Virus record (IMG/VR): IMGVR_UViG_3300037419_003079
DNA length: 64,000 nt
From: a virus
Taxonomy: Duplodnaviria; Heunggongvirae; Uroviricota; Caudoviricetes
Direction: 5' to 3' (one strand)
Part shown: positions 1-64,000 of the stretch, piece after piece
How positions within the stretch are numbered: the stretch's first letter is position 1
Layout of the letters: the number at the start of each line of letters is the position of its first letter
Notes under the pieces: generated by a model
Seen by the model: the letters and a program-made list of their open reading frames with translations, nothing else
Told to the model about the DNA's origin: nothing
Databases searched by the model: none
Position numbers and translations under genes: made by a program

Positions 1-291
1 TTAGTTACTTTCTTCTTCATTAGTATCTTCCTCCTCTAATTCATTTAAGGTAACATTAGCAAAAGCACTTACCATGATATCATGTACTTTATTTTTTTCT
101 TCCTCATTTAAAGCCGATATTGTTTCAACAAAAACAAACAATGAATCTAATAAAATCAGGTCATTTCTAATCATGGCGATTACAAGACCAATAAAATTAT
201 ATACTCGAATATCTTCTCTTGTCTCTACTTCCTCTTGTGCTATGGCTTGAAACTCCATTAATTTATCAAGAATTAAATCTTTATTAAACAT
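1..291 (-). CDS. hypothetical acidic protein (96 aa), complete
   Basis: Minus-strand ORF with an AGGAGG RBS 7 nt upstream of the ATG at 291. The stop (TAA) is at 1-3. Confidence 0.55.
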   Translation of the reverse strand: MFNKDLILDKLMEFQAIAQEEVETREDIRVYNFIGLVIAMIRNDLILLDSLFVFVETISALNEEEKNKVHDIMVSAFANVTLNELEEEDTNEEESN

Positions 292-1298
292 TATCTGTCC
301 TCCTTCTTGTATTTTCCTTCTAGCAATACATCTCTAACTATTGCTATTTGTAGGATTTCGTTTATCTCGAATCCACCTGCCTTGGCATGACCGCCACCTG
401 AAAAGTACTTTCTAGCAATATCTTTTCCTAGGTCTATATTATCATGTTTTCCACGAAGACTTACCTTATTATTTCCAATATCAAAGATGGCTACAAAATC
501 AATTTCTTCTCCGTATTCTTCTGCAATAGCATTACCTAGCAGTGATACATTTTGCTCTGCAAAGACATAGGCAACATTATACGACCTTTCGGGTAGGGTT
601 AACTTATCAAACTTTACTTCTTGTTTCTTGTTCCATATGTATTTATTGATTCTGTGTTGTTCAATTTCAAGCAGTGTCAACTCTGTATCTGTGAATGTCG
701 GTAGTGGACTGCTAGAGAATCTTTCCACGAACTTTTCTCGTCCAATAATCCACAGTAGGTCATTTAATTCCTTAGGGTGGTCATCTTTGTAGATATTGTG
801 CCACTCCCAACAGTCGTATCGCCTAACTGTTTCAGCAAAGATTTTTAATTTTTCATTTCTTGCTATACTAGGCAAGTGCTTGTTACGAAGGAATTTGTAA
901 AACAAGCTAGTTCCACTTGCACCTACTTTTTCACGATAATAAGGGCTAGTAGGTATTACAGGATACATATCGCTTTCTTCAACTCTTACTTCGCACCAAG
1001 AATATCTCTCTGCTAACCATAATGCAGTTCCATGATGGTCAATCAAGTTTACAGTTGAAACTCCACCTCTATGTATTAAGTCTAACCTCTCAGCCACTTC
1101 TTCGCTAACGGAAATATCTGTAATAAAGATACGGTCATAGTCTGTTACTTTACTATTCTCTAAGAAATCTAGAATCTTTTCATTTACATCTACATAGTCA
1201 CAATATGTAACTTCTACATCTTTAAATGCTGTCTTTGCTACTACAGCACAGCCAATACCGTCTAAATCTGTATGAGTAAATAATTTAACCTTCACCAT
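291..1298 (-). CDS. DHH/DHHA1-family phosphoesterase (NrnA-like nanoRNase / pAp or cyclic-dinucleotide phosphodiesterase-like)
   Basis: 335-aa ORF. N-terminal DHH motif region (HTDLDGIGCA ... DHHG) and C-terminal DHHA1 GGGH motif (FSGGGHAKAGG). GGAGG RBS. Size matches NrnA/GdpP-catalytic-domain class, not RecJ. Confidence 0.8.
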   Translation of the reverse strand: MVKVKLFTHTDLDGIGCAVVAKTAFKDVEVTYCDYVDVNEKILDFLENSKVTDYDRIFITDISVSEEVAERLDLIHRGGVSTVNLIDHHGTALWLAERYSWCEVRVEESDMYPVIPTSPYYREKVGASGTSLFYKFLRNKHLPSIARNEKLKIFAETVRRYDCWEWHNIYKDDHPKELNDLLWIIGREKFVERFSSSPLPTFTDTELTLLEIEQHRINKYIWNKKQEVKFDKLTLPERSYNVAYVFAEQNVSLLGNAIAEEYGEEIDFVAIFDIGNNKVSLRGKHDNIDLGKDIARKYFSGGGHAKAGGFEINEILQIAIVRDVLLEGKYKKEDR

Positions 1299-1321
1299 AT
1301 CGCCTCCGATTTATTTTATAC

Positions 1322-1356
1322 ATATAATATAACACACGTTAGAAAGAAAAGTCAAG
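1322..1356 (-). promoter_or_regulatory. sigma-A-type promoter (TTGACT-17/18-TATATT) driving 291..1298
   Basis: Reverse complement reads CCTTGACTTTTCTTTCTAACGTGTGTTATATTAT. Same extended -35 (CCTTGACTTT) as the other early promoters. Confidence 0.6.
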
Positions 1357-1368
1357 GACAATCCCTGA

Positions 1369-1647
1369 CTATTTCTTACGATATTTGAGTACCATTAACA
1401 ACATTACGAACGCTAATCCTTCATTAAAGATTTCCGTCACCATGTAGCCCCAAACTCCTGAGGTCTTAAACACGATGACTGCGTTAACAACTAAACATGA
1501 TAATGCTAGATTAAGAATAATCCAAAATGCTAGGCTCATACCTGTTACATCTTTAGATTTAAATGTCTTTGCTATCTGAGGTAAGTAGCAAATGCCTAAT
1601 AAGATACCTGCAATACTAGGTAACAAGTTTAATAGAAAATTTTGCAT
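1369..1647 (-). CDS. PQ-loop (SemiSWEET/MtN3-like) small membrane protein
   Basis: 92 aa with three predicted TM segments and an LPQI motif in TM1 (CYLPQIAKTF). AAGGAGAG RBS. Stop/start overlap (TAATG) with the upstream gene. Confidence 0.5.
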   Translation of the reverse strand: MQNFLLNLLPSIAGILLGICYLPQIAKTFKSKDVTGMSLAFWIILNLALSCLVVNAVIVFKTSGVWGYMVTEIFNEGLAFVMLLMVLKYRKK

Positions 1648-2051
1648 TATTTAAACTCTCCTTCGTCCTTGCTTGCACCTGTGTAGTATACTTGGGCTAG
1701 GTGTAAATCAAGCAATTCTTTATTTAGATTCTTCCATACTCCATTGTCTAGATAAAAGATAGTTCCTAAGTATCTGCTAAAGCTACCATCTTTAAATTTA
1801 ATGCTCTCTACAGCCATTTGCTTGCCCTCTAGAGTGGTTTTAACATGCTCCTTAGCCTTACTAGCTAGGGCTTTCCTTTCGGCTGTTTTAGAGCCAATCT
1901 CAGCAGTATTAATGCCATCTAGTCGGAATGTGATTCTTCTTAAATCATCAAAACCGTTTTCTACTAGTACTGTTAGTGTGTCTCCATCATGAATGTCAAT
2001 AATAGAATGAATATCTCGTCTGAATGTATCAAAATACTGCTTAGTTGCCAT
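1647..2051 (-). CDS. staphylococcal/micrococcal nuclease (SNase)-like protein
   Basis: 134 aa. HDGDTLTV ... RLDGINTAEIG matches the SNase DGDT...R(L)xGID(T/A)PE catalytic core. Confidence 0.6.
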   Translation of the reverse strand: MATKQYFDTFRRDIHSIIDIHDGDTLTVLVENGFDDLRRITFRLDGINTAEIGSKTAERKALASKAKEHVKTTLEGKQMAVESIKFKDGSFSRYLGTIFYLDNGVWKNLNKELLDLHLAQVYYTGASKDEGEFK

Positions 2052-2063
2052 TATGTATTCTCC

Positions 2064-2663
2064 TTAGTTGTATTGTTCTTTTAATTCTTTATAATATTTT
2101 CTGCATACAGGAAGATAGTTATTTCCGGGAGCAACTTGGTCTCCTTCAAATACTGGCTTTCCTGTTGCGTCATCTATACGCATATTGAAGATGGCTTTTC
2201 CTCCACAACAAGGACATATAGTTTTAAATTCTTGGAACTTATCTGCTATTTCAAATAGTCTCCTACTGCCTTCAAATAAGTTTCCAAACGAATCTGTCCT
2301 AAGACCATAAGCCATAACTGGAATATCGAATCTATCTACAATCTCTCCTAGTTCTTCCACTTGCTCTCTAGTTAGAAATTGAGCCTCGTCAACTAGGACA
2401 ACCGATATATCAAGTGATTCCATACTATCTAAGAATCTCATATAGTCTAATAGTAGATTTCCTCTGTCGTTATCAAGAACCATATCTACTTTACGCTTAA
2501 TATCTAATGCTCTTGATATTACATAAGCACCATCTCTTGTGTCTAGTTTGGGCTTTACGACTAGTACTCTGTGATTTCTTTCTTCGTAGTTGTGTGCAAC
2601 CATGAGTAATTGTGCTGATTTACTTGCGTTCATTGGTGCGTGAATCCAGTGTAGACTAGCCAT
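2064..2663 (-). CDS. tdk: thymidine kinase
   Basis: 199 aa. P-loop region plus C-terminal zinc ribbon (CPCCGGKA ... PVCRKYY) typical of type II TK. The DEAQF motif is present. Confidence 0.9.
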   Translation of the reverse strand: MASLHWIHAPMNASKSAQLLMVAHNYEERNHRVLVVKPKLDTRDGAYVISRALDIKRKVDMVLDNDRGNLLLDYMRFLDSMESLDISVVLVDEAQFLTREQVEELGEIVDRFDIPVMAYGLRTDSFGNLFEGSRRLFEIADKFQEFKTICPCCGGKAIFNMRIDDATGKPVFEGDQVAPGNNYLPVCRKYYKELKEQYN

Positions 2664-2952
2664 TATAAGTCACCTCCTCATATGTCTCATAAAATATGTT
2701 TTCTTTACATGGGTAAGTTTCACCCATTACTCCTGTAATAATAAAATCACCTTCTGACACGAGCATATGTCCTTCAAGAGTAGGTATGTAGTATCTTCCA
2801 TCTTTAGCAGACTTAGAACCCCACAGACCACTAAGACTAGCGTGGTCTCTTATAGTAGGGTATTTTGAACTGTCTTTTATGTATTCATCTTCAAAGAATT
2901 GGATTGCGTCAATAACAACTGGTTTCTTTCTGTATTTCTTATTCTCAGCCAT
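2656..2952 (-). CDS. hypothetical protein (98 aa)
   Basis: ORF translationally coupled to tdk (8-nt overlap). It lies in the same operon. Confidence 0.55.
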   Translation of the reverse strand: MAENKKYRKKPVVIDAIQFFEDEYIKDSSKYPTIRDHASLSGLWGSKSAKDGRYYIPTLEGHMLVSEGDFIITGVMGETYPCKENIFYETYEEVTYNG

Positions 2953-3349
2953 TGTACAACTCTCCTAATATTTCAGGGAAAATCTCTGACCAGTCATCAC
3001 TTATTCTTTCAATGTCGCTTTCTTCGCACTCACTTCCAAATTGAATTTCCATAAATTCCAATCCTCTATCTAGTGCCTTAACACTATGCAGACTTCCAAT
3101 TGGAATATCCATATTAGAACCTTGTTTTACAAATCTTACTTCTCCATCTTGCACAAAAAGTCCTTCTCCATTAATAACTGTCCATACTTCTTGACGGTGA
3201 AAATGTTTTTGATAACTAATGTGACAATGTGGATTAACAAAGATTCGTTTAATCTTGCAATGCTTTCTGCCTCTGATTTGAAAATTAAGTACTTCATAGC
3301 TACCCCATCTAGTAGGGATAATTGTGTTTAATTCTTCATTTTTAATCAT
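2945..3349 (-). CDS. cupin-fold protein
   Basis: 134 aa. The HxH...E...H-like region (HCHISYQKHFHRQEVWTVINGEG ... SLHSVKA) is consistent with a cupin metal site. Confidence 0.55.
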   Translation of the reverse strand: MIKNEELNTIIPTRWGSYEVLNFQIRGRKHCKIKRIFVNPHCHISYQKHFHRQEVWTVINGEGLFVQDGEVRFVKQGSNMDIPIGSLHSVKALDRGLEFMEIQFGSECEESDIERISDDWSEIFPEILGELYNG

Positions 3350-3381
3350 ATCAAGTACCTCCGTTTTTGTTTATATTTATA

Positions 3382-3409
3382 TTATAAATGTTTTATAAAA
3401 AATTGTCAA
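3382..3409 (-). promoter_or_regulatory. sigma-A consensus promoter (TTGACA-17-TATAAT) for the cupin-tdk-nuclease-PQ operon
   Basis: Reverse complement reads CCTTGACAATTTTTTATAAAACATTTATAATAT. Confidence 0.75.
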
Positions 3410-3471
3410 GGAATAATATTTGAATAACTACATATAATATTATTGGAGAGGCTGTGCCATTAGTCCTGTCC

Positions 3472-3501
3472 TTGACAAAACGTGTGTTCTTATGGTAAAA
3501 T
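3472..3501 (+). promoter_or_regulatory. divergent sigma-A promoter (TTGACA-18-TAAAAT) for 3524..3796
   Basis: CTTGACAAAACGTGTGTTCTTATGGTAAAATAG sits ~25 nt upstream of the RBS of the plus-strand gene. Confidence 0.65.
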
Positions 3502-3523
3502 AGACTCATAAGGAGTGATATAA

Positions 3524-3796
3524 ATGGCAAACAATAGAGACAATAAAATAGTACACATCGACCCAATATATATAAAATACCGTAAGATGTGGAAAGAAAA
3601 CAGATGGCAGTTCAGTGGAGATTTGGTTAAGTTAACAATAAAGCAAAACAAAGTTGGATTAGACAATATAGAGAAACATGCTATGGATACGATGAATAGA
3701 GTGATTAACGAAAACGATGGTAAATGGACAGAAGGATATGAATACGATAACGGTATACTTAGTAAGATAAAAAATAATAGAGATAAGAAGAAATGA
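3524..3796 (+). CDS. hypothetical basic protein (90 aa)
   Basis: Own promoter, AAGGAG RBS and own terminator. It is the only plus-strand gene in the left arm. Confidence 0.6.
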   Translation: MANNRDNKIVHIDPIYIKYRKMWKENRWQFSGDLVKLTIKQNKVGLDNIEKHAMDTMNRVINENDGKWTEGYEYDNGILSKIKNNRDKKK

Positions 3797-3821
3797 CCAC
3801 TTTATAGTGGTTATTTTTTTG
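3796..3821 (+). terminator. rho-independent terminator
   Basis: ACCACTTTATAGTGGT stem-loop followed by TATTTTTTT. Confidence 0.75.
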
Positions 3822-3835
3822 TTTAAATTTCCCTT

Positions 3836-3868
3836 TAAAAAAAGAGCCTAAGTAAATTACTTGGCTCT
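3836..3868 (-). terminator. rho-independent terminator after DHFR gene
   Basis: AGAGCC...GGCTCT stem overlapping the stop codon. A7 on the plus strand gives U7 on the minus-strand transcript. Confidence 0.65.
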
Positions 3869-4339
3869 ATCGTAAACTTCAAATATTAAGTCATATCCAT
3901 TATCAACTTCATGAGTTCTTCTTAATTCCTTCCACTCACTGAAATCTACCATAGGGAAGTAAGCGTCAGCACCTTCTATAACAGTGTGAACATTTGTTAT
4001 GTATAGTCTATCTGCATACGGTAAAAATTGTTCATATATACTAGAACCACCAATTATAAATGTATCTAAAAATTGAGACTCTTTAGCTGTCTTTAAAACC
4101 TTATCTATATCATCAGTAACGACAATGTTATCTGTTTCTTTCATAGTTTTACTTAATACTACATTGATTCGGTTTGGTAGTGGCTTTCCTATACTTTCAT
4201 AGGTATTCCTACCCATTACCACTATATGACCTTCTGTTATACGCTTAAAGTAAGCTAGGTCTTTTGGCAAGTGCCAAGGTAGTTCATTGTTCTTTCCTAT
4301 TGCATTTTTTCTGTCCTTACATACGATTAAATTAATCAT
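3857..4339 (-). CDS. folA: dihydrofolate reductase
   Basis: 160 aa. N-terminus MINLIVCKDRKNAIGKNNELPWHLPKDLAYFKRIT is a classic DHFR signature. Confidence 0.9.
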   Translation of the reverse strand: MINLIVCKDRKNAIGKNNELPWHLPKDLAYFKRITEGHIVVMGRNTYESIGKPLPNRINVVLSKTMKETDNIVVTDDIDKVLKTAKESQFLDTFIIGGSSIYEQFLPYADRLYITNVHTVIEGADAYFPMVDFSEWKELRRTHEVDNGYDLIFEVYDRAK

Positions 4340-4523
4340 CTCTTTCTGCCTCCTTGCTGACCATTGCTGATATTACCTCTATAATTCCTAATAGTATTAA
4401 AGATAAGGTGTGGGACATTGCGACACAAACTATCTCGCTAACATCTCTAGATACAAAAGAAGTTCTCACCGAGAATAAAGCTATAACGGTAAGAACTATC
4501 CTTGCAAAATTAAACCTACTCAA
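4332..4523 (-). CDS. possible small membrane protein between thyA and folA
   Basis: 63-aa hydrophobic ORF that exactly fills the thyA-folA gap and overlaps both neighbours. It has only a TTG start and no clear RBS. Confidence 0.3.
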   Translation of the reverse strand: MSRFNFARIVLTVIALFSVRTSFVSRDVSEIVCVAMSHTLSLILLGIIEVISAMVSKEAERDD

Positions 4524-5447
4524 CTACAAACCTACAGACACATTACCTTTAATTGGAGGAAATGGGTCATATCCTTCTATTTCAAAATCATCAACTTTAT
4601 AATCGAAGATACTATCAGGTTTTCTTTTGATTATCAATTTAGGTAACTCTTTAGGTTCTCTAGTTAATTGTAATTTTACTTGCTCAATATGATTATTGTA
4701 GATATGAGCGTCACCTATTGTATGTACGAAATCTCCTACTTCTAAATCACATTGTTGTGCTATCATATGAGTTAATAGTGCATAACTTGCAATATTATAA
4801 GGGATTCCTAAGAATACATCTCCTGAACGCTGATATAACTGACAAGATAACTTTCCATCAGCTACATAGAACTGGAATAAAACATGACATGGTGGTAAAG
4901 CCATTTCTTCAATCTGTCCTACATTCCATGCACTAACAATTAATCTTCGACTGTTAGGGTTTATATTGATTTGTTCAATAAGATTTGAGATTTGGTCAAT
5001 GGTAACTGCTACAAACATTTCGTCATCGTAGTTAAATTCTGAATCAGCATACCAACTTCTCCATTGAGAACCGTAGATAGGTCCGAGGTCTCCCTCCCAT
5101 ATCTTGTGGTCATAGTCTCTAATCATTTGAACATATTCTTTTTGATTAAGTTCTGTATTAGGGAATCTTTCTTTGAAGTTTCTGTATGCGTCAGGATTCC
5201 ATATATTAACTCCATTGTCAACTAGATATTTAATATTTGTGTCTCCTTCTAAGAACCAAAGTAGTTCATGAATAATTCCTTGTAATCTAACTCCACTCAT
5301 ATCTTTTGTTGTCATAAGTGGAAATCCTTTTGATAAGTCATATCTCATTTGATATCCGAAAACTGAGATAGTTCCTGTTCCTGTTCTATCTCCTTTTTGT
5401 GTTCCGTTTTCTAATATGTGACTACATAAGTCATGATATTGTTTCAT
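4524..5447 (-). CDS. thyA: thymidylate synthase (ThyA family)
   Basis: 307 aa with a PPCH catalytic-Cys motif ([13 protein letters not shown]). The adjacent DHFR argues for a genuine dTMP synthase. Confidence 0.85.
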
Positions 5448-5785
5448 TGTAACCTCTCCTTGATAGACTGATAAACATCGTCCTTTACTTTGTATACTGC
5501 AACTGTTTTATTTGTAACTAAACACTGTCTTTTTCCAATTACTTCGACAATGCCCATAGATTCCATTTCGTTTAATCTAGGGTGTGTATTGTTACGCTCA
5601 GGAGAGCGAAAGAAACCAATGCTGTGCATTTCAGTTGCTAACTCACTAGCAGTTACTCCTTGTGGGAAACAAAGCAACTCAGTGAAGACCTGAGATTGCC
5701 TAGTTCCTAATGTTTTAATAACTTCGTTAAATGACTTTCGTCTAGTTTGATTAGTTATCATATTAAAAACCTCCAAAGTCACCAA
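5444..5785 (-). CDS. winged-helix (MarR/ArsR/PadR-like) DNA-binding protein
   Basis: 113 aa. Helix-turn-helix-like segment (TASELATEM) followed by a beta wing. It overlaps thyA by 4 nt. Confidence 0.45.
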
Positions 5786-6026
5786 AATTCTTAATTATTC
5801 TACTTGAAATAGCGTTCCAATCGTCTATATGAACTACTGCTGACTTGTCAACAAAGATATTTCCACCATATGTAGATAATTCAACTGAGTATCCACTAGG
5901 CATACTAGGGTCAAATGTAACATCTACCACAGAATACTTATGTCCTATTTTTCCTATAAAAGGTGCTTCATAACTTCTAATATCCATTAGCAGTACAGCA
6001 ACTACTCCTGCCTCAACTTTTCTCAT
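5763..6026 (-). CDS. hypothetical protein (87 aa)
   Basis: ORF overlapping the downstream gene. It is inside the operon. Confidence 0.5.
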   Translation of the reverse strand: MRKVEAGVVAVLLMDIRSYEAPFIGKIGHKYSVVDVTFDPSMPSGYSVELSTYGGNIFVDKSAVVHIDDWNAISSRIIKNFGDFGGF

Positions 6027-6028
6027 GA

Positions 6029-6169
6029 TTACTCACCTCGCATATCTATAATATCTAGAATAGTCTCTTGTAATGACTCGTTGATTCCTGCTTTATCACA
6101 AGCTTTTTTAAACTCACTTAAAGGAAGTTCATTTACCAATCTCACTAATAATTGTTCTAAATTAATCAT
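6029..6169 (-). CDS. small hypothetical protein (46 aa)
   Basis: Not in the ORF track (<60 aa). GGAGG RBS 8 nt before the ATG at 6169. Its stop lies 3 nt before the next gene's start. Confidence 0.4.
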   Translation of the reverse strand: MINLEQLLVRLVNELPLSEFKKACDKAGINESLQETILDIIDMRGE

Positions 6170-6211
6170 AATATCTACCTCCGAAAATTTATTTGATTTT
6201 TTGTTACACGT

Positions 6212-6240
6212 TTAAAGGAGGGAAAACCCTCCTCGTATTA
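6212..6240 (-). terminator. hairpin/weak terminator after ClpP-like gene
   Basis: GGAGGG-AAAA-CCCTCC stem, then UUUAAAC on the minus-strand transcript. Confidence 0.35.
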
Positions 6241-6855
6241 AAACTCTAAGCTTGAGATTAACTCGTCTGCTACACCTAATTCAATAGATTCGTCACCGAA
6301 GAAGAACCATTCTTCTTTGTACTTATCTTTGTATTGCTCAGGAGTAATCTTTGTGTTGCCTAAGATATAAGCCTTAACTCGTTCCTCTTGACGCTTTTGA
6401 AACTCAACTTGGTCGATAACCTGACCTGTAGTTCCTGACGCACCTGATGAACCTTGGTGAATTAAGACTACTGAATCTTTGTAAGTGAAACGCTTATGTC
6501 CTGCGATAAAGATTAATCCTCCTGCTGACCAAGCCTTACCTAAGTTATATGTATAAACAGGTGTTTTACTTAACTGAATAGTATTGATGATAGTATTACA
6601 TGCTACTAAATCTCCACCGTAACAGTTGATAAAAATCTTAATTGGTTTGCGTTGCTCAACTGGTAAGTCTTTGTCTTCTTTGTTATAGCGAATGATATGT
6701 TCAGCGATTTCTGCGATAATATCGTCTTCAACTACTTCGGGCAAGTATAACTCACGGTTCTCAAGTTTTTCTGCATATAGTAATTCGTCAACCTTTGATG
6801 TTGTGTTCATGTTTCCTAATTGTAGTAATAATTTGTTTTGATTCATGCCATTCAC
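6238..6855 (-). CDS. ClpP-like serine protease (Clp protease proteolytic subunit family, paralog 1)
   Basis: 205 aa. Ser-His-Asp arrangement: KAWSAGG (Ser) and LIHQGSSG (His). Not at the prohead-protease position. Confidence 0.75.
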   Translation of the reverse strand: MNGMNQNKLLLQLGNMNTTSKVDELLYAEKLENRELYLPEVVEDDIIAEIAEHIIRYNKEDKDLPVEQRKPIKIFINCYGGDLVACNTIINTIQLSKTPVYTYNLGKAWSAGGLIFIAGHKRFTYKDSVVLIHQGSSGASGTTGQVIDQVEFQKRQEERVKAYILGNTKITPEQYKDKYKEEWFFFGDESIELGVADELISSLEF

Positions 6856-6884
6856 CTCGTAAGTTTATTTTGTATTATACTTAT

Positions 6885-6913
6885 ATTATAACTCAACTTT
6901 CTTTGAAAGTCAA
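6885..6913 (-). promoter_or_regulatory. sigma-A consensus promoter (TTGACT-17-TATAAT)
   Basis: Reverse complement reads CCCTTGACTTTCAAAGAAAGTTGAGTTATAATATAAG. Confidence 0.75.
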
Positions 6914-6922
6914 GGGATAATC

Positions 6923-7396
6923 CTAAAAAGATGGTACTAACATTTTAAGTGCACTTCCTAGTGTAACTAGTACGCCTACTACCAATGTAGGAGTTACAAT
7001 CTGTGGTTTTTCCTGCTCAACTACAGGAGCACTAGGTTCGTGATGAAACTTTACTTTTATTGATGATGTTTCTGTATTCGTTATGTATTCAACCTTAGGT
7101 GTATGTAATAATCCTTTTATGTGTTCTTGTTGCTCAACAACTATGTTATGTAATCCAGTATTTTCATTATGTAATAAAGAATTTTGTGCCTCTAGCTGAC
7201 TTACATGGTCTTGAAGTGAGTTAATCTCTACACTTTGCTGATGATTGTGTTTAACTAGTATGTCTATGTATTTACTAAGGTCACTTATGTATTTCCAAAG
7301 TATAAGGATTAACAGGACAATCAATGCAATAATTATGAATCTGATTATTATTTTGCGATACATCTTCTTTAAGATTTTGTCGCCTTTTCTTTTCAT
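6923..7396 (-). CDS. membrane-anchored coiled-coil protein
   Basis: 157 aa with an N-terminal TM segment (IIIRFIIIALIVLLILILW), a heptad-rich middle and a C-terminal hydrophobic segment. Confidence 0.55.
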   Translation of the reverse strand: MKRKGDKILKKMYRKIIIRFIIIALIVLLILILWKYISDLSKYIDILVKHNHQQSVEINSLQDHVSQLEAQNSLLHNENTGLHNIVVEQQEHIKGLLHTPKVEYITNTETSSIKVKFHHEPSAPVVEQEKPQIVTPTLVVGVLVTLGSALKMLVPSF

Positions 7397-7425
7397 TGTT
7401 ATCGCCTCCTGTTATCTTATAATTG

Positions 7426-7456
7426 TATTATAACTTTATTCTGTGGAAAAAGTCAA
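7426..7456 (-). promoter_or_regulatory. sigma-A promoter (TTGACT-17/18-TATAAT)
   Basis: Reverse complement reads CCTTGACTTTTTCCACAGAATAAAGTTATAATAC. Confidence 0.7.
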
Positions 7457-7608
7457 GGATAAAATTGATAAAAACTTCAAGGAAATAATAGAATATTATC
7501 GGTATGCAAAGTGACTCTACTACTCCGAAATCCGTATAAAAGAATAATAGTGCCGATGGAAGTAAAAGGAATATAATTATTTTTAAAATCATCATAATAT
7601 CTGACATA

Positions 7609-7914
7609 TTAATCGTGGTGGTGATGATGTGCTATTCCTAAAGCAAATCCAACTGCTAATGAGAATAGTCCAAAAATCACATTTTCAATATTAGGCAACA
7701 TTATTGCCCACATAGTCAACGCTTTATCTACTCCGTTTACAAACAACATACTAGTTATAGTGCTTACTCCAAATGCTTTGAACACTCCAACAGAACCTAT
7801 ACACGCTACTATTAAGTGAATAACTCCTTCAATACCATTTAATATAGCCATACTATTATACAACCATTTACCAAACTTGTTTTCAAAAAAGAAATGTTTT
7901 AATTTGTTTTTCAT
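7609..7914 (-). CDS. small membrane protein with natural C-terminal His5 tail
   Basis: 101 aa with 2-3 TM segments, ending ...GIAHHHHHD. AAGGAGG RBS. Confidence 0.6.
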   Translation of the reverse strand: MKNKLKHFFFENKFGKWLYNSMAILNGIEGVIHLIVACIGSVGVFKAFGVSTITSMLFVNGVDKALTMWAIMLPNIENVIFGLFSLAVGFALGIAHHHHHD

Positions 7915-8423
7915 ATAATAACTACCTCCTTAATTCCTTTAACTTCTTTTCTAACTATTTCTATAGGTACAGCATAACCGTAGCTATGATAAAGAACTTT
8001 ATTGCCACTCCTTGTTGCCAACTTTTTCTTGTCGAATCTATCCATGTTTTTTATGAACCACTCTCTAGTAGATGGCATAGGAAGTATGTAGATTGTACTG
8101 CTCTTTACAAAATAATAATGTAAGTAGTCTGCACAGGTATACATAAAACAACCTTGAGTTCCTTTAGTTGCGTTACTAATTGTCTCAAAAAAGAAATTTC
8201 CACTTTCATATGTATCAGACTTAACCTCTATGTTAACAACATTTCTGTTGGTTATATGGATTAAATCTATGTCAAACTCTTGAAACGCTTTGTCATCTTC
8301 TACATTCATTACGTCTATCGTTTCTTCGAGTGAAAAAAGATAATGACTTACCCTATCAATAGCTATCTTTGAAACATCATATTGTTTATTGAAGTCGTAA
8401 GTTTTAATAGCTAAACACCTCAA
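7911..8423 (-). CDS. hypothetical protein, possible PD-(D/E)xK nuclease fold
   Basis: 170 aa. D...E-x-K-like core (DIDLIHI ... NIEVKSD). TTG start. 20-nt overlap with the upstream gene. Confidence 0.4.
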   Translation of the reverse strand: MRCLAIKTYDFNKQYDVSKIAIDRVSHYLFSLEETIDVMNVEDDKAFQEFDIDLIHITNRNVVNIEVKSDTYESGNFFFETISNATKGTQGCFMYTCADYLHYYFVKSSTIYILPMPSTREWFIKNMDRFDKKKLATRSGNKVLYHSYGYAVPIEIVRKEVKGIKEVVII

Positions 8424-8784
8424 CTAAAAGACCTTTCTTTGTAGCGTAGTCTATCATATCTTTAGTTCCTGATGACGTTCCATTCCAAAATGCTAACAGT
8501 ATGTCTGCATAATCACCCATGTCGTGATTACGCTTAATTCCTGCACCTTTATCTGTAGAACCGTCTGCTCTTTTCCATTTAGGTATAAATCTCTTTATCC
8601 TACAATCTCTTTCTCTAGCAAATCTCTCTCCTAATTTGTCAGCACCGTTAGCACCACCCGACACTATCTCCACTTTATCCCATAATTCGGGAGGGAGTTG
8701 TGAACAAATAAAGAAGGCAACCTTATCTGCTAAGTAATCGTAGTCATTAAAGTCTCGACCACCTGCAATTATGATTCTTATCAT
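8404..8784 (-). CDS. SLOG/Rossmann-fold protein (DUF2493 / YpsA-like)
   Basis: 126 aa. IIIAGGRDF ... IVSGGANGADKLGERFA motif is typical of the DprA/LOG-like SLOG clade common in phages. Confidence 0.55.
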   Translation of the reverse strand: MIRIIIAGGRDFNDYDYLADKVAFFICSQLPPELWDKVEIVSGGANGADKLGERFARERDCRIKRFIPKWKRADGSTDKGAGIKRNHDMGDYADILLAFWNGTSSGTKDMIDYATKKGLLVEVFSY

Positions 8785-8815
8785 GTCTTACCTCCTTTGC
8801 TTATCTTATATTTAT

Positions 8816-8844
8816 ATTATAGTTTCCCATAGTCCGAAAGTCAA
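8816..8844 (-). promoter_or_regulatory. sigma-A consensus promoter (TTGACT-17-TATAAT)
   Basis: Reverse complement reads CCTTGACTTTCGGACTATGGGAAACTATAATATAAATA. Confidence 0.75.
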
Positions 8845-8865
8845 GGACAAATTGTAAAAAATTTC

Positions 8866-8890
8866 AAAAAAAAGAGAGGCGTTAGCCTCC
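8866..8890 (-). terminator. rho-independent terminator after SPFH gene
   Basis: GAGGC-GTTA-GCCTC stem, with plus-strand A8 giving U8 on the minus-strand RNA. Confidence 0.6.
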
Positions 8891-8895
8891 CTCAA

Positions 8896-9837
8896 TTACT
8901 TAGTTCCTTTGATTGGTAAGTTGAACAACATATTACCATTGTCACCAATTACTAGGTTCTCAGGTAATTTAATTTTACCTTCTGCTAAACCTTTAGCTAA
9001 TGTTTCTTGAATTTCTAATTGTTTCATCTCTGCTAATGTAGCCATAGCTTGCTTCTTTTTCTGTGCTTGTAGTAATTCAGATTGTGCTTTAGCCTCATTA
9101 GTAGCGTTGGTAATTTTTTGTGCCTCTTGTTCTGCCTTAGCAGTAACTTTTGCTGTTAATGCGTTTTGTACAGCCTCGTCAGAGTAAACTAACTCACCTT
9201 TATAACCAATGTTAGAAATAGTAATACCTTGCTCTTTGAAATACTTAATGACATCTACACTAACTTCATTGATAATGTCAGCCTTGTTAGCACGAATTTC
9301 GTCCATACTACGCTTAGAGAAAGCCTCAATCATTTTCGTTTCTAAACGGTTACGAATTTCATTATCCATGATTTCAGATAAGTGCTTACCTTTGTATGTA
9401 TATAAGAACTTAGGTGTGTCCTCAGGGTGAATAGATGAAGTAGCAGAGATACCTTGTGAGAACTTAATTGAGTCACGAGATTCCGACTTAATAACTTTGT
9501 CTCCAATCCACTCACGAGTCTCAGGGGAACGATTGATTTTTACAACTGAAACAGTGTCAATGTATTTTACTTGCCAGTATCTACGACCTACTTGGATTTC
9601 TTTTTGAGGAATTTGGATTCGCTTACTAGCAACCATGTTCTTCTCTAAGAATTGAACTGAATCGAATTGTTGTTGGTCAGAAGTCTTACCTTCTAACGGT
9701 AATACGAAAGCAGTCTCATTAGCGTCAATAGTGACGAACTTAGGCTTGTTATAAGGCTTAACACAACCTGTTAATGTAGTTGTTAAAGCAATACCTACTA
9801 CTAAAGCACCAATTTTTTTACTTGTTTTCATTTGCAT
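8896..9837 (-). CDS. SPFH/band-7 (stomatin/prohibitin-like) lipoprotein
   Basis: 313 aa. Lipoprotein signal MQMKTSKKIGALVVGIALTTTLTG-C, then an SPFH core, then a coiled-coil tail (AKAEQEAQK ... ELLQAQKKKQA). Confidence 0.75.
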   Translation of the reverse strand: MQMKTSKKIGALVVGIALTTTLTGCVKPYNKPKFVTIDANETAFVLPLEGKTSDQQQFDSVQFLEKNMVASKRIQIPQKEIQVGRRYWQVKYIDTVSVVKINRSPETREWIGDKVIKSESRDSIKFSQGISATSSIHPEDTPKFLYTYKGKHLSEIMDNEIRNRLETKMIEAFSKRSMDEIRANKADIINEVSVDVIKYFKEQGITISNIGYKGELVYSDEAVQNALTAKVTAKAEQEAQKITNATNEAKAQSELLQAQKKKQAMATLAEMKQLEIQETLAKGLAEGKIKLPENLVIGDNGNMLFNLPIKGTK

Positions 9838-10081
9838 TACCTCCGAATAGTTTTTTAATATCTTTTAACATAAACAAGATGAAGATTAAGATTGAGCCAC
9901 TGAATTGAATGGTAGTTCCATATTTAGTTAGGAAGTTATATCCTGCTAAACTAGTGTTGCTATCTTGAAGTTGCATTAAAGCTACTTTGTTGTCTATTGG
10001 TGTTGAAAAAGAATTTAGTACTACATTGAGTAATGTTATAAATACTAATCCTACTACTAATCTAATGATTGTTGATTTCAT
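9818..10081 (-). CDS. small membrane protein (possible NfeD-like partner of the SPFH protein)
   Basis: 87 aa with two TM segments. Overlaps the SPFH gene start by 20 nt. Lies 11 nt downstream of the ClpP-like gene. Confidence 0.5.
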   Translation of the reverse strand: MKSTIIRLVVGLVFITLLNVVLNSFSTPIDNKVALMQLQDSNTSLAGYNFLTKYGTTIQFSGSILIFILFMLKDIKKLFGGNANENK

Positions 10082-10092
10082 TGTTCTCCTCC

Positions 10093-10713
10093 TTATTCAA
10101 TTGCGAAATTTCCTGCTTGAACATCTTCTCTTTTCAGACGAGTAATAGCAATCTTAGATTCTACTACACCTAGCTTAATAGCCTCGTCAGTATCAAAATA
10201 CCAATCTTTGACTGTATCTTGCATATTAGCAATCTCGTCTGCACGAATATTAGTTCTTTCTAAGACAAATTTATTAACCTTGCTTCTCATAAACTTCTCT
10301 ACAGCCTCCATGCGTCTTTGGTGTTCTGTGAAAGTACCACCTTGACCATATGAAATGTCATGGAACATAAACACTGTATGTTCGTATGAATAACGCTTAT
10401 GTCCTGCTAGTAAAATTGGGATACCCATACTAGCTACCATTCCTAATCCAATAGTATGTACTGGTGTCTTACTATTTCTGATGATGTCCATCAATCCTAG
10501 ACCTGATGTTACAGAACCACCGGGAGTATTGATAGTCAAGAAGATAGGGAATTTACTTCTGTCGTGATTGTTATAAGTAGCCTTCTCTTTTGCGTCATCA
10601 ATTCGATTGATTTCTACAATCTTCTCGATAATGGCTTTTGTAGAGGTATTACTAACTTCTTCTGATAAAAATAAGTTACGGTTGATTTCGTTAACTGGAA
10701 CCTGTACTGTCAT
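10093..10713 (-). CDS. ClpP-like serine protease (paralog 2), first gene of the protease / small-membrane-protein / SPFH operon
   Basis: 206 aa. TINTPGGSVTSGLGLMD ... MVASMG (Ser) ... MFHD (His). ClpP/NfeD-N (clan SK) organisation. Confidence 0.8.
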   Translation of the reverse strand: MTVQVPVNEINRNLFLSEEVSNTSTKAIIEKIVEINRIDDAKEKATYNNHDRSKFPIFLTINTPGGSVTSGLGLMDIIRNSKTPVHTIGLGMVASMGIPILLAGHKRYSYEHTVFMFHDISYGQGGTFTEHQRRMEAVEKFMRSKVNKFVLERTNIRADEIANMQDTVKDWYFDTDEAIKLGVVESKIAITRLKREDVQAGNFAIE

Positions 10714-10745
10714 TTCAATTACCTCCTCGTTTATCTTATATTTGT

Positions 10746-10775
10746 ATTATAACTTGCTTGGATACAAAAAGTCAA
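10746..10775 (-). promoter_or_regulatory. sigma-A promoter (TTGACT-18-TATAAT)
   Basis: Reverse complement reads CCTTGACTTTTTGTATCCAAGCAAGTTATAATAC. Confidence 0.7.
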
Positions 10776-10810
10776 GGATAAATCAGAAAACTTTTTTAAT
10801 TTATATCCCT

Positions 10811-10840
10811 AAAAAAAATCGACTAGGAAATGTCCTAGTC
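10811..10840 (-). terminator. rho-independent terminator downstream of the tRNA
   Basis: GACTAGGA-CATTT-CCTAGTC stem followed by U8 on the minus-strand RNA. Confidence 0.75.
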
Positions 10841-10868
10841 TTTAAAATCGTGAAACGTTAAAGGGGTG

Positions 10869-10942
10869 TGGCACGGATTGTAAGAATCGAACTCACATCA
10901 AAGGTTTTGGAGACCTTTGTTTTACCATTAAACTAAATCCGC
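10869..10942 (-). tRNA. tRNA-Trp (anticodon CCA), 74 nt with encoded CCA
   Basis: Hand-folded from the sequence: acceptor GCGGATT/AATCCGT (G1-U72), D arm GTTT-AATGGTA-AAAC, anticodon arm AAGGT-CTCCAAA-ACCTT (U33, C34C35A36, A37), 4-nt variable loop, T arm GTGAG-TTCGATT-CTTAC, discriminator G, CCA. Confidence 0.75.
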
Positions 10943-11463
10943 ATAAGAGGGAGTGCATTAGCACTCTTGGCTCACCAACTGTTTTTATAGAGAAACAGTA
11001 AACGTATTGAGAGAGGTTTTCCGTGCCTCTCCCATTTAATCGGAGGTAGGTTGCGTGGGGAAAATCAACAAAACCCAACGCACGTTTAAGGGTATCGTTT
11101 AAAAGCACGCTTTCCTAGTTATATTATATAGCGAGTGCTAGGTCACTACCTCAGATACCCGTGAGGCAAGCATGTTTATACTCTACACTTCAAGAGATAC
11201 GTTGTAGCGATTCGAGAGGAATGACCATATTGCCGTTTATCTAGGATAAGTCCGTGTAATACAGGCAAACTACCTTGAATCGCATAATTACAGTGCTAGG
11301 CTCATACCAAGAACCAACCTAGCTTGTATTCTCCTCAACTTTTACTTAACTCGTGTCAGGTGTATCGCCTTAGATTAAGTTTTATTGGAGATTACGGTTG
11401 TCCGTTTTCAAACATAGACCTGATACAGGAGGTACGGACGGTAAAGTTTCATGTATTGTGATT
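10943..11463 (-). ncRNA. GC-rich ORF-free structured region upstream of tRNA-Trp (candidate pre-tRNA leader, additional non-canonical tRNAs, or large structured ncRNA)
   Basis: 520 nt with no convincing ORF and clearly higher GC than the flanks. Multiple long stem-loops (e.g. GTCCGT...ACGGAC at 11399-11438, GCGTGGGG...CCCAACGC at 11052-11086, GAGTGC-ATTA-GCACTC at 10951-10966, GGGTATC...GATACCC at 11090-11160). It is co-transcribed between gene 11464..11787 and the terminator at 10811-10840. Confidence 0.4.
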
Positions 11464-11787
11464 TTACTTCTTGTTAAAATAAAGAACAGTTGCATAGTAA
11501 GTAGTTGTTCCGGGAGCGATTGCATATACTTCTTCGCCTTTTTCTAAGTATAATTCGATTTCTCTAGAATTATTTCCTGCATTAATGCTCTCCACTGGAA
11601 TAAGCATTGAATTATTGTTGATGTTCTGTAGTAATTCCGTGTAATTAGGATTTTGGAAGTCGATATTAAGGATTTCTTTTCCTGCAATTCTTACAGGTTG
11701 ATTATCAACGAAGATTTTGACATATCCTCTGTCTCCAACTGCTATAACACTAGGCGTTGCATTTACTGGTTTCACTTCTACTCTCAT
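11464..11787 (-). CDS. hypothetical protein (107 aa)
   Basis: ORF with tandem promoters upstream. Confidence 0.55.
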   Translation of the reverse strand: MRVEVKPVNATPSVIAVGDRGYVKIFVDNQPVRIAGKEILNIDFQNPNYTELLQNINNNSMLIPVESINAGNNSREIELYLEKGEEVYAIAPGTTTYYATVLYFNKK

Positions 11788-11884
11788 TAAACATCTCTCC
11801 TTATTATATCTAATATAAAACGTTGCCCTCTATAAGAGGGATTGGGATATACCCTTACTGATATGTTTTTTATCAGTAATATTA

Positions 11885-11957
11885 TTATGTATTCTTATAT
11901 ATTAAGTTGTCAAGGTATCTTATAAATATATTATAACACAAGACCTTTTAAAAGTCA
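11885..11957 (-). promoter_or_regulatory. tandem sigma-A promoters (TTGACT-17-TATAAT and TTGACA-17-ACATAA)
   Basis: Reverse complement reads CCCTTGACTTTTAAAAGGTCTTGTGTTATAATATATTTATAAGATACCTTGACAACTTAATATATAAGAATACATAAT. Confidence 0.65.
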
Positions 11958-11976
11958 AGGGTTATTACGTTAGAAA

Positions 11977-12300
11977 GGAGGTTTAGCGTTGCCTCCTTCC
12001 ATGATTATTGACATATCATAGTTAGTGTCTGTATTCTATTCCATGATATACACGCCAATGTGGTAGTAACCAACACTTCGATTGGTCTTTGTTGAGAGTA
12101 GAACTATATGGTGAGAGCCTAAACCCTTCATCTCTCTGCACAATGCCCGCTACCGTCACCTTCCATTGTGTTTCCTAGTTCGTAGCTACTGAACTAATCG
12201 CCACACCTTGCGAGTATGACTTCCCTTTCGGGCATAACAGGACTAATCCCCTTCACCTGTCTGTGTCGTCCCCTTTCTATCTTTCCTATGACGACTTTCC
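11977..12300 (-). ncRNA. candidate ~300-nt GC-rich non-coding RNA transcribed from promoter 12314-12342 and ending at hairpin 11977-11996
   Basis: No ORF. GC well above local background. Perfect TTGACT-17-TATAAT promoter directly upstream on the minus strand. GGAGG-N10-CCTCC hairpin at the 3' side. Internal long hairpin TAGTTC-AGTAGCTAC-GAACTA. Confidence 0.35.
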
Positions 12301-12313
12301 TAATTACTATGTA

Positions 12314-12342
12314 ATTATAACATACTTATAATATAAAGTCAA
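12314..12342 (-). promoter_or_regulatory. sigma-A consensus promoter (TTGACT-17-TATAAT) with no ORF downstream for ~300 nt
   Basis: Reverse complement reads CCCTTGACTTTATATTATAAGTATGTTATAATTAC. Confidence 0.7.
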
Positions 12343-12348
12343 GGGTAA

Positions 12349-12633
12349 TTATCTTACGCTCTGACCTGAATGAATTTTTCTAATAGCCTCTAGTGCCTCA
12401 ATATTCTGAGGTTGATTACGCATAATCCAAAGCCTTAATTCATTATATTTTAATGCGAATTTATGTTCTAACTCTCTGTCTAGTTGCTCTTTCCAATAAT
12501 CTGCTACTGCTCTAGTTGTAAAGAAAATGTCGTGCATGGATTTGTCAGATAAATGTATGCTTTCATTTGTTTGAATGTGGTAGGCAATCTTTCTTGCGTC
12601 ATATTCCACTCTAGGGTCATACTTTCTTTTCAT
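12349..12633 (-). CDS. hypothetical protein (94 aa; start refined to ATG with AAGGAGG RBS)
   Basis: The ORF-track ORF was trimmed to the internal ATG at 12633, which has a strong RBS. No recognisable motif. Confidence 0.5.
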   Translation of the reverse strand: MKRKYDPRVEYDARKIAYHIQTNESIHLSDKSMHDIFFTTRAVADYWKEQLDRELEHKFALKYNELRLWIMRNQPQNIEALEAIRKIHSGQSVR

Positions 12634-12646
12634 GCTACATTCCTCC

Positions 12647-13165
12647 TTAGATTTTGTAGTACTTCTTAATGGATTCAATAAGTGAGTCTAAGTCAGGAGA
12701 TATACTACCTCCTGAATCTTTGATAGTTCCAACTACATAAAGGTTACGGTATGGAAATTGATTTTCTACAGCGTCCTGAGACAAAGCATGTAATTTTTTC
12801 ATGTTATCTCTACCTTGTTGGCGAATATCTGTAAATAATGCAAATATAGGTCTAGGTTTAGCACCTGTTCTTAACTGATAGTTAATATCAAAACCTGCAA
12901 ACTTACCAATCTCACATGCAACTCCTGAATCTATCTCAACTCCATCAATAACTGCTATCAAAAATTGAGAGTCTAGTAGATATTCATCGTCTCCTCTTGA
13001 GATAGTTAAACTATTAGCATATCCTGTTTTATCATTTAGTGCCTCGTTTTCTTGTGGAACATATAGTTCTAACTCAGGAAACACCAATCTTAGTTCGTTT
13101 GCTATGATAGTATTATATAGATAGTCTGCCTCACTGAATAGTCCGTTTGCTAGGTACGCCTTCAT
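12647..13165 (-). CDS. nucleoside 2-deoxyribosyltransferase-family protein (NDT/Rcl-like)
   Basis: 172 aa. N-terminus MKAYLANGLFSEADYLYN... with a conserved acidic pocket (DSGVACEIG) characteristic of NDT/DNPH1-like enzymes. Confidence 0.6.
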   Translation of the reverse strand: MKAYLANGLFSEADYLYNTIIANELRLVFPELELYVPQENEALNDKTGYANSLTISRGDDEYLLDSQFLIAVIDGVEIDSGVACEIGKFAGFDINYQLRTGAKPRPIFALFTDIRQQGRDNMKKLHALSQDAVENQFPYRNLYVVGTIKDSGGSISPDLDSLIESIKKYYKI

Positions 13166-13422
13166 TAGTCACTACCTTCTTCTGCTACATCTTCTTTCAC
13201 TACTTCTACATTTTCTTCTAGAACGATTTCTTCTTCTTTGTTTAATCGAAGAATAAATTTATCTTTATTACTCTTGCTATAATCAACTTCAAGTCCTTCT
13301 AAGTAGTTCTTTTCTAGTTGATGATTAGTTATGTGAATTGGTGCTTTGCCATTCTTTGATAGTCGTCTTATACACTCAATCAATAATAAAGTTAAGACTG
13401 CCTCTTTTGATGTTTCAGCCAT
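13165..13422 (-). CDS. hypothetical acidic protein (85 aa)
   Basis: ORF whose start ATGA overlaps the previous gene's stop. Confidence 0.5.
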   Translation of the reverse strand: MAETSKEAVLTLLLIECIRRLSKNGKAPIHITNHQLEKNYLEGLEVDYSKSNKDKFILRLNKEEEIVLEENVEVVKEDVAEEGSD

Positions 13423-13549
13423 TCATACCTTCCTCCATTTCTAAATATCTTTTAAGTTCTGATGGGTTAAATTCTTCTGAGATTCGCTTGTTAATTTCAG
13501 CCATCTCAACGTATCCTTGTGCCATTTGGTCTTTATCTATTTTTTTCAT
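13415..13549 (-). CDS. small hypothetical protein (44 aa)
   Basis: Not in the ORF track. AAGGAGATGG RBS 5 nt before the ATG at 13549. Its TGA overlaps the ATG of the next gene (translational coupling). Confidence 0.4.
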   Translation of the reverse strand: MKKIDKDQMAQGYVEMAEINKRISEEFNPSELKRYLEMEEGMNG

Positions 13550-13593
13550 TCCAACCATCTCCTTAAATTATATTTATATTATAACTTCCCTGT

Positions 13594-13619
13594 AAAAATT
13601 TGAGGGGGCGAACCCCCTC
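13594..13619 (-). terminator. hairpin terminator/attenuator between promoter 13657-13685 and first gene of its operon
   Basis: GAGGGGG-CGAA-CCCCCTC stem followed by AAAUUUUUA on the minus-strand RNA. It sits ~35 nt downstream of the predicted start site. Confidence 0.45.
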
Positions 13620-13656
13620 TGAAAGAGTAGAAATTATGTATTGATTAACTATTTAT

Positions 13657-13685
13657 ATTATACTTGAATTATAACTAAAAGTCAA
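13657..13685 (-). promoter_or_regulatory. sigma-A consensus promoter (TTGACT-17-TATAAT)
   Basis: Reverse complement reads CCTTGACTTTTAGTTATAATTCAAGTATAATATAAATAG. Confidence 0.75.
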
Positions 13686-13695
13686 GGACAAATTC

Positions 13696-14421
13696 TCAAC
13701 CTTTACCAATTCGCATAATGCTTACTTTAACATGCTTTTGTCTTCCGAACTGTTTAGCAATGCTTTCGTTTCTTACAAGAACGTCTAACTTATGTCCTCT
13801 AATAGCACCACCTTTATCTAACGCTTGTGCGTAGAATGTTTCTCCACGAGCCTCAATCTTGATAATGGAGTACATAGGAATCACATTAGGGTCTACTGCT
13901 ACAACCCTCATTCCATCTACTTTAGTGGTATTTGCTACATTGTATCCTGTCGATGTCATTCCAGTGCAACCTTCTGAACAAAAGGCTGTGTAGGCTGTCG
14001 CCTCCATATAAAGAACTCTCTTAGCTTGTTGTTGTGATTTCACCACTTTGGTTTTTCTGATATTGTTCTTTTGCCTTACCGAGGGAGATTCACTTCCATC
14101 TTTATATGTTTCAATCTTCTTCTTTAGGTTTGCGTTCTCTTTTGTAAGATTAGCAATCTTGCTGTTCATTCGTTGTGCTTCTTGTAAATGTTTTTGTTTT
14201 TCTAAATCTTTCTTTTGAAGGTCAACTTTCGCTTGGAAAAGCCTATCCTCAAGACTATCAATCTGCATGTTTAAATCTACTCTCTCTTTTTGCATATCTC
14301 TCGCATTGGTCTCGGAAATTATTGCTCCTGCTCCGAATGTTGTCAGACCTGCTAATAAAATAGCTACGGATAAGATATTCATAGACTTAGAAAAGAATTT
14401 TTTCTCCTCCATTACTATCAT
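13696..14421 (-). CDS. membrane-anchored 3D-domain protein (MltA/YabE/YuiC-like cell-wall-active domain)
   Basis: 241 aa with an N-terminal TM segment, a coiled coil, and a C-terminal 3D domain (YMEATAYTAF ... VVAVDPNVIP ... LDKGGAIRGHKLDVL). Confidence 0.65.
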   Translation of the reverse strand: MIVMEEKKFFSKSMNILSVAILLAGLTTFGAGAIISETNARDMQKERVDLNMQIDSLEDRLFQAKVDLQKKDLEKQKHLQEAQRMNSKIANLTKENANLKKKIETYKDGSESPSVRQKNNIRKTKVVKSQQQAKRVLYMEATAYTAFCSEGCTGMTSTGYNVANTTKVDGMRVVAVDPNVIPMYSIIKIEARGETFYAQALDKGGAIRGHKLDVLVRNESIAKQFGRQKHVKVSIMRIGKG

Positions 14422-14443
14422 CTCCTTTGCATATTATAATTGT

Positions 14444-14472
14444 ATTATACACGCCCTTCCATATCTTGTCAA
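14444..14472 (-). promoter_or_regulatory. sigma-A consensus promoter (TTGACA-17-TATAAT)
   Basis: Reverse complement reads CCCCTTGACAAGATATGGAAGGGCGTGTATAATACAATTATAAT. Confidence 0.75.
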
Positions 14473-14486
14473 GGGGTGTCCCTGAG

Positions 14487-14516
14487 TAAAATAAAAGAGA
14501 GGCTAAATGCCCCTCT
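14487..14516 (-). terminator. weak terminator after MBL-fold gene
   Basis: AGAGG-N9-CCTCT stem followed by a U-rich tract (CUUUUAUUUUAC) on the minus-strand RNA. Confidence 0.3.
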
Positions 14517-15294
14517 ATTTAACTTCAAAACTGTAAGTCTCTCTTGGTAGTGCAATTCTCATAAATGAATCTTTAACCTCTAAGTAATGTTCTTCTAGGT
14601 CATCTCCGTAGTGCATTATGAAAATATTTCGTTTATACTTGTTTGGCAATGATTTAAGTTCTTCAAGTGAAGCGTGCACCTTACCATCATAATCAAACAT
14701 TTGGCAATCATGGAAAATAGCTTGTGCACCGTCTTTAACTGCCATCTTAATAAATTCTTCGTTAAACAATGAATCAGATGTGTAAACTATGTAATCGTGT
14801 TCTGAGATAATTAAGCCATATGACTTTTTCTTAGGGATATGCTCAGTGCTATAGACTGAAATCATGCAATCGTTAAAGAAGAAGTATTGGTCTCTATCGT
14901 TAACAATTTCATATGTAAAGTAATCATCAAATTTCATTTGTCTATCTAATTCGCCTTCTACCATAGTTCCTTTAAGGACTTTATTCCACAAATCATTTTT
15001 TAAATCTACATGAGGGAAAATAAGGTGTGGCTTTTTCTTTAAAACATATCGTCCAAAGAATCCTGCCTCCTCTAGTCCGTATACATGGTCTCCGTGGAGG
15101 TGAGTAATAAAAATAGCGTCAATATCTGACCATGAGAACTCTGATTTAAATAAATCATCAGGTGTTGTTCTTCCACAGTCAATCATCATATTCTTTTTTA
15201 CTTCTCCATTTGTTACAGTTAACACTGCACTGTTATTGCCAAAGTTCTTAGCAAATGCACTTCCTGTTCCTAGAAAAGTTAAGTCTATTTTCAT
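14515..15294 (-). CDS. metallo-beta-lactamase-fold hydrolase (RNase Z / cyclic-nucleotide phosphodiesterase-like; Apyc1-like candidate)
   Basis: 259 aa. HxHxDH motif (ITHLHGDHVYG) plus downstream His/Asp ligands. Last gene of its operon. Confidence 0.8.
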   Translation of the reverse strand: MKIDLTFLGTGSAFAKNFGNNSAVLTVTNGEVKKNMMIDCGRTTPDDLFKSEFSWSDIDAIFITHLHGDHVYGLEEAGFFGRYVLKKKPHLIFPHVDLKNDLWNKVLKGTMVEGELDRQMKFDDYFTYEIVNDRDQYFFFNDCMISVYSTEHIPKKKSYGLIISEHDYIVYTSDSLFNEEFIKMAVKDGAQAIFHDCQMFDYDGKVHASLEELKSLPNKYKRNIFIMHYGDDLEEHYLEVKDSFMRIALPRETYSFEVK

Positions 15295-15809
15295 AGGTCT
15301 ATCCTCTCCTCTAACACTTCGTTGTACATTACCAATAAATCAATAATACCATCTAGGTCATCTAAGGAGTTCATTAAGATTTCTAACTCCCAAAACATGT
15401 AGTAACTGCTTTTATCGTCTTTTTCTCTATGGTTAAAGACTTGTTTTACTTGGATACTAACTCTTTCGCTATGATGTGCAAACTTCAACAACATCTTAAC
15501 AAGTTCTATCCAATCAGAACGCTTATGTGGAACAACTTTGATATAAAGGTCTTCACCTATATTTTTAGCTGACATAACTTTCACATCAGCAATAGCAAAT
15601 AGTTCTCCAACAATCTTGTTTTTATAACTTAAAAATTCTAGTGATTCTCGACATTCTTCTTCTGTCATAACCTCTTTTACAAATCCATATCCTTCGCAAT
15701 ATCCACAATCAGTCCAATTTGAGTCTAGGAAGTCTTGTTTCACCTTCCTAAACCCACCTTTTCCATGACATACTGGACACGCTACATTGTAAGGTGTTAC
15801 AGTTTCCAT
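15291..15809 (-). CDS. zinc-finger protein (172 aa; start refined to METVTPYN with AAGGAGG RBS)
   Basis: CPVCHGKGG ... CGYCEGYG treble-clef-like Cys pairs. Overlaps the MBL gene by 4 nt. Confidence 0.5.
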   Translation of the reverse strand: METVTPYNVACPVCHGKGGFRKVKQDFLDSNWTDCGYCEGYGFVKEVMTEEECRESLEFLSYKNKIVGELFAIADVKVMSAKNIGEDLYIKVVPHKRSDWIELVKMLLKFAHHSERVSIQVKQVFNHREKDDKSSYYMFWELEILMNSLDDLDGIIDLLVMYNEVLEERIDL

Positions 15810-15823
15810 GATAATCCTCCTTT

Positions 15824-16513
15824 TTATTTGCCATACATTAATCGTTGCCAAGCACCGTCAGAGAATCCTGCTCGTTGCATTTGACCAACTGTTCTGTCTA
15901 CCGCATAAGGGATTCGATAAAAAGTTACAATGTCTTTTTCAACATCATACACTGCATATGAGGCTCTAGGGTCTCCATCACGAGGAGAACCAACTGAGCC
16001 AACATTGATAATTGCTCTTTTGCCATCTAAGTGCGTAGAGTAATATGACATATGTAAGGGTGATTTAATAAACTCTGCTTTGTTGTATGAATTTACAAAA
16101 CTTATAGATGGTGCGAACATATTTCCTACAAACAACATTTCAAAGTCTCCTAAAAATCCTTGTGGTGTTTCTCTTGAGAATACAATTTCATCTAACCTAT
16201 GACTATCTACTAAGTTTTTCAAATATGATACTTCTTTTCCTAATTTTTCTCTTGTCCAATCTACTGCAAATCTTGATTGAGGAGTCAATCCAAAGCTTGC
16301 GTCCTCGTCAACTACTGCTAAGTCATGGTCTCCCATAACTATGTAATGAAACTCCTCTAATGTTAGAGTTAATGTCTCATTTGGTTTCGGTCCATTACCA
16401 ACAATGTTGCCTAGGTGAACTTTCATGTCCACTCCGACACTGTTCATATGTTCCAATACTGATTGCAGTGCATATAGATTGGAATGTGTATCTGATACAA
16501 TTCCAATTTTCAT
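15824..16513 (-). CDS. calcineurin-like metallophosphoesterase
   Basis: 229 aa. N-terminus MKIGIVSDTHSN ... GD(H)D ... GN(H/I)VG motifs of the MPP superfamily. Confidence 0.8.
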   Translation of the reverse strand: MKIGIVSDTHSNLYALQSVLEHMNSVGVDMKVHLGNIVGNGPKPNETLTLTLEEFHYIVMGDHDLAVVDEDASFGLTPQSRFAVDWTREKLGKEVSYLKNLVDSHRLDEIVFSRETPQGFLGDFEMLFVGNMFAPSISFVNSYNKAEFIKSPLHMSYYSTHLDGKRAIINVGSVGSPRDGDPRASYAVYDVEKDIVTFYRIPYAVDRTVGQMQRAGFSDGAWQRLMYGK

Positions 16514-16737
16514 TTTTTAATCTTCCTCTCGACTATTTTTTTAACGATTGGGTAGTGGTCTCCGTCTGTGAAGTATTTGACTCGTTTATCGCATTGGTCA
16601 CACTCTGAAATGAAAAACATTTCATTATTTTCTACTCCATAATCCTTTGTGATTGGCTTTAAATTATAAAGGCACTCAGGGCATTTTGGTTTCTTACCAT
16701 CTTTGAAAAACACAGCGTCTAGTACTTCTTTAGCCAT
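16510..16737 (-). CDS. small zinc-ribbon protein (75 aa)
   Basis: CPECLYN ... CDQCDKR pairs of Cys. Overlaps both neighbours by 4 and 1 nt. Confidence 0.5.
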   Translation of the reverse strand: MAKEVLDAVFFKDGKKPKCPECLYNLKPITKDYGVENNEMFFISECDQCDKRVKYFTDGDHYPIVKKIVERKIKK

Positions 16738-17309
16738 TATTGACCACCTACAATCTCAATTATTTCTTTCTCAATTTCTGATAGTGTCTTTCTAGTTGTG
16801 TCTACATGATGAAATTTAACATTGTCATATGTATGTTTTATAGTGAAGTCTTGCATAATAGTTTTATATAGGTTTTGCTGTTTAATTGTTTCTGCTACAC
16901 TTTCTTCTGCTTTTCCAAAAGGAACTTTGTCTCTTAGTAGTCGTCCTTTTAGTTCTTCTTCGTCTTCGATAGTAAAGAATATAACGTCTACTTGCATAGC
17001 CATTCTTTTTAAGTTAAAAACTAGATGTCGATAGTCATTAGAAAAGTCATAGTCTTTATATAATTCCGAGAAAACTCTCTCAGAGAAAAAGAATCTATCA
17101 AAGACAAAAGTTGAATCATGATATTTCATTGTTTTTAGAAATTCGTACCAGTTCCAGTAGTACTCTGCTATTTTTTCGTGTCCTTCTGCTCCATCGTCAT
17201 GAAAACCAGTTGGATTAATCAAAGTAATTTCTGAAACTTTTTCTCGAATTGCTCTTGCAATAGTAGATTTTCCAGTTCCACGACCACCTTCAAGAATTAT
17301 AAGTCTCAT
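16737..17309 (-). CDS. P-loop nucleotide/polynucleotide kinase (dNMP-kinase or Pnk-kinase-like)
   Basis: 190 aa. Walker A motif EGGRGTGKST near the N-terminus, with lid-like basic residues. It is the first gene of a kinase / Zn-ribbon / MPP / Zn-finger / MBL operon. Confidence 0.65.
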   Translation of the reverse strand: MRLIILEGGRGTGKSTIARAIREKVSEITLINPTGFHDDGAEGHEKIAEYYWNWYEFLKTMKYHDSTFVFDRFFFSERVFSELYKDYDFSNDYRHLVFNLKRMAMQVDVIFFTIEDEEELKGRLLRDKVPFGKAEESVAETIKQQNLYKTIMQDFTIKHTYDNVKFHHVDTTRKTLSEIEKEIIEIVGGQ

Positions 17310-17343
17310 TTAACCACACCTTTTTATTTTATATTTCATTTAT

Positions 17344-17372
17344 ATTATAAACTAAAAACTAAAAAAAGTCAA
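17344..17372 (-). promoter_or_regulatory. sigma-A consensus promoter (TTGACT-17-TATAAT)
   Basis: Reverse complement reads CCTTGACTTTTTTTAGTTTTTAGTTTATAATATAAATG. Confidence 0.75.
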
Positions 17373-17380
17373 GGTCTATC

Positions 17381-17409
17381 TTGATTTAGTTGTTAGTATA
17401 TATTATAAT
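17381..17409 (+). promoter_or_regulatory. divergent sigma-A promoter (TTGATT-17-TATAAT) for the S1-domain gene
   Basis: CTTGATTTAGTTGTTAGTATATATTATAATAGC. Back-to-back with the minus-strand promoter. Confidence 0.7.
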
Positions 17410-17465
17410 AGCAACAAGTAGCGAAGGTTGCTTGTCCCACAAACTAAATGAGGAGGAATGTCACA

Positions 17466-18392
17466 ATGACAATTACCTACGAAAGAGGAAAATGGATTGA
17501 ACTAGGAAAACAGTTGGAGGTAGTAGTTGCCAAAAATAATGAACTTCCTAAGCCAAGAAAAAAATCTTTAACTGAGTTATTTAAAGACTTTGCTAGAGAA
17601 CATAACACAACTTATAGTTCTGCTCAATTTTATTATTACAACGATATTAAGCCAAAGGTTGATAGAAATGAATTGGTTTACAACCCTAGGTCATATGATG
17701 ATGAACTAAACAACTATATGAACAACACTCAAGTAGACCCTATATTTAGAAACACAAAAAACGTTAGAAATGTTCACAAGATTGGAACTATCGTACAAGG
17801 AGAAATCGTTGGTCTAACAGACTTTGGTGCTTTTCTTAGAACAGAACAAGGATTTGAAGGACTTATACACATATCTCAAATTACAGAAAAAGATTTCGTT
17901 ACGCTTCCTGAGGACTATTTTTATATTGGTGAAAAAGTTAAAGCTAAAGTCATGAGATATGACGGAAACAAACTTAATTTATCAACCAAGGCAACAGGAG
18001 GAAAAGAAAAGATAAATCCTGTTTTCAAAGATTTAAGTTTAAAGAAAACTGAAATACAAGAAACTAAGAAAGTAACTCCGAAAGTAATACAAAAACCAAA
18101 AGAAGTTGTACATGAGACCAAAGTAGAACCTAAAGTTATAGAGGACAATACAAAAGTAGTTCCAATTAGTACATCTAACAATGATAAAGATAACATAATC
18201 AACTTTATTAAGAGATATTCTGATAATAACGTATCTCAAAAGGCACTTGGAGATTTAGACGACTTAATCTCTGAATATGGAGTTTTCCAAACAACTATAT
18301 CACTAATGGAAACTGTTCGTGATTTAGATATTTCTTCTTTCATTACCGAGATGACAAAAGAAAGGCTTGAAGGTGAATATCTTAGGCAATAA
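17466..18392 (+). CDS. S1 RNA-binding-domain protein with Lys-rich C-terminal extension
   Basis: Start refined to the ATG at 17466 (GAGGAGGA RBS). S1/OB core GTIVQGEIVGLTDFGAFLRT ... GLIHISQI ... GEKVKAKV. Confidence 0.75.
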   Translation: MTITYERGKWIELGKQLEVVVAKNNELPKPRKKSLTELFKDFAREHNTTYSSAQFYYYNDIKPKVDRNELVYNPRSYDDELNNYMNNTQVDPIFRNTKNVRNVHKIGTIVQGEIVGLTDFGAFLRTEQGFEGLIHISQITEKDFVTLPEDYFYIGEKVKAKVMRYDGNKLNLSTKATGGKEKINPVFKDLSLKKTEIQETKKVTPKVIQKPKEVVHETKVEPKVIEDNTKVVPISTSNNDKDNIINFIKRYSDNNVSQKALGDLDDLISEYGVFQTTISLMETVRDLDISSFITEMTKERLEGEYLRQ

Positions 18393-18651
18393 TGAATTGA
18401 AAGAAAGATATTCTTTAACTTCACACATAGTCAAACGGTGGAGACAACGTATAGAAAAAAATATTACCTACGATGAAATCAGAGAGAAAGTAGATGAAAT
18501 CATAGATAATGGTATTAAGAGAACTGTAGACGACAAGCATTATCGGATATGTTATAAAGACATCTGTGTTGTGTTTATGAAATTAAGTCCGCTACATTCA
18601 TTGGCAAAGACTGTTTATATTAAGAGTGAGGAGGAATTTGGGTGCTGTTAG
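18367..18651 (+). CDS. hypothetical protein (about 85-94 aa, start uncertain)
   Basis: Only TTG/GTG in-frame starts. Followed by a terminator hairpin. Confidence 0.35.
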   Translation: MKVNILGNNELKERYSLTSHIVKRWRQRIEKNITYDEIREKVDEIIDNGIKRTVDDKHYRICYKDICVVFMKLSPLHSLAKTVYIKSEEEFGCC

Positions 18652-18668
18652 CACTCTTTTTCTTTTCC
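18640..18668 (+). terminator. rho-independent terminator
   Basis: GGTGC-TGTTA-GCACTC stem followed by TTTTTCTTTTCC. Confidence 0.55.
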
Positions 18669-18860
18669 CTAAATTTATAATACACTTATATTTTAACATA
18701 GTCAAGAGTATCTGCAAAAAAACATGCTTTGAATCGTAAATATTTAATAAAAAGAATTATTTAGTATTTATATATCTTTTAGTAATTACTAAGTAATTAT
18801 ATTATATTTATTTATTATTTATTAATATATATATTTATATATATAACTGTCCAAAGTTGA
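18669..18860. repeat. AT-rich region with (TA)n/TATTTA simple repeats and a 6-bp inverted repeat ACTGTC-N7-GACAGT
   Basis: More than 85% A+T over ~190 bp. ATATATATTTATATATATAACTGTCCAAAGTTGACAGTCC lies immediately upstream of the sigma-factor gene. Confidence 0.6.
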
Positions 18861-18901
18861 CAGTCCCCAAAATTGACCCTATAAAAAGGAGGTGCGTTAA
18901 T

Positions 18902-19558
18902 ATGTCAAGAATTGAAAAAGAAGAACATTTAAAAGGACTTATAAATATTGTGCAAAACTCTGATAATGGATATGAGAAAGAAAACGCCATGATGGAGGTA
19001 CTTAATAAATTTGAACCTTTCAGAAGGTCTTTAACGAAGAAATTCGCAGGAAAAGGAGTAGACTTCGATGATGTGTGTCAAGTAATTGATTTAAAGCTAA
19101 TTGAAGCTATGTATGATTATGATGAAAAACTAGATTCATCTGCTATTAGGCATATCACATCTAAGGCAAGGAATGGAGTATTTAATTTCTACAAGAAAGA
19201 AATGAACTACTTTAAAGAAGACCGTAAAACTATTAGCATTGACCAATCATTTTACAATATTTCTCACAACGGATACAAATTAACTATTGATGATTCATCT
19301 TGGATTGAGGCTTATTTTGAAGAAGAATTTGACGAAGATAAAATCATAGATAAGATTATGTTAGAACAAGGATTGACAAATTTAACAGAACATCAAAGAG
19401 AATTAATACATATGTACTATTGGGCAGATATGACCCAAGAGGAGATTGCAGAAGAACTACAGATACACCAAGCAAATGTATCAAGGGCAACAAAAAGAGG
19501 AGTCAAGAGACTCAAAGAGAATCTTAACCCCTTGGGTGAGCAGTCCGATAAGCTTTAG
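18902..19558 (+). CDS. phage-encoded sigma-70-family sigma factor (sporulation/ECF-like size)
   Basis: Start refined to the ATG at 18902 (AGGAGG RBS). Region-4 HTH LTEHQRELIHMYYWADMTQEEIAEELQIHQANVSRATKRGVKRLKE, with a region-2-like helix upstream. Confidence 0.75.
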   Translation: MSRIEKEEHLKGLINIVQNSDNGYEKENAMMEVLNKFEPFRRSLTKKFAGKGVDFDDVCQVIDLKLIEAMYDYDEKLDSSAIRHITSKARNGVFNFYKKEMNYFKEDRKTISIDQSFYNISHNGYKLTIDDSSWIEAYFEEEFDEDKIIDKIMLEQGLTNLTEHQRELIHMYYWADMTQEEIAEELQIHQANVSRATKRGVKRLKENLNPLGEQSDKL

Positions 19559-20393
19559 ACATCTGCTCATTAGCAATAGTTGTATAAACGGTAGTTGTGT
19601 TTATGTCTGCATGACCTAGTAGTTCTTGTATATATCTAATATCAGCACCGTTAGCATGTAAGTGAGTAGCGTAACTATGTCTAAACATGTGTGGGTGAAC
19701 TTCACCATCTGAATACTTATAAACTATTCTACGAGCGTTTCTAGTCGTCATAGGAAGACTAGGGGTTCTTCTACTAGCAAACACATAAGGACTGTTGTAG
19801 TTCCTAGTTTCAAGGTGTCTTGCTATAGCATTTAGAGCAGGATTATTAATAGGTACTAGTCGTTCCTTATTTCCTTTTCCAAGCAACTTAACAGTTCTAT
19901 TTTCTAAGTCTATGTCGTCAACTTTAATAATCACTAATTCACCTACACGACAACCTACTCCATACAATGTTTCCATTATCGCTCTATCTTGCTCATTATC
20001 AATGGAGTCCAATATTCTAGAAGTTTCATTTACTGTCATTACATTAGGTAGTTTCTTGGCTATCTTGGCATTATCAATATCTAGAGCGTCATTATGCTCT
20101 ATCACTCCTTCTTTCTTTAAAAATGTCATGAAAGAGCGAATAGCAGATAATTTTCGTCTTCTAGTTGTAGGTGCTAAAGAATTAATGTCGGCAAGGAACT
20201 TTCTGATTGTTGATTTATTAAGTTGCTCTATATTCACAATAGAACTAGATTCAAAGTATTGATTTAAATCTTTTTTATAACTGATTACCGTGTTATTAGA
20301 TAAATTCTTTTCAACACTCATGTAGTTTAAGAAATCATTTAAATAGTTATCCATATTTATCAGCCTCCGATTTGTTTTGTTCCTATAACACAA
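19524..20393 (-). CDS. tyrosine recombinase, XerC/XerD-like (no N-terminal arm-binding domain)
   Basis: 289 aa. C-terminal catalytic box HMFRHSYATHLHANGADIRYIQELLGHADINTTTVYT (R..H..R..Y). Convergent with, and overlapping by 35 nt, the sigma-factor gene. Confidence 0.9.
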   Translation of the reverse strand: MCYRNKTNRRLINMDNYLNDFLNYMSVEKNLSNNTVISYKKDLNQYFESSSIVNIEQLNKSTIRKFLADINSLAPTTRRRKLSAIRSFMTFLKKEGVIEHNDALDIDNAKIAKKLPNVMTVNETSRILDSIDNEQDRAIMETLYGVGCRVGELVIIKVDDIDLENRTVKLLGKGNKERLVPINNPALNAIARHLETRNYNSPYVFASRRTPSLPMTTRNARRIVYKYSDGEVHPHMFRHSYATHLHANGADIRYIQELLGHADINTTTVYTTIANEQMSKAYRTAHPRG

Positions 20394-20422
20394 AGTTTAC
20401 CAATTAATTCCTATAATGTCAA
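20393..20422 (-). promoter_or_regulatory. probable sigma-A promoter for the recombinase (TTGACA-17-TAAACT)
   Basis: Reverse complement reads TCCCTTGACATTATAGGAATTAATTGGTAAACT. Shares the GTCAAGG motif of the early promoters. Confidence 0.45.
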
Positions 20423-20493
20423 GGGAGAATAGCATACTTTTCCATGTATTAATAAGCCTTAGTATTAGATAGTACCCCTATCGGCAGTTCTCT

Positions 20494-20552
20494 TTTACAT
20501 TTTCCCCTATTTTTGGCTATTGGCTATTTGGCTACCCCCCCCCTGCCTTATA
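20494..20552. repeat. GGCTAT direct repeats (x3), C9 homopolymer and inverted ATAGCC copy upstream of terS
   Basis: TTTTTGGCTATTGGCTATTTGGCTACCCCCCCCTGCCTTATAGCCATTC. Confidence 0.6.
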
Positions 20553-20582
20553 GCCATTCTTTTTAAAAGGAGAGTGATGTAG

Positions 20583-21257
20583 ATGGCAAGAAGAAAACTC
20601 AATGATGAAGAATTAGAGAAAATTTCAAATAAAGAGTGGAAAAAAACGCCTATATTTACAAGTGATGAAAAATTAGCAAATAGAGCCAAAAATTTAACAG
20701 GTCCAAAGACCGTGGAAGGGAAGAAGAAGTCATTGGCAAATTTACAAGTTGGTAGAAACAGTTCGGATTCTCCTACCAATCTTAGGCATGGTGGGTATAT
20801 CCGTAAGATTTTAAATGAAGATGAACAAGAGTACTATTTCATGCGTATGGAGATTTACTATAAGGATTACGATATTAATGGTTCGGCTGATGAAATTATA
20901 TTACATCAGGTTTTGATGGAGGAAGTTATCTTAATGCGTTTATACACTAAGCAAGCAAACAATCCTTCAACAGATATAGAAAGACCATTAAATGATTGTA
21001 CTCGTAGATTGCGTACAGCACTAGAAGACCTAGGTGCATTAAGAAAGCAACGATTAAAACAAGACGATAAAGTAGCAAGTCTGAATATCGCTACAATTGC
21101 TCAAGCATTTGCTCGTGAATTAAATCAAGGAAGTGTAGAGCAAGAACTACTCAAATTAAGACAAGAGGAAGAAGAATTTGAGAAGTCAAGAACAAAAGAC
21201 ATTAACGATAGATATGTAATCGTTGAGGAAGATGAAGATGGAGAACAATCAGAGTAG
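20583..21257 (+). CDS. putative terminase small subunit
   Basis: 224 aa. Located immediately upstream of, and overlapping, the large terminase gene. GGAGAG RBS. Assigned by position; no diagnostic motif. Confidence 0.5.
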   Translation: MARRKLNDEELEKISNKEWKKTPIFTSDEKLANRAKNLTGPKTVEGKKKSLANLQVGRNSSDSPTNLRHGGYIRKILNEDEQEYYFMRMEIYYKDYDINGSADEIILHQVLMEEVILMRLYTKQANNPSTDIERPLNDCTRRLRTALEDLGALRKQRLKQDDKVASLNIATIAQAFARELNQGSVEQELLKLRQEEEEFEKSRTKDINDRYVIVEEDEDGEQSE

Positions 21258-22905
21258 TATAAATATGAGCGTTCAGAACAACGCAGTAGAGCAGGGTGCT
21301 AATGTAAACACAGAACATATGGAGATGATGAAAATCTTCGTAGATAACCCTGATATTGCGGCTAGTAGATTACTAGTTCGTAATGACAAGCCATTGAGAC
21401 TAGCTGTTCACCAACGTTTGATTATTAGAGGACTATGGAAACATCAGTTTAATCTATTAATCCTTACTCGTGGTGGAGGAAAAACATTCTTACTGGCTCT
21501 TTATTGCGTTCTTAAAACAATGCTATTTCCTCGTGAAAAAGCAGTGGTAGCGTCTTCTTCCTATCGTCAAGCACAATTCACATTTGACGAGATAATAAAG
21601 TTTTATGAGGAATCACCTTTACTACGACAGGCTACTACAAAGCCTCCTACGAAAGGTCCTAACTCATGTGAAATGCACTTAGAAAATGGTTCTAAGATTA
21701 TATGTTATCCGTTGGGTGACGGTCAAAAGATTCGTGGTGCTCGTGCTAATACATTGGTTATGGACGAGGTAGCACAGATACCTTCCGATATTATCAACCT
21801 AGTAATCCTACCTATGATGAACACACGACAAGACCCGTTCGATACATCAGGTCGTAAAAACCATTTAGTTATGGCTAGTTCTGCGTATTTCCAATTTAAC
21901 CATCTATATGATAAGTATCTATCATACAAAGATAGGGGTAATCCTAGACATGAAGATTATGACGATAACTACGGTCTGCATGTTTTTTCTGTATACGACA
22001 TGCCTGAGGGTTGGATGGACCCTGCAATTATCAAGGAGGCAAGACAACAACTATCTGAGATACAGTTCCAAATGGAGTACGAATGTTTATTCCCTGCTGA
22101 GTCAGATGGATTCTTCCCTGCTAAATTAATGTATGGTGCTAGAAAACAATCTGTATTATTAGAGTTAGAAGGTAGTAAAGGTTCAGAATATGTATTCGGA
22201 ATTGACCCTGCTCGAACAGGAGATAATTTCGCATTGGTAGTTTTAAAACTAGGTAACCCAAATAAAATAGTAGCGTCTTACTCATTAAATAGAAATACAT
22301 TCCCTGAAATGCACGAGTTTATAAGAAGAAAAATTCGTGAATATAATAAAAATGGTGGAAAAGTAGTTAGGTTACATATGGATAATGGTGGTGGAGGACA
22401 CACTATTAAAGATTTACTAGCAGAAGAGTATGCTTGGTTTGACGGAGAGGCAGGGGTATGGAGAACTGACCCTGCTATTATTGACATGGACGATGAAGAA
22501 CAACAATACCTAACAGGTGAGCGAATACTTAAAATGCAAGTATTTAGTGCACCATCTATCAACTCAATGAACTATGACCTAAGAGCAGACCTAGAGAAAA
22601 ACAGAGTAATACTACCAACTCAACCACCTACTGAGGAAGGTGATATAGGTATGCTTTATAGAGATATTTTTGATGAAATAGAGGATATGATTAAAGAGAC
22701 TATGACTATTGTTCCAACACCTTTAAAATCAGGAATGTTGCATTTTGACACACCAAAACAAAAAATGAAGAAGGATAGATACTCTGCTTTCTTATTATGT
22801 TGTCAAGGTGCTAGAGAATTGCAGAGAGATTGGGGAGGTCCACCAGTTAAGACATTAGCTAGGGGCTTTGCTAGGAACTCATTCATGTCGGGTAGTGGAC
22901 TATAA
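21223..22905 (+). CDS. terminase large subunit
   Basis: 560 aa. Walker A-like LTRGGGKT, Walker B DEVAQIP, and a C-terminal RNase-H-like nuclease region. Confidence 0.85.
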   Translation: MRKMKMENNQSSINMSVQNNAVEQGANVNTEHMEMMKIFVDNPDIAASRLLVRNDKPLRLAVHQRLIIRGLWKHQFNLLILTRGGGKTFLLALYCVLKTMLFPREKAVVASSSYRQAQFTFDEIIKFYEESPLLRQATTKPPTKGPNSCEMHLENGSKIICYPLGDGQKIRGARANTLVMDEVAQIPSDIINLVILPMMNTRQDPFDTSGRKNHLVMASSAYFQFNHLYDKYLSYKDRGNPRHEDYDDNYGLHVFSVYDMPEGWMDPAIIKEARQQLSEIQFQMEYECLFPAESDGFFPAKLMYGARKQSVLLELEGSKGSEYVFGIDPARTGDNFALVVLKLGNPNKIVASYSLNRNTFPEMHEFIRRKIREYNKNGGKVVRLHMDNGGGGHTIKDLLAEEYAWFDGEAGVWRTDPAIIDMDDEEQQYLTGERILKMQVFSAPSINSMNYDLRADLEKNRVILPTQPPTEEGDIGMLYRDIFDEIEDMIKETMTIVPTPLKSGMLHFDTPKQKMKKDRYSAFLLCCQGARELQRDWGGPPVKTLARGFARNSFMSGSGL

Positions 22906-22971
22906 AACAATAGTGCAAACTTTTCGTAGTTGAATCGTAAATATATTAATATGAAGGGAGTGAGCCACTGA

Positions 22972-25200
22972 ATGACAGAAGACAACAAATCAAATACTAA
23001 TATAGTTAATAAGGTAGATTTAGGAAATGGCAAGAAACAAGTCACTTTCAAAGTAGACCCTACTGACATCACAAAGTACTTCTCTAATCTTGATGAATCA
23101 AATGTCAAGTATGATGTAGAAGGTGATTTTAAATTGGGCAAGGGAAGTGTAAGAAATAGATACGAACCTACCAATTATGACTATCTATCGCAACACACTT
23201 CAAACCAAAAGTCTTATACACAAGCATTAAAAACTCCTACTGACCCACATGATAAAATCAGGTTAGCGTCAGAACTTTACTACAAAGAACCAATCATCGG
23301 TACAGTTATCGACATGATGGTAGATTTCAGTGCAAGTGGCTTTAATAATGAGTGTGCAGACAAAGAGGTTAAAAAACTTTATGACCAATGGGCTAAGGAT
23401 ATTAAATTACAAGAAACAGTAGAGCATATATTCTTAGAATATTACCGAAGTGGCAATGTATCAATTTATCGTAGCGATAGAGACGCAAAGGTTAAAAAGA
23501 CAACTACTAAAAAAGGTAAAGCTACTGCTACAGAAGAATTTACTTTTCCTAGTGGCTATACCATTTTAAATCCTATGAATGTTAAGATTGAAGGTCCTTT
23601 ATTATTCAATCAAGAAAGGGCTTATCTTGAACTTGGCGAAGACTTAGTTAAGATGACAAAAGAAGGAGATTCTTCTGTTCTTAAATTAATACCTGCTGAG
23701 GTTGTAAAAGCAGTAAGGTCAGGTCGAGGTAATATACCTTTAGACCCTAAGTTATACACTCGTATCACGAGAAAGAAACAGCCATATGAAAGATATGCAA
23801 CACCTTACTTAGAGAGAGTATTTGAGCCTATCATGTATAAACAAAAATTAAGAATGATGGATATGTCTACTATTGAGGGACTAGTTAACCAACTAGTTAC
23901 AGTAACAATTGGTAATGACGAATATCCTGCAAGCGATGAAGACTTAGAGGCAATCTCAGCATTATTCCAAACTCCTAATAAGGCATACACAGTGTTTTGG
24001 AATCACACACTTGAAGTTAAATTCCATAAGCCTGAGGGCATTGAAACACTGAATAACGATAAATACAAGCAAGTCAATGACGATATTCTAGCAGGACTTG
24101 GTGTAAGCCGAGTACTTATTGACGGTCAAGGTTCTAACTTTTCAACTGCATGGGTTTCAATCCTATCTTTAATTGAGAGATTAGACAATACTCGTGAAAA
24201 AGTAGTTCGATGGCTAGAAGACGAGTATAAGCGTATTGCTGATGAAAATGGTTTCAAAGTTATACCAAAAGTTCAATTTAATAAGATGAATCTTCGTGAA
24301 GATAATTACATTAGAGATGTACTTCTTGCTATGTATGACAGAGGTCTTATTGATGAAGAAGATATTCTTAAAGAAACTGGTCGTGACTACGAATCTATTA
24401 TCGAAACTAAAAAACGCAATGAGAAAAATTCTAAATTATTCTTACCTCCTGAACAACCATTCCAAGGTGGTCAGACAGGTCCGAATGGTGGAAAACCAAG
24501 TGGTCAACCACAAAAACCTATGAAACAAAGAGATGTTTCACCTGAACAAAATAGTGGAAACCCACCAAAATCTAAGGCAAATAAGTCAATAGCATATTCT
24601 CAGCAACTAGAAGAAGAATATGAAACTGAGTTAGTAGAATTTTATAATTCTATCAAAGCAGATATATCTAAACTAGCTGAGGAAAACAAAGACAATAGCT
24701 TGCTAGAGGCAATTTTGTTAGGTGCTTTAATAGGAATGTTTAAGTCTTTAAGTCATCTAGGTGATAGATATATTGATGACGCTTATAATAGTGAGATAGT
24801 AATGCACTCAAATAATATAGATGTTTCAAAGTCTAATAAAGTCAAGAACGACTTAAAAAACTGGAATAACAGCTATGTTGTTAAGCTAGCTAACGATATT
24901 AGAAATGATATTATCAATAACATATCTAAAGACTTACCAGTTAATATTGCAGTTAATAAAGCGTTCAATAGTAACGCATATAGAATCCCTGCTATGGCTG
25001 AGGCTGTAATCCTAGATTCAACTAGACAAGCAAAGATTCAAGGTAACGAGTTCTTAGGTATGCAAACTGCTACATGGAGAGCACACCTTGATGATAGAAC
25101 TTGTTCAACATGCAGAGGTTTAGATGGTAAGACATTTAACATTAATGGAATCCCACCTCGACCACATGCACATTGTCGTTGTGACTTGGATTTCAACTAA
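22972..25200 (+). CDS. portal protein fused to Mu-F/SPP1-gp7-like minor head protein domain
   Basis: 742 aa. The N-terminal ~500 aa is portal-like. The C-terminus carries the Phage_Mu_F signature ...WRAHLDDRTCSTCRGLDGKTF ... PPRPHAHCRCDL. Confidence 0.8.
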   Translation: MTEDNKSNTNIVNKVDLGNGKKQVTFKVDPTDITKYFSNLDESNVKYDVEGDFKLGKGSVRNRYEPTNYDYLSQHTSNQKSYTQALKTPTDPHDKIRLASELYYKEPIIGTVIDMMVDFSASGFNNECADKEVKKLYDQWAKDIKLQETVEHIFLEYYRSGNVSIYRSDRDAKVKKTTTKKGKATATEEFTFPSGYTILNPMNVKIEGPLLFNQERAYLELGEDLVKMTKEGDSSVLKLIPAEVVKAVRSGRGNIPLDPKLYTRITRKKQPYERYATPYLERVFEPIMYKQKLRMMDMSTIEGLVNQLVTVTIGNDEYPASDEDLEAISALFQTPNKAYTVFWNHTLEVKFHKPEGIETLNNDKYKQVNDDILAGLGVSRVLIDGQGSNFSTAWVSILSLIERLDNTREKVVRWLEDEYKRIADENGFKVIPKVQFNKMNLREDNYIRDVLLAMYDRGLIDEEDILKETGRDYESIIETKKRNEKNSKLFLPPEQPFQGGQTGPNGGKPSGQPQKPMKQRDVSPEQNSGNPPKSKANKSIAYSQQLEEEYETELVEFYNSIKADISKLAEENKDNSLLEAILLGALIGMFKSLSHLGDRYIDDAYNSEIVMHSNNIDVSKSNKVKNDLKNWNNSYVVKLANDIRNDIINNISKDLPVNIAVNKAFNSNAYRIPAMAEAVILDSTRQAKIQGNEFLGMQTATWRAHLDDRTCSTCRGLDGKTFNINGIPPRPHAHCRCDLDFN

Positions 25201-25212
25201 GGTGGTGAAAAA

Positions 25213-26844
25213 GTGGATAAAGAGCATAAAAACCTATCTTTAGAGAAGATTGATATGCAGGTACTATCTGTAGAGGCTTGCGAAGTAGATGAAATTAAAA
25301 AGTCTTTTGCAAGTTTAGCAGATAAAGAGGATTTATTTTTAGACCCTGACCTGATGTATGCAAAATTCATTATGTGCCATGAAGGTGCTAATGCTAACGG
25401 TGATTACTTTACAAAAGATGTACTTTTCCGAGCACAATATACACCTAGGTTTAAGCCTATTGATTGGGAACATGGTCAACCTATGATTGGAACTATGTTA
25501 GACAGTCGATACGCAGAAGACGCACAAGGCAGAGCATACATAGAGGCTATAGGAGTTATTTGGAAATTTATTTACCCTGACTTAGCAGAACAAGTAAAAG
25601 AGAAATCTAGCACTGGTGCACTAAGGCTTTCAATGGAGTGTTACTTCAAAGACGCTAACTACAAATATGGAGAGCAAATCTTCGACCAAGAACAAGCAGA
25701 GGAATTAGGAATCTCTGATTATGTTGGTCGTGAATATATGGGACAAAAAGTTTACCGTGTATTCAAAGATGTAGTATTTGGTGGAGTTGGAGTTGTAGCT
25801 AATCCTGCTGACAAAGAGGCTGTATTTCTAGCAGTAGCTAAGAAAAAAGCACAAGAAGTTATTCAAAACAACGAAGTCGCAAACAACCTTACTGATGAAC
25901 AAATCCAAGCGATTGCAAACATCATAAGAAACACAAACGACTTTAATGAGAAACAGATTAGCAAAGACACTATTGACGCTGTAACAGTAGCTAAATTTGT
26001 CAAGGCTTTTGATAAAGCCAAAAGCGATATTGTTGCAAAGTTCAATAAAGAACATCTTGCAACGAAGGAACAGTTAGTATCTGAGGTTAGAAGTATCATA
26101 GAATTACTTCTATCTGATGTTTCTAATATAAACAATGATTATTTTGTTGGTCGTGCCAAAGATGACTCTAATGAGTTAGAGGTTGCGATTGCAGACTTAA
26201 ACCTAAAACTATGCAACCAATGTCAAGAAATAGAGGTAGCAGAAGAAGACGAGGGAGGAAGTGAAAAGATGGAACAGGAAAACTTAGAAACTGTTGTTGA
26301 GCAAGTAGAAGATACTGAGGAAGTTGAAAATACTGAGGAAGTAGCAGTAGAAGAAGTAGTTGAGCCTGTAGTTGAGGAAGTTGAAGTTATTGACTACCAA
26401 GCACAAGCTAATGAACTACAAGTTAAAGTTACTGAACTTGAAGATAAACTTCAAGAAAAAGACCAAGCATTTGCTAGTCTTAAAGAGGAGTTTGACGCTT
26501 TAAAAAATAAAGTTGAAGCAAGCGAAAAAGAGGTCACTTTAAATACTCGTATCGCTGAATTAACTGAATTAGGTATTGAGTTCTCTGAGGCTCGTAAGGC
26601 TAAAGAAATCGAAAAGATTTCTGCTATGGACAACGATTCATTTGTTGATTACAAAGAGTTTTTATCTGAGTTACTAGGTAAAAACACTGAGGTAGTTGAG
26701 GCTACTGAACAAGAAGTTGAAGAAGTAGTTGAAGAAGAAGAAGTAGAAGTTGAGGTAGAAGTTGAGAAAGCTGAGGCTACTGAACTTAATATCGAAACTC
26801 CACAACCAAAAGTTATCAAACCATTTGGACATCTGTCTGAATAA
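25213..26844 (+). CDS. scaffolding protein (possibly with N-terminal prohead protease-like domain)
   Basis: 543 aa. Highly acidic Glu/Val-rich coiled coils (EEVEVIDYQAQANELQVKVTELEDKLQEKDQ ... EEEEVEVEVEVEK). Sits between portal and capsid genes. Confidence 0.65.
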   Translation: MDKEHKNLSLEKIDMQVLSVEACEVDEIKKSFASLADKEDLFLDPDLMYAKFIMCHEGANANGDYFTKDVLFRAQYTPRFKPIDWEHGQPMIGTMLDSRYAEDAQGRAYIEAIGVIWKFIYPDLAEQVKEKSSTGALRLSMECYFKDANYKYGEQIFDQEQAEELGISDYVGREYMGQKVYRVFKDVVFGGVGVVANPADKEAVFLAVAKKKAQEVIQNNEVANNLTDEQIQAIANIIRNTNDFNEKQISKDTIDAVTVAKFVKAFDKAKSDIVAKFNKEHLATKEQLVSEVRSIIELLLSDVSNINNDYFVGRAKDDSNELEVAIADLNLKLCNQCQEIEVAEEDEGGSEKMEQENLETVVEQVEDTEEVENTEEVAVEEVVEPVVEEVEVIDYQAQANELQVKVTELEDKLQEKDQAFASLKEEFDALKNKVEASEKEVTLNTRIAELTELGIEFSEARKAKEIEKISAMDNDSFVDYKEFLSELLGKNTEVVEATEQEVEEVVEEEEVEVEVEVEKAEATELNIETPQPKVIKPFGHLSE

Positions 26845-26877
26845 TAAAAAAGAAAATTTCTAAGGAGGAAATTCACA

Positions 26878-27321
26878 ATGTTAAAAGCAATTTTTGAAGG
26901 CGAATTAGCTGTTCACTTTAATGCTCCATCTGCTGACCTTGAGGCAGGTATCTTAGTAAAACTTAACGGTTCTGCTGTAGCTGTAGCAACTGGTGGTGCA
27001 ACTGGTGATGATGTTTATGGTATCTTAGCACAACCAGTTCGTGCTCGTAATGTAAACAACTTTAAATTAGATTCAGTTACTCATGTAGCTTACTACGGAG
27101 AAAAAGTAGGTGTGTACTACGGTGGTGGTGTATACATTACTGACCAAACTCTTGACGGTACTATTGCAGTAGGTCAAAAGTTATATGTAGGTACAGGTGG
27201 TAAATTAACTAAAACTGCTCCTACTGGTGGAAACACTAAGCATGTTGCTATTGCTGAAACAGCAGGTACATTAGCAGGAGATAAAATCCGTATCCGTCTA
27301 GTTGGAAATATCCAAAACTAA
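26878..27321 (+). CDS. capsid-associated protein (decoration/auxiliary), Gly-rich beta protein
   Basis: 147 aa. Immediately upstream of the major capsid protein gene. Confidence 0.4.
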   Translation: MLKAIFEGELAVHFNAPSADLEAGILVKLNGSAVAVATGGATGDDVYGILAQPVRARNVNNFKLDSVTHVAYYGEKVGVYYGGGVYITDQTLDGTIAVGQKLYVGTGGKLTKTAPTGGNTKHVAIAETAGTLAGDKIRIRLVGNIQN

Positions 27322-27337
27322 TCTAAATAAATTATAA

Positions 27338-28282
27338 ATGGAGGTTAAAAAAATGTTTAATGAATACAAAATTTCTTTAGCTACTAGCTTAAAAGATAAC
27401 AAAGCATTAGCAGGAGAAGAATTACAATCGTTTATTAATGACTTTAAAGCTACTGCTGACAACGAAGAAATTCGTAAATCTTTTGCGGCTAGCCTAGCAG
27501 TACCAATCTTAAAGGCTGTTGCTCCACAATCATCTGTTCGTGACATCTTCATGGTAGATGAATTACCTGCGGGTTCACTAGCTGAATACCCAATCGACTT
27601 AGATGACATTGAAGTAGCAACTGTAATGCCTCGTCTAGGTGCAGTACCTCAAAACTTAGTAGTTGGCGATAGCTTAATCGTTCCTACTTTCGAGGTTGCT
27701 AACTCAGTAGAATGGAAATTAGCTTTCGTTCGTGACGCTCGTTTCAACATCGTTGAGCGTGCATTAGAAAAATTAGCTGAATCTTTTGTTCGTGCAGAAG
27801 AAAAAGCAGGTTGGGATACTATTCGTGGTGCTAAAGACACAACTAATACTATCGCTATCGGTTCTGAAACTGGACTTACTCGTAAATTATTCAACAAAAT
27901 GATTACTGACATGAGAGCAATCGGAGCATGTGAGCCGAATGTAATCTATGTTTCTCCTAAGCGTGCTTCTCAAATTCGTGATTGGGGTGCTAGTGACATT
28001 GATGACACTACTCGTAGAGAGTTATTCGTTAAAGGTGGCATGGGTTCTATCTATGGAGTTGAAATCCGTGAGTTACGCTCATTAGGTGATAACGAAGTAT
28101 TTATGTTTGACACTACTAAATTAGGTGTTATGCCTATTCGTACTAAGATGACTTCATATGACAAGCCGGATTCAATCAACCGTCTTCGTGCAGGTGTGTT
28201 AGCTTGGGAAGAAATCGGTTTCGCTGTAATTGACAAGCGTGCTATGCGTGTTTGCGATACATTACCTGGTTTACCTGCTTAA
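27338..28282 (+). CDS. major capsid protein
   Basis: 314 aa. Lies after the scaffold gene and is followed by the strongest terminator in the window. Start may be at the second Met (MFNEYK). Confidence 0.7.
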   Translation: MEVKKMFNEYKISLATSLKDNKALAGEELQSFINDFKATADNEEIRKSFAASLAVPILKAVAPQSSVRDIFMVDELPAGSLAEYPIDLDDIEVATVMPRLGAVPQNLVVGDSLIVPTFEVANSVEWKLAFVRDARFNIVERALEKLAESFVRAEEKAGWDTIRGAKDTTNTIAIGSETGLTRKLFNKMITDMRAIGACEPNVIYVSPKRASQIRDWGASDIDDTTRRELFVKGGMGSIYGVEIRELRSLGDNEVFMFDTTKLGVMPIRTKMTSYDKPDSINRLRAGVLAWEEIGFAVIDKRAMRVCDTLPGLPA

Positions 28283-28308
28283 TATAATATAATTATATCA
28301 TAAGTGAA

Positions 28309-28349
28309 GACCCACTGCCCCTCTAGTTAGGGGGGTGGGTCATTTTATT
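28309..28349 (+). terminator. strong rho-independent terminator after capsid gene
   Basis: GACCCACTGCCCCTCTAGTTAGGGGGGTGGGTC (7-bp outer plus 5-bp inner stem) followed by ATTTTATT. Confidence 0.8.
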
Positions 28350-28376
28350 ATCCGAGAAAAGGAAAGGTGAAATTAA

Positions 28377-28904
28377 ATGAATTTTGAAGGAAAACTAACT
28401 ATTAAAAATATAGCATATGGTAGGTTGATTTTAGGAGTATTGACATTAGACCATGAAGGTACATTTGATGTAGACTCTGAAACTCTATCAGAACAAAACA
28501 AAAAAGATTTTGAACATCTTATTGCTACAAAACAAATAGAAATCTACCCTGCTGACGTGGAGGAGTCCAAGGAAGTTGAGAAGGCTAGTGATGTTATCAC
28601 AAAAGAGTCAGTTAAAAATGAAAAAGGAGAAACACACAGCCACTCTGTCTATGACCCTGAAACAGCAAGTAAAAACCGTGCAATCAATGTAGAAGAAGTT
28701 CAAACATCTAAGGCAATCGTAGTAGAGGAGAACAGAATGGACTATATTAATTTCTTAGAAAAACATTGGAAGACGGTAGAGAAAGAACTTGAAAACATTA
28801 CAAGTGTTGAGAGATTAAAAAAATTATTATCTGTAGCTGAGGAACTTGGTATGAAGGGCAACAAGAAGTACGAGTTAATCAAAGACAGAATTGCTAAAAT
28901 TTAA
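28377..28904 (+). CDS. hypothetical structural-module protein (175 aa)
   Basis: ORF with AAAGGAAAGGTG RBS. Confidence 0.45.
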   Translation: MNFEGKLTIKNIAYGRLILGVLTLDHEGTFDVDSETLSEQNKKDFEHLIATKQIEIYPADVEESKEVEKASDVITKESVKNEKGETHSHSVYDPETASKNRAINVEEVQTSKAIVVEENRMDYINFLEKHWKTVEKELENITSVERLKKLLSVAEELGMKGNKKYELIKDRIAKI

Positions 28905-28919
28905 GAGAGGTGACTAGAA

Positions 28920-31043
28920 TTGGCAAACATTTATAATTCAGACGGTAGTAATATCGACAGACGCAACCCCCTAAAGGTCAATACTGCCAATGAAAATTCC
29001 AAAATAAGAGATGGATTTCAATCAGTTAACACTGACCTTTGGGATATTACTGTTGCTGATGGAGATACAGTCTCCATAGGTGGTAATACAGCAGGTTCAG
29101 GATATGTCAAAATCTCAAAGAGTATTGACAAAGAAGACACAGAAACGATGTTCCTATCAAAGTTTACATTTGATAGTCCTGCTAGAATAGGTCTAGCATT
29201 ATCATTATCTCAAAGATTTCCACATCAGCGTTTTTCATTTGACATTGTAGGTGTAGATGATTATGGAAATATAGTTAGCGAATTACCTTTAGATATGCCT
29301 ATTGCATTATCTTCTATTCAACAATCTACTACTACATTAACTGTGACAACTCAAACAGCACATGGGTATCTTCCGGGAGACCGAGTTTCTATCTATGGTG
29401 TTACAAGTGATTCAAGGCTTAATTACGGTGAAGTATTAGTTTCATCTGTAACAAGCCCAACTGTGTTCACTGTTACATCTACTCCTTCTGCTACTATTTC
29501 ATCTGTTACAGTAGGTCCTTTTAACGGAGTGGGATATGTTCAGCGTATTGACCCTACATTATATGCTAACAACTCATTAGGTATATATTTAGAAGGTTCG
29601 TCTGCGAGTAATGCAAAAATGATTTCTAGAACTAACAAAGGAACTTTATATAACAGTGTGGATACTTCGTTAGGTAGTAACCATACTAATGCAACTGTAG
29701 CAAACGCTAATGCTTTTGCAGACGCTTTTAACCCTCAATATATGTATGATTTAAGATATAAAGCAGAAGGTGTTATAGCTAGAACATTCCCATTAGATTC
29801 TTTAGGTCAATATGGTGGACAGATAAAGCGTACACAAGTTATTCCTGAAATTGAATCGGGATACAAACTTCGTATCAGAGCAAAAAATAACAAATCAATG
29901 AGTAAGCCAATCGCTAGGATTGTTAGTGCTAGTAAAACAGCTTCAACTACTGCAACAATCACAACTGATGTAGCACACGGATTAACTACAGGAGATTTCA
30001 TTACATTAATTGGTATGCGTGACCAAACAAACTTCGCAAACCAAACTTCTCAAGTTCAAGTAGCCTCTGTTGTTAACTCTACTCAATTCACTGTAGCTTT
30101 CGGTGCGTCTGCAACAGCTACAACTCAAGGTGGAATGGTTACAAAAGTAAATGGTTCACTATTGAACTCAGTTTCAGGTCAGTCAGTTCAGTCAATTCAA
30201 ACAACTGGTGGGTTAATGACTGTTATCGGTAATACTACATGGTCAGGATTCTCCATCGGTGAGACTATTGAACTTCGTGGATTGGTTGATTCAGTGGGAA
30301 CAATATATCCTCAGTACGAAGGAATTTATAGAGTAGCTAATATCTCTACAACTACATTAACATTAATCGCTACTAATGTGGCTGATTTCGGATTAATCAA
30401 CTGTGGTGGTACAGTATTTAAGCGTACTGACTTACGACTGCATTTCTTCCGTCTATTAGACTATAATAGACAAACAGTTGAGATTGATGGCTCTGTAGGT
30501 AATATTGCAGATTTACAAGAGGCTCTTCCAGTAAATATAGCAAACTCACCTACTATTTCAGGTGGTCAAACATCTCATGATGGTGTCACTTCAGGAAACC
30601 CTATGCGTATTGGGGCAAGAGCAAGAAATGTTACTCCTACCAATGTATCTGCTGACAATGACACAACAGAACTTAACGCTACTATGAATGGTACATTACT
30701 TCAAAAACCTTACTCTGTTCCTGAGGCAGACTTTATGTATTCAGGTGCAGGTGCAGTTACAGGTACTACTGATGTAGTCATAAAAATTGCGTCAGGCGTA
30801 GGTATTCGTAACTATATGACTGGTATGCAACTACAAAATACCGGCACTGTTGCTACAGAGGTTGTTATTAAAGATGGTTCAACTGTAATTTGGAGAGGAT
30901 ATTTACCTGCGTCACAAACAGGAATCTCTGATGTTACATTCCCTACACCATTAAGAACAACTGCTAATACTGCGTTAAACTTTGCATGTATCACAACTGG
31001 TGCGAATGTTTATGTAAACGCACAAGGTTATACTGCACCTTAA
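28920..31043 (+). CDS. virion structural protein with three tandem ~70-aa beta domains
   Basis: 707 aa. Repeats of (L/F)xxGDx(I/V)x(I/L)xG ... TxFTV (LPGDRVSIYGVTSD ... TVFTVTS / LTTGDFITLIGMRD ... TQFTVAF / FSIGETIELRGLVD ... TLTLIAT). Confidence 0.55.
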   Translation: MANIYNSDGSNIDRRNPLKVNTANENSKIRDGFQSVNTDLWDITVADGDTVSIGGNTAGSGYVKISKSIDKEDTETMFLSKFTFDSPARIGLALSLSQRFPHQRFSFDIVGVDDYGNIVSELPLDMPIALSSIQQSTTTLTVTTQTAHGYLPGDRVSIYGVTSDSRLNYGEVLVSSVTSPTVFTVTSTPSATISSVTVGPFNGVGYVQRIDPTLYANNSLGIYLEGSSASNAKMISRTNKGTLYNSVDTSLGSNHTNATVANANAFADAFNPQYMYDLRYKAEGVIARTFPLDSLGQYGGQIKRTQVIPEIESGYKLRIRAKNNKSMSKPIARIVSASKTASTTATITTDVAHGLTTGDFITLIGMRDQTNFANQTSQVQVASVVNSTQFTVAFGASATATTQGGMVTKVNGSLLNSVSGQSVQSIQTTGGLMTVIGNTTWSGFSIGETIELRGLVDSVGTIYPQYEGIYRVANISTTTLTLIATNVADFGLINCGGTVFKRTDLRLHFFRLLDYNRQTVEIDGSVGNIADLQEALPVNIANSPTISGGQTSHDGVTSGNPMRIGARARNVTPTNVSADNDTTELNATMNGTLLQKPYSVPEADFMYSGAGAVTGTTDVVIKIASGVGIRNYMTGMQLQNTGTVATEVVIKDGSTVIWRGYLPASQTGISDVTFPTPLRTTANTALNFACITTGANVYVNAQGYTAP

Positions 31044-31056
31044 TAGTATTTTATAG

Positions 31057-31087
31057 GGCTATGTTTCACGACATAGCCTTTCTAATT
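31057..31087 (+). terminator. terminator/hairpin
   Basis: GGCTATG-TTTCACGA-CATAGCC followed by TTTCTAATT. Confidence 0.5.
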
Positions 31088-31116
31088 ATTAACAAGTAAA
31101 AAAGAGGTGATAAGAT

Positions 31117-31524
31117 ATGCAAATGTCCGATATAGTCAATGTACTAAGAAGAAGAATAGGTGACACGGAGAGTCCTTATACATTTACAGATGAACTTTTA
31201 ATAGGATACATAGAGGACGCTGTTGCTAGTGTTGAGATGGATTGGAGTAGAGGATTTGAAGTAAACCTTGGTGTGTTCAATCAACAACCTGACAAGAAAG
31301 ACACAAACCTATTTTGTATCAAGGCTCATTACCTTATCAAACTAAGAACGAAAGATAAAGCAGATAGAGATAATTTCAGAATGGTTAAAGGTAGATTAAC
31401 TCTAGATAATACCAATCAATCTGCTGACCACAAGGACACATTAGAGTTCATTGATAAAGAATACAAACAAACTCTTTATCGAATGAAAAATGGTGGAAGT
31501 ATCAAAGGAATAAGAATGGAGTGA
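31117..31524 (+). CDS. head-tail connector/adaptor protein (putative)
   Basis: 135 aa. Assigned by position in the morphogenesis module. Confidence 0.4.
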   Translation: MQMSDIVNVLRRRIGDTESPYTFTDELLIGYIEDAVASVEMDWSRGFEVNLGVFNQQPDKKDTNLFCIKAHYLIKLRTKDKADRDNFRMVKGRLTLDNTNQSADHKDTLEFIDKEYKQTLYRMKNGGSIKGIRME

Positions 31525-31529
31525 TATAG

Positions 31530-32024
31530 ATGAATATACCTGAATCCAATCTTAGAAATATGCTTAAATCAATAAGCAGTTTAAATCATGTATTAAACGA
31601 AACTCTTAAAATATGTAAGCATAACGAGTCAGACTGCCCTAGTTGTAAGTTTGACCCAATCAGAGGAGAATCAACAGACCCTTATTGTGACACATGTGAC
31701 GGAAAAGGAAAAGTAACAGCAGATGTATTCTATACTATACCTTCATCTGTAGAGACGGAACAAGACTTTACTTTTGATTATGCTAAAGTCGGAAGACTAA
31801 CAAACGGTGAAATACTAGCTACAATAGACAAGGTTGAAATTGATACAGTGCTTAATGTAGGTGGAACATACAATATGGACAGCTATGATGACATCAAAAA
31901 GTTCCTTGACCAATATGATTATTTTGAATGGAAAGGTGCTAAGTATGTCCTAAAGAGTTTTCAAGCAGGATACTTACAAGGCAACTTCTATGAAATATCA
32001 ATGACATTAAGTTTGAAGGCGTGA
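31530..32024 (+). CDS. head-tail joining protein with zinc ribbon
   Basis: 164 aa. CPSCKF ... CDTCDGKG. Confidence 0.4.
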   Translation: MNIPESNLRNMLKSISSLNHVLNETLKICKHNESDCPSCKFDPIRGESTDPYCDTCDGKGKVTADVFYTIPSSVETEQDFTFDYAKVGRLTNGEILATIDKVEIDTVLNVGGTYNMDSYDDIKKFLDQYDYFEWKGAKYVLKSFQAGYLQGNFYEISMTLSLKA

Positions 32025-32029
32025 TATAA

Positions 32030-32755
32030 ATGAAAACATCAACAAACTTTCAAGATTTAGAAAAACACATCAACAGTGTCTTCAAAGGAATGATGAAAAG
32101 CAGAGAGTTAACTGAGGCAGGTAAGACAGCTAGTAAAGCTATGGGTAGATATGTATTGGACGAGGTAGCAGGTGGAGGAGCGTCAGGATACGATTATGAA
32201 CAATCAGGTGACTTCCATAATCTACTAGCTAGTGAGGCTAAACATGGTAATGTCTATTCTACACCAAGCAAGTTAACTATGGGTTTTGCATACATACCTG
32301 AAATGAACTTAGGGGTAGAAGCAAAGCGTAACTTCCAAATACAAGACCATGTAGTTCAAATGAATGGTGGTCGAATAACAAAGATTAGAACCTTCAAGCT
32401 GAAACAAGAAGAACAAATGCCTAAATGGATTATAGCAGAGTTTGGTTCGGGGGAGAAGAAAGCTAAAGGAAGAATATTAAAAGACTTTGCTATTACATAT
32501 ACTCCTAGACCTGATAAGGATTTCCTATTAGGACCATCTTTAAGTAAGGTAAGAGGAGAAGGTGGAGGAAGAAAGAAGGGTTACTTCATGATAAGTGGAA
32601 AGAGCCTAGACAAACTCCAACATCAACAAGCACAAAGATTTTTCCATCGTGGTGTTAAACCGGGTAGAATATTTAGCAGAGGACTTGAGAGTTCGCAAGA
32701 AGAAGTAACACAAATTCTTCACGAAGGAATATCTAAATACCTGAGAAACAATTGA
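32030..32755 (+). CDS. head completion / tail-attachment protein (putative)
   Basis: 241 aa, basic. Assigned by position. Confidence 0.4.
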   Translation: MKTSTNFQDLEKHINSVFKGMMKSRELTEAGKTASKAMGRYVLDEVAGGGASGYDYEQSGDFHNLLASEAKHGNVYSTPSKLTMGFAYIPEMNLGVEAKRNFQIQDHVVQMNGGRITKIRTFKLKQEEQMPKWIIAEFGSGEKKAKGRILKDFAITYTPRPDKDFLLGPSLSKVRGEGGGRKKGYFMISGKSLDKLQHQQAQRFFHRGVKPGRIFSRGLESSQEEVTQILHEGISKYLRNN

Positions 32756-32769
32756 GGAGGTGAACCTAG

Positions 32770-33459
32770 TTGAAGAAAACAAGATTAGTAGAACTATCTT
32801 TGTATTATGCAGTTCAAGAGGCATTGTCTAGGTATAGAGACAAGGAAAAGCCTAAAAGTGCAAACTTTAGTGTGTATAATCTTAAATATAATAATATACA
32901 GACAAATAGCCAAGTAAGTGTATATGTCAATGGTATACTTAAAAGCAATACACTATATTCTGTAAACTATATCGAAGGTATCATTATTTTCAATACAGCA
33001 CTAACCTCCTCTGATGTTGTTGAAGTAAGCTACACATATTGTCCAATCAATATATATGATGAAAGCAAGAGTCCTACAAATGAAGATTTCAAATATCCTG
33101 CTGTTGCAGTGTATGAAGATGAAAGAACAGACCGTCCTTTTGAATTAGGAAATCCTAGAAAAGAAATGCACTCAACATGGGTGTTCGAGGTTTGGTCAGA
33201 AAGAGGAGGAGAGAGAAACGATATTACTGATACTATAATGGAAATGTTTGAAGAAGGCAATGTTCCTGTAGTAGACTACAATATTAACTTTCCTACTAAC
33301 TCAGATGGTAGCAAGAATAGTAGTTTCGATGAAACATCTCAAATTATAGGGTATATGCTATGTGATAGCATAAATTATCGTAAAGGTGGAAGTTTAGATA
33401 TAGGAGACAACCCGAAGTTTTTATCGGAAATAATAGTAGATTTAACTATTAATATATAA
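32770..33459 (+). CDS. tail completion/terminator protein (putative)
   Basis: 229 aa. TTG start. Assigned by position. Confidence 0.35.
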   Translation: MKKTRLVELSLYYAVQEALSRYRDKEKPKSANFSVYNLKYNNIQTNSQVSVYVNGILKSNTLYSVNYIEGIIIFNTALTSSDVVEVSYTYCPINIYDESKSPTNEDFKYPAVAVYEDERTDRPFELGNPRKEMHSTWVFEVWSERGGERNDITDTIMEMFEEGNVPVVDYNINFPTNSDGSKNSSFDETSQIIGYMLCDSINYRKGGSLDIGDNPKFLSEIIVDLTINI

Positions 33460-33506
33460 TAGTATAATAATCATTAAATTTAAAATAAAAAAGGAGAGAT
33501 TCTATA

Positions 33507-35030
33507 ATGGCAAAATCTAGTCGTGTAAGATATAACGGTACTGCACCTTTCATTGATGACGCTCAAGTAAACCGTGTTCAAGCGTTAGGTTCATCTTCTC
33601 GTTTAACTACAGAAGACATGAAAGAATTAGGTACACTTAATATCGTAGAAATCGTGGACGATGTACCACAAGTTGATGTTTCTATTGACGCAAATGAAAA
33701 TGGAACAAATGAAATCTTAGGCTTATTAACTAACAAAGGATATGGCTGTCAAGTTGTAGCAGTGCCAAGTGCGTCAGCTATCGGTACTACTAGCGTTCGA
33801 GTTAGACCGGGTTCTTATATGTATCAAGGAAATCGTATTTTATTTCCGGGTGCTACTTTAACTGTAACAGGCTCAACTGCTACTGCTGTATACTTATTAC
33901 CTGCTGTAACTGGTACTCAAGCACAAGTTAGTTCAACTGTACCGGCAGGTGGAGGAATTAAGATTGCTGACTTAGCACCAACAGCAGGTGTATGTACTCA
34001 AGCGAATATCACTGATACTCGTACATTCGCTCAAGTTACTGAGTTAGACTTTGAATTATGTAAAGCTGACATCTTTGTTCCTGTTAAAGAATCAGGTCAA
34101 GGTAACAATGTTAAGCGTACAATGTATATGGAAAGAGTATATGTAAATAACTTAGACTTAGGTTTCCAAGTAAACGGTGTAGCGTCTGCTTCTTATCGTT
34201 TAGAGACTGACAACAAGCGTTGGTTCTTAAATGACTCAGCACAAATGATTGTTGACGAGTACAAGTTAACTGCAACTCCAACTGTAACATTATCTCAAAC
34301 TCCTTGGATTCTTGCTAATGGTAAGAAAATTCTTAAAGCAGTTAAGAACGGTGTTGAGTTAGTAGAGGGTACAGATTTCACTGTAACAGGTACTACTATG
34401 ACATTAACTCCAACTCCAACAGCAGGTGACTTACTAAAAGTTCGTTACACTTCTGCTACTGGTGGACGATTATTCTCTCCTGTTCCTGCTTTAGAAGACC
34501 CACACCCTGAATTAGCAGGTGGAGTAAAAGAAGGGCAAATCGAGTTATACTTAGTTGACAAAGCAGGTACTCCTGACGCAACTAGAACTGCTCGTGTTCA
34601 ATCTGCTCGTATCTCTGTACCTTTACAGCGTGACCAGTTAGACGAATTAGGTTCTTCGTTCCCTTATGAGCGTCCAATGCAGTTACCTGTAAATGTTTCT
34701 GTGTCTTTAGAGTTAAAAGATTCTGACTTAGAAATGATGGCTCGTTTTGCAGGATACTCAGACATCAACACAGTAGATGAAATCGCATTAAGTGACTTAG
34801 TTAAAGATAAAGGATTATTAATCAAAATCTTCCGTGAGACTGATGTTAAGCGTGCTAAGTTACCGGCAGGACACCCTGACAAATATGCAATCAAATCAGT
34901 ATATGTTAGAAACTTAATCCCACAATCAGAAAGTTGGGACGTTCGAGTTGATTCGGACGCTACTCAATCATTTGAGTTCCTAGCACACAATGTACTTATC
35001 TCTGACAAAGTGACTTTGGCTATGCCCTAA
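33507..35030 (+). CDS. major tail protein (putative, with C-terminal Ig-like extension)
   Basis: 507 aa. Strong RBS AAAGGAGAG. Ser/Thr/Val-rich beta protein placed before the chaperone/TMP block. Confidence 0.5.
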   Translation: MAKSSRVRYNGTAPFIDDAQVNRVQALGSSSRLTTEDMKELGTLNIVEIVDDVPQVDVSIDANENGTNEILGLLTNKGYGCQVVAVPSASAIGTTSVRVRPGSYMYQGNRILFPGATLTVTGSTATAVYLLPAVTGTQAQVSSTVPAGGGIKIADLAPTAGVCTQANITDTRTFAQVTELDFELCKADIFVPVKESGQGNNVKRTMYMERVYVNNLDLGFQVNGVASASYRLETDNKRWFLNDSAQMIVDEYKLTATPTVTLSQTPWILANGKKILKAVKNGVELVEGTDFTVTGTTMTLTPTPTAGDLLKVRYTSATGGRLFSPVPALEDPHPELAGGVKEGQIELYLVDKAGTPDATRTARVQSARISVPLQRDQLDELGSSFPYERPMQLPVNVSVSLELKDSDLEMMARFAGYSDINTVDEIALSDLVKDKGLLIKIFRETDVKRAKLPAGHPDKYAIKSVYVRNLIPQSESWDVRVDSDATQSFEFLAHNVLISDKVTLAMP

Positions 35031-35142
35031 TTCAGCCGACCTAGGAACAGGTTGGTCTGTATATAGTCTAAATGACATACTATAGCCTTTAGCCCTCAAT
35101 TTTTTGGGGGCTAGAACGTTAAATAAACAAGGAGGTAATAAA

Positions 35143-36678
35143 ATGCCGGATTTTTTAAATCAACAAGGTACGATATACACATCGGCAAGAAACAATGGAC
35201 AAAATCAACCTATCACTGATACTTCTGTAAAAGAAAGCATAGCATACGATAAAGCAGATGATATGTTTAAAATAAAATCATTGCAAAAAAAATGGAGAGC
35301 AGACTTTAATGGCTCAGTATTAAATGCAGGTAAATGGGAAGTTCTTCAAACAGGCTCAGGTCATACTATAACAGTTGCCAATAGTGAATTAAAAATTAAT
35401 ACAGGCACTACAATCAACTCGGAGACTATTATTCAATCTACGGAGGCTTTTACAGACCCATTTCGTGCTATGATTGGATTAATGATTTCTCAGAAAATAG
35501 TAAATCAACAATTCTATGTTGAGGCTGTATCTGTTGACCCTGTTACTCTAGTAGCAGATGGTTTAAATAAAGCGTCTTGGAGAATTGACTACGCTGATAA
35601 CTCAAGTGCACAGTATGGAGTGTATGAGGTTCAAAATGGCGGAGGTACAATGTTGGCTTCATCTGCTCAGTATATTGCTAATGCTGTAACTTCATATCAA
35701 AATTTCGAGATTGAATTGTTTTCAGATGAAGTGTGGTTTCACACTAGAGCACAAGATAGTGCTAATGGTAGAAGTGCTTCGTTTGTTCGTCAGAACTCTG
35801 CTCCTGACCCAACTGCTTTATATAAGATTCGTATTAGAGCAAAGAACTTAGGTACTGCTCCTGCGTCAGCAACAGACTTAAAGGTTAATTTTGTTACTGT
35901 TATGGATTCATCTGAGTTAACTGCTGAAATTACAGCAGGTAGAGGTGTTTCATCTCCGGGTCAAGCAATCGGAGTCCAAGTATTAAACACACCTACTCAA
36001 TATGTTGTAGCAGGTGTTCTAGGCTCAAGCTCAACAACAAACTTAGGTGCGAGTGCTACATACACTGCTAGTTCCATTGACAATGGTTCTAGTACACAAT
36101 TATATAATCGTTTTAGGGTTTCTGTTCAACATACAGCAGGTTTAGTACCCGGTCATCTAACATTTGAAATTTCCACTGACAACACTAACTTTAGGGAGAC
36201 ACATCGTATTCCAATTCCTTCTGATGGAAATTATCGTACTTTCGACTTGCCTATAACAGCTAGGTATTTCCGTTGGAAATTTATCAATGGTTCTACTGCA
36301 CAAACATCATTCTTTATTCAGGGAATGTATGTTCGTCAAGACGGAGCAATCGACTTTGATAAATCAATGACATTTGTTCACTCAACTACAGCATTAGGAA
36401 TATCGGCTACATTTACAGGTACTACGCTAGACTTAGGTTCTAATCATTCAATTAATAGACATAGAGCACTGGTTTTTGCAGACCAAACAGGAACAGTATA
36501 TCTAGAGCAATCAAGAGATGGCTCAACATGGAGAACAACAGCAACAGCAAATGTTACTGCTAATACTCCTACCACACTAGAAGATATGGTTATATCTCGA
36601 TATGTAAGAGTTAGATATGCAAATGGTGGAACTGCAAACACTGTATTTGAACTACAAAGTGCTTTAATTAGACAATAG
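35143..36678 (+). CDS. tail-associated ConA-like/lectin-fold protein
   Basis: Start refined to the ATG at 35143 (AAGGAGG RBS). Laminin-G/glucanase-like N-terminal half (WRADFNGSVLNAGKWEVLQ) and a beta-sandwich C-terminal half. Confidence 0.5.
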   Translation: MPDFLNQQGTIYTSARNNGQNQPITDTSVKESIAYDKADDMFKIKSLQKKWRADFNGSVLNAGKWEVLQTGSGHTITVANSELKINTGTTINSETIIQSTEAFTDPFRAMIGLMISQKIVNQQFYVEAVSVDPVTLVADGLNKASWRIDYADNSSAQYGVYEVQNGGGTMLASSAQYIANAVTSYQNFEIELFSDEVWFHTRAQDSANGRSASFVRQNSAPDPTALYKIRIRAKNLGTAPASATDLKVNFVTVMDSSELTAEITAGRGVSSPGQAIGVQVLNTPTQYVVAGVLGSSSTTNLGASATYTASSIDNGSSTQLYNRFRVSVQHTAGLVPGHLTFEISTDNTNFRETHRIPIPSDGNYRTFDLPITARYFRWKFINGSTAQTSFFIQGMYVRQDGAIDFDKSMTFVHSTTALGISATFTGTTLDLGSNHSINRHRALVFADQTGTVYLEQSRDGSTWRTTATANVTANTPTTLEDMVISRYVRVRYANGGTANTVFELQSALIRQ

Positions 36679-36690
36679 GAGGCAGTAAAA

Positions 36691-36840
36691 ATGGCAGTAA
36701 ATTTTTCATTCTCTTTTATCACATGTGGTTGTGGTAAAGAATTTCAAGTAATTAATGCAGACGAGACAGATTGGGACGAAATTGCAACTGCTCAAGAATA
36801 TTACGAGCACCTAGAGGTTTGCCCACTAAACAAAGAATAA
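36691..36840 (+). CDS. small zinc-ribbon protein (49 aa)
   Basis: Not in the ORF track. AGGAGG RBS. CGCG ... C ... VCP Cys cluster. Confidence 0.4.
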   Translation: MAVNFSFSFITCGCGKEFQVINADETDWDEIATAQEYYEHLEVCPLNKE

Positions 36841-36956
36841 AGACCATATAGGGTCAGCACTAGATTCCTTACGAGGACTAGTGCATACGTTCTATATAAA
36901 AATTGAATATAGAAGGAATTACTTAGGTATAAAGGAATAGCAAGGAAAGGGGGTTT

Positions 36957-37214
36957 GTGCAAGTGAGCATGAACGAGGACAAAGATAGGCTAAATCGTGC
37001 CATATCCAAGAGTATCAAGAAAGTCTTTAAGGACTCATTGAATCTTATGGAAATGTCAGGAGTTGACCCTAAACAGTTCGGAAGAATTAGAAAGATGATT
37101 CTTAGGTCAGGAAATGATGAAATTCGCAAAATTGCAGAGGAACTTGATAAATATGAAGTCAAGTATACACCTCAAATTAATGAACAGTTCGACTTCGATA
37201 AAGAAGAAGACTAA
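36957..37214 (+). CDS. hypothetical protein (about 81-85 aa; likely start GTG 36963 or ATG 36969)
   Basis: ORF followed by a strong terminator. Possible tail-assembly-chaperone-region gene. Confidence 0.45.
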   Translation: MQVSMNEDKDRLNRAISKSIKKVFKDSLNLMEMSGVDPKQFGRIRKMILRSGNDEIRKIAEELDKYEVKYTPQINEQFDFDKEED

Positions 37215-37245
37215 TTTTGCGTAAGGACTAACTACTGAAACCGTA

Positions 37246-37280
37246 AGAGACATTTTCTAATAATGTCTCTTTTTTATTTT
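37246..37280 (+). terminator. rho-independent terminator inside late operon
   Basis: AGAGACAT-TTTCTAATA-ATGTCTCT stem followed by TTTTTTATTTT. Confidence 0.8.
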
Positions 37281-37306
37281 ATTAAAACAAAGGAAGGTGC
37301 TAAGGA

Positions 37307-37978
37307 ATGGCAGAGGCTAAAAAGAAAGAAAGTCAGGAAATGAGCAATAAGGATAAGCGTGAAAAAATGACAGAGGTTCAAACTGGAAGACGAGTTTTTG
37401 ACAGTGAGAAATACGGTTTACTACAAATTCGCTATCCAAAGGTAGAGGAGAACCGATTAGCAGATTGGGAGTATTCTAAAGTATTCCAACAAGCTATTAT
37501 GGACGACATTCCAACTAATCGTGAAATGGAAGAATTAATTAAAAAGAAAAAACTATGGACTAAGAAAGATGACGAGCGTATTGAGCAGATTCGTGAAGAA
37601 ATCAATAAGCAATTAACATTGCTATCTAAGATGGAAACAGAGAAAAACATGTTGCCTATCGAGATGAAGATTGAAGAACTTCGTGATGAAATGTTTGCTT
37701 TACAACAAGAAAAGCAAAAATATTTCAATAATACTGCTGAGGCAAAAGCTGACGAGGCTAAGATGTCATTCTTAATTCATAAGTGTACAGAATATGCAGA
37801 GAATGGTAAACCTGTATGGAATAAATATGCTGAATTTAAGGAAGAAGAAGACCAACAAACTGTTAATATGATTGTATACCAATTTTTAACATTTATTAAT
37901 GGCTTACCTGCCGACTTCCTTGCAAGCCCTTCTGAGGACGAAGGAGAAACAGACGAAGTAGAAACTACTGAGGAGTAA
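37307..37978 (+). CDS. putative tail assembly chaperone (acidic C-terminus)
   Basis: 223 aa with coiled coils. Ends ...EDEGETDEVETTEE. Sits before the TMP. Confidence 0.45.
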   Translation: MAEAKKKESQEMSNKDKREKMTEVQTGRRVFDSEKYGLLQIRYPKVEENRLADWEYSKVFQQAIMDDIPTNREMEELIKKKKLWTKKDDERIEQIREEINKQLTLLSKMETEKNMLPIEMKIEELRDEMFALQQEKQKYFNNTAEAKADEAKMSFLIHKCTEYAENGKPVWNKYAEFKEEEDQQTVNMIVYQFLTFINGLPADFLASPSEDEGETDEVETTEE

Positions 37979-38197
37979 TAAGTAAATAACTACTATCGTA
38001 CTGTGATACATAGAGATATGATAATAAGTAGCATAGCGAACCAAGCAAAGGTATCCTAATGTGTTAGGCAACACTTTAACAAATAAGCCTGACCTTGTAG
38101 TAGCTATACTAACCTTGCCCCCAAGACAAGGTGCTTTAGTTCACAAATAACGGTAGGTAGAAATATTGCTTATGAAAGACAATAGATTTCTCCTCGT

Positions 38198-38638
38198 TTG
38201 CCTTCCATTCGGAATAGGGTTCTGAGAGAAGTAGCTAGGGGGCAGGGAGAAGTTGGAGCAGAATGGAGAGCAAGATGGAAAGCTAGTAAAGATACTGGTT
38301 CACCTCTATTTGGTGGTATAGTAGCCGACTGGAATCCATCACAAGTTGCTCTTGCATACTGGTTCTCATTTTATGATAATATTTACGAACACCCTGAGAG
38401 ACCACCTATGAAAGTCATAAACAACGATGACCTACTAGATAAGTGGGTAGAAGATAAGACTAGAGAGATGGAGAAAAGGGCTAAGAAAGGAGATACCTCT
38501 AATACAGTATCAAGAGGTGCTCTAGAATACGATGAAGTAATCATATTCGATAACGCAGACGAAGAATACTACGAAGACCTTGTTGCAAGTGATGGAGACG
38601 GTGATTCGTATGAGTTTAATGGTGTGGATTACGATTAA
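38198..38638 (+). CDS. acidic ORF upstream of TMP without canonical start/RBS
   Basis: 146 aa. Only TTG/ATT starts after an in-frame TAG. Acidic C-terminus resembles chaperone 'T' segments. Confidence 0.3.
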   Translation: MPSIRNRVLREVARGQGEVGAEWRARWKASKDTGSPLFGGIVADWNPSQVALAYWFSFYDNIYEHPERPPMKVINNDDLLDKWVEDKTREMEKRAKKGDTSNTVSRGALEYDEVIIFDNADEEYYEDLVASDGDGDSYEFNGVDYD

Positions 38639-38730
38639 GAAGGTAAAGGGTAGGGTTAGGTTTTCAGGTGAACTATACCCTTCCCTATTTTTTATATAAA
38701 CGTACAAATTTTAAGAAGGAGGTTAAAGAG

Positions 38731-41700
38731 ATGGCAGGAAAAGACTTTAAGTATATTATTAATACCGAGTTAAAGTTAAATACAGGCTCTCTAAAAAAAT
38801 TATTAGAAGATGTAAAAGATGTAGATACTTCCATACGCAACCATTTCAATAAAACTGGTAAAGGTGGTATCAAACTACCTATCAGTATTGATAAAGGTGC
38901 TAGTTTAAATAACTTACAATCAGAAGTAAAGGCAGTAATTACCAACTTCAACAGAAGTCAAGCACCTAAGATTAAAATCAAAATGGAACTTGATAATAAA
39001 AGTGCTGAGGCTTTAAAGCAACAAGTAGACAATGTTAAGCACCATCTTAACAATATTAATAATAGCAAAGAAAATGTAAATATTAAGACCTCTCTTAAAG
39101 TTGACAAGGGCGAAAAAGAAAAAGTACAGAAACAAGTTGGCGACATCAAAGCAACTATGACTGTGGGATTAAAAATAGACCAAAACGATTTAAGAGTTGT
39201 TAAAGGTCAAATAGAATCTTTAAGACAAGAAGTTGTAAACACTAGTAGAACTAGAACAACTAGAAACGGTGAGGTAGTAGGCAGTTTCCGTGACCATGTT
39301 AACGATAGAACTGCGTCAGTTGGCTCTAGAAGTACAGCAGACAAAGACTTACTTAATGCTAAGGCTCAGGCTCAGGCAGAGAAGGATATGGCAAGTGCTA
39401 GAAGGCAAAATGCTCAAGCACAAAAAACTGAATTACAAGTTGAACAGGCTATCACAAAAGAAAAGGAAAAGCAAGCTAAGTTAGACAGAGAAAATACAAA
39501 CCTTTTCAAAATGAGAGACCAATCAACTAGAAGATTGACTAAGGCACAAGATACTCTAACTCAACTAGAGTCAAAGGCTAACGGTTCTAATTGGAGAACA
39601 CTATCTACTAATGACCAAAAAGCATTATCAGGTCAACTAGACACATATAGAAAAAAGGTAGAAAAGTTCCAAAGAGAAAGAGATAAGATTGACAATGCAA
39701 TCTTAAACCAATTACCTAACAACTATTACAATCGTAAGCCATTAGTTGACCCTATGAACGCAACTAGAGGCAGAGTTGTAATGAATACCAACTCTAATGT
39801 TCAAGCACAGATTCAATCACAAATAAAGGCTCAGAGACTAGCTGAACAACAAGCACAAAAGGAAATAGAAAGAGCACATAAGCAAGCTGACGCTCTAAAT
39901 AGAAAGTATGACCAAGACCGTGCTAGACAACAACAACAAGCTAGGAGAGACGCTGAGTGGAATGGTGCTGTACATAGATACGGTGGCAACAGACAAAAAA
40001 CCATTCTTGATGATGAAATGGTTTTAAGAAATCCTGACGCTAGTAAGAATGACAAGTTAGAGGCTCTTGAAAGATTAAAGCAAAATGCAGGTGGATTAGC
40101 TAGGGAAATGAATCAAAACCTAACTCGTTCATTTGAAGTATTTAATCGTAATGCTGATGGAACCATCTCTAGAACTAGAACCGCACAGTATGAGTTCACT
40201 AGATTCGGAGACGCTGTTGACCGTTCTAACAAGTTTATGAGTACTCTTAGAAACACTATGCAATATGCAGGTATTACGACTGCTTTCATGGCTATGGGTC
40301 AAGGTATTCAAATAGCTGTTCAAAGTATGATTGATTTTGAGGCTCAAATGTCTCGTATTCAATTGCTAACTACAGACCTAAGAGATGGTGGTCTAAACCA
40401 AGCATACTCAGGTTTCGGATATAGTAAAAATAACATAAAGCATAATACTCGCAGAGATGTATCAAATCTTTCTCAAAAATACGGAATGTCTGCTACTGAC
40501 ACTGTAATGCCAGTTTATCAACAAGTTATGGCTAGAAGTGAGCTGATTAAAGGTAATGGAGATAAGCCTAGCCCTGTGTTGGCAAATAAGATTACAGACC
40601 AAATCTTAAAATATAGTGCAATTACATTAGGACCTAATGCAGGTGCAGATGATGTTAATCGTATATCTCAAGATATGTTATCTCTATATCAAGGGCTATA
40701 CAAAGGAAAAGGTCAACAACATGTATACGACATGGATAGATTCGTAGACTTCATGACTCTAATGAATGGTAGTGGTGTCAACACTAACAACATTATGGAC
40801 GCTATGAGTGAAGTTGCTCCTGACGCTATTAAGAAAGGTATAGACCCTAGGAGAGTAGCAGGTATGCTAGGTGCTTACAATTTATCTGATAGTGATTCAA
40901 GTGGCTCTAATATGACAACAGTTGCTAAAACATTCTTCGGTGGATTAGCTAGATATAAAGATAGTGAGTCTATCCAATCAGGTCTGAAAACACTAGGCAT
41001 TGATACAACTCAAAACTATTCTCAAGAAGAATTATTAGACTTAGTTGTTAAGAATTACAAAGGTTTGAGTGATACACAAAAAGAATCTGTATCTAGAGAC
41101 TTGTCATCTGTTAATGGTAAAGGTATATCGCAAGCACCTAAGATTCAAAAGTTCTTAGACGCTAGTGGTTCTGAATATGCTGAAACATTCAAAAAGAATA
41201 TGACTAGCACTGGATTAGCTGACAATGCACTTGATACTTATCTAAAAACTGCTAAAGTTCAGTTCGGTCAATTAAAGCAAGAATTGACTGAGACGGTTGA
41301 ACTATTAGCTGAACTAGGTGCTTTAGATGGTCTTAAAGCATTGCTTGGTGGATTCAAAGTTGCTGTTCAAACAGTAAATGGTTTCCTAGATATAATTGTT
41401 AGACTAGGTGACGCTAGTGAGAAAATATTTGGATTCAATATTCCTAAATATGTGACACAAATTTTAGCATTAGCAGGTGCATTTAAATTAGTAACTGCTA
41501 CGATGAAAAAGTTTCAACTTGGAACTGGATTGCTTCAAGGTGGTAGTTCATTAATAGGTGCTCTTACTCAAGGAGAAATGATTACTCGTGCCTCTTTCAA
41601 CGGAAGAACTCAAAGGAAAGTTAATGTAGAAGTTCCTCATACTGGAAAAGGTTCAGGCGTAGGAAATGTTATCGGTCAGGCAGTAGGTTGGGTACTTATG

Positions 41701-44700
41701 GGAGGCAATCCTTTCAAAAGAGGTGCTAATGTTGCTAAAGCAGGTGAAGTTGGAGGCAATGTAGCAACAAACTTATTCTCTAAACTAGGAACTTCTTTAA
41801 AAGGATTACTTCCAATACTAGGTAGGTTTGCAGGAATCTTGCTTAGATTAAGTGCTATAGGTGCTGTCATAGGAACTGCTGTTTGGGTAGGTAAGAAACT
41901 ATGGGACATGAATCAAAAGCATGAGGCTAATGTAAGGAAAGGCGAGTTCAAAAACTTCAACAAGGTATATGGTGGTGGAGAAGAAGACAAAGAGAAATTA
42001 GCTAAGGACTTAAATACTTGGAAAGACTGGAATGACAAAAACAAAACTGTAATAGTTTCTAGAAATGGCTCATTCCACGGAAACCCAATGCCTTCGAGCG
42101 AACCACCTAAGAAAAATAAAATGCCCAAGGAGATTGAAAAACTTCAAAAACAATTCTCTGAAATGGGAATTACTTACTCAACTGTCGCAGGATTAAACGG
42201 TAACAACACTAGTACTATAGCGTACAATGCCGAAGGAAAAGATGGCAAGATATATAAACAACATTTTAATGCCGATGACAAAGGCGGTTGGAAGGATATG
42301 ATTGACACTTTAGGTGCTAAGGGCTTAGATAAAGACGCTCAAATAGCAGAGAAGTGGAAAATCGCTAACAACGAGGCAATTAAATATCAAACAGAATTAG
42401 GTATAATTAATGACTTAACTGAGAAGTTCAATAGAACTATGAACAGACTAGGTTACGATATGTCTAAAATTGACTTTAACTTTATGGGTGCTGAAAACTC
42501 GTCAAGTGCTAGCATTGCTAAGATTAACCTTATCAATGGTGCTATGTCTGATTTAAGTGGAACTATTACTGAGTTAACTGACAAAGGTAACCACTTTAAA
42601 GAGCAAGCAGGAATTTATGACACTAAAATTACTGGTCAAAGAAACAAGATTATAAAAGGAGGTTTAATGTCTAAGGCAGAAATGGACGACTTAGACCAAA
42701 CTTATAAACTTGCCTATGATTCAGGAAACGCAGACACTATCACTAACCAGTATGAAGTAACAGATAAAACTAGAGACAAACTTAAAAAAGCAGGTATGAG
42801 TAAGAAAGATATAGAAAAAGAACTTGCTAAGAGATATGCAGTTAGTGAATATCTGTCATACAAACAATCTAATGCAGGATTTGTAGACGCAGACAAAGAA
42901 ACAGAGGCTCAAATTCTACAAACTAATATGGCTATACTTGAGAGACAACAAGCATTGAAACAGTTAACTGCTCAATTACTAGTGTCTCAATCTCAGATTG
43001 ATGTATTCAATGCTAAGATTAGTGCTATACAGTTTGGTACTGGTAAAGCCAAAACTCTACTTGATTTATCGAATACAGACGAAGAAAAAATCAAGAGAAG
43101 TGGAGACCTACTAAAATCTCAATCTACTGAGTTATCTGCATACAGAGCACAATTAAATTCTGTCTACGCTCAAATGAGTAGAATTAAGGCTCAAAATGGA
43201 GGTCAAGATTTCTCAATCGACACACTATATAATCCGGGAGAGAACGGACTATCAGCAGAGCAAAATGCTTACAAGCAACTACTAGAACAACAATATAGTA
43301 TTCATGACAATATTAACTCTACAACAGTTGCTATGAAGGAACAAGCAGACCAAGTTAAAGAAATGGTGCTTAATTCTGATAAGTATGCTGATGTGTGGGA
43401 AAGAGTTCAAAACCGTATTCAACTAGTAAAAGACCTAAACAACGAGATTGCTAGCATTAAAACTGACCTATCATTAGTTAACAATTTCTCTAATATAAGA
43501 AGTGCTGTTACAGGAGGCTCTTATATTCAAGATAGAAATAGTAGATTAGAAGGTATCCGTGATAGAGGATTAGATGGATACGAGAAAATCATGACTTCTC
43601 TTAAAACTTATGCAGGAGACGAACAGAAACTTGTTGAGGCATATGATGAAATCAATAAGTCTATGGGTGGAGAATTTGACAATGCGTTCATTCAACCACT
43701 TAAAGACTTAATACAAAATGATTTCACTAAAGCAGGAAACCTTATTAGTGATGGTGCAGGTAAACTAGACCAAGTACTAACATATTGGGCAAACAATATA
43801 ACTAGTGGACTTCTAACTCAACAGTCTCAAAATTTCCAATCTGATTTAGCAGGAACAACTGGAACTGGTGGTTCAGTAATTCCGGGATTCACTGGTGGTA
43901 TCAATACTAAAAATGCTACTGACGCTGAAAAACTAGACGCTTATATTACTCAGCAATTCGGGTATAAAAAAGGAACTAGAGAGTTTAACTCTATGAAGAA
44001 ACAAATGCAAGCTAGTATGACTCCTGCTGAAATCAAAAAAGAAGTTAATAGAGGAACTATTTCGGTTGGTAATAATAAGGCAGTTGCAGATTACACTGAA
44101 AAAATAAATTCTTATTTTAGCAAAACTGGAAGAACTAAACTTCAAGGAACTGGAAATATGTTCGTTCAAGCAGGTGCTAAATATGGTATTGACCCAATGT
44201 TCTTAGCGTCTATCGCAGTTCAAGAAACTGGTGGTAAATCAGGAGTAATCAATGGTGCTTATAATGTTGGTAACATCAAAGGTACTGGTAAAGCTAATGC
44301 TGAGTGGAACGGTACTAAGTGGGTTAATCCGGGAGACGGACTAACATATAGAAAATACGGTTCTCTACAATTAGGTATTAATGACTTAGCTAGGTTACTA
44401 AAAGATGTATATATCAGCCAAGGATATGATACTATTCCTAAAATTAACAGCAAGTATGCAGAAGACCCTAACTGGAAATACGGTGTAGCTAGTATCTACT
44501 CTAGTATGTCAGGTACATCTAAAGAGTCATTGCTAGGTGGAACAACTATGTCTGCATTAGGTGGTGGTGGAGGTACATCAGTATCATCATCTTACGGAAC
44601 TATTAGAAAAGGTTCTAAAGGAGCGTCAGTTAAAGAACTTCAAAAAGCATTAGGGGTTAATGCTGACGGTATCTTCGGTTCTGCAACTGAAAAAGCTGTT

Positions 44701-47700
44701 AAAAGCTATCAAAAGAGTCATGGGCTAACTGCTGACGGTATTGTAGGTTCTAAAACTTGGAGTTCATTAGGTATAGGTGGAGGTTCATCTTCTTCAAGTA
44801 CATCAGGTGTTGGAAAAGGTGGAATGGCAGTACTTAATAGTCTAGTTAATAAATCTGCTTCTCAAGGAGGTCTAGGATATTCTTGGGGTGGAGGTCATGA
44901 TAAAGGAGATTGGGATTCATTTATCAAAAAAGCTAAAGCTGACTGCTCAGGACTTGTTCAACATTTCTATAGAGAATTTGCAGGAGTAGAATTAGGAACT
45001 GGTTCGTCTAATAGCATGTGGCAAAATAGCCAAGGTAAAAGGATTACAAATAAAGCAGACCTACAAGTTGGTGATGTAGTCTATTTTGGTAGTGGAGGCA
45101 AAGTAACTCACACTGGTATCTATGCAGGAAACGGTCAATACATTGGTATGAACAGTGGAGGTCCTAATAAGAGTGGAGCACCACTTAAAAAGGACGCATT
45201 ACGAAGCGACTTTGTTGGAGGCAAAAGATATGACGGTGCTAATGCTAGATTAACATCAGGAGGCAGTGTTGCAGGTGCTCTAGGTGCAGATGTGCCAACA
45301 GTAGCACAGATGATTAAAACTGCTTTTGGAATGTTTAAAGAGGCAATCGAGGCTGAAATGGCTATAAACAATGTTGCAACAATTAAAGAGTCATACAATA
45401 AAGACAAGACATTGGGTTATGGTCATGGTAATATCCGTGATGTACTAGGTACAACTGGTAGATTAGGTGCTTATGATAGAAACTATCAAGCTAGAGAAGA
45501 AATCTATGACGCTAAGTACGGTAATGTAGAGCAAATGAAAGCACTTTCTAAAACTCGTGCTCAATATGTTAAGGACGCTAATAGTGCATTGAAGGCAGGT
45601 AAAACTGACGAATATAATGCGAATAAAGAGGCTGTATCTTCTATTGACAAACTTATTGCTACTTTAAAAGAAAACAATAAGAAATTAGACGAGTGGGATA
45701 AAGAGTTAGTAAAAGCACTTCAAGGAGACCCTAGATATAATGCTAGTAATGCAGGTTACTACATAAAAGGTGGGTACAATAAGTTAGCTACTATGCAAGA
45801 CGGAACTACTGATTACTATCGTACAGTTGAAGAACTTAATGGTATGAATAATCAGTACATGACGACTAAGAAACGATTATCAGTAATGGGTGAATTTTGG
45901 AATACAACAGGTCTTGAAACTGGTCACTACAATGCAGTAAAGAGAAAGTCAGACCAAGAGGACATCAATGTTGCGTTTGTTAAACTGAAAGAAATTCAAA
46001 AGGTTTTAAATTCATTCGCTCAAGGAACTCAGAATTGGTACTCTACTCTTGAAGATGTAGTTGCAGTATATCAAGAACTTCGTGAACTTGATGAAAAGAG
46101 ACTTGAAAATGCTAAGGCATACTTTGAGATGACTGGTCAAGGTGCTCAAACATATATTAATCAACAAGCATACCTGAATAGCAAAAGTTACTCTGAAAAC
46201 AGAAGAAACCTTAATGTTGCTAAACAAACCCTTACTAATGACAAACTGAAAAGAGCGTCAGGTGCTAAAGGTATGGACGAAAATCAACAACTGGCTACAC
46301 TACAAATTATAGCAGGTTTGCAAGACGCTTTAATTAGTCAAATGAATGAGTATCGTCAAGCTGTTATTGGTGCTTTTAAAGCAGGTGCTATGTCTATTCA
46401 AGAGTACATAGATAGAATGTCTGACCTTCGTGATGTGCAAAATGAACAGAAAGAAAATGCTCTTAAAATGATTGATTCTATCTCTCAAGGTTTTGAGCAA
46501 TCCCTGTCAAATGCACTAGCAAGTGGATTCATGGGCAACATGGATTCTACTCAAGGTTTCATAGATGGTATCAAGCAGACATTAGCAACAACTATAGCTT
46601 CTCAACTATCAGCTACGCTACTTAATAACACTGGTCTACAGAAAGTTATTAATGACTTAATCACTTCGGTAACTACTGCGGCTACAACTGGAAACCCTGA
46701 TGATATTGCTAATATGTTTAACAATAACAACTTCGGAGACCAAATTAATAACGCACTAGCACCGTTCCTACCTTTAATCGAACAAATTGTTGCCTCAACA
46801 GATGGTATATTCTCTATCATGAAAGACCAACTGTTTAATGCACCACAAGGATTCAAAATTGACCAATACTTATATGACCAAGCTAAAGGTAAGAGTTTTG
46901 AAGGTGTTAAGAACTGGCAACAAAATGGTGAAACTAATGAGGCAGGTTCTCCTATTGGAGGAGTTGGAAGTAATACTCCTATAGTTACACCACCGGGAAC
47001 AACACCGGGAGGAGTTCCGGGAGGTACATCTAAACCACCAACAGGGACACCGGGTTCAACTGGTGGAACACCTAACACTGGTAAGGGTGGAGCAGGAGCA
47101 CCTGATAGTGGAAGTGCTGTTAAGAATCCTACAACTGACAACTCTAAGGTTAATACACCTCCTAAATCTTCGGGTGGCAAAGGTTCATCAGGCTCAGGTC
47201 ATAATCATGGGACTGTTAACAAAGGAGATAGAGGTGAGGCTGTTAAGGAAATCCAAAGGGCTGTAGGAGTTAAGGCAGACGGTATCTTTGGTTCTGATAC
47301 TGAAAGAGCTGTTAAGGCTTACCAAAAGAAACACGGACTTAAAGCAGATGGTGTAGTTGGTAAGGACACTTGGGCTGTTATTCATAAGGGTAACGGTGGA
47401 AGTAGTTCGGGTAGCAAAGGTAATTCTAATTCAGGTAGCAAAGGAACTACTAAGACTACTAAGCAAGCACTTAATTTCCGTAGTAGTCCGGGAGGAAAGG
47501 TAATGAGTGTATTACCTAAAGGTGCTAAGGTAAATTACCTAGGAATGGAAAAAGGTTGGGCGAAAGTAAGCTACAAAGGTAAGACAGGTTATGTTGGTAA
47601 AGATTATATTTATCATACTGGTGGTATCGCAGGAATGATGAATTTTGCTAATGGTCAACAACTTAAAGCGAATGAGATTCAAGCTATTATGCAAAAAGGT

Positions 47701-47937
47701 GAGATAGCATTACAACCTAAGCAATTAGCAACTTTACTTGGTAACACAGTACCTAAAGCAACTGCTGAGGGCAACGGTGCAGGAATCAATATCAATGTCA
47801 ATGTAACTGTTGAAGGTGGAGATTATGACCAAAAAGGAATCGAAAAAGTTGTCGAAACATCTGTTGAAAAAGCTATGACTGAGTTCAAGCGTCAACAAAG
47901 ATTAGGTAACTTATCATGGAAAGGAACTTCCTACTAA
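38731..47937 (+). CDS. tape measure protein with lytic transglycosylase, 2x PG-binding, NlpC/P60 and SH3b domains
   Basis: Start refined to the ATG at 38731 (AAGGAGG RBS); 3,068 aa. SLT-like GIDPMFLASIAVQETGG. PG_binding_1 twice (KELQKALGVNADGIFGSATEKAVKSYQ and VKEIQRAVGVKADGIFGSDTERAVKAYQ). NlpC/P60 Cys-His (ADCSGLVQHF ... VTHTGIYAG). C-terminal SH3b-like domain. Confidence 0.9.
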   Translation: MAGKDFKYIINTELKLNTGSLKKLLEDVKDVDTSIRNHFNKTGKGGIKLPISIDKGASLNNLQSEVKAVITNFNRSQAPKIKIKMELDNKSAEALKQQVDNVKHHLNNINNSKENVNIKTSLKVDKGEKEKVQKQVGDIKATMTVGLKIDQNDLRVVKGQIESLRQEVVNTSRTRTTRNGEVVGSFRDHVNDRTASVGSRSTADKDLLNAKAQAQAEKDMASARRQNAQAQKTELQVEQAITKEKEKQAKLDRENTNLFKMRDQSTRRLTKAQDTLTQLESKANGSNWRTLSTNDQKALSGQLDTYRKKVEKFQRERDKIDNAILNQLPNNYYNRKPLVDPMNATRGRVVMNTNSNVQAQIQSQIKAQRLAEQQAQKEIERAHKQADALNRKYDQDRARQQQQARRDAEWNGAVHRYGGNRQKTILDDEMVLRNPDASKNDKLEALERLKQNAGGLAREMNQNLTRSFEVFNRNADGTISRTRTAQYEFTRFGDAVDRSNKFMSTLRNTMQYAGITTAFMAMGQGIQIAVQSMIDFEAQMSRIQLLTTDLRDGGLNQAYSGFGYSKNNIKHNTRRDVSNLSQKYGMSATDTVMPVYQQVMARSELIKGNGDKPSPVLANKITDQILKYSAITLGPNAGADDVNRISQDMLSLYQGLYKGKGQQHVYDMDRFVDFMTLMNGSGVNTNNIMDAMSEVAPDAIKKGIDPRRVAGMLGAYNLSDSDSSGSNMTTVAKTFFGGLARYKDSESIQSGLKTLGIDTTQNYSQEELLDLVVKNYKGLSDTQKESVSRDLSSVNGKGISQAPKIQKFLDASGSEYAETFKKNMTSTGLADNALDTYLKTAKVQFGQLKQELTETVELLAELGALDGLKALLGGFKVAVQTVNGFLDIIVRLGDASEKIFGFNIPKYVTQILALAGAFKLVTATMKKFQLGTGLLQGGSSLIGALTQGEMITRASFNGRTQRKVNVEVPHTGKGSGVGNVIGQAVGWVLMGGNPFKRGANVAKAGEVGGNVATNLFSKLGTSLKGLLPILGRFAGILLRLSAIGAVIGTAVWVGKKLWDMNQKHEANVRKGEFKNFNKVYGGGEEDKEKLAKDLNTWKDWNDKNKTVIVSRNGSFHGNPMPSSEPPKKNKMPKEIEKLQKQFSEMGITYSTVAGLNGNNTSTIAYNAEGKDGKIYKQHFNADDKGGWKDMIDTLGAKGLDKDAQIAEKWKIANNEAIKYQTELGIINDLTEKFNRTMNRLGYDMSKIDFNFMGAENSSSASIAKINLINGAMSDLSGTITELTDKGNHFKEQAGIYDTKITGQRNKIIKGGLMSKAEMDDLDQTYKLAYDSGNADTITNQYEVTDKTRDKLKKAGMSKKDIEKELAKRYAVSEYLSYKQSNAGFVDADKETEAQILQTNMAILERQQALKQLTAQLLVSQSQIDVFNAKISAIQFGTGKAKTLLDLSNTDEEKIKRSGDLLKSQSTELSAYRAQLNSVYAQMSRIKAQNGGQDFSIDTLYNPGENGLSAEQNAYKQLLEQQYSIHDNINSTTVAMKEQADQVKEMVLNSDKYADVWERVQNRIQLVKDLNNEIASIKTDLSLVNNFSNIRSAVTGGSYIQDRNSRLEGIRDRGLDGYEKIMTSLKTYAGDEQKLVEAYDEINKSMGGEFDNAFIQPLKDLIQNDFTKAGNLISDGAGKLDQVLTYWANNITSGLLTQQSQNFQSDLAGTTGTGGSVIPGFTGGINTKNATDAEKLDAYITQQFGYKKGTREFNSMKKQMQASMTPAEIKKEVNRGTISVGNNKAVADYTEKINSYFSKTGRTKLQGTGNMFVQAGAKYGIDPMFLASIAVQETGGKSGVINGAYNVGNIKGTGKANAEWNGTKWVNPGDGLTYRKYGSLQLGINDLARLLKDVYISQGYDTIPKINSKYAEDPNWKYGVASIYSSMSGTSKESLLGGTTMSALGGGGGTSVSSSYGTIRKGSKGASVKELQKALGVNADGIFGSATEKAVKSYQKSHGLTADGIVGSKTWSSLGIGGGSSSSSTSGVGKGGMAVLNSLVNKSASQGGLGYSWGGGHDKGDWDSFIKKAKADCSGLVQHFYREFAGVELGTGSSNSMWQNSQGKRITNKADLQVGDVVYFGSGGKVTHTGIYAGNGQYIGMNSGGPNKSGAPLKKDALRSDFVGGKRYDGANARLTSGGSVAGALGADVPTVAQMIKTAFGMFKEAIEAEMAINNVATIKESYNKDKTLGYGHGNIRDVLGTTGRLGAYDRNYQAREEIYDAKYGNVEQMKALSKTRAQYVKDANSALKAGKTDEYNANKEAVSSIDKLIATLKENNKKLDEWDKELVKALQGDPRYNASNAGYYIKGGYNKLATMQDGTTDYYRTVEELNGMNNQYMTTKKRLSVMGEFWNTTGLETGHYNAVKRKSDQEDINVAFVKLKEIQKVLNSFAQGTQNWYSTLEDVVAVYQELRELDEKRLENAKAYFEMTGQGAQTYINQQAYLNSKSYSENRRNLNVAKQTLTNDKLKRASGAKGMDENQQLATLQIIAGLQDALISQMNEYRQAVIGAFKAGAMSIQEYIDRMSDLRDVQNEQKENALKMIDSISQGFEQSLSNALASGFMGNMDSTQGFIDGIKQTLATTIASQLSATLLNNTGLQKVINDLITSVTTAATTGNPDDIANMFNNNNFGDQINNALAPFLPLIEQIVASTDGIFSIMKDQLFNAPQGFKIDQYLYDQAKGKSFEGVKNWQQNGETNEAGSPIGGVGSNTPIVTPPGTTPGGVPGGTSKPPTGTPGSTGGTPNTGKGGAGAPDSGSAVKNPTTDNSKVNTPPKSSGGKGSSGSGHNHGTVNKGDRGEAVKEIQRAVGVKADGIFGSDTERAVKAYQKKHGLKADGVVGKDTWAVIHKGNGGSSSGSKGNSNSGSKGTTKTTKQALNFRSSPGGKVMSVLPKGAKVNYLGMEKGWAKVSYKGKTGYVGKDYIYHTGGIAGMMNFANGQQLKANEIQAIMQKGEIALQPKQLATLLGNTVPKATAEGNGAGININVNVTVEGGDYDQKGIEKVVETSVEKAMTEFKRQQRLGNLSWKGTSY

Positions 47938-47985
47938 GGTAGGGGGTTCTCCCTAACGTATAAATAAAAAGAAAGGGTGTAAAAA

Positions 47986-48999
47986 ATGTCTCAAAGATGG
48001 AAACTAGGGAATTATCAATTTACTGTAAATCCAAATAGATACGGAGAAAGCGTAGAGGTAGTTGGAGACACTGTTAAAACATTAGACGGAACGGTAATAA
48101 GTCAACCAACTGAATTAGATGAAAGTTATGAAATAACATCTGTGTTTTTTCAGAGTAGACCTAGAATTGTAGCAGAATTATCCTTTCCAAAATCGCAAGG
48201 ACTAAAGTTTGTTAATGGAAATTACTACTTGCTAGATAATACAACTAAGAAAGTAAATAAATACAATAAGAATATGTCTTTGTTAAGTACAACAAACATA
48301 ATCGACACTCCAAATGGAGAGAACCTTATAGCTTTAGATGTTGAGTCAGATGGAACTATTTGGGCAGTTCAAGAAAGTGTATCTCCAAGTAAGATTCACA
48401 AAGTAGTTAATACTACAAAAACTATCTACAGTATGCCAGTTCAAGTTCAGGGAACTGTTGAGGGAATATGTGTTGATAGTAGCTTTATTTATATCGTAAC
48501 AGATTTAAGGAAGTTGTACAAAATTAGTAAATCAAACATGACAAGCGTATCATCAGTAAGTCTTCCATTTATATCTTACAATAATTTAGGCTATCAAGGT
48601 ATGTCTATTATAAAAGGATACTTGGTAATGTCATTTAACGATGGAGAACAGTCAGGTGCATATCATATGGATATAAATGATGGTAGGGTAGTTAGTAGAT
48701 TCTCAATACCAAATACAACTTACACAGAGTTAATAGACGTTACTCATGACGGAACTAACTTTGTATTTTTATGTAATGGTGGAACTAATGTTAAATATTC
48801 AAACGGAAACACACTTCTTGTAGATATTTATGAATTAGAAAATCAGATTCAGAATTATGGGTATTTAAATTTAGTAGATGACATGGGTGTATCTAGAAGG
48901 GTTACAGTTACAAACTATGGCTTTGAGAGAGAAGATAATAGTCTAACAAAATACCAAGTTAATCTAAGCATTAAAAAAGTAGGTAGGGGTGTTAATTAA
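47986..48999 (+). CDS. distal tail protein (Dit-like, putative)
   Basis: 337 aa. First gene after the TMP. Confidence 0.5.
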   Translation: MSQRWKLGNYQFTVNPNRYGESVEVVGDTVKTLDGTVISQPTELDESYEITSVFFQSRPRIVAELSFPKSQGLKFVNGNYYLLDNTTKKVNKYNKNMSLLSTTNIIDTPNGENLIALDVESDGTIWAVQESVSPSKIHKVVNTTKTIYSMPVQVQGTVEGICVDSSFIYIVTDLRKLYKISKSNMTSVSSVSLPFISYNNLGYQGMSIIKGYLVMSFNDGEQSGAYHMDINDGRVVSRFSIPNTTYTELIDVTHDGTNFVFLCNGGTNVKYSNGNTLLVDIYELENQIQNYGYLNLVDDMGVSRRVTVTNYGFEREDNSLTKYQVNLSIKKVGRGVN

Positions 49000-50081
49000 T
49001 GAGATGGAAAATAGGTACTTATGAAGTAAAGTATAACCCAAAATCAAATTCAAAAAGTTGGGGAGCAGAACAAGACATAATAACAAATGTCAATGGAAAT
49101 TCATCTAACCCAAACTTAGTTTTTAACGGTACTCAAAACTTCACTATTGATATTTACGAAAAAGCTACATATCTTAGTAGGACACCTATATTGACAGGTA
49201 GCTATGTATCTATTACTGAGGAAAGAATTACAGAGAGAATATTCATGTTGAAAAACAATGGTACTTTTGATGTAAAAGGAAAAGATGGTGCAAACTACGG
49301 AAATTTTACAATAACTAAGGGAACTATAACTGCCCTACCATCTACATTTCCTATATCAATGATTCACATTGATACTGAAATTGCTTTTCTATATCAAGAA
49401 TCAGGTCAGACATCTATAGTTATAACTGACAAAAATGGGGTAGGAAATCGTAAATATATATATACAAGTGCTTCAAGTGGAGACATGAGCACATTAGTAT
49501 CGTTATCTTGGGCTTACAATAGCATTATATATGCTGTAAATCCGTATGGCAGAGTATACACACTAAATACAGCAAGTGGAATATACTCATTTGCTTGTGA
49601 ATTTGAAGATTTTTCCACAAACAAATCAGGTGCAATTAAAAAATATAAATCTTCAATAGTAATTGAAAAACAAGGAAACTTGTATCTTGGGATTATGACA
49701 AATAATAAAAACATATTGTTCCTAGATGGAAACTTTAACATTATTTGTCAATGTGAAACAAACATGAATAATATAATCGACATATCCTACAGTAACTACA
49801 GTGAGCAATATTATGTTCTAATAGGGACTTCCATAATAGAGATGTTTCCTAATACTTGCAGGATAGATGTTGAGATAATAAAAAGCATAGTTTCAAATGG
49901 CAGAGTTACTATAACAGATGAAAATGGAGTGACTTCTGTTTTAGCTATAAAAGGATTAAATATTGCAAGAAATAAGAACATGCAAGAAGCCAAGTACGAA
50001 ATATCTTTCAATGCAGACATAATGTATACAAATCAGATGTTCGATAGTAAGTGGAAAACATTGAGTAGAATACCATTTTAG
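48999..50081 (+). CDS. tail/baseplate protein
   Basis: 360 aa. ATGA overlap with the previous gene. Confidence 0.45.
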   Translation: MRWKIGTYEVKYNPKSNSKSWGAEQDIITNVNGNSSNPNLVFNGTQNFTIDIYEKATYLSRTPILTGSYVSITEERITERIFMLKNNGTFDVKGKDGANYGNFTITKGTITALPSTFPISMIHIDTEIAFLYQESGQTSIVITDKNGVGNRKYIYTSASSGDMSTLVSLSWAYNSIIYAVNPYGRVYTLNTASGIYSFACEFEDFSTNKSGAIKKYKSSIVIEKQGNLYLGIMTNNKNILFLDGNFNIICQCETNMNNIIDISYSNYSEQYYVLIGTSIIEMFPNTCRIDVEIIKSIVSNGRVTITDENGVTSVLAIKGLNIARNKNMQEAKYEISFNADIMYTNQMFDSKWKTLSRIPF

Positions 50082-50094
50082 GAGGTGATGAACA

Positions 50095-51738
50095 ATGCTT
50101 ACTGCTAGTTCTTTTTATAAAAACATAATTGACTCAGGTACTAATAGGGTATTTGATATAAAAGTAACAATCACTAGAAATGATACAGGAGCACAACCAC
50201 TAGACATATCTGACAGGGTTGTGTCTTATTCAACTCAACAAGATTTCGAGAGTAGAAACGGTAGATTAAATTTAGAACTAGATAACTATGACTATCAACT
50301 GTCTCCTTTAAACAGAATCAGTTCATTTAATCTTGACGCAGGAGTGTATGACCCATTGTTAGATTCTAATCACAAAGTAGAACTGTACGAGGGACTACTT
50401 GTTAATGGTAGCTTTGAATACATTAAAAAGTTTGTTGGGTATATAGGTGACGAAATAAGCGTAAGTTCATCTCCAACAATACAATTATCTTGTCGTGATA
50501 AATCTAAGCTAATGCAAGATATATACATATATCAAGGTCCTAGTTACTCACTTATGTTGGTGGAAGATGTAATACAAGACATGATTAACGAATTTATGCC
50601 ATTCAATCAAATGGTGATTTTGCAAGTTCAAGACCCAACTCAGTATATGATTGGAAGACCTGATGGAGCGTACACTGCAAAAGATACAAATCTTTGGGAC
50701 GCTTGCCAGTTGCTCGCAGATTCAGCTAGTCAAGAACTTAGATTCTTAGAAGATGGAACTTTAATAATGAGAAAAGTAGATAGAGATTTTTCTGATAAAA
50801 CTCCTAATCTAAGACTCGATTTATCAAATTTAATATCTGATGACATGTCTATAAGTGACGCTGATGTTCGCAATCATATAGTGGTAAAAGTACAGGGATA
50901 TGACCCTATAACAGCCAAAGATATTGACTCGATAAACAAGTATGGAAGAAGATATATGGAAGTAACGAGAAGTATGTCTGACATAATAACTGATGTTTCT
51001 CAAGCACACGAATTAGCAGAGAACATATTGAGGGATTTAAGATACGCAAATCCAACTGAAAGTGCTGAGTTGCCACTACACCCACTTGTTCAAGTTGGAG
51101 ACATAGTGACTATCACGAATCCTAGATTAGGGACTAATTCAATAAACGATATATTTAAGGTAGTTAGTGTATCAAATAATTACACGAAAGACAACAAAAG
51201 AACTCGTCTTGAATTAATAGGTCATGATAAATTCCTGTCAGACCCACTTGCTCTAACAAACCCACCAACAGGACTTACATATGTAATGCAAAAAAGAACG
51301 ATTCAAAACTATAAAGGCTCAGGTTGGTTTGGATATGAGAAAGAACAATATTTTCCTATGTTAAAATGGACACCGCCAACAAAAGATGTTAACAATGTTG
51401 CACTGCCTCCTAACTTCGGAGGATACATAATAGAGAGAGCAACGCTGATAGACTTATTAGGTAAAAATCTAACGGGAACATATAGGTGGACTACTATAGC
51501 CTCTATACCTTCATACATAGGAGCACTAGATAAAAAAATAGACTATTTCTATGACTATTCAGTTTCATCAGTTATTGATAAATACATAAAATTAGGTGCT
51601 ACGGGAAATAGCGTAACTGTTAAGTATAGAATATGTGCTGTAAATAGCCAAGGTAAAAAGACAGCAAAAACAGCAGAGATGTCAGTAGTAGTTAGCTATC
51701 CTAAATATAAGGACGCTCAAGGAAATTACTTAAATTAA
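50095..51738 (+). CDS. tail-associated protein (Tal/baseplate hub-like, putative)
   Basis: 547 aa. GGAGGTG RBS. Assigned by position. Confidence 0.45.
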   Translation: MLTASSFYKNIIDSGTNRVFDIKVTITRNDTGAQPLDISDRVVSYSTQQDFESRNGRLNLELDNYDYQLSPLNRISSFNLDAGVYDPLLDSNHKVELYEGLLVNGSFEYIKKFVGYIGDEISVSSSPTIQLSCRDKSKLMQDIYIYQGPSYSLMLVEDVIQDMINEFMPFNQMVILQVQDPTQYMIGRPDGAYTAKDTNLWDACQLLADSASQELRFLEDGTLIMRKVDRDFSDKTPNLRLDLSNLISDDMSISDADVRNHIVVKVQGYDPITAKDIDSINKYGRRYMEVTRSMSDIITDVSQAHELAENILRDLRYANPTESAELPLHPLVQVGDIVTITNPRLGTNSINDIFKVVSVSNNYTKDNKRTRLELIGHDKFLSDPLALTNPPTGLTYVMQKRTIQNYKGSGWFGYEKEQYFPMLKWTPPTKDVNNVALPPNFGGYIIERATLIDLLGKNLTGTYRWTTIASIPSYIGALDKKIDYFYDYSVSSVIDKYIKLGATGNSVTVKYRICAVNSQGKKTAKTAEMSVVVSYPKYKDAQGNYLN

Positions 51739-51754
51739 AGAAAGGAGTTAGCAA

Positions 51755-54700
51755 ATGAGTAAGTTTAACAACAGATACTTAAAATATTCAACAAACACAA
51801 ATGACACCTACGCTGATTACGGTGAAGTAGTAAGTGTAATTAGTGACAAAATAGTTAATCTAGATATGGGTGGAACAGGGTACATTCTAGAGGCTGTTAA
51901 CTGTGATAATTCATATATACCTAAATTAGGTGATTGGGCTACTGTTGAATGGAGAAATGGTCAGCCATTAGCAAAAGGTGGAACTAGCATGTCTACAGGA
52001 CTGCGAGACATCAATGATAATGTTACTATTATTTCTACAAGTGACATAGCTAGTGGTGTAGTCAACTCAGACCACATCAGAACAAATACGATAGAGGCTA
52101 GACACATTACTGCTGAATCTATTCAAGCAAACCACATTTCAGCAAACTCTATTAATGCAAACCACATTACTGCTAACGCTATTACTACTGTTCAGTTGTC
52201 TGCTAATAGTATCACGACTGACAAGATACAAGCAGGTGCGATTCAAGCACAGAATATTCAAGCAGGAGCAATAGGTGCAACGCAAATTAGTGCTAACTCC
52301 ATTAACGCAACGCATATCACAGCAAACGCTATTCAAACTCAACATATTTCAGCAAACGCTATTCAAGCAGGACAAATAAGTGCTAACGCTATCCAAACTC
52401 AACATATCTCGGCAAACACTATTACTGCTAGTCAGATTAAAGTTGACGCTATCAATGCTAGCCATATTTCTGCTAACTCCATAACTTCTAGTGAGATTTC
52501 TGCGAACGCAATCCAATCAGTTCACATTAGTTCTAATGCTATCAATTCAAACCATATTAATGCAGGAACTATTAATTCAGGTCATATTAGTGCAAATGCA
52601 ATTCAATCACAACATATTTCAGCAAACAGTATTGACGCTAGCCATATTAAAGCAGGGGTAATTAATGCTACACTAATCTCTGCTAACGCTGTTCAAGCAC
52701 AACACATTTCAGCAGGAAGTATTACATCTACACATATCAGTGCTAATGCAATACAATCTCAACATATCAGTGCAAACAGTATTCAAACTAATCACATCTC
52801 TGCTAACTCAATAACTGCTAGTAAGATTAGTTCAGATTCAATCTTTGGATACCATATTGTTGCTAATAATATTACTGCAAGTCATATTACTGCAAATGCG
52901 ATTCAAGCACAACATATATCTGCAAATAGTGTTCAATCTGCTCATATTAGTGCAGGCTCTATTAATGCAGGTCATATCGTTTCAAATGCGATTCAATCAA
53001 ATCACATTTCTGCTAATTCAATTCAAGCAAGTCATATAACAGCGAATGCAATCCAAACGCAACACATTTCAGCTAATACGATTGTTGGTAGTCAAATTAA
53101 AGCTGATACGATTAGTGGTAATCATATCACTGCTAACACTATCCAAGGTAAGCATATTCAAGCTGACACAATTAGTGGAAACCACATTACTGCAAATAGT
53201 ATTGATACTAAGCATGTTAAGGCAGGAAGTATTACTGCTACACAAATTTCTGCTAACTCTATTACTTCTAGTCACATCTCTGCTAATAGCGTTCAGTCTC
53301 AGCATATCTCGGCTAACTCAATTCAGTCAAGTCATATCTCAGCTAACTCTATTAATGCAGGTCATATTATCGCTAACTCAATTCAATCTAGTCATATTAG
53401 TGCAAATTCTATTCAATCAGGACACATTTCTGCTAACTCTATTCAGACTCAACATATTAGTGCAAATACAATCACTGGTGGAATGATTAAATCTAATGAG
53501 ATTTCAGGTAATCACATTCAAGCAGGAAGTGTAGACACAGACCATTTGACGGTGGGAAGTAGAAAAGAAGGATTGCTAGGACAATACTTTACATATAACT
53601 CTGCAAGTGGAAATAGTAAATTCCAAGTTTACAAGGGTAGTCAAATAGACCCTACTATTAACTTCTCATGGGGAACAGGTTCTCCTGCTATTGTAGGTCA
53701 GAATGATAGTTTCTCAGTAAGATGGCAAGGATTCATCTATGCACCTGAGACAGGGACTTACTCATTCCATTTAACTGCTGATGATTTAGGAAAAGTAGTT
53801 GTCAATAACACTGTTGTTGTAAATCAACTTTCTTATTCAGGTGGGGTAGAGCAAACAGGGACTATTTCTCTTACACAAGGAAACTGGTATCCTTTCTTAG
53901 CAGAAATGACAGAAGGTACTAGTGGAGCAATGGCAATAGTAAAATGGACAAAACCATCTCTAGTAAAAGAAGTTGTTCCTTCTAAATATTATACACAAGG
54001 TAACACTGTAATTGATGGTCAAACTATTACTACTGGAAGTATTACTGCCTCTGCAATTCAAGCAGGTACAATTACTGCTCAATCAGGTATTCTAGCAAAT
54101 GCAGTTATTCAAACAGCTAATATTGCTGACGGTGCAATTACAAATGCCAAGATTGGTAACGCTGAAATCAAAACTGCTAATATAGCAAGTGGTAATATCA
54201 CTAACGCATTGATTCAAGACGCTACTATCCAATATGCTAAAATAGCAAGTGTAAACGCTGATACAATTACAGTTGGCAAAATAACTGGTACTCAAATTAG
54301 TGGTAGCACTATCGAAGGTCAGAATATCAAAGGTAATACAATATCAGGTAATCACATCGTAGCTAACTCCATTGATTCGCTACATATCAAGGCAGGTGCT
54401 ATTACTACTACAGAACTTTCTGCACAATCTATTACATCAGATAAAATTCAAGCAGGTTCAATTACTGCTGATTCTATTCGAGTTGGTAGTATTAGAGCAG
54501 AACATATTTCTACTGTAGGCTTAGACGCTAACATCGTTTCTGTTTACAATCCAACTACAGGTCAAACATTAATCGGTGGAGGATATTTAAGAGTAGACGG
54601 TTTAGATGTAGGGGTAGTACAATCGGATAACCTAGTTGGTAACGGATTATTCTTAACAGCCTCGTCTGCATTTGGTTCTAAGAGAGATAATCCTTATGGT

Positions 54701-57700
54701 GAGGTATTATTAGGTAATACAAGAGCAGTAGTCGGTGGAAACCAAGTTTGGAAAATCAATGTTACGACAGGGCAAAAAGTTCAAGTAATTGACATTCCTT
54801 CTTCAAAACCTGCTGATGTCTCTATACACCCATCAGGAAATTACGCATATGTAACCGTTCAAGGTGATGATACTGTAGCACAGATTGACTTAGCTACTGA
54901 CTTATTAACCACAAATACATTAAGTGTAGGAAAAGGTCCTAATGTTATTAAGTGGGTAGGAATGAAGTTAATGGATATGAAACACTTCTTAGTCCTTAAC
55001 AGAGACCCTGATGATATGAATGTACCTGATACTTTAAATGTAATTGATTCACCTCCAACATCAGTTAACGCAGATTTATATGTTCATCACTTTATCCCAC
55101 TAGGAAACGGTCCTTATGATTTAGTCGTTGATGACAACATGCAAATCTATGTAACTATGGCTGATGATGGTGACATTGTAGTTATTGACGCTAGTGCACA
55201 TGATTCTTCTACTTGGAAAGTCAAAGGTAGACTACCAATCTCTGCATACGGAACTGATAACTATCATGGAGGACTACCTGCTAACTTTGGATTGAACGAA
55301 GTAACTGGTGGTGACGCTAGCTACCAATATAATGACGCAGGAATGGCAGGAATGGTAGATATGCCGGGTATGTCACATAGTCATGGTGGATACGGTACAT
55401 CAGATGGTTCATTAAAAACATATCAACCACATGGTATTGCATTAAGTTCAGACCCTAACCATTTATATGTAGTTGACAATAAAAATGGAGAATTAGTTGT
55501 AGTAGATAAACTAGGTAACGCACCATATAACGCATTAATAGGTACATCACCTAATGGTTCATTTTCATATGGAATGGATATGCACATGGATATGAGCAGT
55601 GGTGGAACTATGCCGGGAATGGATATGGGATTCGGTCCTAGCCCTGAGCACCTTAAAGAAATGGGTATAGCAAGTGGTGGAGGTCCGGGAACATACCATG
55701 TAAGATATAGAATACCAGTTGGTGACTCACCTGATTTCATCGAAATAATAAACGGTAAAATCTTCGTAACATTAGAAGGCACTGGTGATATTGCTATTAT
55801 TGACGAGCAAAAGATTCTTGACGAGATAGCACTTGATAAGGCTTACTACGGTAACTTCGTTGAAGGTGGAGTATTCGAGAAGTGGAATGTATTCCAACCA
55901 ATGAGAGATGTTAACGCTATTCCTGTTAGAACAATATCTGTAGGTTCTAAACCATCATTTACTGATGTTGCTAATGGAAAGTTATTCGTTTCACTATCAG
56001 GTCAAAACCAAGTGGCTGTAATTAATCCTACTACAGAAACAGTAACTCAGTACATTAATACTGGTGCTAATCCAAAAGGTTTCGCTTTCACACCTGACAA
56101 CCAATATATGTATGTTGCTAACTTTGGTGGTTCAGGAGACCTGTCAATGGTTTATCCTAAAGGAGAATACATTGGTGACGCTTTCTTAGGTCTAGAAGGT
56201 GGGGTAGTATACCAAGGTGCAGAATGGTGGACTCCTGATAGAAGCGATTGGGTGTATGACGCTAGTGGAAATGTTAAGTCAAGGTCTACTGTAGAGTTTC
56301 GTATCAACGAACCATTCTTGAATGAGGGTGGATATGCAAAGCTTACTACTTTCGGAAAAGACTATCAATATGCACAAATTGAGCAAGACATTTACAATGT
56401 ATCAAACTACTCAAATGGTGATAATAAACTTAATGTTAAGGCAGAAAAGTTAATACAAGGAACTGGAACTGGAAATATATTTTATCCTAGAAATGAATGG
56501 TTAAACAGTCCTGTGCCAAGCAACATCAACATTGGTAATGTAGTGTCAGGAAGTACAATTTTAACTCCTGCAAACCCATCTAAGTACACTATTTATTACG
56601 GACAAAATGCAAGAATTGAGTTCTCTGCAAATACTCTTGTTAGTGGGAACTGGATTGAGGCAGATTATACTTGTAAGAATGACATATATTTCAAACCACA
56701 TAACGGTTCAGCACTTGTAGCTATCGAGAACGGTTCTTCTCCTAACTTCAATGTTACTATGGAAATAGATGAATTTGTTCCTAAGTTCGTTGTTTATGAC
56801 AATCAATTAACTGCTACTACATTCACACCAACAGCAGATGGTATAAACCAAACATACACAGGCTTAGAGTATTCTACTATAACGAATAGAGCATTAGGAA
56901 TGACTGTAACATCGTCAGTAGCACCAACTTCGGGAGGGGCACTATCTAAGATAGTAGACGGTGGAGAAGTAATGTCTGTTCATGGTGACAACACTGCTAA
57001 TCCTTTACCTTCTTCTACTGGAACTCTTACATTCCCATCAGGAAATCAATGGGTTAAAGTAGACCTTGGAAAAGTTTATATGGTAGGTATGATACAAGTT
57101 GCTCATAGTTATGGTCTTGATAGAGTATACCAAGGAACTAAAACTGAGGTTTCAGAAGATGGAGTTACTTGGACTACTATTTATGATAGTGCAGTATCAG
57201 GAACATATAGTGAAAAAATTTCTTACCATGCTCCTCATAACCATACGCATTACGCTAAAACTTTTACATTTGGTGCAAAACCAGTAAGATATGTACGAGA
57301 TTGGGCTAACGGTTGGAAAAGTGGAGATGGATTAACATCAGGAAGTACTAACAACTGGACAGAGATTCAAGTCTTTGGTGATTGGGAGTTAGAAAAAGGA
57401 TATACATATCCTGCAAACTCTGAATTAGCAGGTCAACAAATAGCTACCAACGGAAAAGGATTTGTATCTACAGACATATCTAAAGCATATATCGCAGTAG
57501 ACATTCCTATCGAATACACTACTTGGTGGTACATGTCATATATCGTAGGTCCTGACTTTGGTAGAATAAAAATTGATATGCCTACAGCTATGGGTGGAAG
57601 TCACTTCTTAGAGTTAGAATCTCCATTCGTTAACAAAGTAGCACACAGACATATCATGCCTTTCACTCCTTCTCAGAACATAAAAGCAAATGACGCTATG

Positions 57701-60307
57701 AATATAAAAGCAGGTAAACATAGAGCAGTAATCATGCAAGATAGTGGTAGAGTAACTGTAGATAGATTAAGGTTTGAGGACTACCAGTATCTTACAAGGT
57801 CATCTCTATTGATACCTTCTCAGTCAACATCTACTATTTTCAGAAGAAACAAACTTGTTGCAGAACAAGCAAAATGGTATCAAGGAATGGGAGTGCAGTC
57901 TACAGAAGGTGCATTTGATAAGCCTAGGGTAAACCCTGACACAGGTATTCCTGATAAGTCAGTGCCTATCAAATACAGAATGAGATTTAGAACTGAGTTA
58001 AATGCTAACGGAACTATTGAGGAACGAGGAACAGCATACTTCACTTCTGCAATCTTTGAAACTGGTAAACTTTCTACTCATTGGAGAAGGTCAGAATCGG
58101 TTGATAGCTACCCTGCTCACAAGATTGAGAAATGGGACGGAAACCAACCTCATAAAACTGGTATACAACATGACCACTTAGCCAACGGTGCTGTAAGAGG
58201 TACTAAGATTATGCCTAATACAATCATGGATTGGCATATCAGTAACTACGCTAGAATACAAGAGCATAAGTTGGAATTAAATCACCCAACACATGCACAC
58301 GGTAAGTATCAAGTTCTAGCAGGTCAAGGACCCATGGGAACAGACTTATATCTATGGAAAGACAACTCAGACTTGTTGAACTCTATGGACGGTTGGGCAG
58401 GAACTAGTGGAAACTACGGAACTGGAAATACAGTTTCTCGTGGAGACCATAAGCATGATGATTTGTATCTATCCTTAGCAACTGGTGGAGTAATGAAAGG
58501 ACACATAGATTTCGGTCCGAATAATGCACTAGGATTGAAGTTCGGGTCTGTTGCTAATGGTGCTGTAGGATATATTAGACAAAGTGCTACACAAGGTCAG
58601 TTAGACTTAGGCTCAGATGATTTAATTAATTTCTATGAATCAGACTCTAATACTCTAGCAGTTTCAATTTCTACTAATGGTAAAACATTAGACGCTAAGG
58701 GTGGTCTACTAGAAAATGGAGTTGCATTATCTAGTAAGTATGCACCAATAGCACATGTTGGCTCAGGTGGAAGTGCTCACGCAGTAGCAGTAAGTGGAGG
58801 AGCAAATGGATTTATTGACGGTGCTAACTATGGCAAGCTATTAAGAATCCAAGACAACGCAATCAACCAAACAACTGCTGATGGAAGATATATTCAGTTA
58901 AACGGTAGTACTGGCATACTTAGTGTTGGTGGTGGAGGAGGAGCATTAAGCCTTAAAGCAACATCTACAGACCATATCTATATGGCTATTTACGCAAGGT
59001 CAGGAAACTCTACTCGTTCAGGTTGGTTCGGATATGGAACTAATGGCAATAACACAATGCAAATCACTAATGAAACAAGTGGAAACATAAACATATCAAC
59101 AGTTGGTGGAGGATTAGTTCAAGTAAACGGAAGTACAATTTGGACTAGTGCTAATTTTGACCCTTCTACAAAATCAGATACTACTCATGTCCACGCAGTA
59201 GCAATAAGTGGTGGAGCGAACGGATTTATGAGTGGGTCAGACAAAGCTAAGTTAGATGGTGTTGCTACAAATGCAAACAATTATTCTCACCCTACAGGAG
59301 ATGGAAACCTTCATGTCCCTGCAACTAGCACAACTAACAGTAAAAAGGTATTAACAGCAGGAGCAACAGCAGGAAGTCTATCTTGGGCTAATGTAGATTA
59401 TGCAGATGTAATTAATAAACCTACTACATTTACACCTTCTGCACATACTCATACTGCTAGCAATATTACTGACTTATATAGCAATATCTACACTAAGACA
59501 GAGGTAGACACAGCAGTATCTAATGCAGGAGACATCAAAGCAGGTCAAGCTAACATATTTACTAACACTAATACATTTAACAAAGCAGGATTGGGAATTA
59601 AAATTCAGCCAAGTTCTAGCGTAGCTAATAGCACTAAGTTATTCCAAATTAATAATGCTACTAGTTCAGAAGTATTCTCAGTAAACTATTCAGGTGGTGT
59701 AGTAATAGCAGGAGATTTCACTGTTACTGGTCAACAAATCATTAGTGGTACTACAAATGTAAATGGTGACTATACAATTAGTGGTCAACTAATAGTTGGA
59801 GGAAACTCTACCCTAGGTGACGCTAGTACAGATGTAACGACTGTAAACGGAACTCTTAAAGTACAGAATGGCTCTATTCAAGAAATTGGAAAATATAACG
59901 AAGTACACAGAAGACCGATTTACGGTATTGGAGGAGACCTTCAATTCCAAACTGATAGCACTGTGTTTGATGACATCACAGATTACTACGATTTAAGTTC
60001 TTATGCTCTACCTACAGTTCAAGCAGGTGCTACAAGATATTATCGCTTATATGTAGTTTACAGTGATGATATTACAAGTGCTCAACAAACTGGTGGACAA
60101 AAGGCAACGATAAGAATTGCAGGAGCAACAAATAAGGACTTAGATTTACCGATAACATTCGGATTGGTAAATGGCAGGAGAGATTGGTTTAGTGCTTACT
60201 TCACTGACCTACCAACAGGTAATGGTAAGATTCAAGCTAAACTTGCATTGGCAAACAACAATCTTGGTATTAGATGGATTGAACTTGTGGCTTACGATAA
60301 ATTTTAA
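51755..60307 (+). CDS. giant multi-domain tail fibre/receptor-binding protein (2,850 aa)
   Basis: 47 tandem decapeptide repeats (HISANAIQSQ-type); a PA14 domain (GLLGQYFTYNS ... FSVRWQGFIYAPETGTYSFHL ... DDLGKVVVNN); YVTN beta-propeller-like repeats; Met-rich MDMHMDM/MPGMDMGFGP motifs; a discoidin/F5_F8-C-like domain (VDLGKVYMVGMIQVAHSY); C-terminal HxH fibre repeats (HVHAVAISGGANGF, SAHTHTASNITDL). Confidence 0.85.
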   Translation: MSKFNNRYLKYSTNTNDTYADYGEVVSVISDKIVNLDMGGTGYILEAVNCDNSYIPKLGDWATVEWRNGQPLAKGGTSMSTGLRDINDNVTIISTSDIASGVVNSDHIRTNTIEARHITAESIQANHISANSINANHITANAITTVQLSANSITTDKIQAGAIQAQNIQAGAIGATQISANSINATHITANAIQTQHISANAIQAGQISANAIQTQHISANTITASQIKVDAINASHISANSITSSEISANAIQSVHISSNAINSNHINAGTINSGHISANAIQSQHISANSIDASHIKAGVINATLISANAVQAQHISAGSITSTHISANAIQSQHISANSIQTNHISANSITASKISSDSIFGYHIVANNITASHITANAIQAQHISANSVQSAHISAGSINAGHIVSNAIQSNHISANSIQASHITANAIQTQHISANTIVGSQIKADTISGNHITANTIQGKHIQADTISGNHITANSIDTKHVKAGSITATQISANSITSSHISANSVQSQHISANSIQSSHISANSINAGHIIANSIQSSHISANSIQSGHISANSIQTQHISANTITGGMIKSNEISGNHIQAGSVDTDHLTVGSRKEGLLGQYFTYNSASGNSKFQVYKGSQIDPTINFSWGTGSPAIVGQNDSFSVRWQGFIYAPETGTYSFHLTADDLGKVVVNNTVVVNQLSYSGGVEQTGTISLTQGNWYPFLAEMTEGTSGAMAIVKWTKPSLVKEVVPSKYYTQGNTVIDGQTITTGSITASAIQAGTITAQSGILANAVIQTANIADGAITNAKIGNAEIKTANIASGNITNALIQDATIQYAKIASVNADTITVGKITGTQISGSTIEGQNIKGNTISGNHIVANSIDSLHIKAGAITTTELSAQSITSDKIQAGSITADSIRVGSIRAEHISTVGLDANIVSVYNPTTGQTLIGGGYLRVDGLDVGVVQSDNLVGNGLFLTASSAFGSKRDNPYGEVLLGNTRAVVGGNQVWKINVTTGQKVQVIDIPSSKPADVSIHPSGNYAYVTVQGDDTVAQIDLATDLLTTNTLSVGKGPNVIKWVGMKLMDMKHFLVLNRDPDDMNVPDTLNVIDSPPTSVNADLYVHHFIPLGNGPYDLVVDDNMQIYVTMADDGDIVVIDASAHDSSTWKVKGRLPISAYGTDNYHGGLPANFGLNEVTGGDASYQYNDAGMAGMVDMPGMSHSHGGYGTSDGSLKTYQPHGIALSSDPNHLYVVDNKNGELVVVDKLGNAPYNALIGTSPNGSFSYGMDMHMDMSSGGTMPGMDMGFGPSPEHLKEMGIASGGGPGTYHVRYRIPVGDSPDFIEIINGKIFVTLEGTGDIAIIDEQKILDEIALDKAYYGNFVEGGVFEKWNVFQPMRDVNAIPVRTISVGSKPSFTDVANGKLFVSLSGQNQVAVINPTTETVTQYINTGANPKGFAFTPDNQYMYVANFGGSGDLSMVYPKGEYIGDAFLGLEGGVVYQGAEWWTPDRSDWVYDASGNVKSRSTVEFRINEPFLNEGGYAKLTTFGKDYQYAQIEQDIYNVSNYSNGDNKLNVKAEKLIQGTGTGNIFYPRNEWLNSPVPSNINIGNVVSGSTILTPANPSKYTIYYGQNARIEFSANTLVSGNWIEADYTCKNDIYFKPHNGSALVAIENGSSPNFNVTMEIDEFVPKFVVYDNQLTATTFTPTADGINQTYTGLEYSTITNRALGMTVTSSVAPTSGGALSKIVDGGEVMSVHGDNTANPLPSSTGTLTFPSGNQWVKVDLGKVYMVGMIQVAHSYGLDRVYQGTKTEVSEDGVTWTTIYDSAVSGTYSEKISYHAPHNHTHYAKTFTFGAKPVRYVRDWANGWKSGDGLTSGSTNNWTEIQVFGDWELEKGYTYPANSELAGQQIATNGKGFVSTDISKAYIAVDIPIEYTTWWYMSYIVGPDFGRIKIDMPTAMGGSHFLELESPFVNKVAHRHIMPFTPSQNIKANDAMNIKAGKHRAVIMQDSGRVTVDRLRFEDYQYLTRSSLLIPSQSTSTIFRRNKLVAEQAKWYQGMGVQSTEGAFDKPRVNPDTGIPDKSVPIKYRMRFRTELNANGTIEERGTAYFTSAIFETGKLSTHWRRSESVDSYPAHKIEKWDGNQPHKTGIQHDHLANGAVRGTKIMPNTIMDWHISNYARIQEHKLELNHPTHAHGKYQVLAGQGPMGTDLYLWKDNSDLLNSMDGWAGTSGNYGTGNTVSRGDHKHDDLYLSLATGGVMKGHIDFGPNNALGLKFGSVANGAVGYIRQSATQGQLDLGSDDLINFYESDSNTLAVSISTNGKTLDAKGGLLENGVALSSKYAPIAHVGSGGSAHAVAVSGGANGFIDGANYGKLLRIQDNAINQTTADGRYIQLNGSTGILSVGGGGGALSLKATSTDHIYMAIYARSGNSTRSGWFGYGTNGNNTMQITNETSGNINISTVGGGLVQVNGSTIWTSANFDPSTKSDTTHVHAVAISGGANGFMSGSDKAKLDGVATNANNYSHPTGDGNLHVPATSTTNSKKVLTAGATAGSLSWANVDYADVINKPTTFTPSAHTHTASNITDLYSNIYTKTEVDTAVSNAGDIKAGQANIFTNTNTFNKAGLGIKIQPSSSVANSTKLFQINNATSSEVFSVNYSGGVVIAGDFTVTGQQIISGTTNVNGDYTISGQLIVGGNSTLGDASTDVTTVNGTLKVQNGSIQEIGKYNEVHRRPIYGIGGDLQFQTDSTVFDDITDYYDLSSYALPTVQAGATRYYRLYVVYSDDITSAQQTGGQKATIRIAGATNKDLDLPITFGLVNGRRDWFSAYFTDLPTGNGKIQAKLALANNNLGIRWIELVAYDKF
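52070..53550 (+). repeat. about 47 tandem 30-bp (decapeptide) coding repeats within the giant fibre gene
   Basis: Periodic xIxANxIQxx units create low-complexity spurious ORFs in other frames (52139..52345, 52845..53039, 53046..53486, 53069..53305). Confidence 0.85.
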
Positions 60308-60319
60308 GGAGTGAGATAG

Positions 60320-62794
60320 ATGGCAAAGTACTATGACATAGATAATGATGTAAGAATAAATGGCAAGCTAACTGTCAATGGGGATACTACTATCCCCTCC
60401 TCCTTTAATTTATTAGTAGGAGGAAATATAACAGGAAACACTATAAGTGGTGGAACAATACAAGCGTCCACTATTAATGGAACGAATGCTACACTAACTA
60501 ATGTTACTTCATCAGGAACAGTATCAGGAAGTTCAATAAAGGGTGACGGTTCAACATTAGTTGTTAATAGCGTCACTGCAAATGGTGGTAATGTTCCAAT
60601 ATCAAATGGTTGGGCATACACACATGAAAATAAAACTGGTGCACTTGGTCATATCCCGAATGGAGGAAGTGCAACAACTTTCCTTCGTGGAGATGGAACT
60701 TGGGCAACTCCTACAGACACAGACACCTATGTAAATGGTTTATCAAGTACAGCAGGAGGCAATGGAACTCTTACTGTAAGCAGAAATACTGGTGGAAATT
60801 TAACAATAAATTTATCTCATACCCACCCATTCAGCCAAGTAACAAGCACACCAACAACATTGAGTGGTTATGGTATTACGGATAGTGCACCTAAGTATAT
60901 AGCCTCAAACGGTACAGCATATGGAAGATTCACTGAGACAGGATTTACTCCACTACCTATGTTTGGAGATGAAATACGATTTAGAAAGCCTACTTTAGTT
61001 GAATATTTTGATGGAAGTTCTTGGGTAACTTGGTCAACAACTGCATTTGATATACTTACAGATGGAAAAGGGAATACAAGTGTTAATATAGATTATACAC
61101 ATAAAAATTTCAGGGTAACATATGATGTTGACGCTTATAATGGTGCAGACTTAATTTGGGTTTCATCTGCCTATAATGCTCCGGGTGGAACTCTACTTAT
61201 TGAGTCAACTAGTGACAATTGGGCAACAACAAATGTTCGCAGTAGCAATTCTCCTTTGGGGGCTTATTGGCGATACACATCAATGGCAAGTGTCTCAGGT
61301 GATACAAAAGTTAGATTTACATTTGACTGTGGTTTGTCCAGTGGAAATACCTTCAACTTAAACCAAATAATGATGATGACAAGTAGACCAGCAGAGCAGG
61401 GTGGCTCTATGGAGACTTTATTCCCTTTTGTTTGGGATATAAATAAAAATTTATCAACAGTAGGAAATATAACTGCTAATAGTTTTACTGGTAGTGGAAA
61501 CAGTCTAACTGTAAGTGGAACTCCTGCTAATGGAAGTTTGAACCCTATAAATTCAGGTTGGGCTTACACTCATACAAATACTACTGGAATAGGTTCACAT
61601 GTTCCTACAGGTGGAACAACGAGCAACTTCCTTCGTGGAGATGGAACTTGGCAAATACCTGTAGATACAAATAACTATCTAACAGGAGTATCAAGCACAG
61701 CAGGTGGAAATGGTACTATAACATTTACTAGACAAGGATTATCAAGTCTTACCCTAGACGCAAGCCATACTCATTCTCAATATGTTCTAAATAACACTGA
61801 TAATCAAGTGATGAACACTGGATTGAATGTTAAAGGTAATATGTTTGTTGGTACTACTGGAACAGCAGGAAGTCTTTATGTTAGAAACTCTAGTAATACG
61901 AATGTAATTCAACTAGTTGGAGATACAAGTGCGAAAGGTGCAGGGATAAAAGCACAAATTAATGCAAATGGTGACGCTATATTTGATGGTATTCTTAGTG
62001 GTAATTCATTAAAAGTCACTGATACTACTATAGTATCAAACTTAAATGCAGAAATGGTTGGGGGAACAAAAGAATCCAAAATAGCTAAGAATCTAAGTAT
62101 ACGAGAATTAGGTGGAAGTGGAGTATTCACAGGATTAAATATTACTCAGCAAACAGTTCCTAATATGACAGTGTTAATAAATTCAGGTGTCGTATACACT
62201 GACACTGGAATGAGAGTTGATATACCTAATACAAGTATATCTCTAGCTACTTCGAGTGCTACATATGATAGAAAAGATGTCATATATATTCAAGGTTCTA
62301 GTGCAGGTGCTAATGAAGGTGTTCCAACAGTTGCAACTGGTACTCCTGCCTCAACACCTATTGAACCATCAATACCTTCTGACGCTATTAAATTAGCAGT
62401 TGTTTCTGTTCTTAGAAACATAGGTAGCATACAAGATGTTCACATAACTGACACAAGAGTTTGGAAGATGTTGAGATATAGAAGTACAACAAATGATTTA
62501 TGTGTAGAGAAATTATCTCCAAATATATATTCTTCAAATGTCGCTACAGCTAATTTCGATAAGCCTATAAAAGGTTCAACATTCGCAAGTTCTATTGTTA
62601 TAACAGCAGGAAATACATCTGCAACATGGAATCATAATCTTGGATTAGGAACTAATTACACAATAACATTCTCATGGAACAATGCAGAACCTCATGTGTA
62701 CTGGTCAAATAAAGCCACTAATTCAATAGTGTTAAACCTTGATGATATATGTGAGTCAGATGTGACAATCGACTGTCAGATAATGGCATATTAA
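60320..62794 (+). CDS. tail fibre protein with internally duplicated HxH fibre-repeat module
   Basis: 824 aa. Duplicated ~80-aa module NGWAYTH.N.TG ... FLRGDGTW ... SSTAGGNGT ... SHTH at aa ~95-175 and ~410-490. Confidence 0.8.
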   Translation: MAKYYDIDNDVRINGKLTVNGDTTIPSSFNLLVGGNITGNTISGGTIQASTINGTNATLTNVTSSGTVSGSSIKGDGSTLVVNSVTANGGNVPISNGWAYTHENKTGALGHIPNGGSATTFLRGDGTWATPTDTDTYVNGLSSTAGGNGTLTVSRNTGGNLTINLSHTHPFSQVTSTPTTLSGYGITDSAPKYIASNGTAYGRFTETGFTPLPMFGDEIRFRKPTLVEYFDGSSWVTWSTTAFDILTDGKGNTSVNIDYTHKNFRVTYDVDAYNGADLIWVSSAYNAPGGTLLIESTSDNWATTNVRSSNSPLGAYWRYTSMASVSGDTKVRFTFDCGLSSGNTFNLNQIMMMTSRPAEQGGSMETLFPFVWDINKNLSTVGNITANSFTGSGNSLTVSGTPANGSLNPINSGWAYTHTNTTGIGSHVPTGGTTSNFLRGDGTWQIPVDTNNYLTGVSSTAGGNGTITFTRQGLSSLTLDASHTHSQYVLNNTDNQVMNTGLNVKGNMFVGTTGTAGSLYVRNSSNTNVIQLVGDTSAKGAGIKAQINANGDAIFDGILSGNSLKVTDTTIVSNLNAEMVGGTKESKIAKNLSIRELGGSGVFTGLNITQQTVPNMTVLINSGVVYTDTGMRVDIPNTSISLATSSATYDRKDVIYIQGSSAGANEGVPTVATGTPASTPIEPSIPSDAIKLAVVSVLRNIGSIQDVHITDTRVWKMLRYRSTTNDLCVEKLSPNIYSSNVATANFDKPIKGSTFASSIVITAGNTSATWNHNLGLGTNYTITFSWNNAEPHVYWSNKATNSIVLNLDDICESDVTIDCQIMAY

Positions 62795-62843
62795 TAAAAG
62801 CCCCTTCGGGGGCAAACGTATAAAAAATTAGGAGGAGAATAAA

Positions 62844-64000
62844 ATGTCTAACGCACATAAAGGTAGTAAGTTGATTCTTAAAGACCAAGTTATAGCAGTG
62901 CCTTTTAACTCTACACACTTTGACTATAATATGGACGCAACTGGAATACAATACGGTGACTTAGTAGAACCTACCGTTAGTTCTGTTTACACATTAAGAC
63001 CAAATGAAGGTAGGTTTGGTGTTGGCGTATCGGTAGAACAAGGAACTACAAATCTTTGGACAGGAATAATAAATTCTTATAACAACTATGCTACAAGTGG
63101 TAATATGACTCACACACTTGTACCATTAACTGAAACATATATGGGTCAAACAATATATCGCTTGACGATGACACCTGTATCAGCAAACGCTTTGTCCCAT
63201 GTACAAACGACATTAAGTGGTCATGGTGTAATGGGTTCAACTGGATTCAACTACCTGTCAGGTAATACATATATGACATCTATATATTGGAGACCAGTTA
63301 ACAAATCAGATATTTCAGTAGGAGGGACAGCTTCAAATATAGCAGGTTGGACAGATGTAGGGACACAACAATTAAATAATAATTGGAACAGAAGTGTTTC
63401 TAAATGGTTCGACACAACAAATAGGACTGATGGAAAATATTGGTCGTTCAAATGTCCATCAGCAATTGCTAATGAACCTATTATAATAGACTGGACTTGT
63501 CCTCAAATAGAACAAAAAACATATCCTACATCTTATGTCTTAGGAACAAGAGCCAATGGATTGTTGTCTTACCCAAAAGAAGTTGTAAATACTGATGAAG
63601 GTTGTATATCCTTTTGGCTCTATGCTAGTACGCTTGGAAATTCAAATGGAAGTTCATACCCTGTATTCAGTTCGGGTATAGATAATGGTTGTTTTGATTT
63701 CCTGATAGATAAAACAGGTGGGCATTATTTGAGAGTATACAACACAGTAGGTGGAGCAAACACTCAATTGCAACCCACGCTTACATATGACGCATGGAAT
63801 CATATAGTTGTATATTGGAAAAAGAATGTAGAGGTAGGAATCTATGTTAATGGTGTTTTAAACAAGAATAGTGTTTCTCCTGTTGATTGGTCTACAAATT
63901 ATAACAACAATTCAACTGGTTTCTATGTTGGTTCAGGAATAAGGTCTAATCCTCAAATAATTGTCTCAGACTTAAAAATAGATAAAAAAATGCCTACAGC
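62844..64000 (+). CDS. lectin-like (ConA/LamG-fold) tail fibre/receptor-binding protein, 3'-truncated by window end
   Basis: ATG at 62844 with an AGGAGGAG RBS. Open to the window end (385+ aa). YDAWNHIVVYW ... VNGVL motif typical of the concanavalin-like lectin/glucanase fold. Confidence 0.65.
   Translation, partial: MSNAHKGSKLILKDQVIAVPFNSTHFDYNMDATGIQYGDLVEPTVSSVYTLRPNEGRFGVGVSVEQGTTNLWTGIINSYNNYATSGNMTHTLVPLTETYMGQTIYRLTMTPVSANALSHVQTTLSGHGVMGSTGFNYLSGNTYMTSIYWRPVNKSDISVGGTASNIAGWTDVGTQQLNNNWNRSVSKWFDTTNRTDGKYWSFKCPSAIANEPIIIDWTCPQIEQKTYPTSYVLGTRANGLLSYPKEVVNTDEGCISFWLYASTLGNSNGSSYPVFSSGIDNGCFDFLIDKTGGHYLRVYNTVGGANTQLQPTLTYDAWNHIVVYWKKNVEVGIYVNGVLNKNSVSPVDWSTNYNNNSTGFYVGSGIRSNPQIIVSDLKIDKKMPT

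What the first reader, a model, noticed from the sequence alone, without database searches (positions are those of the whole stretch)
18902..20393. Phage sigma factor gene overlapping convergently (35 bp) with an early-promoter-driven Xer-like tyrosine recombinase
The sigma factor (region 2/4 visible) presumably drives the long late operon that starts ~200 bp further on. Its 3' end overlaps the 3' end of a 289-aa tyrosine recombinase that lacks an N-terminal arm-binding domain, so it is Xer/resolvase-like and not a lambda-Int-like integrase. The recombinase carries one of the GTCAAGG-type early promoters. No repressor or lysogeny module is evident in the window. Convergent overlapping transcription could make expression of sigma and recombinase mutually antagonistic. 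The recombinase may resolve concatemers or dimers, or invert DNA, instead of integrating the phage.
Basis: partly seen in the sequence, partly recalled or inferred. Interest (0 to 1): 0.55.

Follow-up and report, generated by a model that had tools for sequence, protein, structure and literature searches.

The report
Sigma gene overlapping Xer-like recombinase gene
In a new group of about 160-kb phages of spore-forming bacteria, a phage sigma-factor gene and a Xer-type DNA recombinase gene face each other and share their last 35 bases, an arrangement kept across the whole group that probably restricts the recombinase to the non-lytic or early state; the genes themselves are of ordinary, known kinds.

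Summary
A 218-aa sigma-70-family gene (18902-19558, +) and a Xer-type tyrosine recombinase gene (19524-20354, -) overlap by 35 bp at their 3' ends. The recombinase is 276 aa from its ATG, not the 289 aa of the maximal ORF. The same sigma, recombinase, terS, terL order occurs in ten related metagenomic phage genomes. Nine keep exactly 35 bp of overlap and one has 71 bp, down to 43% recombinase identity.

The recombinase has a conserved host sigma-A-type promoter. Its terminator hairpin contains its own stop codon and lies inside the sigma ORF. The sigma gene has a different, phage-specific promoter-like motif. It has no terminator-like element until a hairpin just before terS, so its transcript should be antisense to the whole recombinase gene. 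The recombinase promoter also sits back to back with a second phage-specific motif upstream of terS.

No recombination site, repressor or prophage copy was found. Outside the window the phage carries ParM-like, type IV secretion-like, RecA and DnaE genes.

Best reading, inferred and not shown: the recombinase keeps a circular extrachromosomal genome monomeric, and late transcription silences it. The components are known; the conserved architecture is a new variant. Interest is moderate.

The parts
18640..18666 (+). Intrinsic-terminator-like hairpin plus T run that ends the upstream operon (S1-domain protein gene and orf94), so the sigma gene has its own control region
   Evidence: Conserved in relatives.
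18713..18742 (+). Class-2 phage-specific promoter-like motif TGCAAA-N18-TAAATA, about 160 nt upstream of the sigma start codon
   Evidence: Three plus-strand copies in the window against 0.04 expected. Conserved upstream of sigma and in the terL/portal gap in L003, L006, L011 and L037. Promoter function is inferred.
18838..18880 (+). Two copies of CCAAARTTGA directly upstream of the sigma ribosome-binding site. Conserved and sometimes triplicated in relatives. Role unknown. The apparent TTGACA...TATAAA here is not a conserved sigma-A promoter.
   Evidence: Alignment.
18902..19558 (+). Sigma-70-family factor gene, 218 aa, with regions 2 and 4. Region 4 is closest to the SigB/F/G type. A 12-aa C-terminal tail is encoded in the overlap.
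19524..19558 (.). 35-bp tail-to-tail overlap of the two ORFs. It encodes recombinase ...AYRTAHPRG* on one strand and sigma ...NPLGEQSDKL* on the other.
19488..19531 (-). Terminator-like hairpin of the recombinase transcript (19531-19499, contains the TAA stop) followed by TCTTTTTGTTG. It lies inside the sigma ORF.
   Evidence: Predicted stability -15 to -18 kcal/mol in all 7 close genomes. z = -2.7. G-C / G-U / A-U changes in the stem. First terminator-like element on this strand.
19524..20354 (-). Xer-type tyrosine recombinase gene, 276 aa, with catalytic residues R136, K163, H222, R225, H248, Y257
20380..20416 (.). Two direct copies of TTCCTATAA (20380-20388 and 20408-20416) flanking the -10 element of the recombinase promoter. 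A related element (TTATNNGRAA on the recombinase strand) is kept just downstream of the -10 in all relatives. Candidate operator or recombinase-binding sites.
   Evidence: Function not tested.
20394..20424 (-). Host sigma-A-type promoter of the recombinase: CC-TTGACA (20422-20417), 17 nt spacer, TGg-TAAACT (20402-20394)
   Evidence: Conserved in close and distant relatives.
20431..20457 (+). Class-1 phage-specific promoter-like motif AGCATA-N15-ATAAGC. It is back to back with the recombinase promoter, with the two -35 elements 8 bp apart.
   Evidence: Second copy upstream of a 1364-aa tail gene at L031:15060. Conserved upstream of terS in relatives. 0.04 expected per window. Promoter function is inferred.
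20521..20564 (+). Conserved hairpin (20521-20556) with a C-rich loop that includes a length-variable poly-C tract (20535-20543), followed by TTCTTTTT and then the terS ribosome-binding site. It is the only terminator-like element on the plus strand between the sigma start and terS.
   Evidence: Arms co-vary (L004 TTTAGA/TCTAAA; L037 TGACTAT/ATAGTCA). Poly-C is C7 or C9 in different assemblies.
20583..21257 (+). First gene of the long rightward structural operon. Putative small terminase, assigned by position only.
   Evidence: No family hit. Followed by TerL at 21223-22905 (Terminase_6N 1.2e-8).

Best explanation
The locus is a conserved junction between the maintenance or early programme and the late programme of a novel clade of about 150-175-kb siphovirus-like phages of spore-forming Bacillales.

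Shown by sequence and comparison:
- A Xer-type, catalytically complete 276-aa tyrosine recombinase is read leftward from a host sigma-A-type promoter.
- Its terminator-like hairpin, which contains its own stop codon, lies inside the 3' end of a convergent sigma-factor gene.
- The sigma gene is preceded by a different, phage-specific promoter-like motif. It has no terminator-like element until a hairpin just before terS, so its transcript should run antisense across the whole recombinase gene and its promoter.
- The recombinase promoter is back to back with another phage-specific promoter-like motif that heads the terS/terL/structural operon.

Inferred:
- The recombinase is made when only host RNA polymerase holoenzyme is available, that is on entry and/or in a plasmid-like carrier state. 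It keeps the circular phage genome monomeric by dimer or multimer resolution, and possibly by cyclisation.
- Once the phage-specific promoters fire, transcription through the sigma gene and polymerase occupancy of the adjacent late promoter shut the recombinase off. Multimers or concatemers can then accumulate for packaging.
- The 35-bp overlap itself is a by-product: the sigma tail is overprinted on the conserved Xer C-terminus (AHPRG). It has become fixed because it places the recombinase terminator inside the sigma gene.
For: Anatomy.

Conservation: the gene order and the overlap are kept in 10 genomes down to 43% recombinase, 40-50% sigma and 71% TerL identity.

Recombinase promoter: of the same CCTTGAC class as the 12 early promoters and conserved in relatives.

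Terminators: the recombinase terminator hairpin is conserved with compensatory changes. The only plus-strand terminator-like element after the sigma gene is at 20521-20564.

Phage-specific motifs: they occur only on the plus strand, in front of sigma, portal, terS and a tail gene.

Resolution rather than integration:
- No relative in GTDB species representatives or in PLSDB above 28%.
- All contigs inspected run through the locus without a bacterial junction.
- The same phage carries a ParM/Alp7A-like gene plus a small downstream ORF and a type IV secretion-like cluster. A close relative also carries Replic_Relax, RecA, ERF, RusA and DnaE.
- ParM-like and recombinase homologues have matching longest-contig lengths (166,133; 173,589; 152,731; 150,437 bp).
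- This gene set matches what is described for Bacillus plasmid prophages (PMC8026635) and Tyroviruses (PMC9703825). In both, Xer-like recombinases are proposed to act as dimer resolvases.
Against: - No recombination site was identified. There is no dif-like site, and lox-like inverted repeats in the window are no more frequent than chance.
- There are no RNA data, so every promoter, terminator and timing statement is a sequence inference.
- The hairpin before terS lacks a clear U tract in L037 and is absent in L025. It also lies in the leader of the proposed late transcript, so it cannot be a strong unconditional terminator.
- The class-1 motif has only two copies.
- ParM-like proteins are also common in Herelleviridae-type Bacillus myoviruses such as Spock and Eldridge, which to my knowledge are lytic. 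They therefore do not prove a plasmid state.
- No isolate genome or plasmid carrying this clade was found, so a carrier state is undocumented.
- About 30 kb of the genome was never seen and could hold a repressor, an att site or further recombinases.
Confidence: 0.4

Rival explanations
1. The recombinase is a conventional arm-less integrase, and the phage is temperate by chromosomal integration. Its hosts are simply missing from genome collections. The attP site lies in the recombinase-terS intergenic region or elsewhere.
For: - PHROGs places it in the 'integrase' families (phrog_1, 2.9e-58).
- Arm-less integrases exist. From my own knowledge Brujita Int is one; the PDB entry 5vfz (labelled Gp33), which I take to be it, is among the hits.
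- Distant relatives by TerL include an integrated Basilisk-like prophage in B. licheniformis that carries a tyrosine recombinase next to a serine recombinase.
- Accessory genes such as TerC and a TerF-like vWA protein in a relative suggest a carrier state.
Against: - No integrated relative in 185,579 species-representative genomes, using either one TerL or a TerL profile.
- No contig with a phage-bacterium junction at this locus.
- The gene sits between the sigma gene and terS in every genome, with no excisionase or repressor beside it.
- No att-like repeat was found.
- The contig breaks seen at 20415-20554 are explained by poly-C length heterogeneity and not by an att site.
Confidence: 0.2
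2. The overlap has no regulatory meaning. It is genome compaction, frozen because any indel would damage both C-termini. The two genes are expressed independently of each other.
For: - The overlapped sigma tail is poorly conserved, whereas the recombinase AHPRG end is conserved. This looks like simple overprinting.
- One genome has 71 bp of overlap instead of 35.
- Sigma codons partly force the hairpin and T run inside the sigma gene (ATKRGVKKL).
Against: - The stem shows G-C, G-U and A-U alternatives. In L006 a change that alters both proteins is compensated by a synonymous change in the partner arm.
- The promoter classes on the two strands differ, and the recombinase promoter abuts a phage-specific motif in every genome.
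- No plus-strand terminator separates the sigma gene from the recombinase gene.
Confidence: 0.3
3. The recombinase is a DNA invertase that flips a phage segment, for example a promoter or a tail-fibre cassette.
For: - There are weak NCBIfam hits to tyrosine-type invertases (2.4e-13, far below the cut-off).
- A 38-nt inverted-repeat pair flanks a 91-aa ORF about 9 kb left of the window (L029 19613-20007).
Against: - No long inverted repeats bracket any segment of the window above chance.
- No alternative-orientation contigs were seen.
- The best similarity is full-length to XerD, XerC and XerA.
Confidence: 0.05
4. The sigma factor is not the late-gene factor. It redirects host RNA polymerase to host genes, for example sporulation genes, as described for SigF/G-like phage sigmas.
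For: - Region 4 is closest to the SigB/F/G family (TIGR02980 3.8e-20, spore_sigF 1.3e-16).
- The host is a spore former, since the phage carries a SASP gene.
Against: - All scores are far below the SigF/G cut-offs, and there is no match to any cultured-phage sigma.
- The gene is fixed next to the packaging and structural operon in all relatives.
- Two phage-specific promoter-like motifs with a SigF-like -35 element (GCATA / TGCAAA) precede late genes.
Confidence: 0.15

Closest known systems
XerC/XerD and the single-recombinase Xer systems (archaeal XerA, XerS, XerH)
   Same: Same two-domain architecture without an arm-binding domain. Full-length alignment to XerD and XerA (PDB 1a0p, 4a8e). Same catalytic residues R-K-H-R-H-Y and the HPR(G/A) C-terminus.
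   Different: Scores 254 and 251 bits, below the XerD and XerC equivalog cut-offs of 330 and 335. About 35-40% identical to cellular Xer proteins. Phage-borne and a single copy. No dif-like site found. No evidence for an FtsK-type activator, although a TrwB-type coupling-protein-like ATPase is encoded elsewhere.
Xer-like recombinases of Bacillus and Clostridium plasmid prophages (c-st, vB_BtS_B83, pBtic235-like group) and of Tyroviruses (Tsamsa/Thrax)
   Same: Large siphovirus-type genomes. Tape-measure-sized protein of about 3,000 aa. ParM-like gene plus a small downstream gene. Type IV secretion-like and replication-relaxation genes. DnaE-type polymerase. Xer-like recombinase proposed as dimer resolvase (PMC8026635; PMC9703825).
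   Different: Sequence relationship is remote: TerL 23-29% identical, and the closest capsid protein is that of phage G at 29%. Only one recombinase was seen in about 135 kb, against three in Tyroviruses. In none of those phages is the recombinase described as overlapping a sigma gene next to terS. In Thrax3 there is neither a recombinase nor a sigma gene beside terS.
P1 Cre/loxP
   Same: Functional analogy only. A phage-plasmid recombinase that cyclises and monomerises the genome, encoded near the packaging functions.
   Different: Different subfamily. No lox-like 13-8-13 site found. P1 has no convergent sigma gene.
Cluster J Bacillus phages (Slash, Staley, Basilisk)
   Same: Nearest cultured relatives by TerL (29%). 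They encode XerC/D-like recombinases and sigma factors. In Staley the recombinase gene lies next to a sigma gene and opposite a large P-loop NTPase gene.
   Different: In Staley the recombinase and sigma genes are on the same strand, do not overlap and lie far from the terminase genes. The recombinase is only 28% identical. The function there is also unknown and was only annotated as 'consistent with a temperate lifestyle' (PMC3853053).
Convergent-transcription switches (lambda oop/cII, coliphage 186 pR/pL, lambda sib control of int)
   Same: Opposed promoters whose transcripts overlap, so that one programme interferes with the other. This includes control of a recombinase by the 3' structure of its mRNA. 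The comparison rests on my own knowledge.
   Different: Here the partner is a sigma-factor gene, the overlap includes coding sequence of both genes, and the terminator of one gene is built into the ORF of the other. No experimental evidence exists.

Membership tests
Tyrosine site-specific recombinases | Catalytic residues Arg-Lys-His-Arg-His/Trp-Tyr in a Phage_integrase-fold C-terminal domain | tested here: met
   PF00589 gives 131 bits against a cut-off of 27. R136, K163, H222, R225, H248 and Y257 align with the XerD catalytic residues.
XerD / XerC (cellular equivalogs) | Score at or above the NCBIfam equivalog cut-off (TIGR02225 329.6; TIGR02224 335.15) | tested here: not met
   254.2 and 250.6 bits, with full-length alignment.
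Xer systems in general | A cognate site of about 28-31 bp (two roughly 11-bp arms around a 6-8 bp spacer) on the replicon it resolves | tested here: inconclusive
   No dif-like match: the best is 9 of 28 mismatches. Near-perfect 11-(6-8)-11 inverted repeats are no more frequent than in shuffles. About 100 kb of the genome lies outside the window and imperfect sites would be missed.
Lambda-Int-type phage integrases | N-terminal arm-binding domain, plus attP with arm sites and an excisionase | tested here: not met
   The protein is 276 aa and is fully covered by the SAM-like core-binding and catalytic domains. No neighbouring Xis-like gene.
Temperate integrating phage | Integrated copies flanked by attL and attR in host genomes | tested here: not met
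   No relative in 185,579 species-representative genomes. This is limited by pattern-based retrieval and by the use of representatives only.
Phage-plasmid (extrachromosomal prophage) | Partition system and plasmid-type replication or maintenance genes on a phage genome | tested here: met
   A ParM/Alp7A-like gene plus a small downstream ORF and a type IV secretion-like cluster occur in the same phage. Replic_Relax occurs in a close relative. Caveat: ParM-like genes also occur in Herelleviridae-type Bacillus myoviruses, which to my knowledge are lytic.
Phage-plasmid (extrachromosomal prophage) | Observed as a circular plasmid in a host | not testable with these tools
   The best PLSDB TerL match is 28% identical. 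No isolate is known.
Sigma-70 family | Regions 2 and 4 | tested here: met
   Sigma70_r4 gives 45.4 bits against a cut-off of 24.1. Sigma70_r2 gives 23.3 bits against 24, which is borderline. TIGR02937 gives 81 bits against 42.9.
SigF/SigG/SigB subfamily | NCBIfam subfamily or equivalog cut-offs (234-457 bits) | tested here: not met
   Best score is 72.6 bits, mostly from region 4.
Phage late sigma factor | A cognate promoter motif in front of late genes, and transcription from it | tested here: inconclusive
   Two plus-strand motif classes lie in front of late genes. Which factor reads them is unknown.
Intrinsic terminator (recombinase 3' end; leader before terS) | Stable hairpin directly followed by a U tract | tested here: met
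   The terS-side element lacks the U tract in L037 and is absent in L025. Termination itself was not measured.

The most novel reading that the evidence does not exclude
This is a clade-wide, hard-wired toggle. The only recombinase of a new group of about 160-kb phage-plasmids, which also carry type IV secretion-like genes, is embedded antisense in the 3' untranslated region of the sigma-factor gene and shares a divergent promoter region with the packaging operon. As a result, genome monomerisation (maintenance state) and late transcription with concatemer packaging (lytic state) exclude each other at the level of RNA polymerase traffic. The S1-domain RNA-binding protein encoded just upstream and the conserved leader hairpin with its length-variable poly-C loop could add an antitermination or phase-variable layer.
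Probability: 0.2. Interest if true: 0.65.

Novelty: new variant of a known kind. Interest (0 to 1): 0.45.

Why it matters
Xer-like recombinases are annotated in many large Bacillus and Clostridium phages and are routinely read as 'integrase, therefore temperate', without any evidence on their role or control. This locus offers a testable regulatory layout that has been kept for a long evolutionary time. It has a host-promoter-driven recombinase, a terminator built into the opposing sigma ORF, full antisense coverage by the sigma transcript, and a promoter region shared with the packaging operon.

If the layout works as proposed, it would show how a phage-plasmid separates replicon maintenance from lytic packaging. 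It would also give a defined system (one recombinase, one sigma, three promoter classes) for study in an uncultured clade that combines phage, plasmid-partition and conjugation-like genes.

Tried and rejected
1. Contig ends at window 20415, 20541 and 20554 as a physical genome end, terminal repeat or att site. Rejected. The 100.5-kb contig that starts at 20415 carries C7 instead of C9, and 20415-20541 is exactly 127 nt. From my own knowledge, 127 is the largest default k-mer of metaSPAdes; the assembler actually used is not known. The breaks therefore come from poly-C length heterogeneity.

2. Rejected. The spacer ranges from about 6 to 15 nt by hand-read inverted-repeat arms, or 4 to 13 nt as predicted loops, between phages whose recombinases are 63-67% identical. 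The inner arms change but stay complementary. The element is missing in L025. It behaves as a hairpin.

3. Search for dif-like (B. subtilis, E. coli) and lox-like sites in the window. Nothing above chance.

4. TTGACA...TATAAA directly upstream of the sigma gene as a sigma-A promoter. Rejected. It is not conserved, and a transcript from it would start inside the ribosome-binding site. The conserved feature there is a CCAAARTTGA repeat.

5. The eight minus-strand CCTTGACC copies inside late genes as antisense promoters. Rejected, because none has a -10 element.

6. The 17-nt identity ATAGCCATTCTTTTTAA at 16996 and 20550. The 16996 copy has no hairpin or other context, lies inside a coding region, and was treated as chance.

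7. Two scans of GTDB species-representative genomes and one PLSDB search for prophage or plasmid copies. None found.

8. A metagenome scan for orientation variants of the 38-nt inverted repeat in L029. It returned only one unrelated contig.

9. Thrax3, Staley and Basilisk checked for the same gene arrangement. Not present.

None found.
Full report
**Observation**

The window contains a plus-strand ORF from ATG 18902 (preceded by AAGGAGG) to TAG 19558. It also contains a minus-strand ORF whose stop codon occupies 19524-19526. The plus-strand product, 218 aa, is a sigma-70-family protein. Pfam Sigma70_r4 gives 5.6e-12. Sigma70_r2 gives 5.6e-5, just below its gathering score. NCBIfam TIGR02937 gives 81 bits against a cut-off of 42.9, and PHROGs places it in 'RNA polymerase sigma factor' families.

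The minus-strand product is a tyrosine recombinase, with Phage_integrase at 4.7e-38 and the SAM-like N-terminal domain at 7e-17. The two ORFs share 19524-19558, which is 35 bp. Because both limits are stop codons, the overlap is not an annotation choice.

One correction is needed. The 289-aa ORF from TTG 20393 is the maximal ORF. The likely start is ATG 20354 behind GGAGG, giving 276 aa. This matches the identical database protein P0001 and nearly all homologues. The TTG lies upstream of the transcription start predicted from the conserved promoter.

**The genome it belongs to**

The window has no DNA match and only remote protein matches among cultured phages. TerL is 29% identical to Bacillus Slash/Staley/Basilisk and 23% to the Tsamsa-like phage Thrax3. 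The closest capsid protein is that of phage G at 29%. The sigma has no match at all.

Related sequences are metagenomic. IMG/VR and JGI/Logan/ENA contigs reach 126-174 kb, and the identical recombinase lies on a contig of 166,133 bp. One relative sits on a contig binned with a Psychrobacillus metagenome-assembled genome. A SASP gene just left of the window points to a spore-forming host.

The window has three parts:
- A minus-strand early block (1-17.3 kb) with thymidylate synthase, DHFR, thymidine and thymidylate kinases, two ClpP homologues and an Apyc1-like protein.
- A short plus-strand unit: an S1-domain protein gene, orf94 and the sigma gene.
- After the lone minus-strand recombinase gene, a plus-strand operon running from terS and terL to the tail genes. 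It includes ORFs of 3,089 and 2,850 aa.

**Conservation**

In every related genome that covers the region, the order sigma, recombinase (convergent), terS, terL is kept. I recomputed the stop codons. The overlap is exactly 35 bp in nine genomes: the window, L003, L004, L005, L006, L008, L011, L037 and L025. It is 71 bp in L023, whose recombinase carries nine extra C-terminal residues. These genomes span 43-73% recombinase identity, 40-73% sigma identity and 71-85% TerL identity.

Within the overlap the recombinase end is conserved (...AHPRG*, the Xer-type C-terminus). The sigma tail is only loosely conserved (NPLGE plus acidic residues). The sigma tail therefore looks overprinted on the recombinase end.

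**The recombinase**

It aligns end to end with the XerD and XerC models, at 254 and 251 bits. These scores are below the equivalog cut-offs of 330 and 335. It also aligns to the solved structures of Pyrococcus XerA (3.7e-43) and E. coli XerD (4.2e-37). All catalytic residues are present: R136, K163, H222, R225, H248 and Y257. There is no room for an arm-binding domain. Cellular XerC/XerD proteins are only about 35-40% identical.

The protein is therefore Xer-like in fold and chemistry, but it is not a member of the cellular XerC or XerD equivalogs. From my own knowledge, lack of an arm domain does not exclude an integrase: arm-less integrases such as Brujita Int exist. The PDB entry 5vfz (labelled Gp33), which I take to be that protein, appears among the weaker PDB hits.

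**Signals around the two genes**

1. *Recombinase promoter.* On the minus strand, CC-TTGACA (20422-20417), 17 nt, then TGg-TAAACT (20402-20394). It is conserved in close relatives, and an equivalent TTGAC(A/G)-17-TAATAT / TGATAAAAT promoter is found in the distant ones. It belongs to the CCTTGAC class. That heptamer occurs 24 times against 4.4 expected. Twelve minus-strand copies in the early block carry near-perfect TATAAT at a spacing of 17-18 nt. The recombinase copy is the only one outside that block and has the weakest -10 element. Two direct TTCCTATAA repeats flank its -10 element, and a related element just downstream of the -10 is kept in all relatives. This could be an operator or a recombinase-binding site. 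It was not tested.

2. *Recombinase terminator.* Immediately after, and including, the recombinase stop codon there is a hairpin followed by a T run on the minus strand (19531-19499, then TCTTTTTGTTG). It folds at -15 to -18 kcal/mol in all seven close genomes, with z = -2.7 in the window. One stem position appears as G-C, G-U or A-U in different genomes. In L006 the stem change alters both proteins and is matched by a synonymous change in the opposite arm. It is the first terminator-like element downstream of the recombinase start on that strand. It lies inside the sigma ORF.

3. *No terminator after sigma.* On the plus strand there is no terminator-like element between the sigma start and 20557. 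A sigma transcript should therefore run antisense through the whole recombinase gene and its promoter.

4. *Sigma control region.* The sigma gene is separated from the upstream operon by a terminator at 18640-18666. It is preceded by a conserved motif, TGCAAA-N18-TAAATA (18713-18742). The same motif recurs on the plus strand in the terL/portal gap (22914) and at 32859. It is conserved at both syntenic positions in L003, L006, L011 and L037. The window has 3 copies against 0.04 expected.

5. *Second motif, upstream of terS.* A second plus-strand motif, AGCATA-N15-ATAAGC (20431-20457), lies 8 bp from the -35 element of the recombinase promoter, pointing the other way towards terS. It is conserved upstream of terS in relatives. 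It recurs with the same spacing in front of a 1,364-aa tail gene just beyond the window (L031:15060). The -35-like halves of both motifs resemble the SigF-type -35 element, and region 4 of the phage sigma is closest to the SigB/F/G family. Which factor reads which motif is not known.

6. *Hairpin before terS.* Between the class-1 motif and the terS ribosome-binding site lies a hairpin (20521-20556) followed by TTCTTTTT. Its outer arms (TGGCTAT/ATAGCCA) are conserved. The inner arms change but stay complementary. L037 has the double change TGACTAT/ATAGTCA. The loop varies from 4 to 13 nt in the predicted folds (the spacer is about 6-15 nt by hand-read arms). The U tract is weak in L037, and the element is absent in L025. 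Variable spacing with maintained pairing argues for an RNA hairpin. It argues against a recombinase core site or a dimeric operator.

**What was looked for and not found**

- No dif-like site, and no 11-(6-8)-11 inverted repeat above the shuffled expectation.
- No long inverted repeats bracketing a window segment.
- No second tyrosine recombinase in about 135 kb of clade sequence.
- No relative in GTDB species-representative genomes by single TerL or by TerL profile.
- No PLSDB plasmid closer than 28% TerL identity. That best hit is in fact an integrated Basilisk-like prophage that has a serine recombinase as well as a tyrosine recombinase.

Several contigs end at 20415, 20541 and 20554, which at first suggested a genome end or an att site. 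The 100.5-kb contig that starts at 20415 has C7 where the window has C9, and 20415-20541 is exactly 127 nt. From my own knowledge, 127 is the largest default k-mer of metaSPAdes; the assembler actually used is not known. The breaks therefore reflect poly-C length heterogeneity in the hairpin loop.

**Genome context outside the window**

I walked along a 158-kb relative (TerL 83% identical). It encodes RecA, DnaB, DnaG, a DnaE-type polymerase, a PD-(D/E)XK nuclease, class II ribonucleotide reductase, ERF and RusA. It also encodes the following:
- an actin-like ParM/Alp7A protein with a small overlapping downstream ORF;
- a type IV secretion-like cluster (VirB6/TrbL-like, PrgI/VirB3-like, a VirB4-like ATPase and a TrwB-type coupling-protein-like ATPase);
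- a Replic_Relax protein;
- TerC and TerF-like proteins.

The window's own phage has the ParM-like gene (P0123, 82% identical) and the same type IV secretion-like cluster. These lie on contigs from the same samples as the window fragments. ParM-like homologues have the same longest-contig lengths as the recombinase homologues: 166,133; 173,589; 152,731; and 150,437 bp.

This gene set closely parallels what is published for Bacillus plasmid prophages (PMC8026635) and for Tyroviruses (PMC9703825). The shared features are genome size (160-170 kb), a tape measure of about 3,000 aa, ParM plus an RHH-type gene, a type IV secretion protein, a replication-relaxation protein, and Xer-like recombinases proposed as dimer resolvases. 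The sequences themselves are only remotely related. One caveat applies. ParM-like genes are also widespread in Herelleviridae-type Bacillus myoviruses, which to my knowledge are lytic. They do not prove a plasmid state.

**Interpretation**

The shown facts are the anatomy, its conservation, the two promoter classes on opposite strands, and the positions of the terminator-like hairpins.

The inference I consider most likely has three parts:
- Host sigma-A RNA polymerase makes the recombinase on entry and/or in a plasmid-like carrier state.
- The recombinase keeps the circular genome monomeric. This need would be sharpened by the phage's own RecA and ERF.
- Once the phage-specific promoters fire, read-through from the sigma gene and polymerase occupancy of the abutting late promoter silence the recombinase, so that multimers can be packaged.

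Joint confidence in this reading is about 0.4. The rivals are a conventional arm-less integrase (0.2), a neutral frozen overlap with no cross-regulation (0.3, not exclusive of either recombinase function), an invertase (0.05), and a sigma aimed at host genes rather than late phage genes (0.15).

**Comparison with what is known, and novelty**

Phage sigma factors, Xer-like recombinases on large Firmicute phages and phage-plasmids, and convergent-transcription switches are all known. Nothing here is a new kind of component.

What I did not find described in the papers read is this specific architecture, conserved across the clade. Its features are a recombinase terminator built into the sigma ORF, full antisense coverage of the recombinase gene by the sigma transcription unit, and a promoter region shared with the packaging operon. 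Nor is it present in Thrax3, Staley or Basilisk.

I rate it a new variant of a known kind, with moderate interest (0.45). The clade itself may be of more interest than the overlap: an uncultured group of about 160-kb phages that combine ParM-like, type IV secretion-like and relaxase-like genes.

Noticed in passing
window 20535-20543: The poly-C tract in the loop of the hairpin upstream of terS differs in length between assemblies (C9 in the window, C7 in the 100.5-kb contig L034). It explains several contig breaks. The cause could be real slippage or phase variation, or a sequencing artefact.
   Followed up: partly
window 18713-18742, 22914-22943, 32859-32888: A conserved plus-strand motif TGCAAA-N18-TAAATA(T) occurs in front of the sigma gene, in front of the portal gene and at 32.9 kb. 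It is a phage-specific promoter class distinct from the early CCTTGAC class and from the AGCATA-N15-ATAAGC motif.
   Followed up: partly
window 18677-18705 (minus strand): A sigma-A-like promoter (TTGACT-17-TATTAT) points leftward, straight into the terminator and the 3' end of orf94. It is conserved in six relatives. It could produce an antisense or small RNA.
   Followed up: no
window 17448-18392: A 314-aa protein with a single S1 RNA-binding domain is encoded just upstream of the sigma gene and is conserved with it. It is a possible post-transcriptional or antitermination partner.
   Followed up: no
L053 (same phage) 5035-15261; L049/L052/L058 (158-kb relative): A ParM/Alp7A-like gene with a small downstream ORF lies next to a type IV secretion-like cluster (TrbL/VirB6-like, PrgI/VirB3-like, VirB4-like ATPase, TrwB-type coupling-protein-like ATPase). 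The relative also has a Replic_Relax protein, TerC and a TerF-like vWA protein. These are plasmid- and conjugation-type genes on a phage genome.
   Followed up: partly
L043 13606-14685; L044 11141-14914; L047 15755-17124: The relative encodes a full-length RecA, a DnaE-type polymerase III alpha subunit, ERF and RusA. This is an unusually complete set of recombination and replication genes.
   Followed up: no
L029 19613-19650 and 19970-20007 (about 9 kb left of the window start): A 38-nt inverted-repeat pair (84% complementary) flanks a 91-aa ORF. It adjoins a 2.2-kb gene-free, A-rich repeat region (L029 17451-19674). The pair could be convergent promoters or operators, or an invertible segment.
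   Followed up: partly
L015 560-760: One relative with 80% TerL identity carries a much more divergent recombinase (39% identical) at the same position. It also has a near-perfect TTCTGATAA-8-TTATCAGAA inverted repeat over the -10 element of the recombinase promoter. This suggests allele replacement together with a cognate site or operator.
   Followed up: no
window 52053-53487: About 1.4 kb of imperfect 30-nt (10-aa) repeats lie inside the 2,850-aa tail-associated gene, whose product has PA14 and F5/8-type-C domains.
   Followed up: no
window 14515-15294; 10093-10713 and 6238-6855; 10869-10942: The early block carries an Apyc1-like anti-Pycsar / metallo-beta-lactamase-fold gene, two ClpP homologues and a tRNA-Trp gene. 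A SASP gene lies just beyond the left end of the window (L029 11792-11980).
   Followed up: no
L037 1-3588: In the contig binned with a Psychrobacillus metagenome-assembled genome, the TerL region is called as several separate ORFs of 170, 377 and 530 aa. This could reflect an intron, intein or homing-endonuclease insertion, or an assembly problem.
   Followed up: no

Follow-up and report, generated by a model that had tools for sequence, protein, structure and literature searches.

Gene neighbourhood of the putative small terminase gene

The element under study lies in the window, the whole 64,000-nucleotide stretch of phage DNA that was analysed, in the interval between the start of a XerC/D-like tyrosine recombinase gene on the minus strand and the start of a 224-aa open reading frame on the + strand, where the preliminary description had placed it. 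This reading frame stands in the position of the small terminase gene, immediately ahead of TerL, and the name terS is used for it here by synteny only. The features of the region are, along the window:

17448-18392, + strand: S1-domain protein gene, further upstream, with a 94-aa ORF and the sigma factor gene
stop at 19558, + strand: sigma factor gene (regions 2 and 4), upstream of the recombinase gene
19524-20393, minus strand: XerC/D-like tyrosine recombinase gene, upstream of the element
20422-20394, minus strand: sigma-70-type promoter of the recombinase gene, TTGACA-N17-TAAACT (TTGACA at 20422-20417)
20380-20388 and 20408-20416: direct repeats TTCCTATAA, within the spacer of the recombinase promoter and immediately downstream of it
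20431-20464, + strand: candidate late (terS-operon) promoter, AGCATA (20431-20436)-N17-AAGCCTTAGTA (20454-20464)
20493-20509, + strand: pyrimidine-rich box TTTTACATTTTCCCCTA (consensus CCCCTTTTACATTCCCC) in the presumed leader
20513-20519, 20520-20526 and 20528-20534, + strand: direct repeats, exact TTGGCTA units
20521-20532, + strand: 5' arm of the hairpin, TGGCTATTTGGC, an inverted repeat with covariation that spans direct repeats 2 and 3
20533-20544, + strand: apical loop TACCCCCCCCCT
20535-20543, + strand: C9 run, inside the apical loop
20545-20556, + strand: 3' arm of the hairpin, GCCTTATAGCCA, containing the inverted ATAGCC
20551-20556, + strand: inverted TAGCCA, ending 27 nt 5' of the ATG at 20583
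20557-20564, + strand: T-tract TTCTTTTT (U-tract in RNA), abutting the 3' end of the stem
20566-20578, + strand: strong, extended Shine-Dalgarno sequence (SD) AAAGGAGAGTGAT, ahead of the ATG at 20583
20583-21257, + strand: putative terS, 224 aa, overlapping the start of TerL
21223/21265-22905, + strand: TerL (Terminase_6N), followed by portal and roughly 40 kb of + strand late genes

The protein encoded at 20583-21257 gave no significant match in Pfam, NCBIfam, the PHROGs terminase families or PDB sequences, its AlphaFold model (pLDDT 73.5) gave no Foldseek match with E < 0.4, and gp32 of phage Staley, which occupies the equivalent position, had no detectable similarity to it. It is a helical protein with a long C-terminal helix and a highly conserved N-terminal stretch of 60 residues, and it may represent an undescribed TerS family.

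Upstream of the recombinase gene, the annotated TTG start of the sigma factor ORF (18857) overlaps a TTGACA-N17-TATAAA sequence, and the real start of the gene is therefore probably the ATG at 18902. The AT-rich region ahead of the sigma gene (18677-18856) carries tandem repeats with periods of 29 and 10 at 18755-18845, together with a minus-strand sigma-70-type promoter (TTGACT-N17-TATTAT, 18705-18677) directed antisense into the S1 and 94-aa ORF genes. In the gap between the left arm and the S1 gene (17368-17447), divergent sigma-70-type promoters were read by eye, TTGACT-N17-TATAAT on the minus strand and TTGATT-N17-TATAAT on the + strand. A link between the S1-domain protein and the hairpin was considered, as the gene lies beside the hairpin in eight loci and is absent from three hairpin-less lineages, but the locus L025 has the hairpin without the gene, and no link is claimed because the association is phylogenetically confounded.

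Among GenBank phages, the Bacillus siphophages Slash, Staley, Stahl and Basilisk come closest, their TerL proteins being ~29% identical, and a megablast search of GenBank phages with 19500-22900 returned no nucleotide match. Exact copies of window proteins were found on metagenome contigs of up to 166 kb and related proteins on contigs of ~110-175 kb, including ~160-kb contigs of Paenibacillus isolates and of a Psychrobacillus MAG. In the related contig L035 the genome runs on past the left end of the window; a search of IMG/VR with a left-end protein found no relatives. The left arm (1-17300) and L035 encode thymidylate synthase, DHFR, thymidine kinase, two ClpP-like proteases, a Band_7 protein and a SASP, which is a spore DNA-binding protein, and the left arm also holds a tRNA gene on the minus strand (10872-10942). 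This gene set and the sizes of the related contigs point to a large phage, perhaps an episomal one, of spore-forming hosts.

Two observations concern other genes of the group. TerL was called as two or more pieces in L038 (3156-5086), L041 (3168-5118) and L049 (1662-2675); in the first two, pieces of ~170 aa and ~377 aa lie ~300 nt apart, and in L049 the second ORF has a faint LAGLIDADG match. These observations suggest that TerL has been interrupted in these relatives, though not in the window, by an intron or the insertion of a homing endonuclease. Inside a 2850-aa gene of the window (51755-60307), long arrays of 30/60/90-nt tandem repeats occupy 52100-53470, and the product is probably a repetitive tail-fibre or central-fibre protein.

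A conserved stem-loop and T-tract ahead of terS

The element had been described as a protein-binding array of three GGCTAT direct repeats, a C9 tract and an inverted ATAGCC. The C9 tract and the inverted copy ahead of the putative terS read exactly as quoted, and three TTGGCTA units are present, although the hexamers within them are GGCTAT, GGCTAT and GGCTAC, the third being one base off. With 9 copies against 8.3 expected, the TTGGCTA 7-mer shows no enrichment in the window. The arrangement GGCTAT-N4-30-ATAGCC occurs three times in the window against none in 100 shuffles, two of the three lying at the 20513-20556 element, where the longest inverted repeat is formed by TGGCTATTTGGC and GCCTTATAGCCA; these arms bracket the C tract, with TACCCCCCCCCT between them, and the right arm is followed by TTCTTTTT, then AAAAGGAGAGTGATG, and then the ATG. 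The C9 tract is the only run of at least eight C in the 64 kb (0.21 expected from shuffles), and runs of at least four C number 17 on the + strand of the window, three of them within ~75 nt (20475-20478, 20504-20507 and 20535-20543). No further copy of the motif or of the upstream pyrimidine box was found within the window, and an exact search of IMG/VR for the C9 core gave no match. A short hairpin after a 707-aa gene (31057-31078; GGCTATG-TTTCACGA-CATAGCC, followed by TTTCTAATT) shares its stem words with the terS hairpin, perhaps by coincidence; unrelated to that hairpin, it probably serves as an ordinary terminator.

The region was compared across a set of 17 distinct sequences, the window included, from contigs of IMG/VR, JGI, Logan and NCBI. 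The TerS-position proteins of the relatives in this hairpin set are 58-87% identical to that of the window, and their TerL proteins 80-85% where compared. A hairpin folds at the homologous spot in all 17, with a dG of -11 to -25 kcal/mol (-14.6 kcal/mol in the window), and in 16 of them a T-rich tail with four invariant T columns follows directly on its 3' side, the T-tract of L038 being degenerate. In a structure-aware alignment of 15 of the sequences, 92.6% of the cells formed pairs as against 28-46% when the partner was slid by one to three columns, four pairs were changed on both sides, and one U-A pair of the stem was U-G in six sequences; covariation was also found in MAFFT-based alignments. 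Compensatory change is exemplified by the GGCTAT/ATAGCC pairing, which has become AGCTAT/ATAGCT in L016 and GACTAT/ATAGTC in L038. The two arms, 5' and 3', of four relatives read:

L001: GGCTATTTAGA / TCTAAATAGCC
L004: TTGGCTATTA / TAATAGCCAA
L016: AGCTATTTAGAAT / ATTCTAAATAGCT
L038: TTGACTATTAGGC / GCTTGATAGTCAA

In L025, L049 and L045 the stem sequences are unrelated and the architecture is the same, each hairpin being directly followed by T5-T7. The direct repeats vary in number, with a single left-side GGCTAT word in most relatives, two in L002, L014 and L003, and a third, partial copy only in the window, L013 and L046. The extra upstream TTGGCTA (20513-20519) is confined to the window, L013 and L046 (as TTGGCT), is absent from the other 14 sequences, and reads in the alignment as a lineage-specific, recent tandem duplication outside the conserved stem, while repeats 2 and 3 make up the 5' arm of a two-tier stem. 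The notion of a protein-binding array is thus not upheld: direct repeats number one to three among the relatives, and what has been kept instead is the inverted repeat, its compensated pairing and the T-tract downstream. The conserved feature is a stem-loop with its T-tract and SD, not a direct-repeat array.

The G-U pairs, the one-sided T-tract and the greater stability of the + strand fold over the minus strand fold in 14 of the 17 sequences all indicate that the element is specific to the + strand, and this strand specificity favours an RNA over a DNA palindrome. A covariance model found exactly one high-scoring copy per genome, on the + strand and upstream of the putative terS. The distance between the arms is 12 nt in the window and ranges from 4 to 16 nt among the relatives. 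Since several relatives at 54-66% TerS identity (L042/L015, L028, L030 and L026) are without the hairpin, it is not essential to the gene arrangement. Rfam searches returned only noise for 20300-20700 and only one tRNA for the whole window, and the covariance model of the RsaE/RoxS family (Rfam RF01820) gave no match at E <= 10 in 20300-20700. The motif, absent from Rfam, is a new, unnamed conserved leader element of a familiar kind, one that could be described as a new cis-regulatory RNA family.

The loop of the hairpin carries a C4-C9 run in 12 of the 17 sequences and no C run in the other five. As a run of at least four C is kept in L025 and L049, whose stems have been replaced by sequences unrelated to that of the window, the C-richness of the loop appears to be under selection. 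The length of the tract is less constant: it is C9 in L033, as in the window, and C8, C7, C5, C4 or none among the relatives. The sequence L032, which comes from another sample, differs from the window at a single place in 4019 bases, having C7 in place of C9, and the earlier suggestion that the tract is prone to slippage is borne out by this difference between otherwise identical assemblies of one phage and by the variation among relatives; the C7/C9 difference could be true slippage or a homopolymer assembly error. The C-rich loop is probably a recognition or tuning feature whose homopolymer length drifts by slippage. Its conservation suggests an added function for it, in the recognition of a factor, in the tuning of termination efficiency, or as a base-pairing seed of the kind found in RoxS.

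The candidate late promoter, the presumed leader and the probable terminator

A late promoter very probably lies within this intergenic region. The preliminary description had offered the repeats themselves as one; the best candidate is instead the bipartite motif at 20431-20464, ~50 bp upstream of them. The motif is kept in near relatives as AGCATA-N17-AAGnnT(T/A)AGTA with a constant 17-nt spacer (16 in two), is unique in the window, and in distant relatives without the hairpin (e.g. L028, L030) lies directly before the SD at a promoter-like distance. Region 4 of the phage sigma factor is closest to SigF/SigG/SigB, an affinity with which the GCATA of the motif, the -35 type read by SigF/SigG, is in accord. 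We regard the motif as a candidate phage-sigma-type late promoter. No sigma-70-type promoter was found on the + strand in 20394-20582. A promoter built from the repeats, with its -35 in the left arm and its -10 in the right, is poorly supported, the TTGGCT-TATAGC spacing being 15 nt in the window, 13 in L032 and variable in relatives. L002 and L003 have a sigma-28-like GCCGATAG in their right arm, which was rejected as a promoter because the other clades do not share it.

Transcription from 20431-20464 would place the hairpin ~55 nt into a leader of ~115 nt, and late transcription would then have to cross it. The same leader would contain the pyrimidine-rich box at 20493-20509, which among the non-coding blocks is second only to the hairpin in conservation, and the extended SD, which is kept in relatives as AAAGGAG-N-GTGAT and is complementary to the 3' end of Bacillus 16S rRNA. 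An outer helix between the two was considered, in which the box would act as an anti-SD, and the minimum-free-energy folds of all 11 first relatives did pair the box, (U)UACAUUCCCC, with the SD region. The helix was dropped because its duplex energies did not surpass those of composition-preserving shuffles of the 5' segment (mean z 0.0, 16 sequences); the pairing of box and SD is a compositional effect.

The reading that we favour, with some reserve, is that the packaging/late operon carries in its 5' leader a strand-specific RNA stem-loop, the hairpin with its U-tract, which acts as an attenuator of the intrinsic-terminator type. Transcription would begin ~100 nt upstream, at the phage-sigma-type promoter, and RNA polymerase would meet the intrinsic-terminator-like hairpin before it reached terS. 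A part of the transcripts would stop there and yield a short, C-rich leader RNA, and the terS-TerL-portal late genes would be expressed only by read-through, whether leaky or assisted by a phage factor. The same hairpin would also block + strand read-through from the sigma gene; unchecked, such transcription would pass through the recombinase gene in antisense orientation and enter terS.

Two properties of an intrinsic terminator, a stable + strand stem-loop and a U-rich tract right after the stem, were found here, and another, a short loop of ~3-8 nt, was not: the loop is 12 nt in the window and 11-16 nt in nine of the 17 sequences, and the other clear terminators of this phage have loops of 3-7 nt. 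The large loops, the degenerate T-tract of L038 and the existence of hairpin-less lineages weaken a simple terminator reading, and against the attenuator it may also be said that an inverted repeat bound by a dimeric protein can co-vary as well. Staley, whose TerL is 30% identical, has a terminator annotated by its authors at the same position, before the gene that precedes TerL.

The closest analogue at the level of the system is pR'-tR' (6S RNA) of lambda, in which a promoter and a short terminated leader stand ahead of the late operon. As there, a stem-loop with a U-tract lies between a late promoter, putative here, and the first late/packaging gene, and read-through would be needed. The element differs from it in that the apical loop is large (11-16 nt in most) and C-rich, the host belongs to the Bacillales, and a phage sigma factor probably recognises the promoter, which, like the termination, we infer. 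No antiterminator of the Q type was identified in this phage.

A second comparison is with staphylococcal phages, where a factor-independent terminator stands between terS and rinA, the gene of the late activator (PMC3152322); RinA, ArpU, LtrC and Alt are described as late activators of Gram-positive phages (PMC3753634). As in phi11 and 80alpha, a gene for a sigma-like regulator lies just upstream of terS with a terminator between them and a late promoter in the terS-proximal intergenic region, both putative here (PMC3152322). Here, in contrast, a divergently oriented recombinase gene separates the sigma gene from terS, the candidate promoter lies upstream and not downstream of the terminator-like hairpin, and the regulator has both regions 2 and 4 of a full sigma factor.

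The phi11 arrangement is the model for an alternative in which the hairpin does no more than end read-through from the sigma gene, the late promoter overlaps or follows it with a start ~20-25 nt before the ATG, and the hairpin lies outside the late mRNA. In phi11 and 80alpha the RinA-dependent 5' end, beyond the rinA-terS terminator, is indeed 23-24 nt upstream of the terS ATG (PMC3152322). In the window, a + strand scan from the sigma stop (19558) to the hairpin found no other terminator-like hairpin, and as the first such structure downstream of the sigma gene it should stop read-through from that gene. No conserved, promoter-like elements of fixed spacing were found over or after the hairpin, however, and the conserved bipartite motif of fixed spacing sits upstream instead. 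The distance between the arms, 4-16 nt, and the change from C9 to C7 within one phage would alter any spacing across the hairpin, the three lineages with unrelated stems have no common sequence over or after it, and a start in the T-tract would fall on pyrimidines. We consider it unlikely that the hairpin acts as an insulator only.

Another alternative gives the terminated transcript a function of its own, as a trans-acting C-rich RNA of ~100 nt that extends from the 20431-20464 promoter to the hairpin and pairs through its UCCCC boxes and loop with G-rich SDs of host or phage mRNAs, terS being expressed by read-through. The element resembles RoxS/RsaE in having unpaired C-rich motifs (UCCCC and a C-rich loop) and a terminator hairpin within ~100 nt, and RoxS pairs with G-rich targets through four C-rich regions (PMC5419742). 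The crowding of three C4+ runs into ~75 nt, when the whole 64-kb + strand has 17, and the C-rich loops of L025 and L049 on replaced stems are in its favour. The element does not match RoxS/RsaE in sequence or structure, nor any other Rfam family, and it stands in cis before a gene; the C run of the loop is missing from five of the 17 sequences, and G5 runs at the SD position are rare in the window, with one SD-like case at 36949. Such an RNA, which seems to us distinctly unlikely, would in any event use the same terminator and so largely overlaps the attenuator reading.

The attenuator itself could be given a more specific form, of similarly low probability in our estimate: the C-rich loop and the upstream UCCCC box might constitute a site like nut, put or conAn that loads a phage antitermination factor for the ~42-kb late operon, or the terminated leader might be a C-rich sRNA that silences G-rich ribosome-binding sites. 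If the nut-like form were true, slippage of the C tract, as between C7 and C9 in one phage population, would be a heritable rheostat of late-gene and packaging expression.

Proposed packaging and recombination sites, and late-gene control in this phage group

A cos or pac site was also among the readings proposed for the repeats, with the terminase binding the TTGGCTA copies and the symmetric arms and cutting in or near the C tract. The spot directly upstream of the packaging genes is a classical one for such a site. The inverted repeat and the G+C-rich core that it flanks, set in an A+T-rich genome, are reminiscent of the cos sites of Firmicutes phages. Like cosN/cosB of lambda and the pac sites of SPP1 and P1, the element adjoins the gene in the small-terminase position and combines repeats and an inverted repeat around a distinctive core. 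In a distant relative (L029, TerS 57% identical) the contig starts within the ribosome-binding site, 16 nt ahead of the terS ATG; this is the only contig end near the element, and it is probably an assembly break.

Neither the core nor the boxes that such a site would require are conserved. The C tract is absent from L003, L004 and L040, whose TerS-position protein and TerL are ~80% identical to those of the window, and from L038 (compared by its TerS-position protein); over the set a cleavage core would be C9, C8, C7, C5, C4 or nothing, between arms 4-16 nt apart, and the boxes of a pac site would number one to three TTGGCTA copies without a constant arrangement. The putative TerS hardly varies in its N-terminal part, yet stems have been swapped for unrelated sequence, and the strand asymmetry (G-U pairs and a one-sided T-tract) has no rationale at the level of DNA. 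All recovered contigs with at least 150 nt upstream of terS read through the site, and in contigs of 100-160 kb the element is found at many different internal positions. The genome of Basilisk, the best-characterised relative (TerL ~29%), is bounded by short exact terminal repeats far from the terminase genes, its base 1 lying ~12.7 kb upstream of TerL (PMC5000459). Unlike the lambda, SPP1 and P1 sites, the element has no conserved core, spacing or repeat number and is strand-asymmetric. The missing C tract in close relatives, the strand asymmetry and the distant terminal repeats of the nearest characterised phages thus argue against a terminase recognition site, a reading that we hold to be improbable.

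The proposal that the inverted repeat is the core or crossover site of the adjacent XerC/D-like recombinase draws on its closeness to that gene and is very improbable, since Xer-type sites have arms of ~11 bp around a fixed spacer of 6-8 bp, the spacer here is 12 nt and 4-16 nt in close relatives, and the two TTCCTATAA copies at 20380-20416, beside the recombinase promoter, make a better and more Xer-like candidate. These repeats are kept in near relatives as two copies of GTTCC(T/C)ATAA. At the same spot, the distant relatives L026, L015/L042 and L030 have an inverted repeat, TTTCTGATAA-N6-8-TTATCAGAAA, which from its form looks like a Xer/dif-type site or an operator.

The analysis removes a tempting cos/pac annotation as unsupported and gives this group of uncultured Bacillales phages a concrete map of a control region, made up of a candidate phage-sigma promoter, a conserved leader hairpin with its C-rich loop, a U-tract and a strong ribosome-binding site. 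If the hairpin is a regulated terminator, the region would be a Gram-positive counterpart of the pR'-tR' checkpoint in lambda, with the hypervariable C tract of the loop as an unusual tuning device.

Follow-up and report, generated by a model that had tools for sequence, protein, structure and literature searches.

The window, as we call the whole 64,000-nucleotide stretch of viral DNA analyzed here, holds an open reading frame of more than 3,000 codons, and the question it raises is whether so large a protein is the ruler of a phage tail, and what the cell wall-active modules attributed to it in an earlier note might do there. We consider it likely that the product of this frame is the tail tape measure protein (TMP) of a large (~160-170 kb) siphovirus lacking a cultured representative, the host of which would probably be a member of the Paenibacillaceae, and that it acts both as a ruler and as a wall-cutting ejection protein.

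A giant open reading frame in the tape measure slot

The frame is open on the plus strand from 38668 to 47937, with an ATG at 38731 located 7 nt 3′ of an AAGGAGG and a stop at 47937; the chance of an open frame this long at the composition of the window is P ~5e-102. The same frame, the AAGGAGG and the finding of an identical 3,068-aa TMP called on six metagenome contigs, the largest of 166 kb, bear out the ORF coordinates (38731-47937) and the protein length first proposed for this gene [Table 1]. Searching 50,697 phage records by DNA comparison and by tblastn with the TMP and the tube protein yielded domain-level matches only and no full-length match.

Table 1 Predicted features of the tape measure gene and of the genes preceding it (aa, residues of the 3,068-aa protein)
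Feature	Position in window	Strand	Basis
Tail tube protein (507 aa; two fused tube domains, beta domain inserted)	33507..35030	+	AF2 pLDDT 79, Foldseek
Tail-assembly-chaperone-like ORF1, 223 aa ('...NGLPADFL' followed by an acidic tail)	37307..37978	+	Position, conservation
Structured gap, ORF1 Leu codon CTT to first conserved ORF2 codon CTG	37919..38224	+	Covariation
Bracket helix arms	37925-37936 and 38208-38221	+	Covariation
Chaperone ORF2 (T-like, 'LREVARGQGEVGAEWRARW...'), no conserved start codon	38222..38638	+	Conservation across loci
Tape measure protein gene	38731..47937	+	ORF and RBS; 3,068 aa, 333.7 kDa, pI 9.3
Conserved N-terminal region (aa 1-180, 'FKYIINTELKLNTGSL...')	38731..39270	+	phmmer, 12/12 family representatives; invariant columns in alignment A1
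PhageMin_Tail-related TMP core (aa ~480-910)	40168..41460	+	Profile A2 and hhalign
Strongest hydrophobic, membrane-span-like segment (aa 1029-1051)	41815..41883	+	Kyte-Doolittle 19-residue window, maximum 1.9
GH73 N-acetylglucosaminidase-like domain (Pfam aa 1809-1926)	44155..44508	+	PF01832, motifs, predicted fold
PG_binding_1 copy 1 (aa 1953-2016)	44587..44778	+	Pfam, PDB sequence match, phmmer
NlpC/P60 endopeptidase domain (aa 2031-2165)	44821..45225	+	PF00877 57.8 bits, Pfam aa 2049-2141
Scaffold block of highest conservation, outside any known domain (aa 2501-2720)	46231..46890	+	52-71% identity across A1
Gly/Ser/Pro/Thr-rich linker (aa ~2735-2825)	46933..47205	+	G+S+P+T = 53% of 2701-2800 block
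PG_binding_1 copy 2 (aa 2823-2888)	47197..47394	+	Pfam, phmmer
SH3b (SH3_3) domain (aa 2906-2962)	47446..47616	+	PF08239 43.8 bits vs 27, Pfam aa 2913-2960
Conserved C-terminal module (aa 2959-3068, 'YHTGGIAG ... NLSWKGTSY')	47605..47937	+	12/12 representatives

The structural genes follow the order TerL, portal-MuF, capsid, tube, chaperones, TMP and tail proteins, with the tube gene starting at 33507, the two chaperone-like ORFs at 37307 and 38222, the TMP gene at 38731 and a tail protein (phrog_1887) at 50095; this order recurs in at least six related loci. The tube protein is 68-70% identical in relatives. Its best Foldseek matches were the tail tube of P74-26, pb6 of T5 and the tube of DT57C, and none of these top matches was a sheath protein. 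The tube being of the fused double-domain T5/P74-26 type, the phage is a siphovirus by this reasoning; a myovirus was rejected, no sheath gene being found and the 507-aa protein being the tube protein. PDB profile searches returned nothing usable for the tube protein or for the two genes directly after the TMP gene, and no match naming Dit or Tal for the latter.

Direct searches of the 3,068-aa protein with the TMP family models of Pfam, NCBIfam and PHROGs gave no match, and the PF10145 model itself produced no score in a direct Pfam scan. The TMP core gave nothing usable as a PDB profile query, and a word-indexed search with a profile of the core (A2) returned zero matches, its own family included. 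The homology of the core was visible through profiles only: A2 matched 126 proteins, PF10145 covered the matched stretch in 8 of the 10 distant ones that were scanned, and hhalign of A2 against a comparison profile (A3), itself drawn from the matches of A2, aligned ~380 columns with a probability of 99.65% and an E value of 4e-25. At the profile level, the protein is thus a distant homolog of PhageMin_Tail-type TMPs lying in the TMP slot, after a tube gene and a chaperone pair. Its likeness to the PF10145 PhageMin_Tail/TP901-1-type family resides in the core region, and the present family would represent a distant and much longer branch of it. The core is followed by a hydrophobic, membrane-span-like segment, as in PhageMin_Tail/TP901-type TMPs. 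More hydrophobic stretches, at residues ~870-960, were noted by eye in the translation and lie below the 1.4 Kyte-Doolittle cut-off.

The failure of TMP family models to match directly, and the presence 4 kb downstream of a second giant ORF of 2,850 aa, could be taken to mean that the protein is some other giant virion component, such as a fused tail-associated lysin, a tail fiber or an internal ejection protein. We regard this as very improbable given the profile homology to the PhageMin_Tail core, the position of the gene directly 3′ of the chaperone pair, the hydrophobic region, and ends that are conserved as they are in TMPs. Moreover, the downstream ORF, with its adhesin-type domains (PA14, F5/8-C), is the better fiber candidate, and the module offers no other TMP candidate. 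The identification of the protein as a TMP in the earlier note was accordingly upheld, gene order, PhageMin_Tail-core profile homology, hydrophobic segments and the comparably giant size of its relatives all speaking for it. Relatives occur in assemblies of Paenibacillus xylanexedens and Chengkuizengella (Paenibacillaceae), which fits the Gram-positive host that had been proposed. The related phage of P. xylanexedens lies on the 161-kb contig RPHH01000009 of assembly GCA_003833245.1. The host is probably a member of the Paenibacillaceae, of the genus Paenibacillus.

The glycosidase module is GH73-like

The first enzyme module had been read as an SLT-like lytic transglycosylase. This assignment did not survive: the score against the SLT/GH23 model (PF01464) was 15 bits, vs a cut-off of 21.3, over a 38-residue fragment only, and no SLT structure appeared among the best 50 Foldseek matches. 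Pfam, motifs and predicted fold point to GH73 instead. The Glucosaminidase model (PF01832) matched residues 1809-1926 with 34 bits, above its cut-off of 30.2, and matched four of six relatives as well, with a best E value of 1e-11. The motifs of GH73 are present, Glu1832 lying within 'QETGG', along with 'NVGNIKG', 'YRKYGS' and 'KYAEDPNW'; Glu1832 is invariant in 6/6 aligned relatives, as are Tyr1909, Ala1910 and Trp1915 of the last of these motifs. The AF2 model of the region reached a pLDDT of 70-90, and its best Foldseek matches were 8yxk_A (TM 0.74, rmsd 2.7), LytB, FlgJ, Auto and AtlA. The module thus shares with GH73 enzymes (C. difficile Ecd09610, LytB, FlgJ, Auto, AtlA) the Pfam match, the Glu in 'ETGG', the 'YA.DP' motif and the predicted fold, and differs from them in being embedded in a TMP and in the variability, among relatives, of the loop in which some GH73 enzymes have their second acidic residue. 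Taken together, sequence and model identify the predicted glycosidase as GH73-like. A relative, P0007, carries a true SLT (108 bits) in the same slot.

The NlpC/P60 module and the question of activity

The NlpC/P60 module matched RipA, RipB and MepS by sequence in the PDB (E 1e-9), and Acd24020, SagA and CwlO by Foldseek, the latter from a low-confidence model (pLDDT mostly <50). Its catalytic position is occupied by Cys2072 ('DCSGLV'), the sole cysteine among the 3,068 residues, and a His is present at 2127 in 'VTHTGIY'. The third catalytic position (His+12) is a Gly here, an Asn in P0003 and a Thr in P0005. The endopeptidase call of the earlier note therefore stands as far as the domain (57.8 bits), the Cys and the His are concerned, but not for the canonical third catalytic residue, for which an Asn at His+14 might be a stand-in.

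This Gly, the variable beta-hairpin region of the GH73 module, the RipD-like non-catalytic NlpC/P60 proteins among the fold matches, and the existence of relatives in which no lytic module is detectable (P0013) would all be compatible with one or both of the 'catalytic' modules being inactive, the protein then being a ruler with adhesive decorations whose modules bind the wall or serve as structural spacers only. We think this rather unlikely, for none of the six aligned relatives departs from the catalytic Glu1832, the NlpC/P60 nucleophile is the only Cys in the protein, and His2127 has been retained. In addition, relatives have one enzyme type in the place of another (SLT for GH73, M23 for NlpC/P60), which suggests that activity is under selection.

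Wall-binding modules within a scaffold shared by module-swapping relatives

Two stretches matched PG_binding_1 (PF01471; 99.1 bits), with 5nm7_G as PDB match (E 4e-11). The earlier note had located these repeats near residues 1960-2020 and 2830-2890, where local phmmer indeed found them (1953-2016 and 2823-2888), and it was equally right about a C-terminal SH3b-like domain (PF08239, SH3_3, 43.8 bits). Overall, the domain search that it had suggested (PF01464, PF00877, PF01471, PF08239) returned four of the five domains called, SLT being the exception.

The domain matches define an architecture in which a predicted central GH73 - PG_binding_1 - NlpC/P60 block and a C-proximal PG_binding_1 - SH3b pair are set within a conserved scaffold. 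The family comprises at least 13 clusters or representatives of 2,559-3,459 aa with this scaffold in common, its most conserved block (residues 2501-2720) being found by phmmer in 12/12 representatives with E values of 1e-47 to 1e-99. Judging from their sequences, the relatives keep the scaffold and exchange modules like cassettes (GH73/SLT, NlpC-P60/M23). The conserved C-terminal module is presumed to be the tail-tip end; the 'TGG' motif that follows the SH3 domain is common to this module and to the TMP of Bacillus phage Tsamsa. Less easily reconciled with the proposed ejection role is the position of the enzyme block, ~900-1,270 residues from the C-terminus: it would emerge late, and to fit into the tube it has to be either compact or unfolded.

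Tail length

The 168.9-kb siphovirus vB_BanS-Tsamsa of Bacillus has a TMP (gp226) of 3,123 aa and a tail of 440 nm, that is, 0.141 nm per residue, a ratio from which a tail length of about 350-460 nm may reasonably be expected for the phage studied here. In mycobacteriophage TM4, deletion of the hydrolase motif embedded in the TMP shortened the tail as predicted, by ~0.17 nm per residue. Resting on these two phages, the estimate (349-460 nm) makes a tail of ~350-460 nm plausible. The description of the tail as among the longest known holds in part: it would not be a record, being equaled by that of Tsamsa (3,123 aa, 440 nm) and far exceeded by that of P74-26 (~1 µm).

A tail of ~260-330 nm, much shorter than the ~450 nm that the earlier note had predicted at ~0.15 nm per residue, would be expected if the TMP were cleaved or if only the part before or after the lytic block were the ruler, with the lytic block released as a separate virion enzyme. 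Lambda gpH and T5 Pb2 are cleaved, and it may be relevant in this respect that the folded domains total 458 aa (15% of the TMP) and that 97 kDa of the protein lie after the NlpC/P60 module and 237 kDa before it, the Tsamsa TMP giving bands at 280 and 100 kDa. Against such processing, the embedded motif of TM4 adds to the tail ~0.17 nm for each of its residues, 440 nm fits the full-length Tsamsa TMP, and no cleavage motif was identified in the present TMP. We therefore give processing a low probability and retain the full-length protein as the probable ruler.

An unusual junction between the chaperone ORFs

Tail assembly chaperones of the lambda G/GT type are made by a -1 programmed frameshift, and -1/+1 frameshifting is, to our knowledge, near-universal in the recoding of chaperone pairs. 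As in lambda, two ORFs here lie directly 5′ of the TMP gene, the second without a start codon of its own; in contrast to lambda, they do not overlap, no slippery site of the kind expected for a programmed -1/+1 frameshift in a G/GT pair is present, and the frame of ORF2 relative to ORF1 is 0, +1 or -1 depending on the locus, with stops between. A classical -1 frameshift was rejected on these grounds, all three frames occurring and a slippery site being absent, as was stop-codon readthrough, given the seven in-frame stops at this junction in the window. Independent initiation of ORF2 may take place, yet no start codon is common to the loci and one of them (L012) has a stop directly before the first conserved codon.

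What is conserved at the junction is a pair of codons and a helix. The Leu codon CTT of ORF1 ('...NGLPADFL') is invariant and ORF2 opens with a CTN-AGR codon pair, the gap between them being 72-306 nt in length among loci; in short-gap loci, an SD-like G-run is found 5′ of the second matched codon (CTN). The bracket helix is retained in 15 loci and is 97.9% paired, with 6 of its 12 pairs changed on both sides (0/500 shuffles, alignment pair count), and RNAalifold predicted 61 pairs for the gap region, 29 of them compensatory. The single-sequence fold of the gap was not exceptional (z -1.6), and Rfam returned nothing for the gap either at gathering threshold or at E values up to 10. A scan of the genome collection with the ORF2 motif gave mostly chance matches; that of metagenomes added three loci.

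An ORF2 without start codon, in any frame, and a covarying helix around the gap are more suggestive of bypassing, or of processing of the RNA, than of the customary frameshift. More specifically, a G-T-type fusion might be formed by skipping the 72-306-nt structured gap from CTT to CTN-AGR, the two codons being brought close by the covarying long-range helix, through ribosomal bypassing or an as yet unknown RNA excision, a proposal that we put forward as tentative. In T4 gene 60, a 50-nt gap is crossed by translational bypass. Matched codons (here CTT ... CTN) around a structured non-coding gap are common to both systems, and the SD-like G-run of the short-gap loci is a further likeness to gene 60. 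The two differ in gap length (72-306 nt vs 50 nt) and in that, here, the putative take-off codon is not followed by a stop. The RNA hairpin of the chaperone junction is the most unusual feature of the locus and is more novel than the TMP. Should bypassing or RNA excision prove true, it would be a new answer to a recoding problem thought to be almost always solved by frameshifting, and the naturally varying gaps of these loci (72-306 nt) would lend themselves to a study of the mechanism.

Proposed mode of action and comparison with known tape measure proteins

By analogy with the established behavior of lambda gpH, TP901-1, T5 Pb2 and TM4, a TMP trimer kept extended by the chaperones would template polymerization of the tube protein and set the tail at ~350-460 nm. 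At infection, the TMP would exit through the tail tip, C-terminus first, and its PG-binding and SH3b modules may anchor it on the wall, where the GH73 and NlpC/P60 modules, once refolded, would cut the thick peptidoglycan locally, in its glycan strands as well as in its peptide stems. A membrane channel for the DNA may be formed with the help of the hydrophobic segments (residues ~870-1051). An uncultured siphovirus lineage of ~160 kb, likely of Paenibacillus, would join the very small number of phages whose rulers reach 3,000 residues, the ruler appearing as a modular carrier on which glycosidase, peptidase and wall-binding cassettes are swapped at two fixed sites. Such rulers should be of use for lytic-enzyme mining and for understanding how folded domains pass a 4-nm tube.

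The closest counterpart is the Tsamsa TMP, of near-equal length and from a genome of the same size class, in which a PhageMin_Tail-type core occupies a similar position (694-894, vs ~600-810 here) and an SH3b domain lies ~100 residues before the C-terminus, which matches its relative position here. The SH3 domains align; outside this region the two proteins have no detectable similarity and, unlike in the present TMP, Pfam detects neither a catalytic nor a PG_binding_1 module in that of Tsamsa. Hydrolase modules inside the ruler protein are also a feature of T5 Pb2, which carries a C-terminal peptidase, and of gp076 of Bacillus phage vB_BceM-HSE3, a myovirus (sheath annotated) whose TMP combines NlpC/P60 and SLT, the former 54.5% identical to the module found here. 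They recur in TM4 gp17, whose Rpf-like motif promotes infection and contributes to the length of the tail. The TMPs of TM4, HSE3 and T5 are 1,200-1,300 aa long with one or two modules, whereas the protein described here has 3,068 aa and, at two sites, two predicted enzymes and three binding modules. Muralytic TMPs being already known from TM4 and HSE3, its architecture repeats a familiar theme on a larger scale.

The giant open reading frame encodes a tape measure protein

One open frame spans nucleotides 38668-47937 of the + strand, and its first ATG, located at position 38731 and 7 nt past an AAGGAGG, yields a protein of 3,068 residues (333.7 kDa, pI 9.3). Given the composition of the window, with a 7.3% chance of a stop at each codon, P for an open frame this long is ~5e-102. 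Six metagenome contigs, the largest of 166 kb, carry the identical protein, and the ORF is therefore not an assembly artefact. The gene is real, and its start, end and length are those proposed in the earlier note.

No tape measure protein (TMP) model from Pfam, NCBIfam or PHROGs directly matched the protein, and no full-length relative was found in a collection of 50,697 phage genomes. Five full-length relatives (2,846-3,459 aa) were retrieved from a large protein database, and a profile of their core (A2, built from the aa 470-1060 region) was searched against 1.84 billion representatives, returning 10 proteins at E<1e-30, each 2,559-3,445 aa long, and weaker matches beyond. Among ten short weak matches scanned, PF10145 (PhageMin_Tail) was present in eight, where it coincided exactly with the matched stretch. 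Compared profile to profile with these proteins, a set taken from its own matches but whose PF10145 label is independent, A2 gave a probability of 99.65% (E 4e-25, 381 columns). Hydrophobic stretches, usual after the core of TMPs, lie C-terminal to it, the strongest at aa 1029-1051, and the surrounding genes form a canonical structural module [Table]. Profile homology to the PhageMin_Tail core, gene position and hydrophobic stretches thus establish the protein as the TMP it had been taken for.

Table. Features of the structural module, its surroundings and the TMP
Feature	Position (nt, or aa of the TMP)	Remark
tRNA-Trp (CCA)	10869-10942 (-)	
Large terminase	21223	
Portal-MuF	22972	
Capsid	27338	
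Small connector-sized genes		between capsid and 507-aa gene
507-aa gene	33507	
524-aa ORF	35104-36678 (+)	between tube gene and chaperones
Chaperone-like ORFs	37307, 38198	directly before giant ORF
Junction helix arms	37925-37936 / 38208-38221	
phrog_1887 tail protein	50095	among tail genes after giant ORF
2,850-aa ORF	51755-60307 (+)	
Glucosaminidase (GH73, PF01832)	aa 1809-1926	Pfam 34 bits, cut-off 30.2
PG_binding_1, two copies	aa 1953-2016 and 2823-2888	Pfam 99 bits; positions by local phmmer
NlpC/P60	aa 2049-2141	Pfam 57.8 bits
SH3_3	aa 2913-2960	Pfam 43.8 bits

A second giant ORF, 4 kb downstream of the TMP gene, has precomputed matches to PA14, GLEYA (weak) and F5/8 type C (weak), and is probably an adhesin-like tail fibre or receptor-binding protein. 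An F5/8 type C (galactose-binding-like) domain also ends the 524-aa ORF; no gene of that size occupies this site in related loci L006, L008, L011, L051 and L053. The tRNA gene is the sole Rfam or ARAGORN match in the window, and the sign of the GC skew switches at about 18 kb, consistent with gene blocks transcribed in opposite directions.

Wall-active modules of the TMP

Of the four kinds of peptidoglycan-targeting module announced in the earlier note, three were recovered by Pfam: the NlpC/P60 endopeptidase, the SH3b-like C-terminal domain and both PG_binding_1 repeats, which local phmmer placed within a few residues of the positions first proposed. The fourth, an SLT-like lytic transglycosylase, was rejected, as the SLT model scored 15 bits on a 38-residue fragment (cut-off 21.3) and no SLT structure featured in the top 50 PDB matches of an AlphaFold model of aa 1785-2175; the domain is GH73-like instead. 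The top matches were GH73 enzymes, namely C. difficile Ecd09610 (TM 0.74), LytB, FlgJ, Auto and AtlA, with pLDDT 70-90 across the domain. Glu1832, within 'QETGG', is invariant across six relatives, and further motifs of the GH73 pattern are present ('NVGNIKG', 'YRKYGS' and 'KYAEDPNW', the last with Y1909, A1910 and W1915 invariant).

In the NlpC/P60 domain, a part of the model of low confidence, both Cys2072 (in 'DCSGLV') and His2127 are present. Cys2072, the nucleophile, is the sole cysteine of the entire protein (codon 44944-44946). At His+12, where RipA and MepS have Glu or His, the window TMP has Gly, and its catalytic triad is thus possibly incomplete.

Enzymatic cassettes are exchanged within the TMP family

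Thirteen 50%-identity representatives of the family have in common the N-terminus ('FKYIIxTELKL'), the core, a strongly conserved block at aa 2501-2720 and the last ~110 residues, which carry 'YHTGG ... NL.xKGxSY'. GH73 is present in most members, the window TMP included, and is replaced by a true SLT (108 bits) in relative P0007. NlpC/P60 is found in seven members, with Peptidase_M23 in its stead in P0002 and P0004, while PG_binding_1 and SH3b are confined to some. The window TMP and P0003 harbor the fullest set, and no such module was detected in P0013. Because a fixed site can be filled by one enzyme type or by a different one, these comparisons favour selection on enzyme activity rather than on mere bulk.

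P0002, P0003 and P0004 are longer than the window TMP by ~330-390 residues, in large part because of a 'GKASNLPKHHP' repeat absent from the latter (aa 200-400). Five to seven copies, 34-56 residues apart, occupy the N-terminal third of these relatives (aa 333-597, 418-564 and 340-646, respectively). Changes of this sort are the usual way in which TMPs, and with them tails, drift in length; the difference implies unequal tail lengths between close relatives.

Tail type and host

Within the module, conservation is highest for the 507-aa protein (68-70% identity where the TMPs share 35-45%). Its model (pLDDT 79) best matched the tail tube proteins of P74-26, T5 (pb6) and DT57C, which are fused double-domain proteins forming trimeric rings. 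These tube folds, together with no sheath protein among the fold matches and no other tube-sized gene between the 507-aa homologue and the chaperones in related loci, point to a non-contractile siphovirus tail.

The TerL shares ~30% identity with its counterparts in Staley and Slash, siphophages of Bacillus megaterium with long tails, and the 2,249-aa TMP of Staley is annotated with a peptidoglycan-binding domain. In the Staley record (L010, NC_022767, 29253-37674), an HNH homing endonuclease gene is annotated as splitting the TMP into pieces. Tube homologues of 61-63% identity were found in two bacterial assemblies, on a 161-kb contig of Paenibacillus xylanexedens that bears the same module, its TMP measuring 2,974 aa, and on the chromosome of Chengkuizengella axinellae. 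As both genera belong to the Paenibacillaceae, a Gram-positive, thick-walled host is likely, in line with the earlier note. At the Chengkuizengella locus (L012, JAVAMP010000002.1, 78796-100307), the same chaperone pair, including the junction helix described below, accompanies a sigma-70-like gene and a tube homologue of 503 aa (61% identical); in place of a TMP, the locus has CBM_4_9/Laminin_G_3 proteins of 406 and 1,347 aa.

A conserved RNA helix brackets the chaperone junction

More surprising than the TMP itself is the RNA structure at the junction of the two chaperone-like ORFs. ORF1 (37307-37978) ends in '...NGLPADFL', an acidic tail and TAA TAA; the conserved residues of ORF2 begin at 38222 ('LREVARGQGEVGAEWRARW'), with no ATG for ~70 codons, and the ~240 nt in between hold many stops in all frames. 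This arrangement, at 37919-38224 in the window, recurs in L004-L009, L011, L012, L015, L021, L023 and L048-L053. Across the 15 distinct loci compared, the gap from the invariant Leu CTT of 'ADFL' to the first conserved ORF2 codon is 72-105 or 295-306 nt. That codon is invariably CTN, followed by AGA or AGG, and in L012 the CTA is immediately preceded by a stop codon; CTT and CTN make up 20% and 44% of Leu codons in this phage. A lambda-type G/GT frameshift was rejected, no slippery site or usable overlap being found at any of these loci and ORF2 lying in frame 0 relative to ORF1 in seven and in +1 or -1 in eight.

The gap is bracketed by a helix whose 5' side starts 3 nt past CTT in long-gap loci (6-9 nt in short-gap loci) and whose 3' side abuts CTN (3-6 nt short of it in short-gap loci). 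It is retained at every locus although the sequence changes: in the eight loci with a long gap, 97.9% of the cells are paired, with both-side changes in 6 of 12 pairs. None of 500 shuffles did as well, and slid registers paired at 15-56% only. Cognate arms folded at -20.7 kcal/mol, versus -14.4 for non-cognate and -8.3 for shuffled ones. RNAalifold found the helix unaided, adding stacked helices between the codons of the acidic tail and the insert (61 pairs, 29 with compensatory changes). By these comparative criteria the helix is real; Rfam has no match at the junction. It may serve ribosomal bypass from CTT to CTN, making a G-T fusion, or RNA excision across the gap, either of which may stand in for the usual G/GT frameshift; alternatively, it may be a coupling device exposing an unusual ORF2 start. 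Our literature search found frameshifting as the only mechanism described for tail chaperones, and no link to bypassing.

Proposed action, tail length and comparison with known phages

Sequence and fold comparisons show the homologies, the Glu and the Cys/His expected of the catalytic sites, the binding modules and the swapping of cassettes. Following established TMP biology, the chaperones would hold the TMP extended while tube subunits thread it. At infection it would exit C-terminus first, such that PG_binding_1 and SH3b near the C-terminus would be the first modules to meet the wall; the GH73-PGB-NlpC/P60 block, travelling unfolded and refolding outside, would arrive ~900 residues later, and the hydrophobic region would reach the membrane afterwards.

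The closest precedent for tail length, Bacillus phage Tsamsa (168.9-kb genome), has a 3,123-aa TMP and a 440-nm tail, or 0.141 nm per residue. In TM4, the tail fell from 200 nm to 180 nm once a hydrolase motif of 114 residues was removed, and embedded lytic sequence therefore counts towards tail length. At 0.141-0.15 nm per residue, the predicted tail measures 433-460 nm with all residues counted and 349-392 nm without the 458 domain residues, linkers left in or also taken out. The ~450 nm first put forward is thus plausible, but its rank among the longest known was somewhat overstated: the tail would be long, yet no record, the longest known, that of P74-26, being described as nearly 1 µm. 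The main rival to an intact ruler is proteolytic processing of the TMP; that of Tsamsa appeared as 280- and 100-kDa bands, and a cut after the lytic block of the window TMP would yield 237 and 97 kDa.

The Tsamsa TMP is laid out like that of the window, with PhageMin_Tail at 694-894 and SH3b ~100 residues before its end, the two sequences being otherwise unrelated. Giant TMPs, and TMPs carrying muralytic modules, are known already; the window TMP adds a new, module-rich example from an uncultured lineage.
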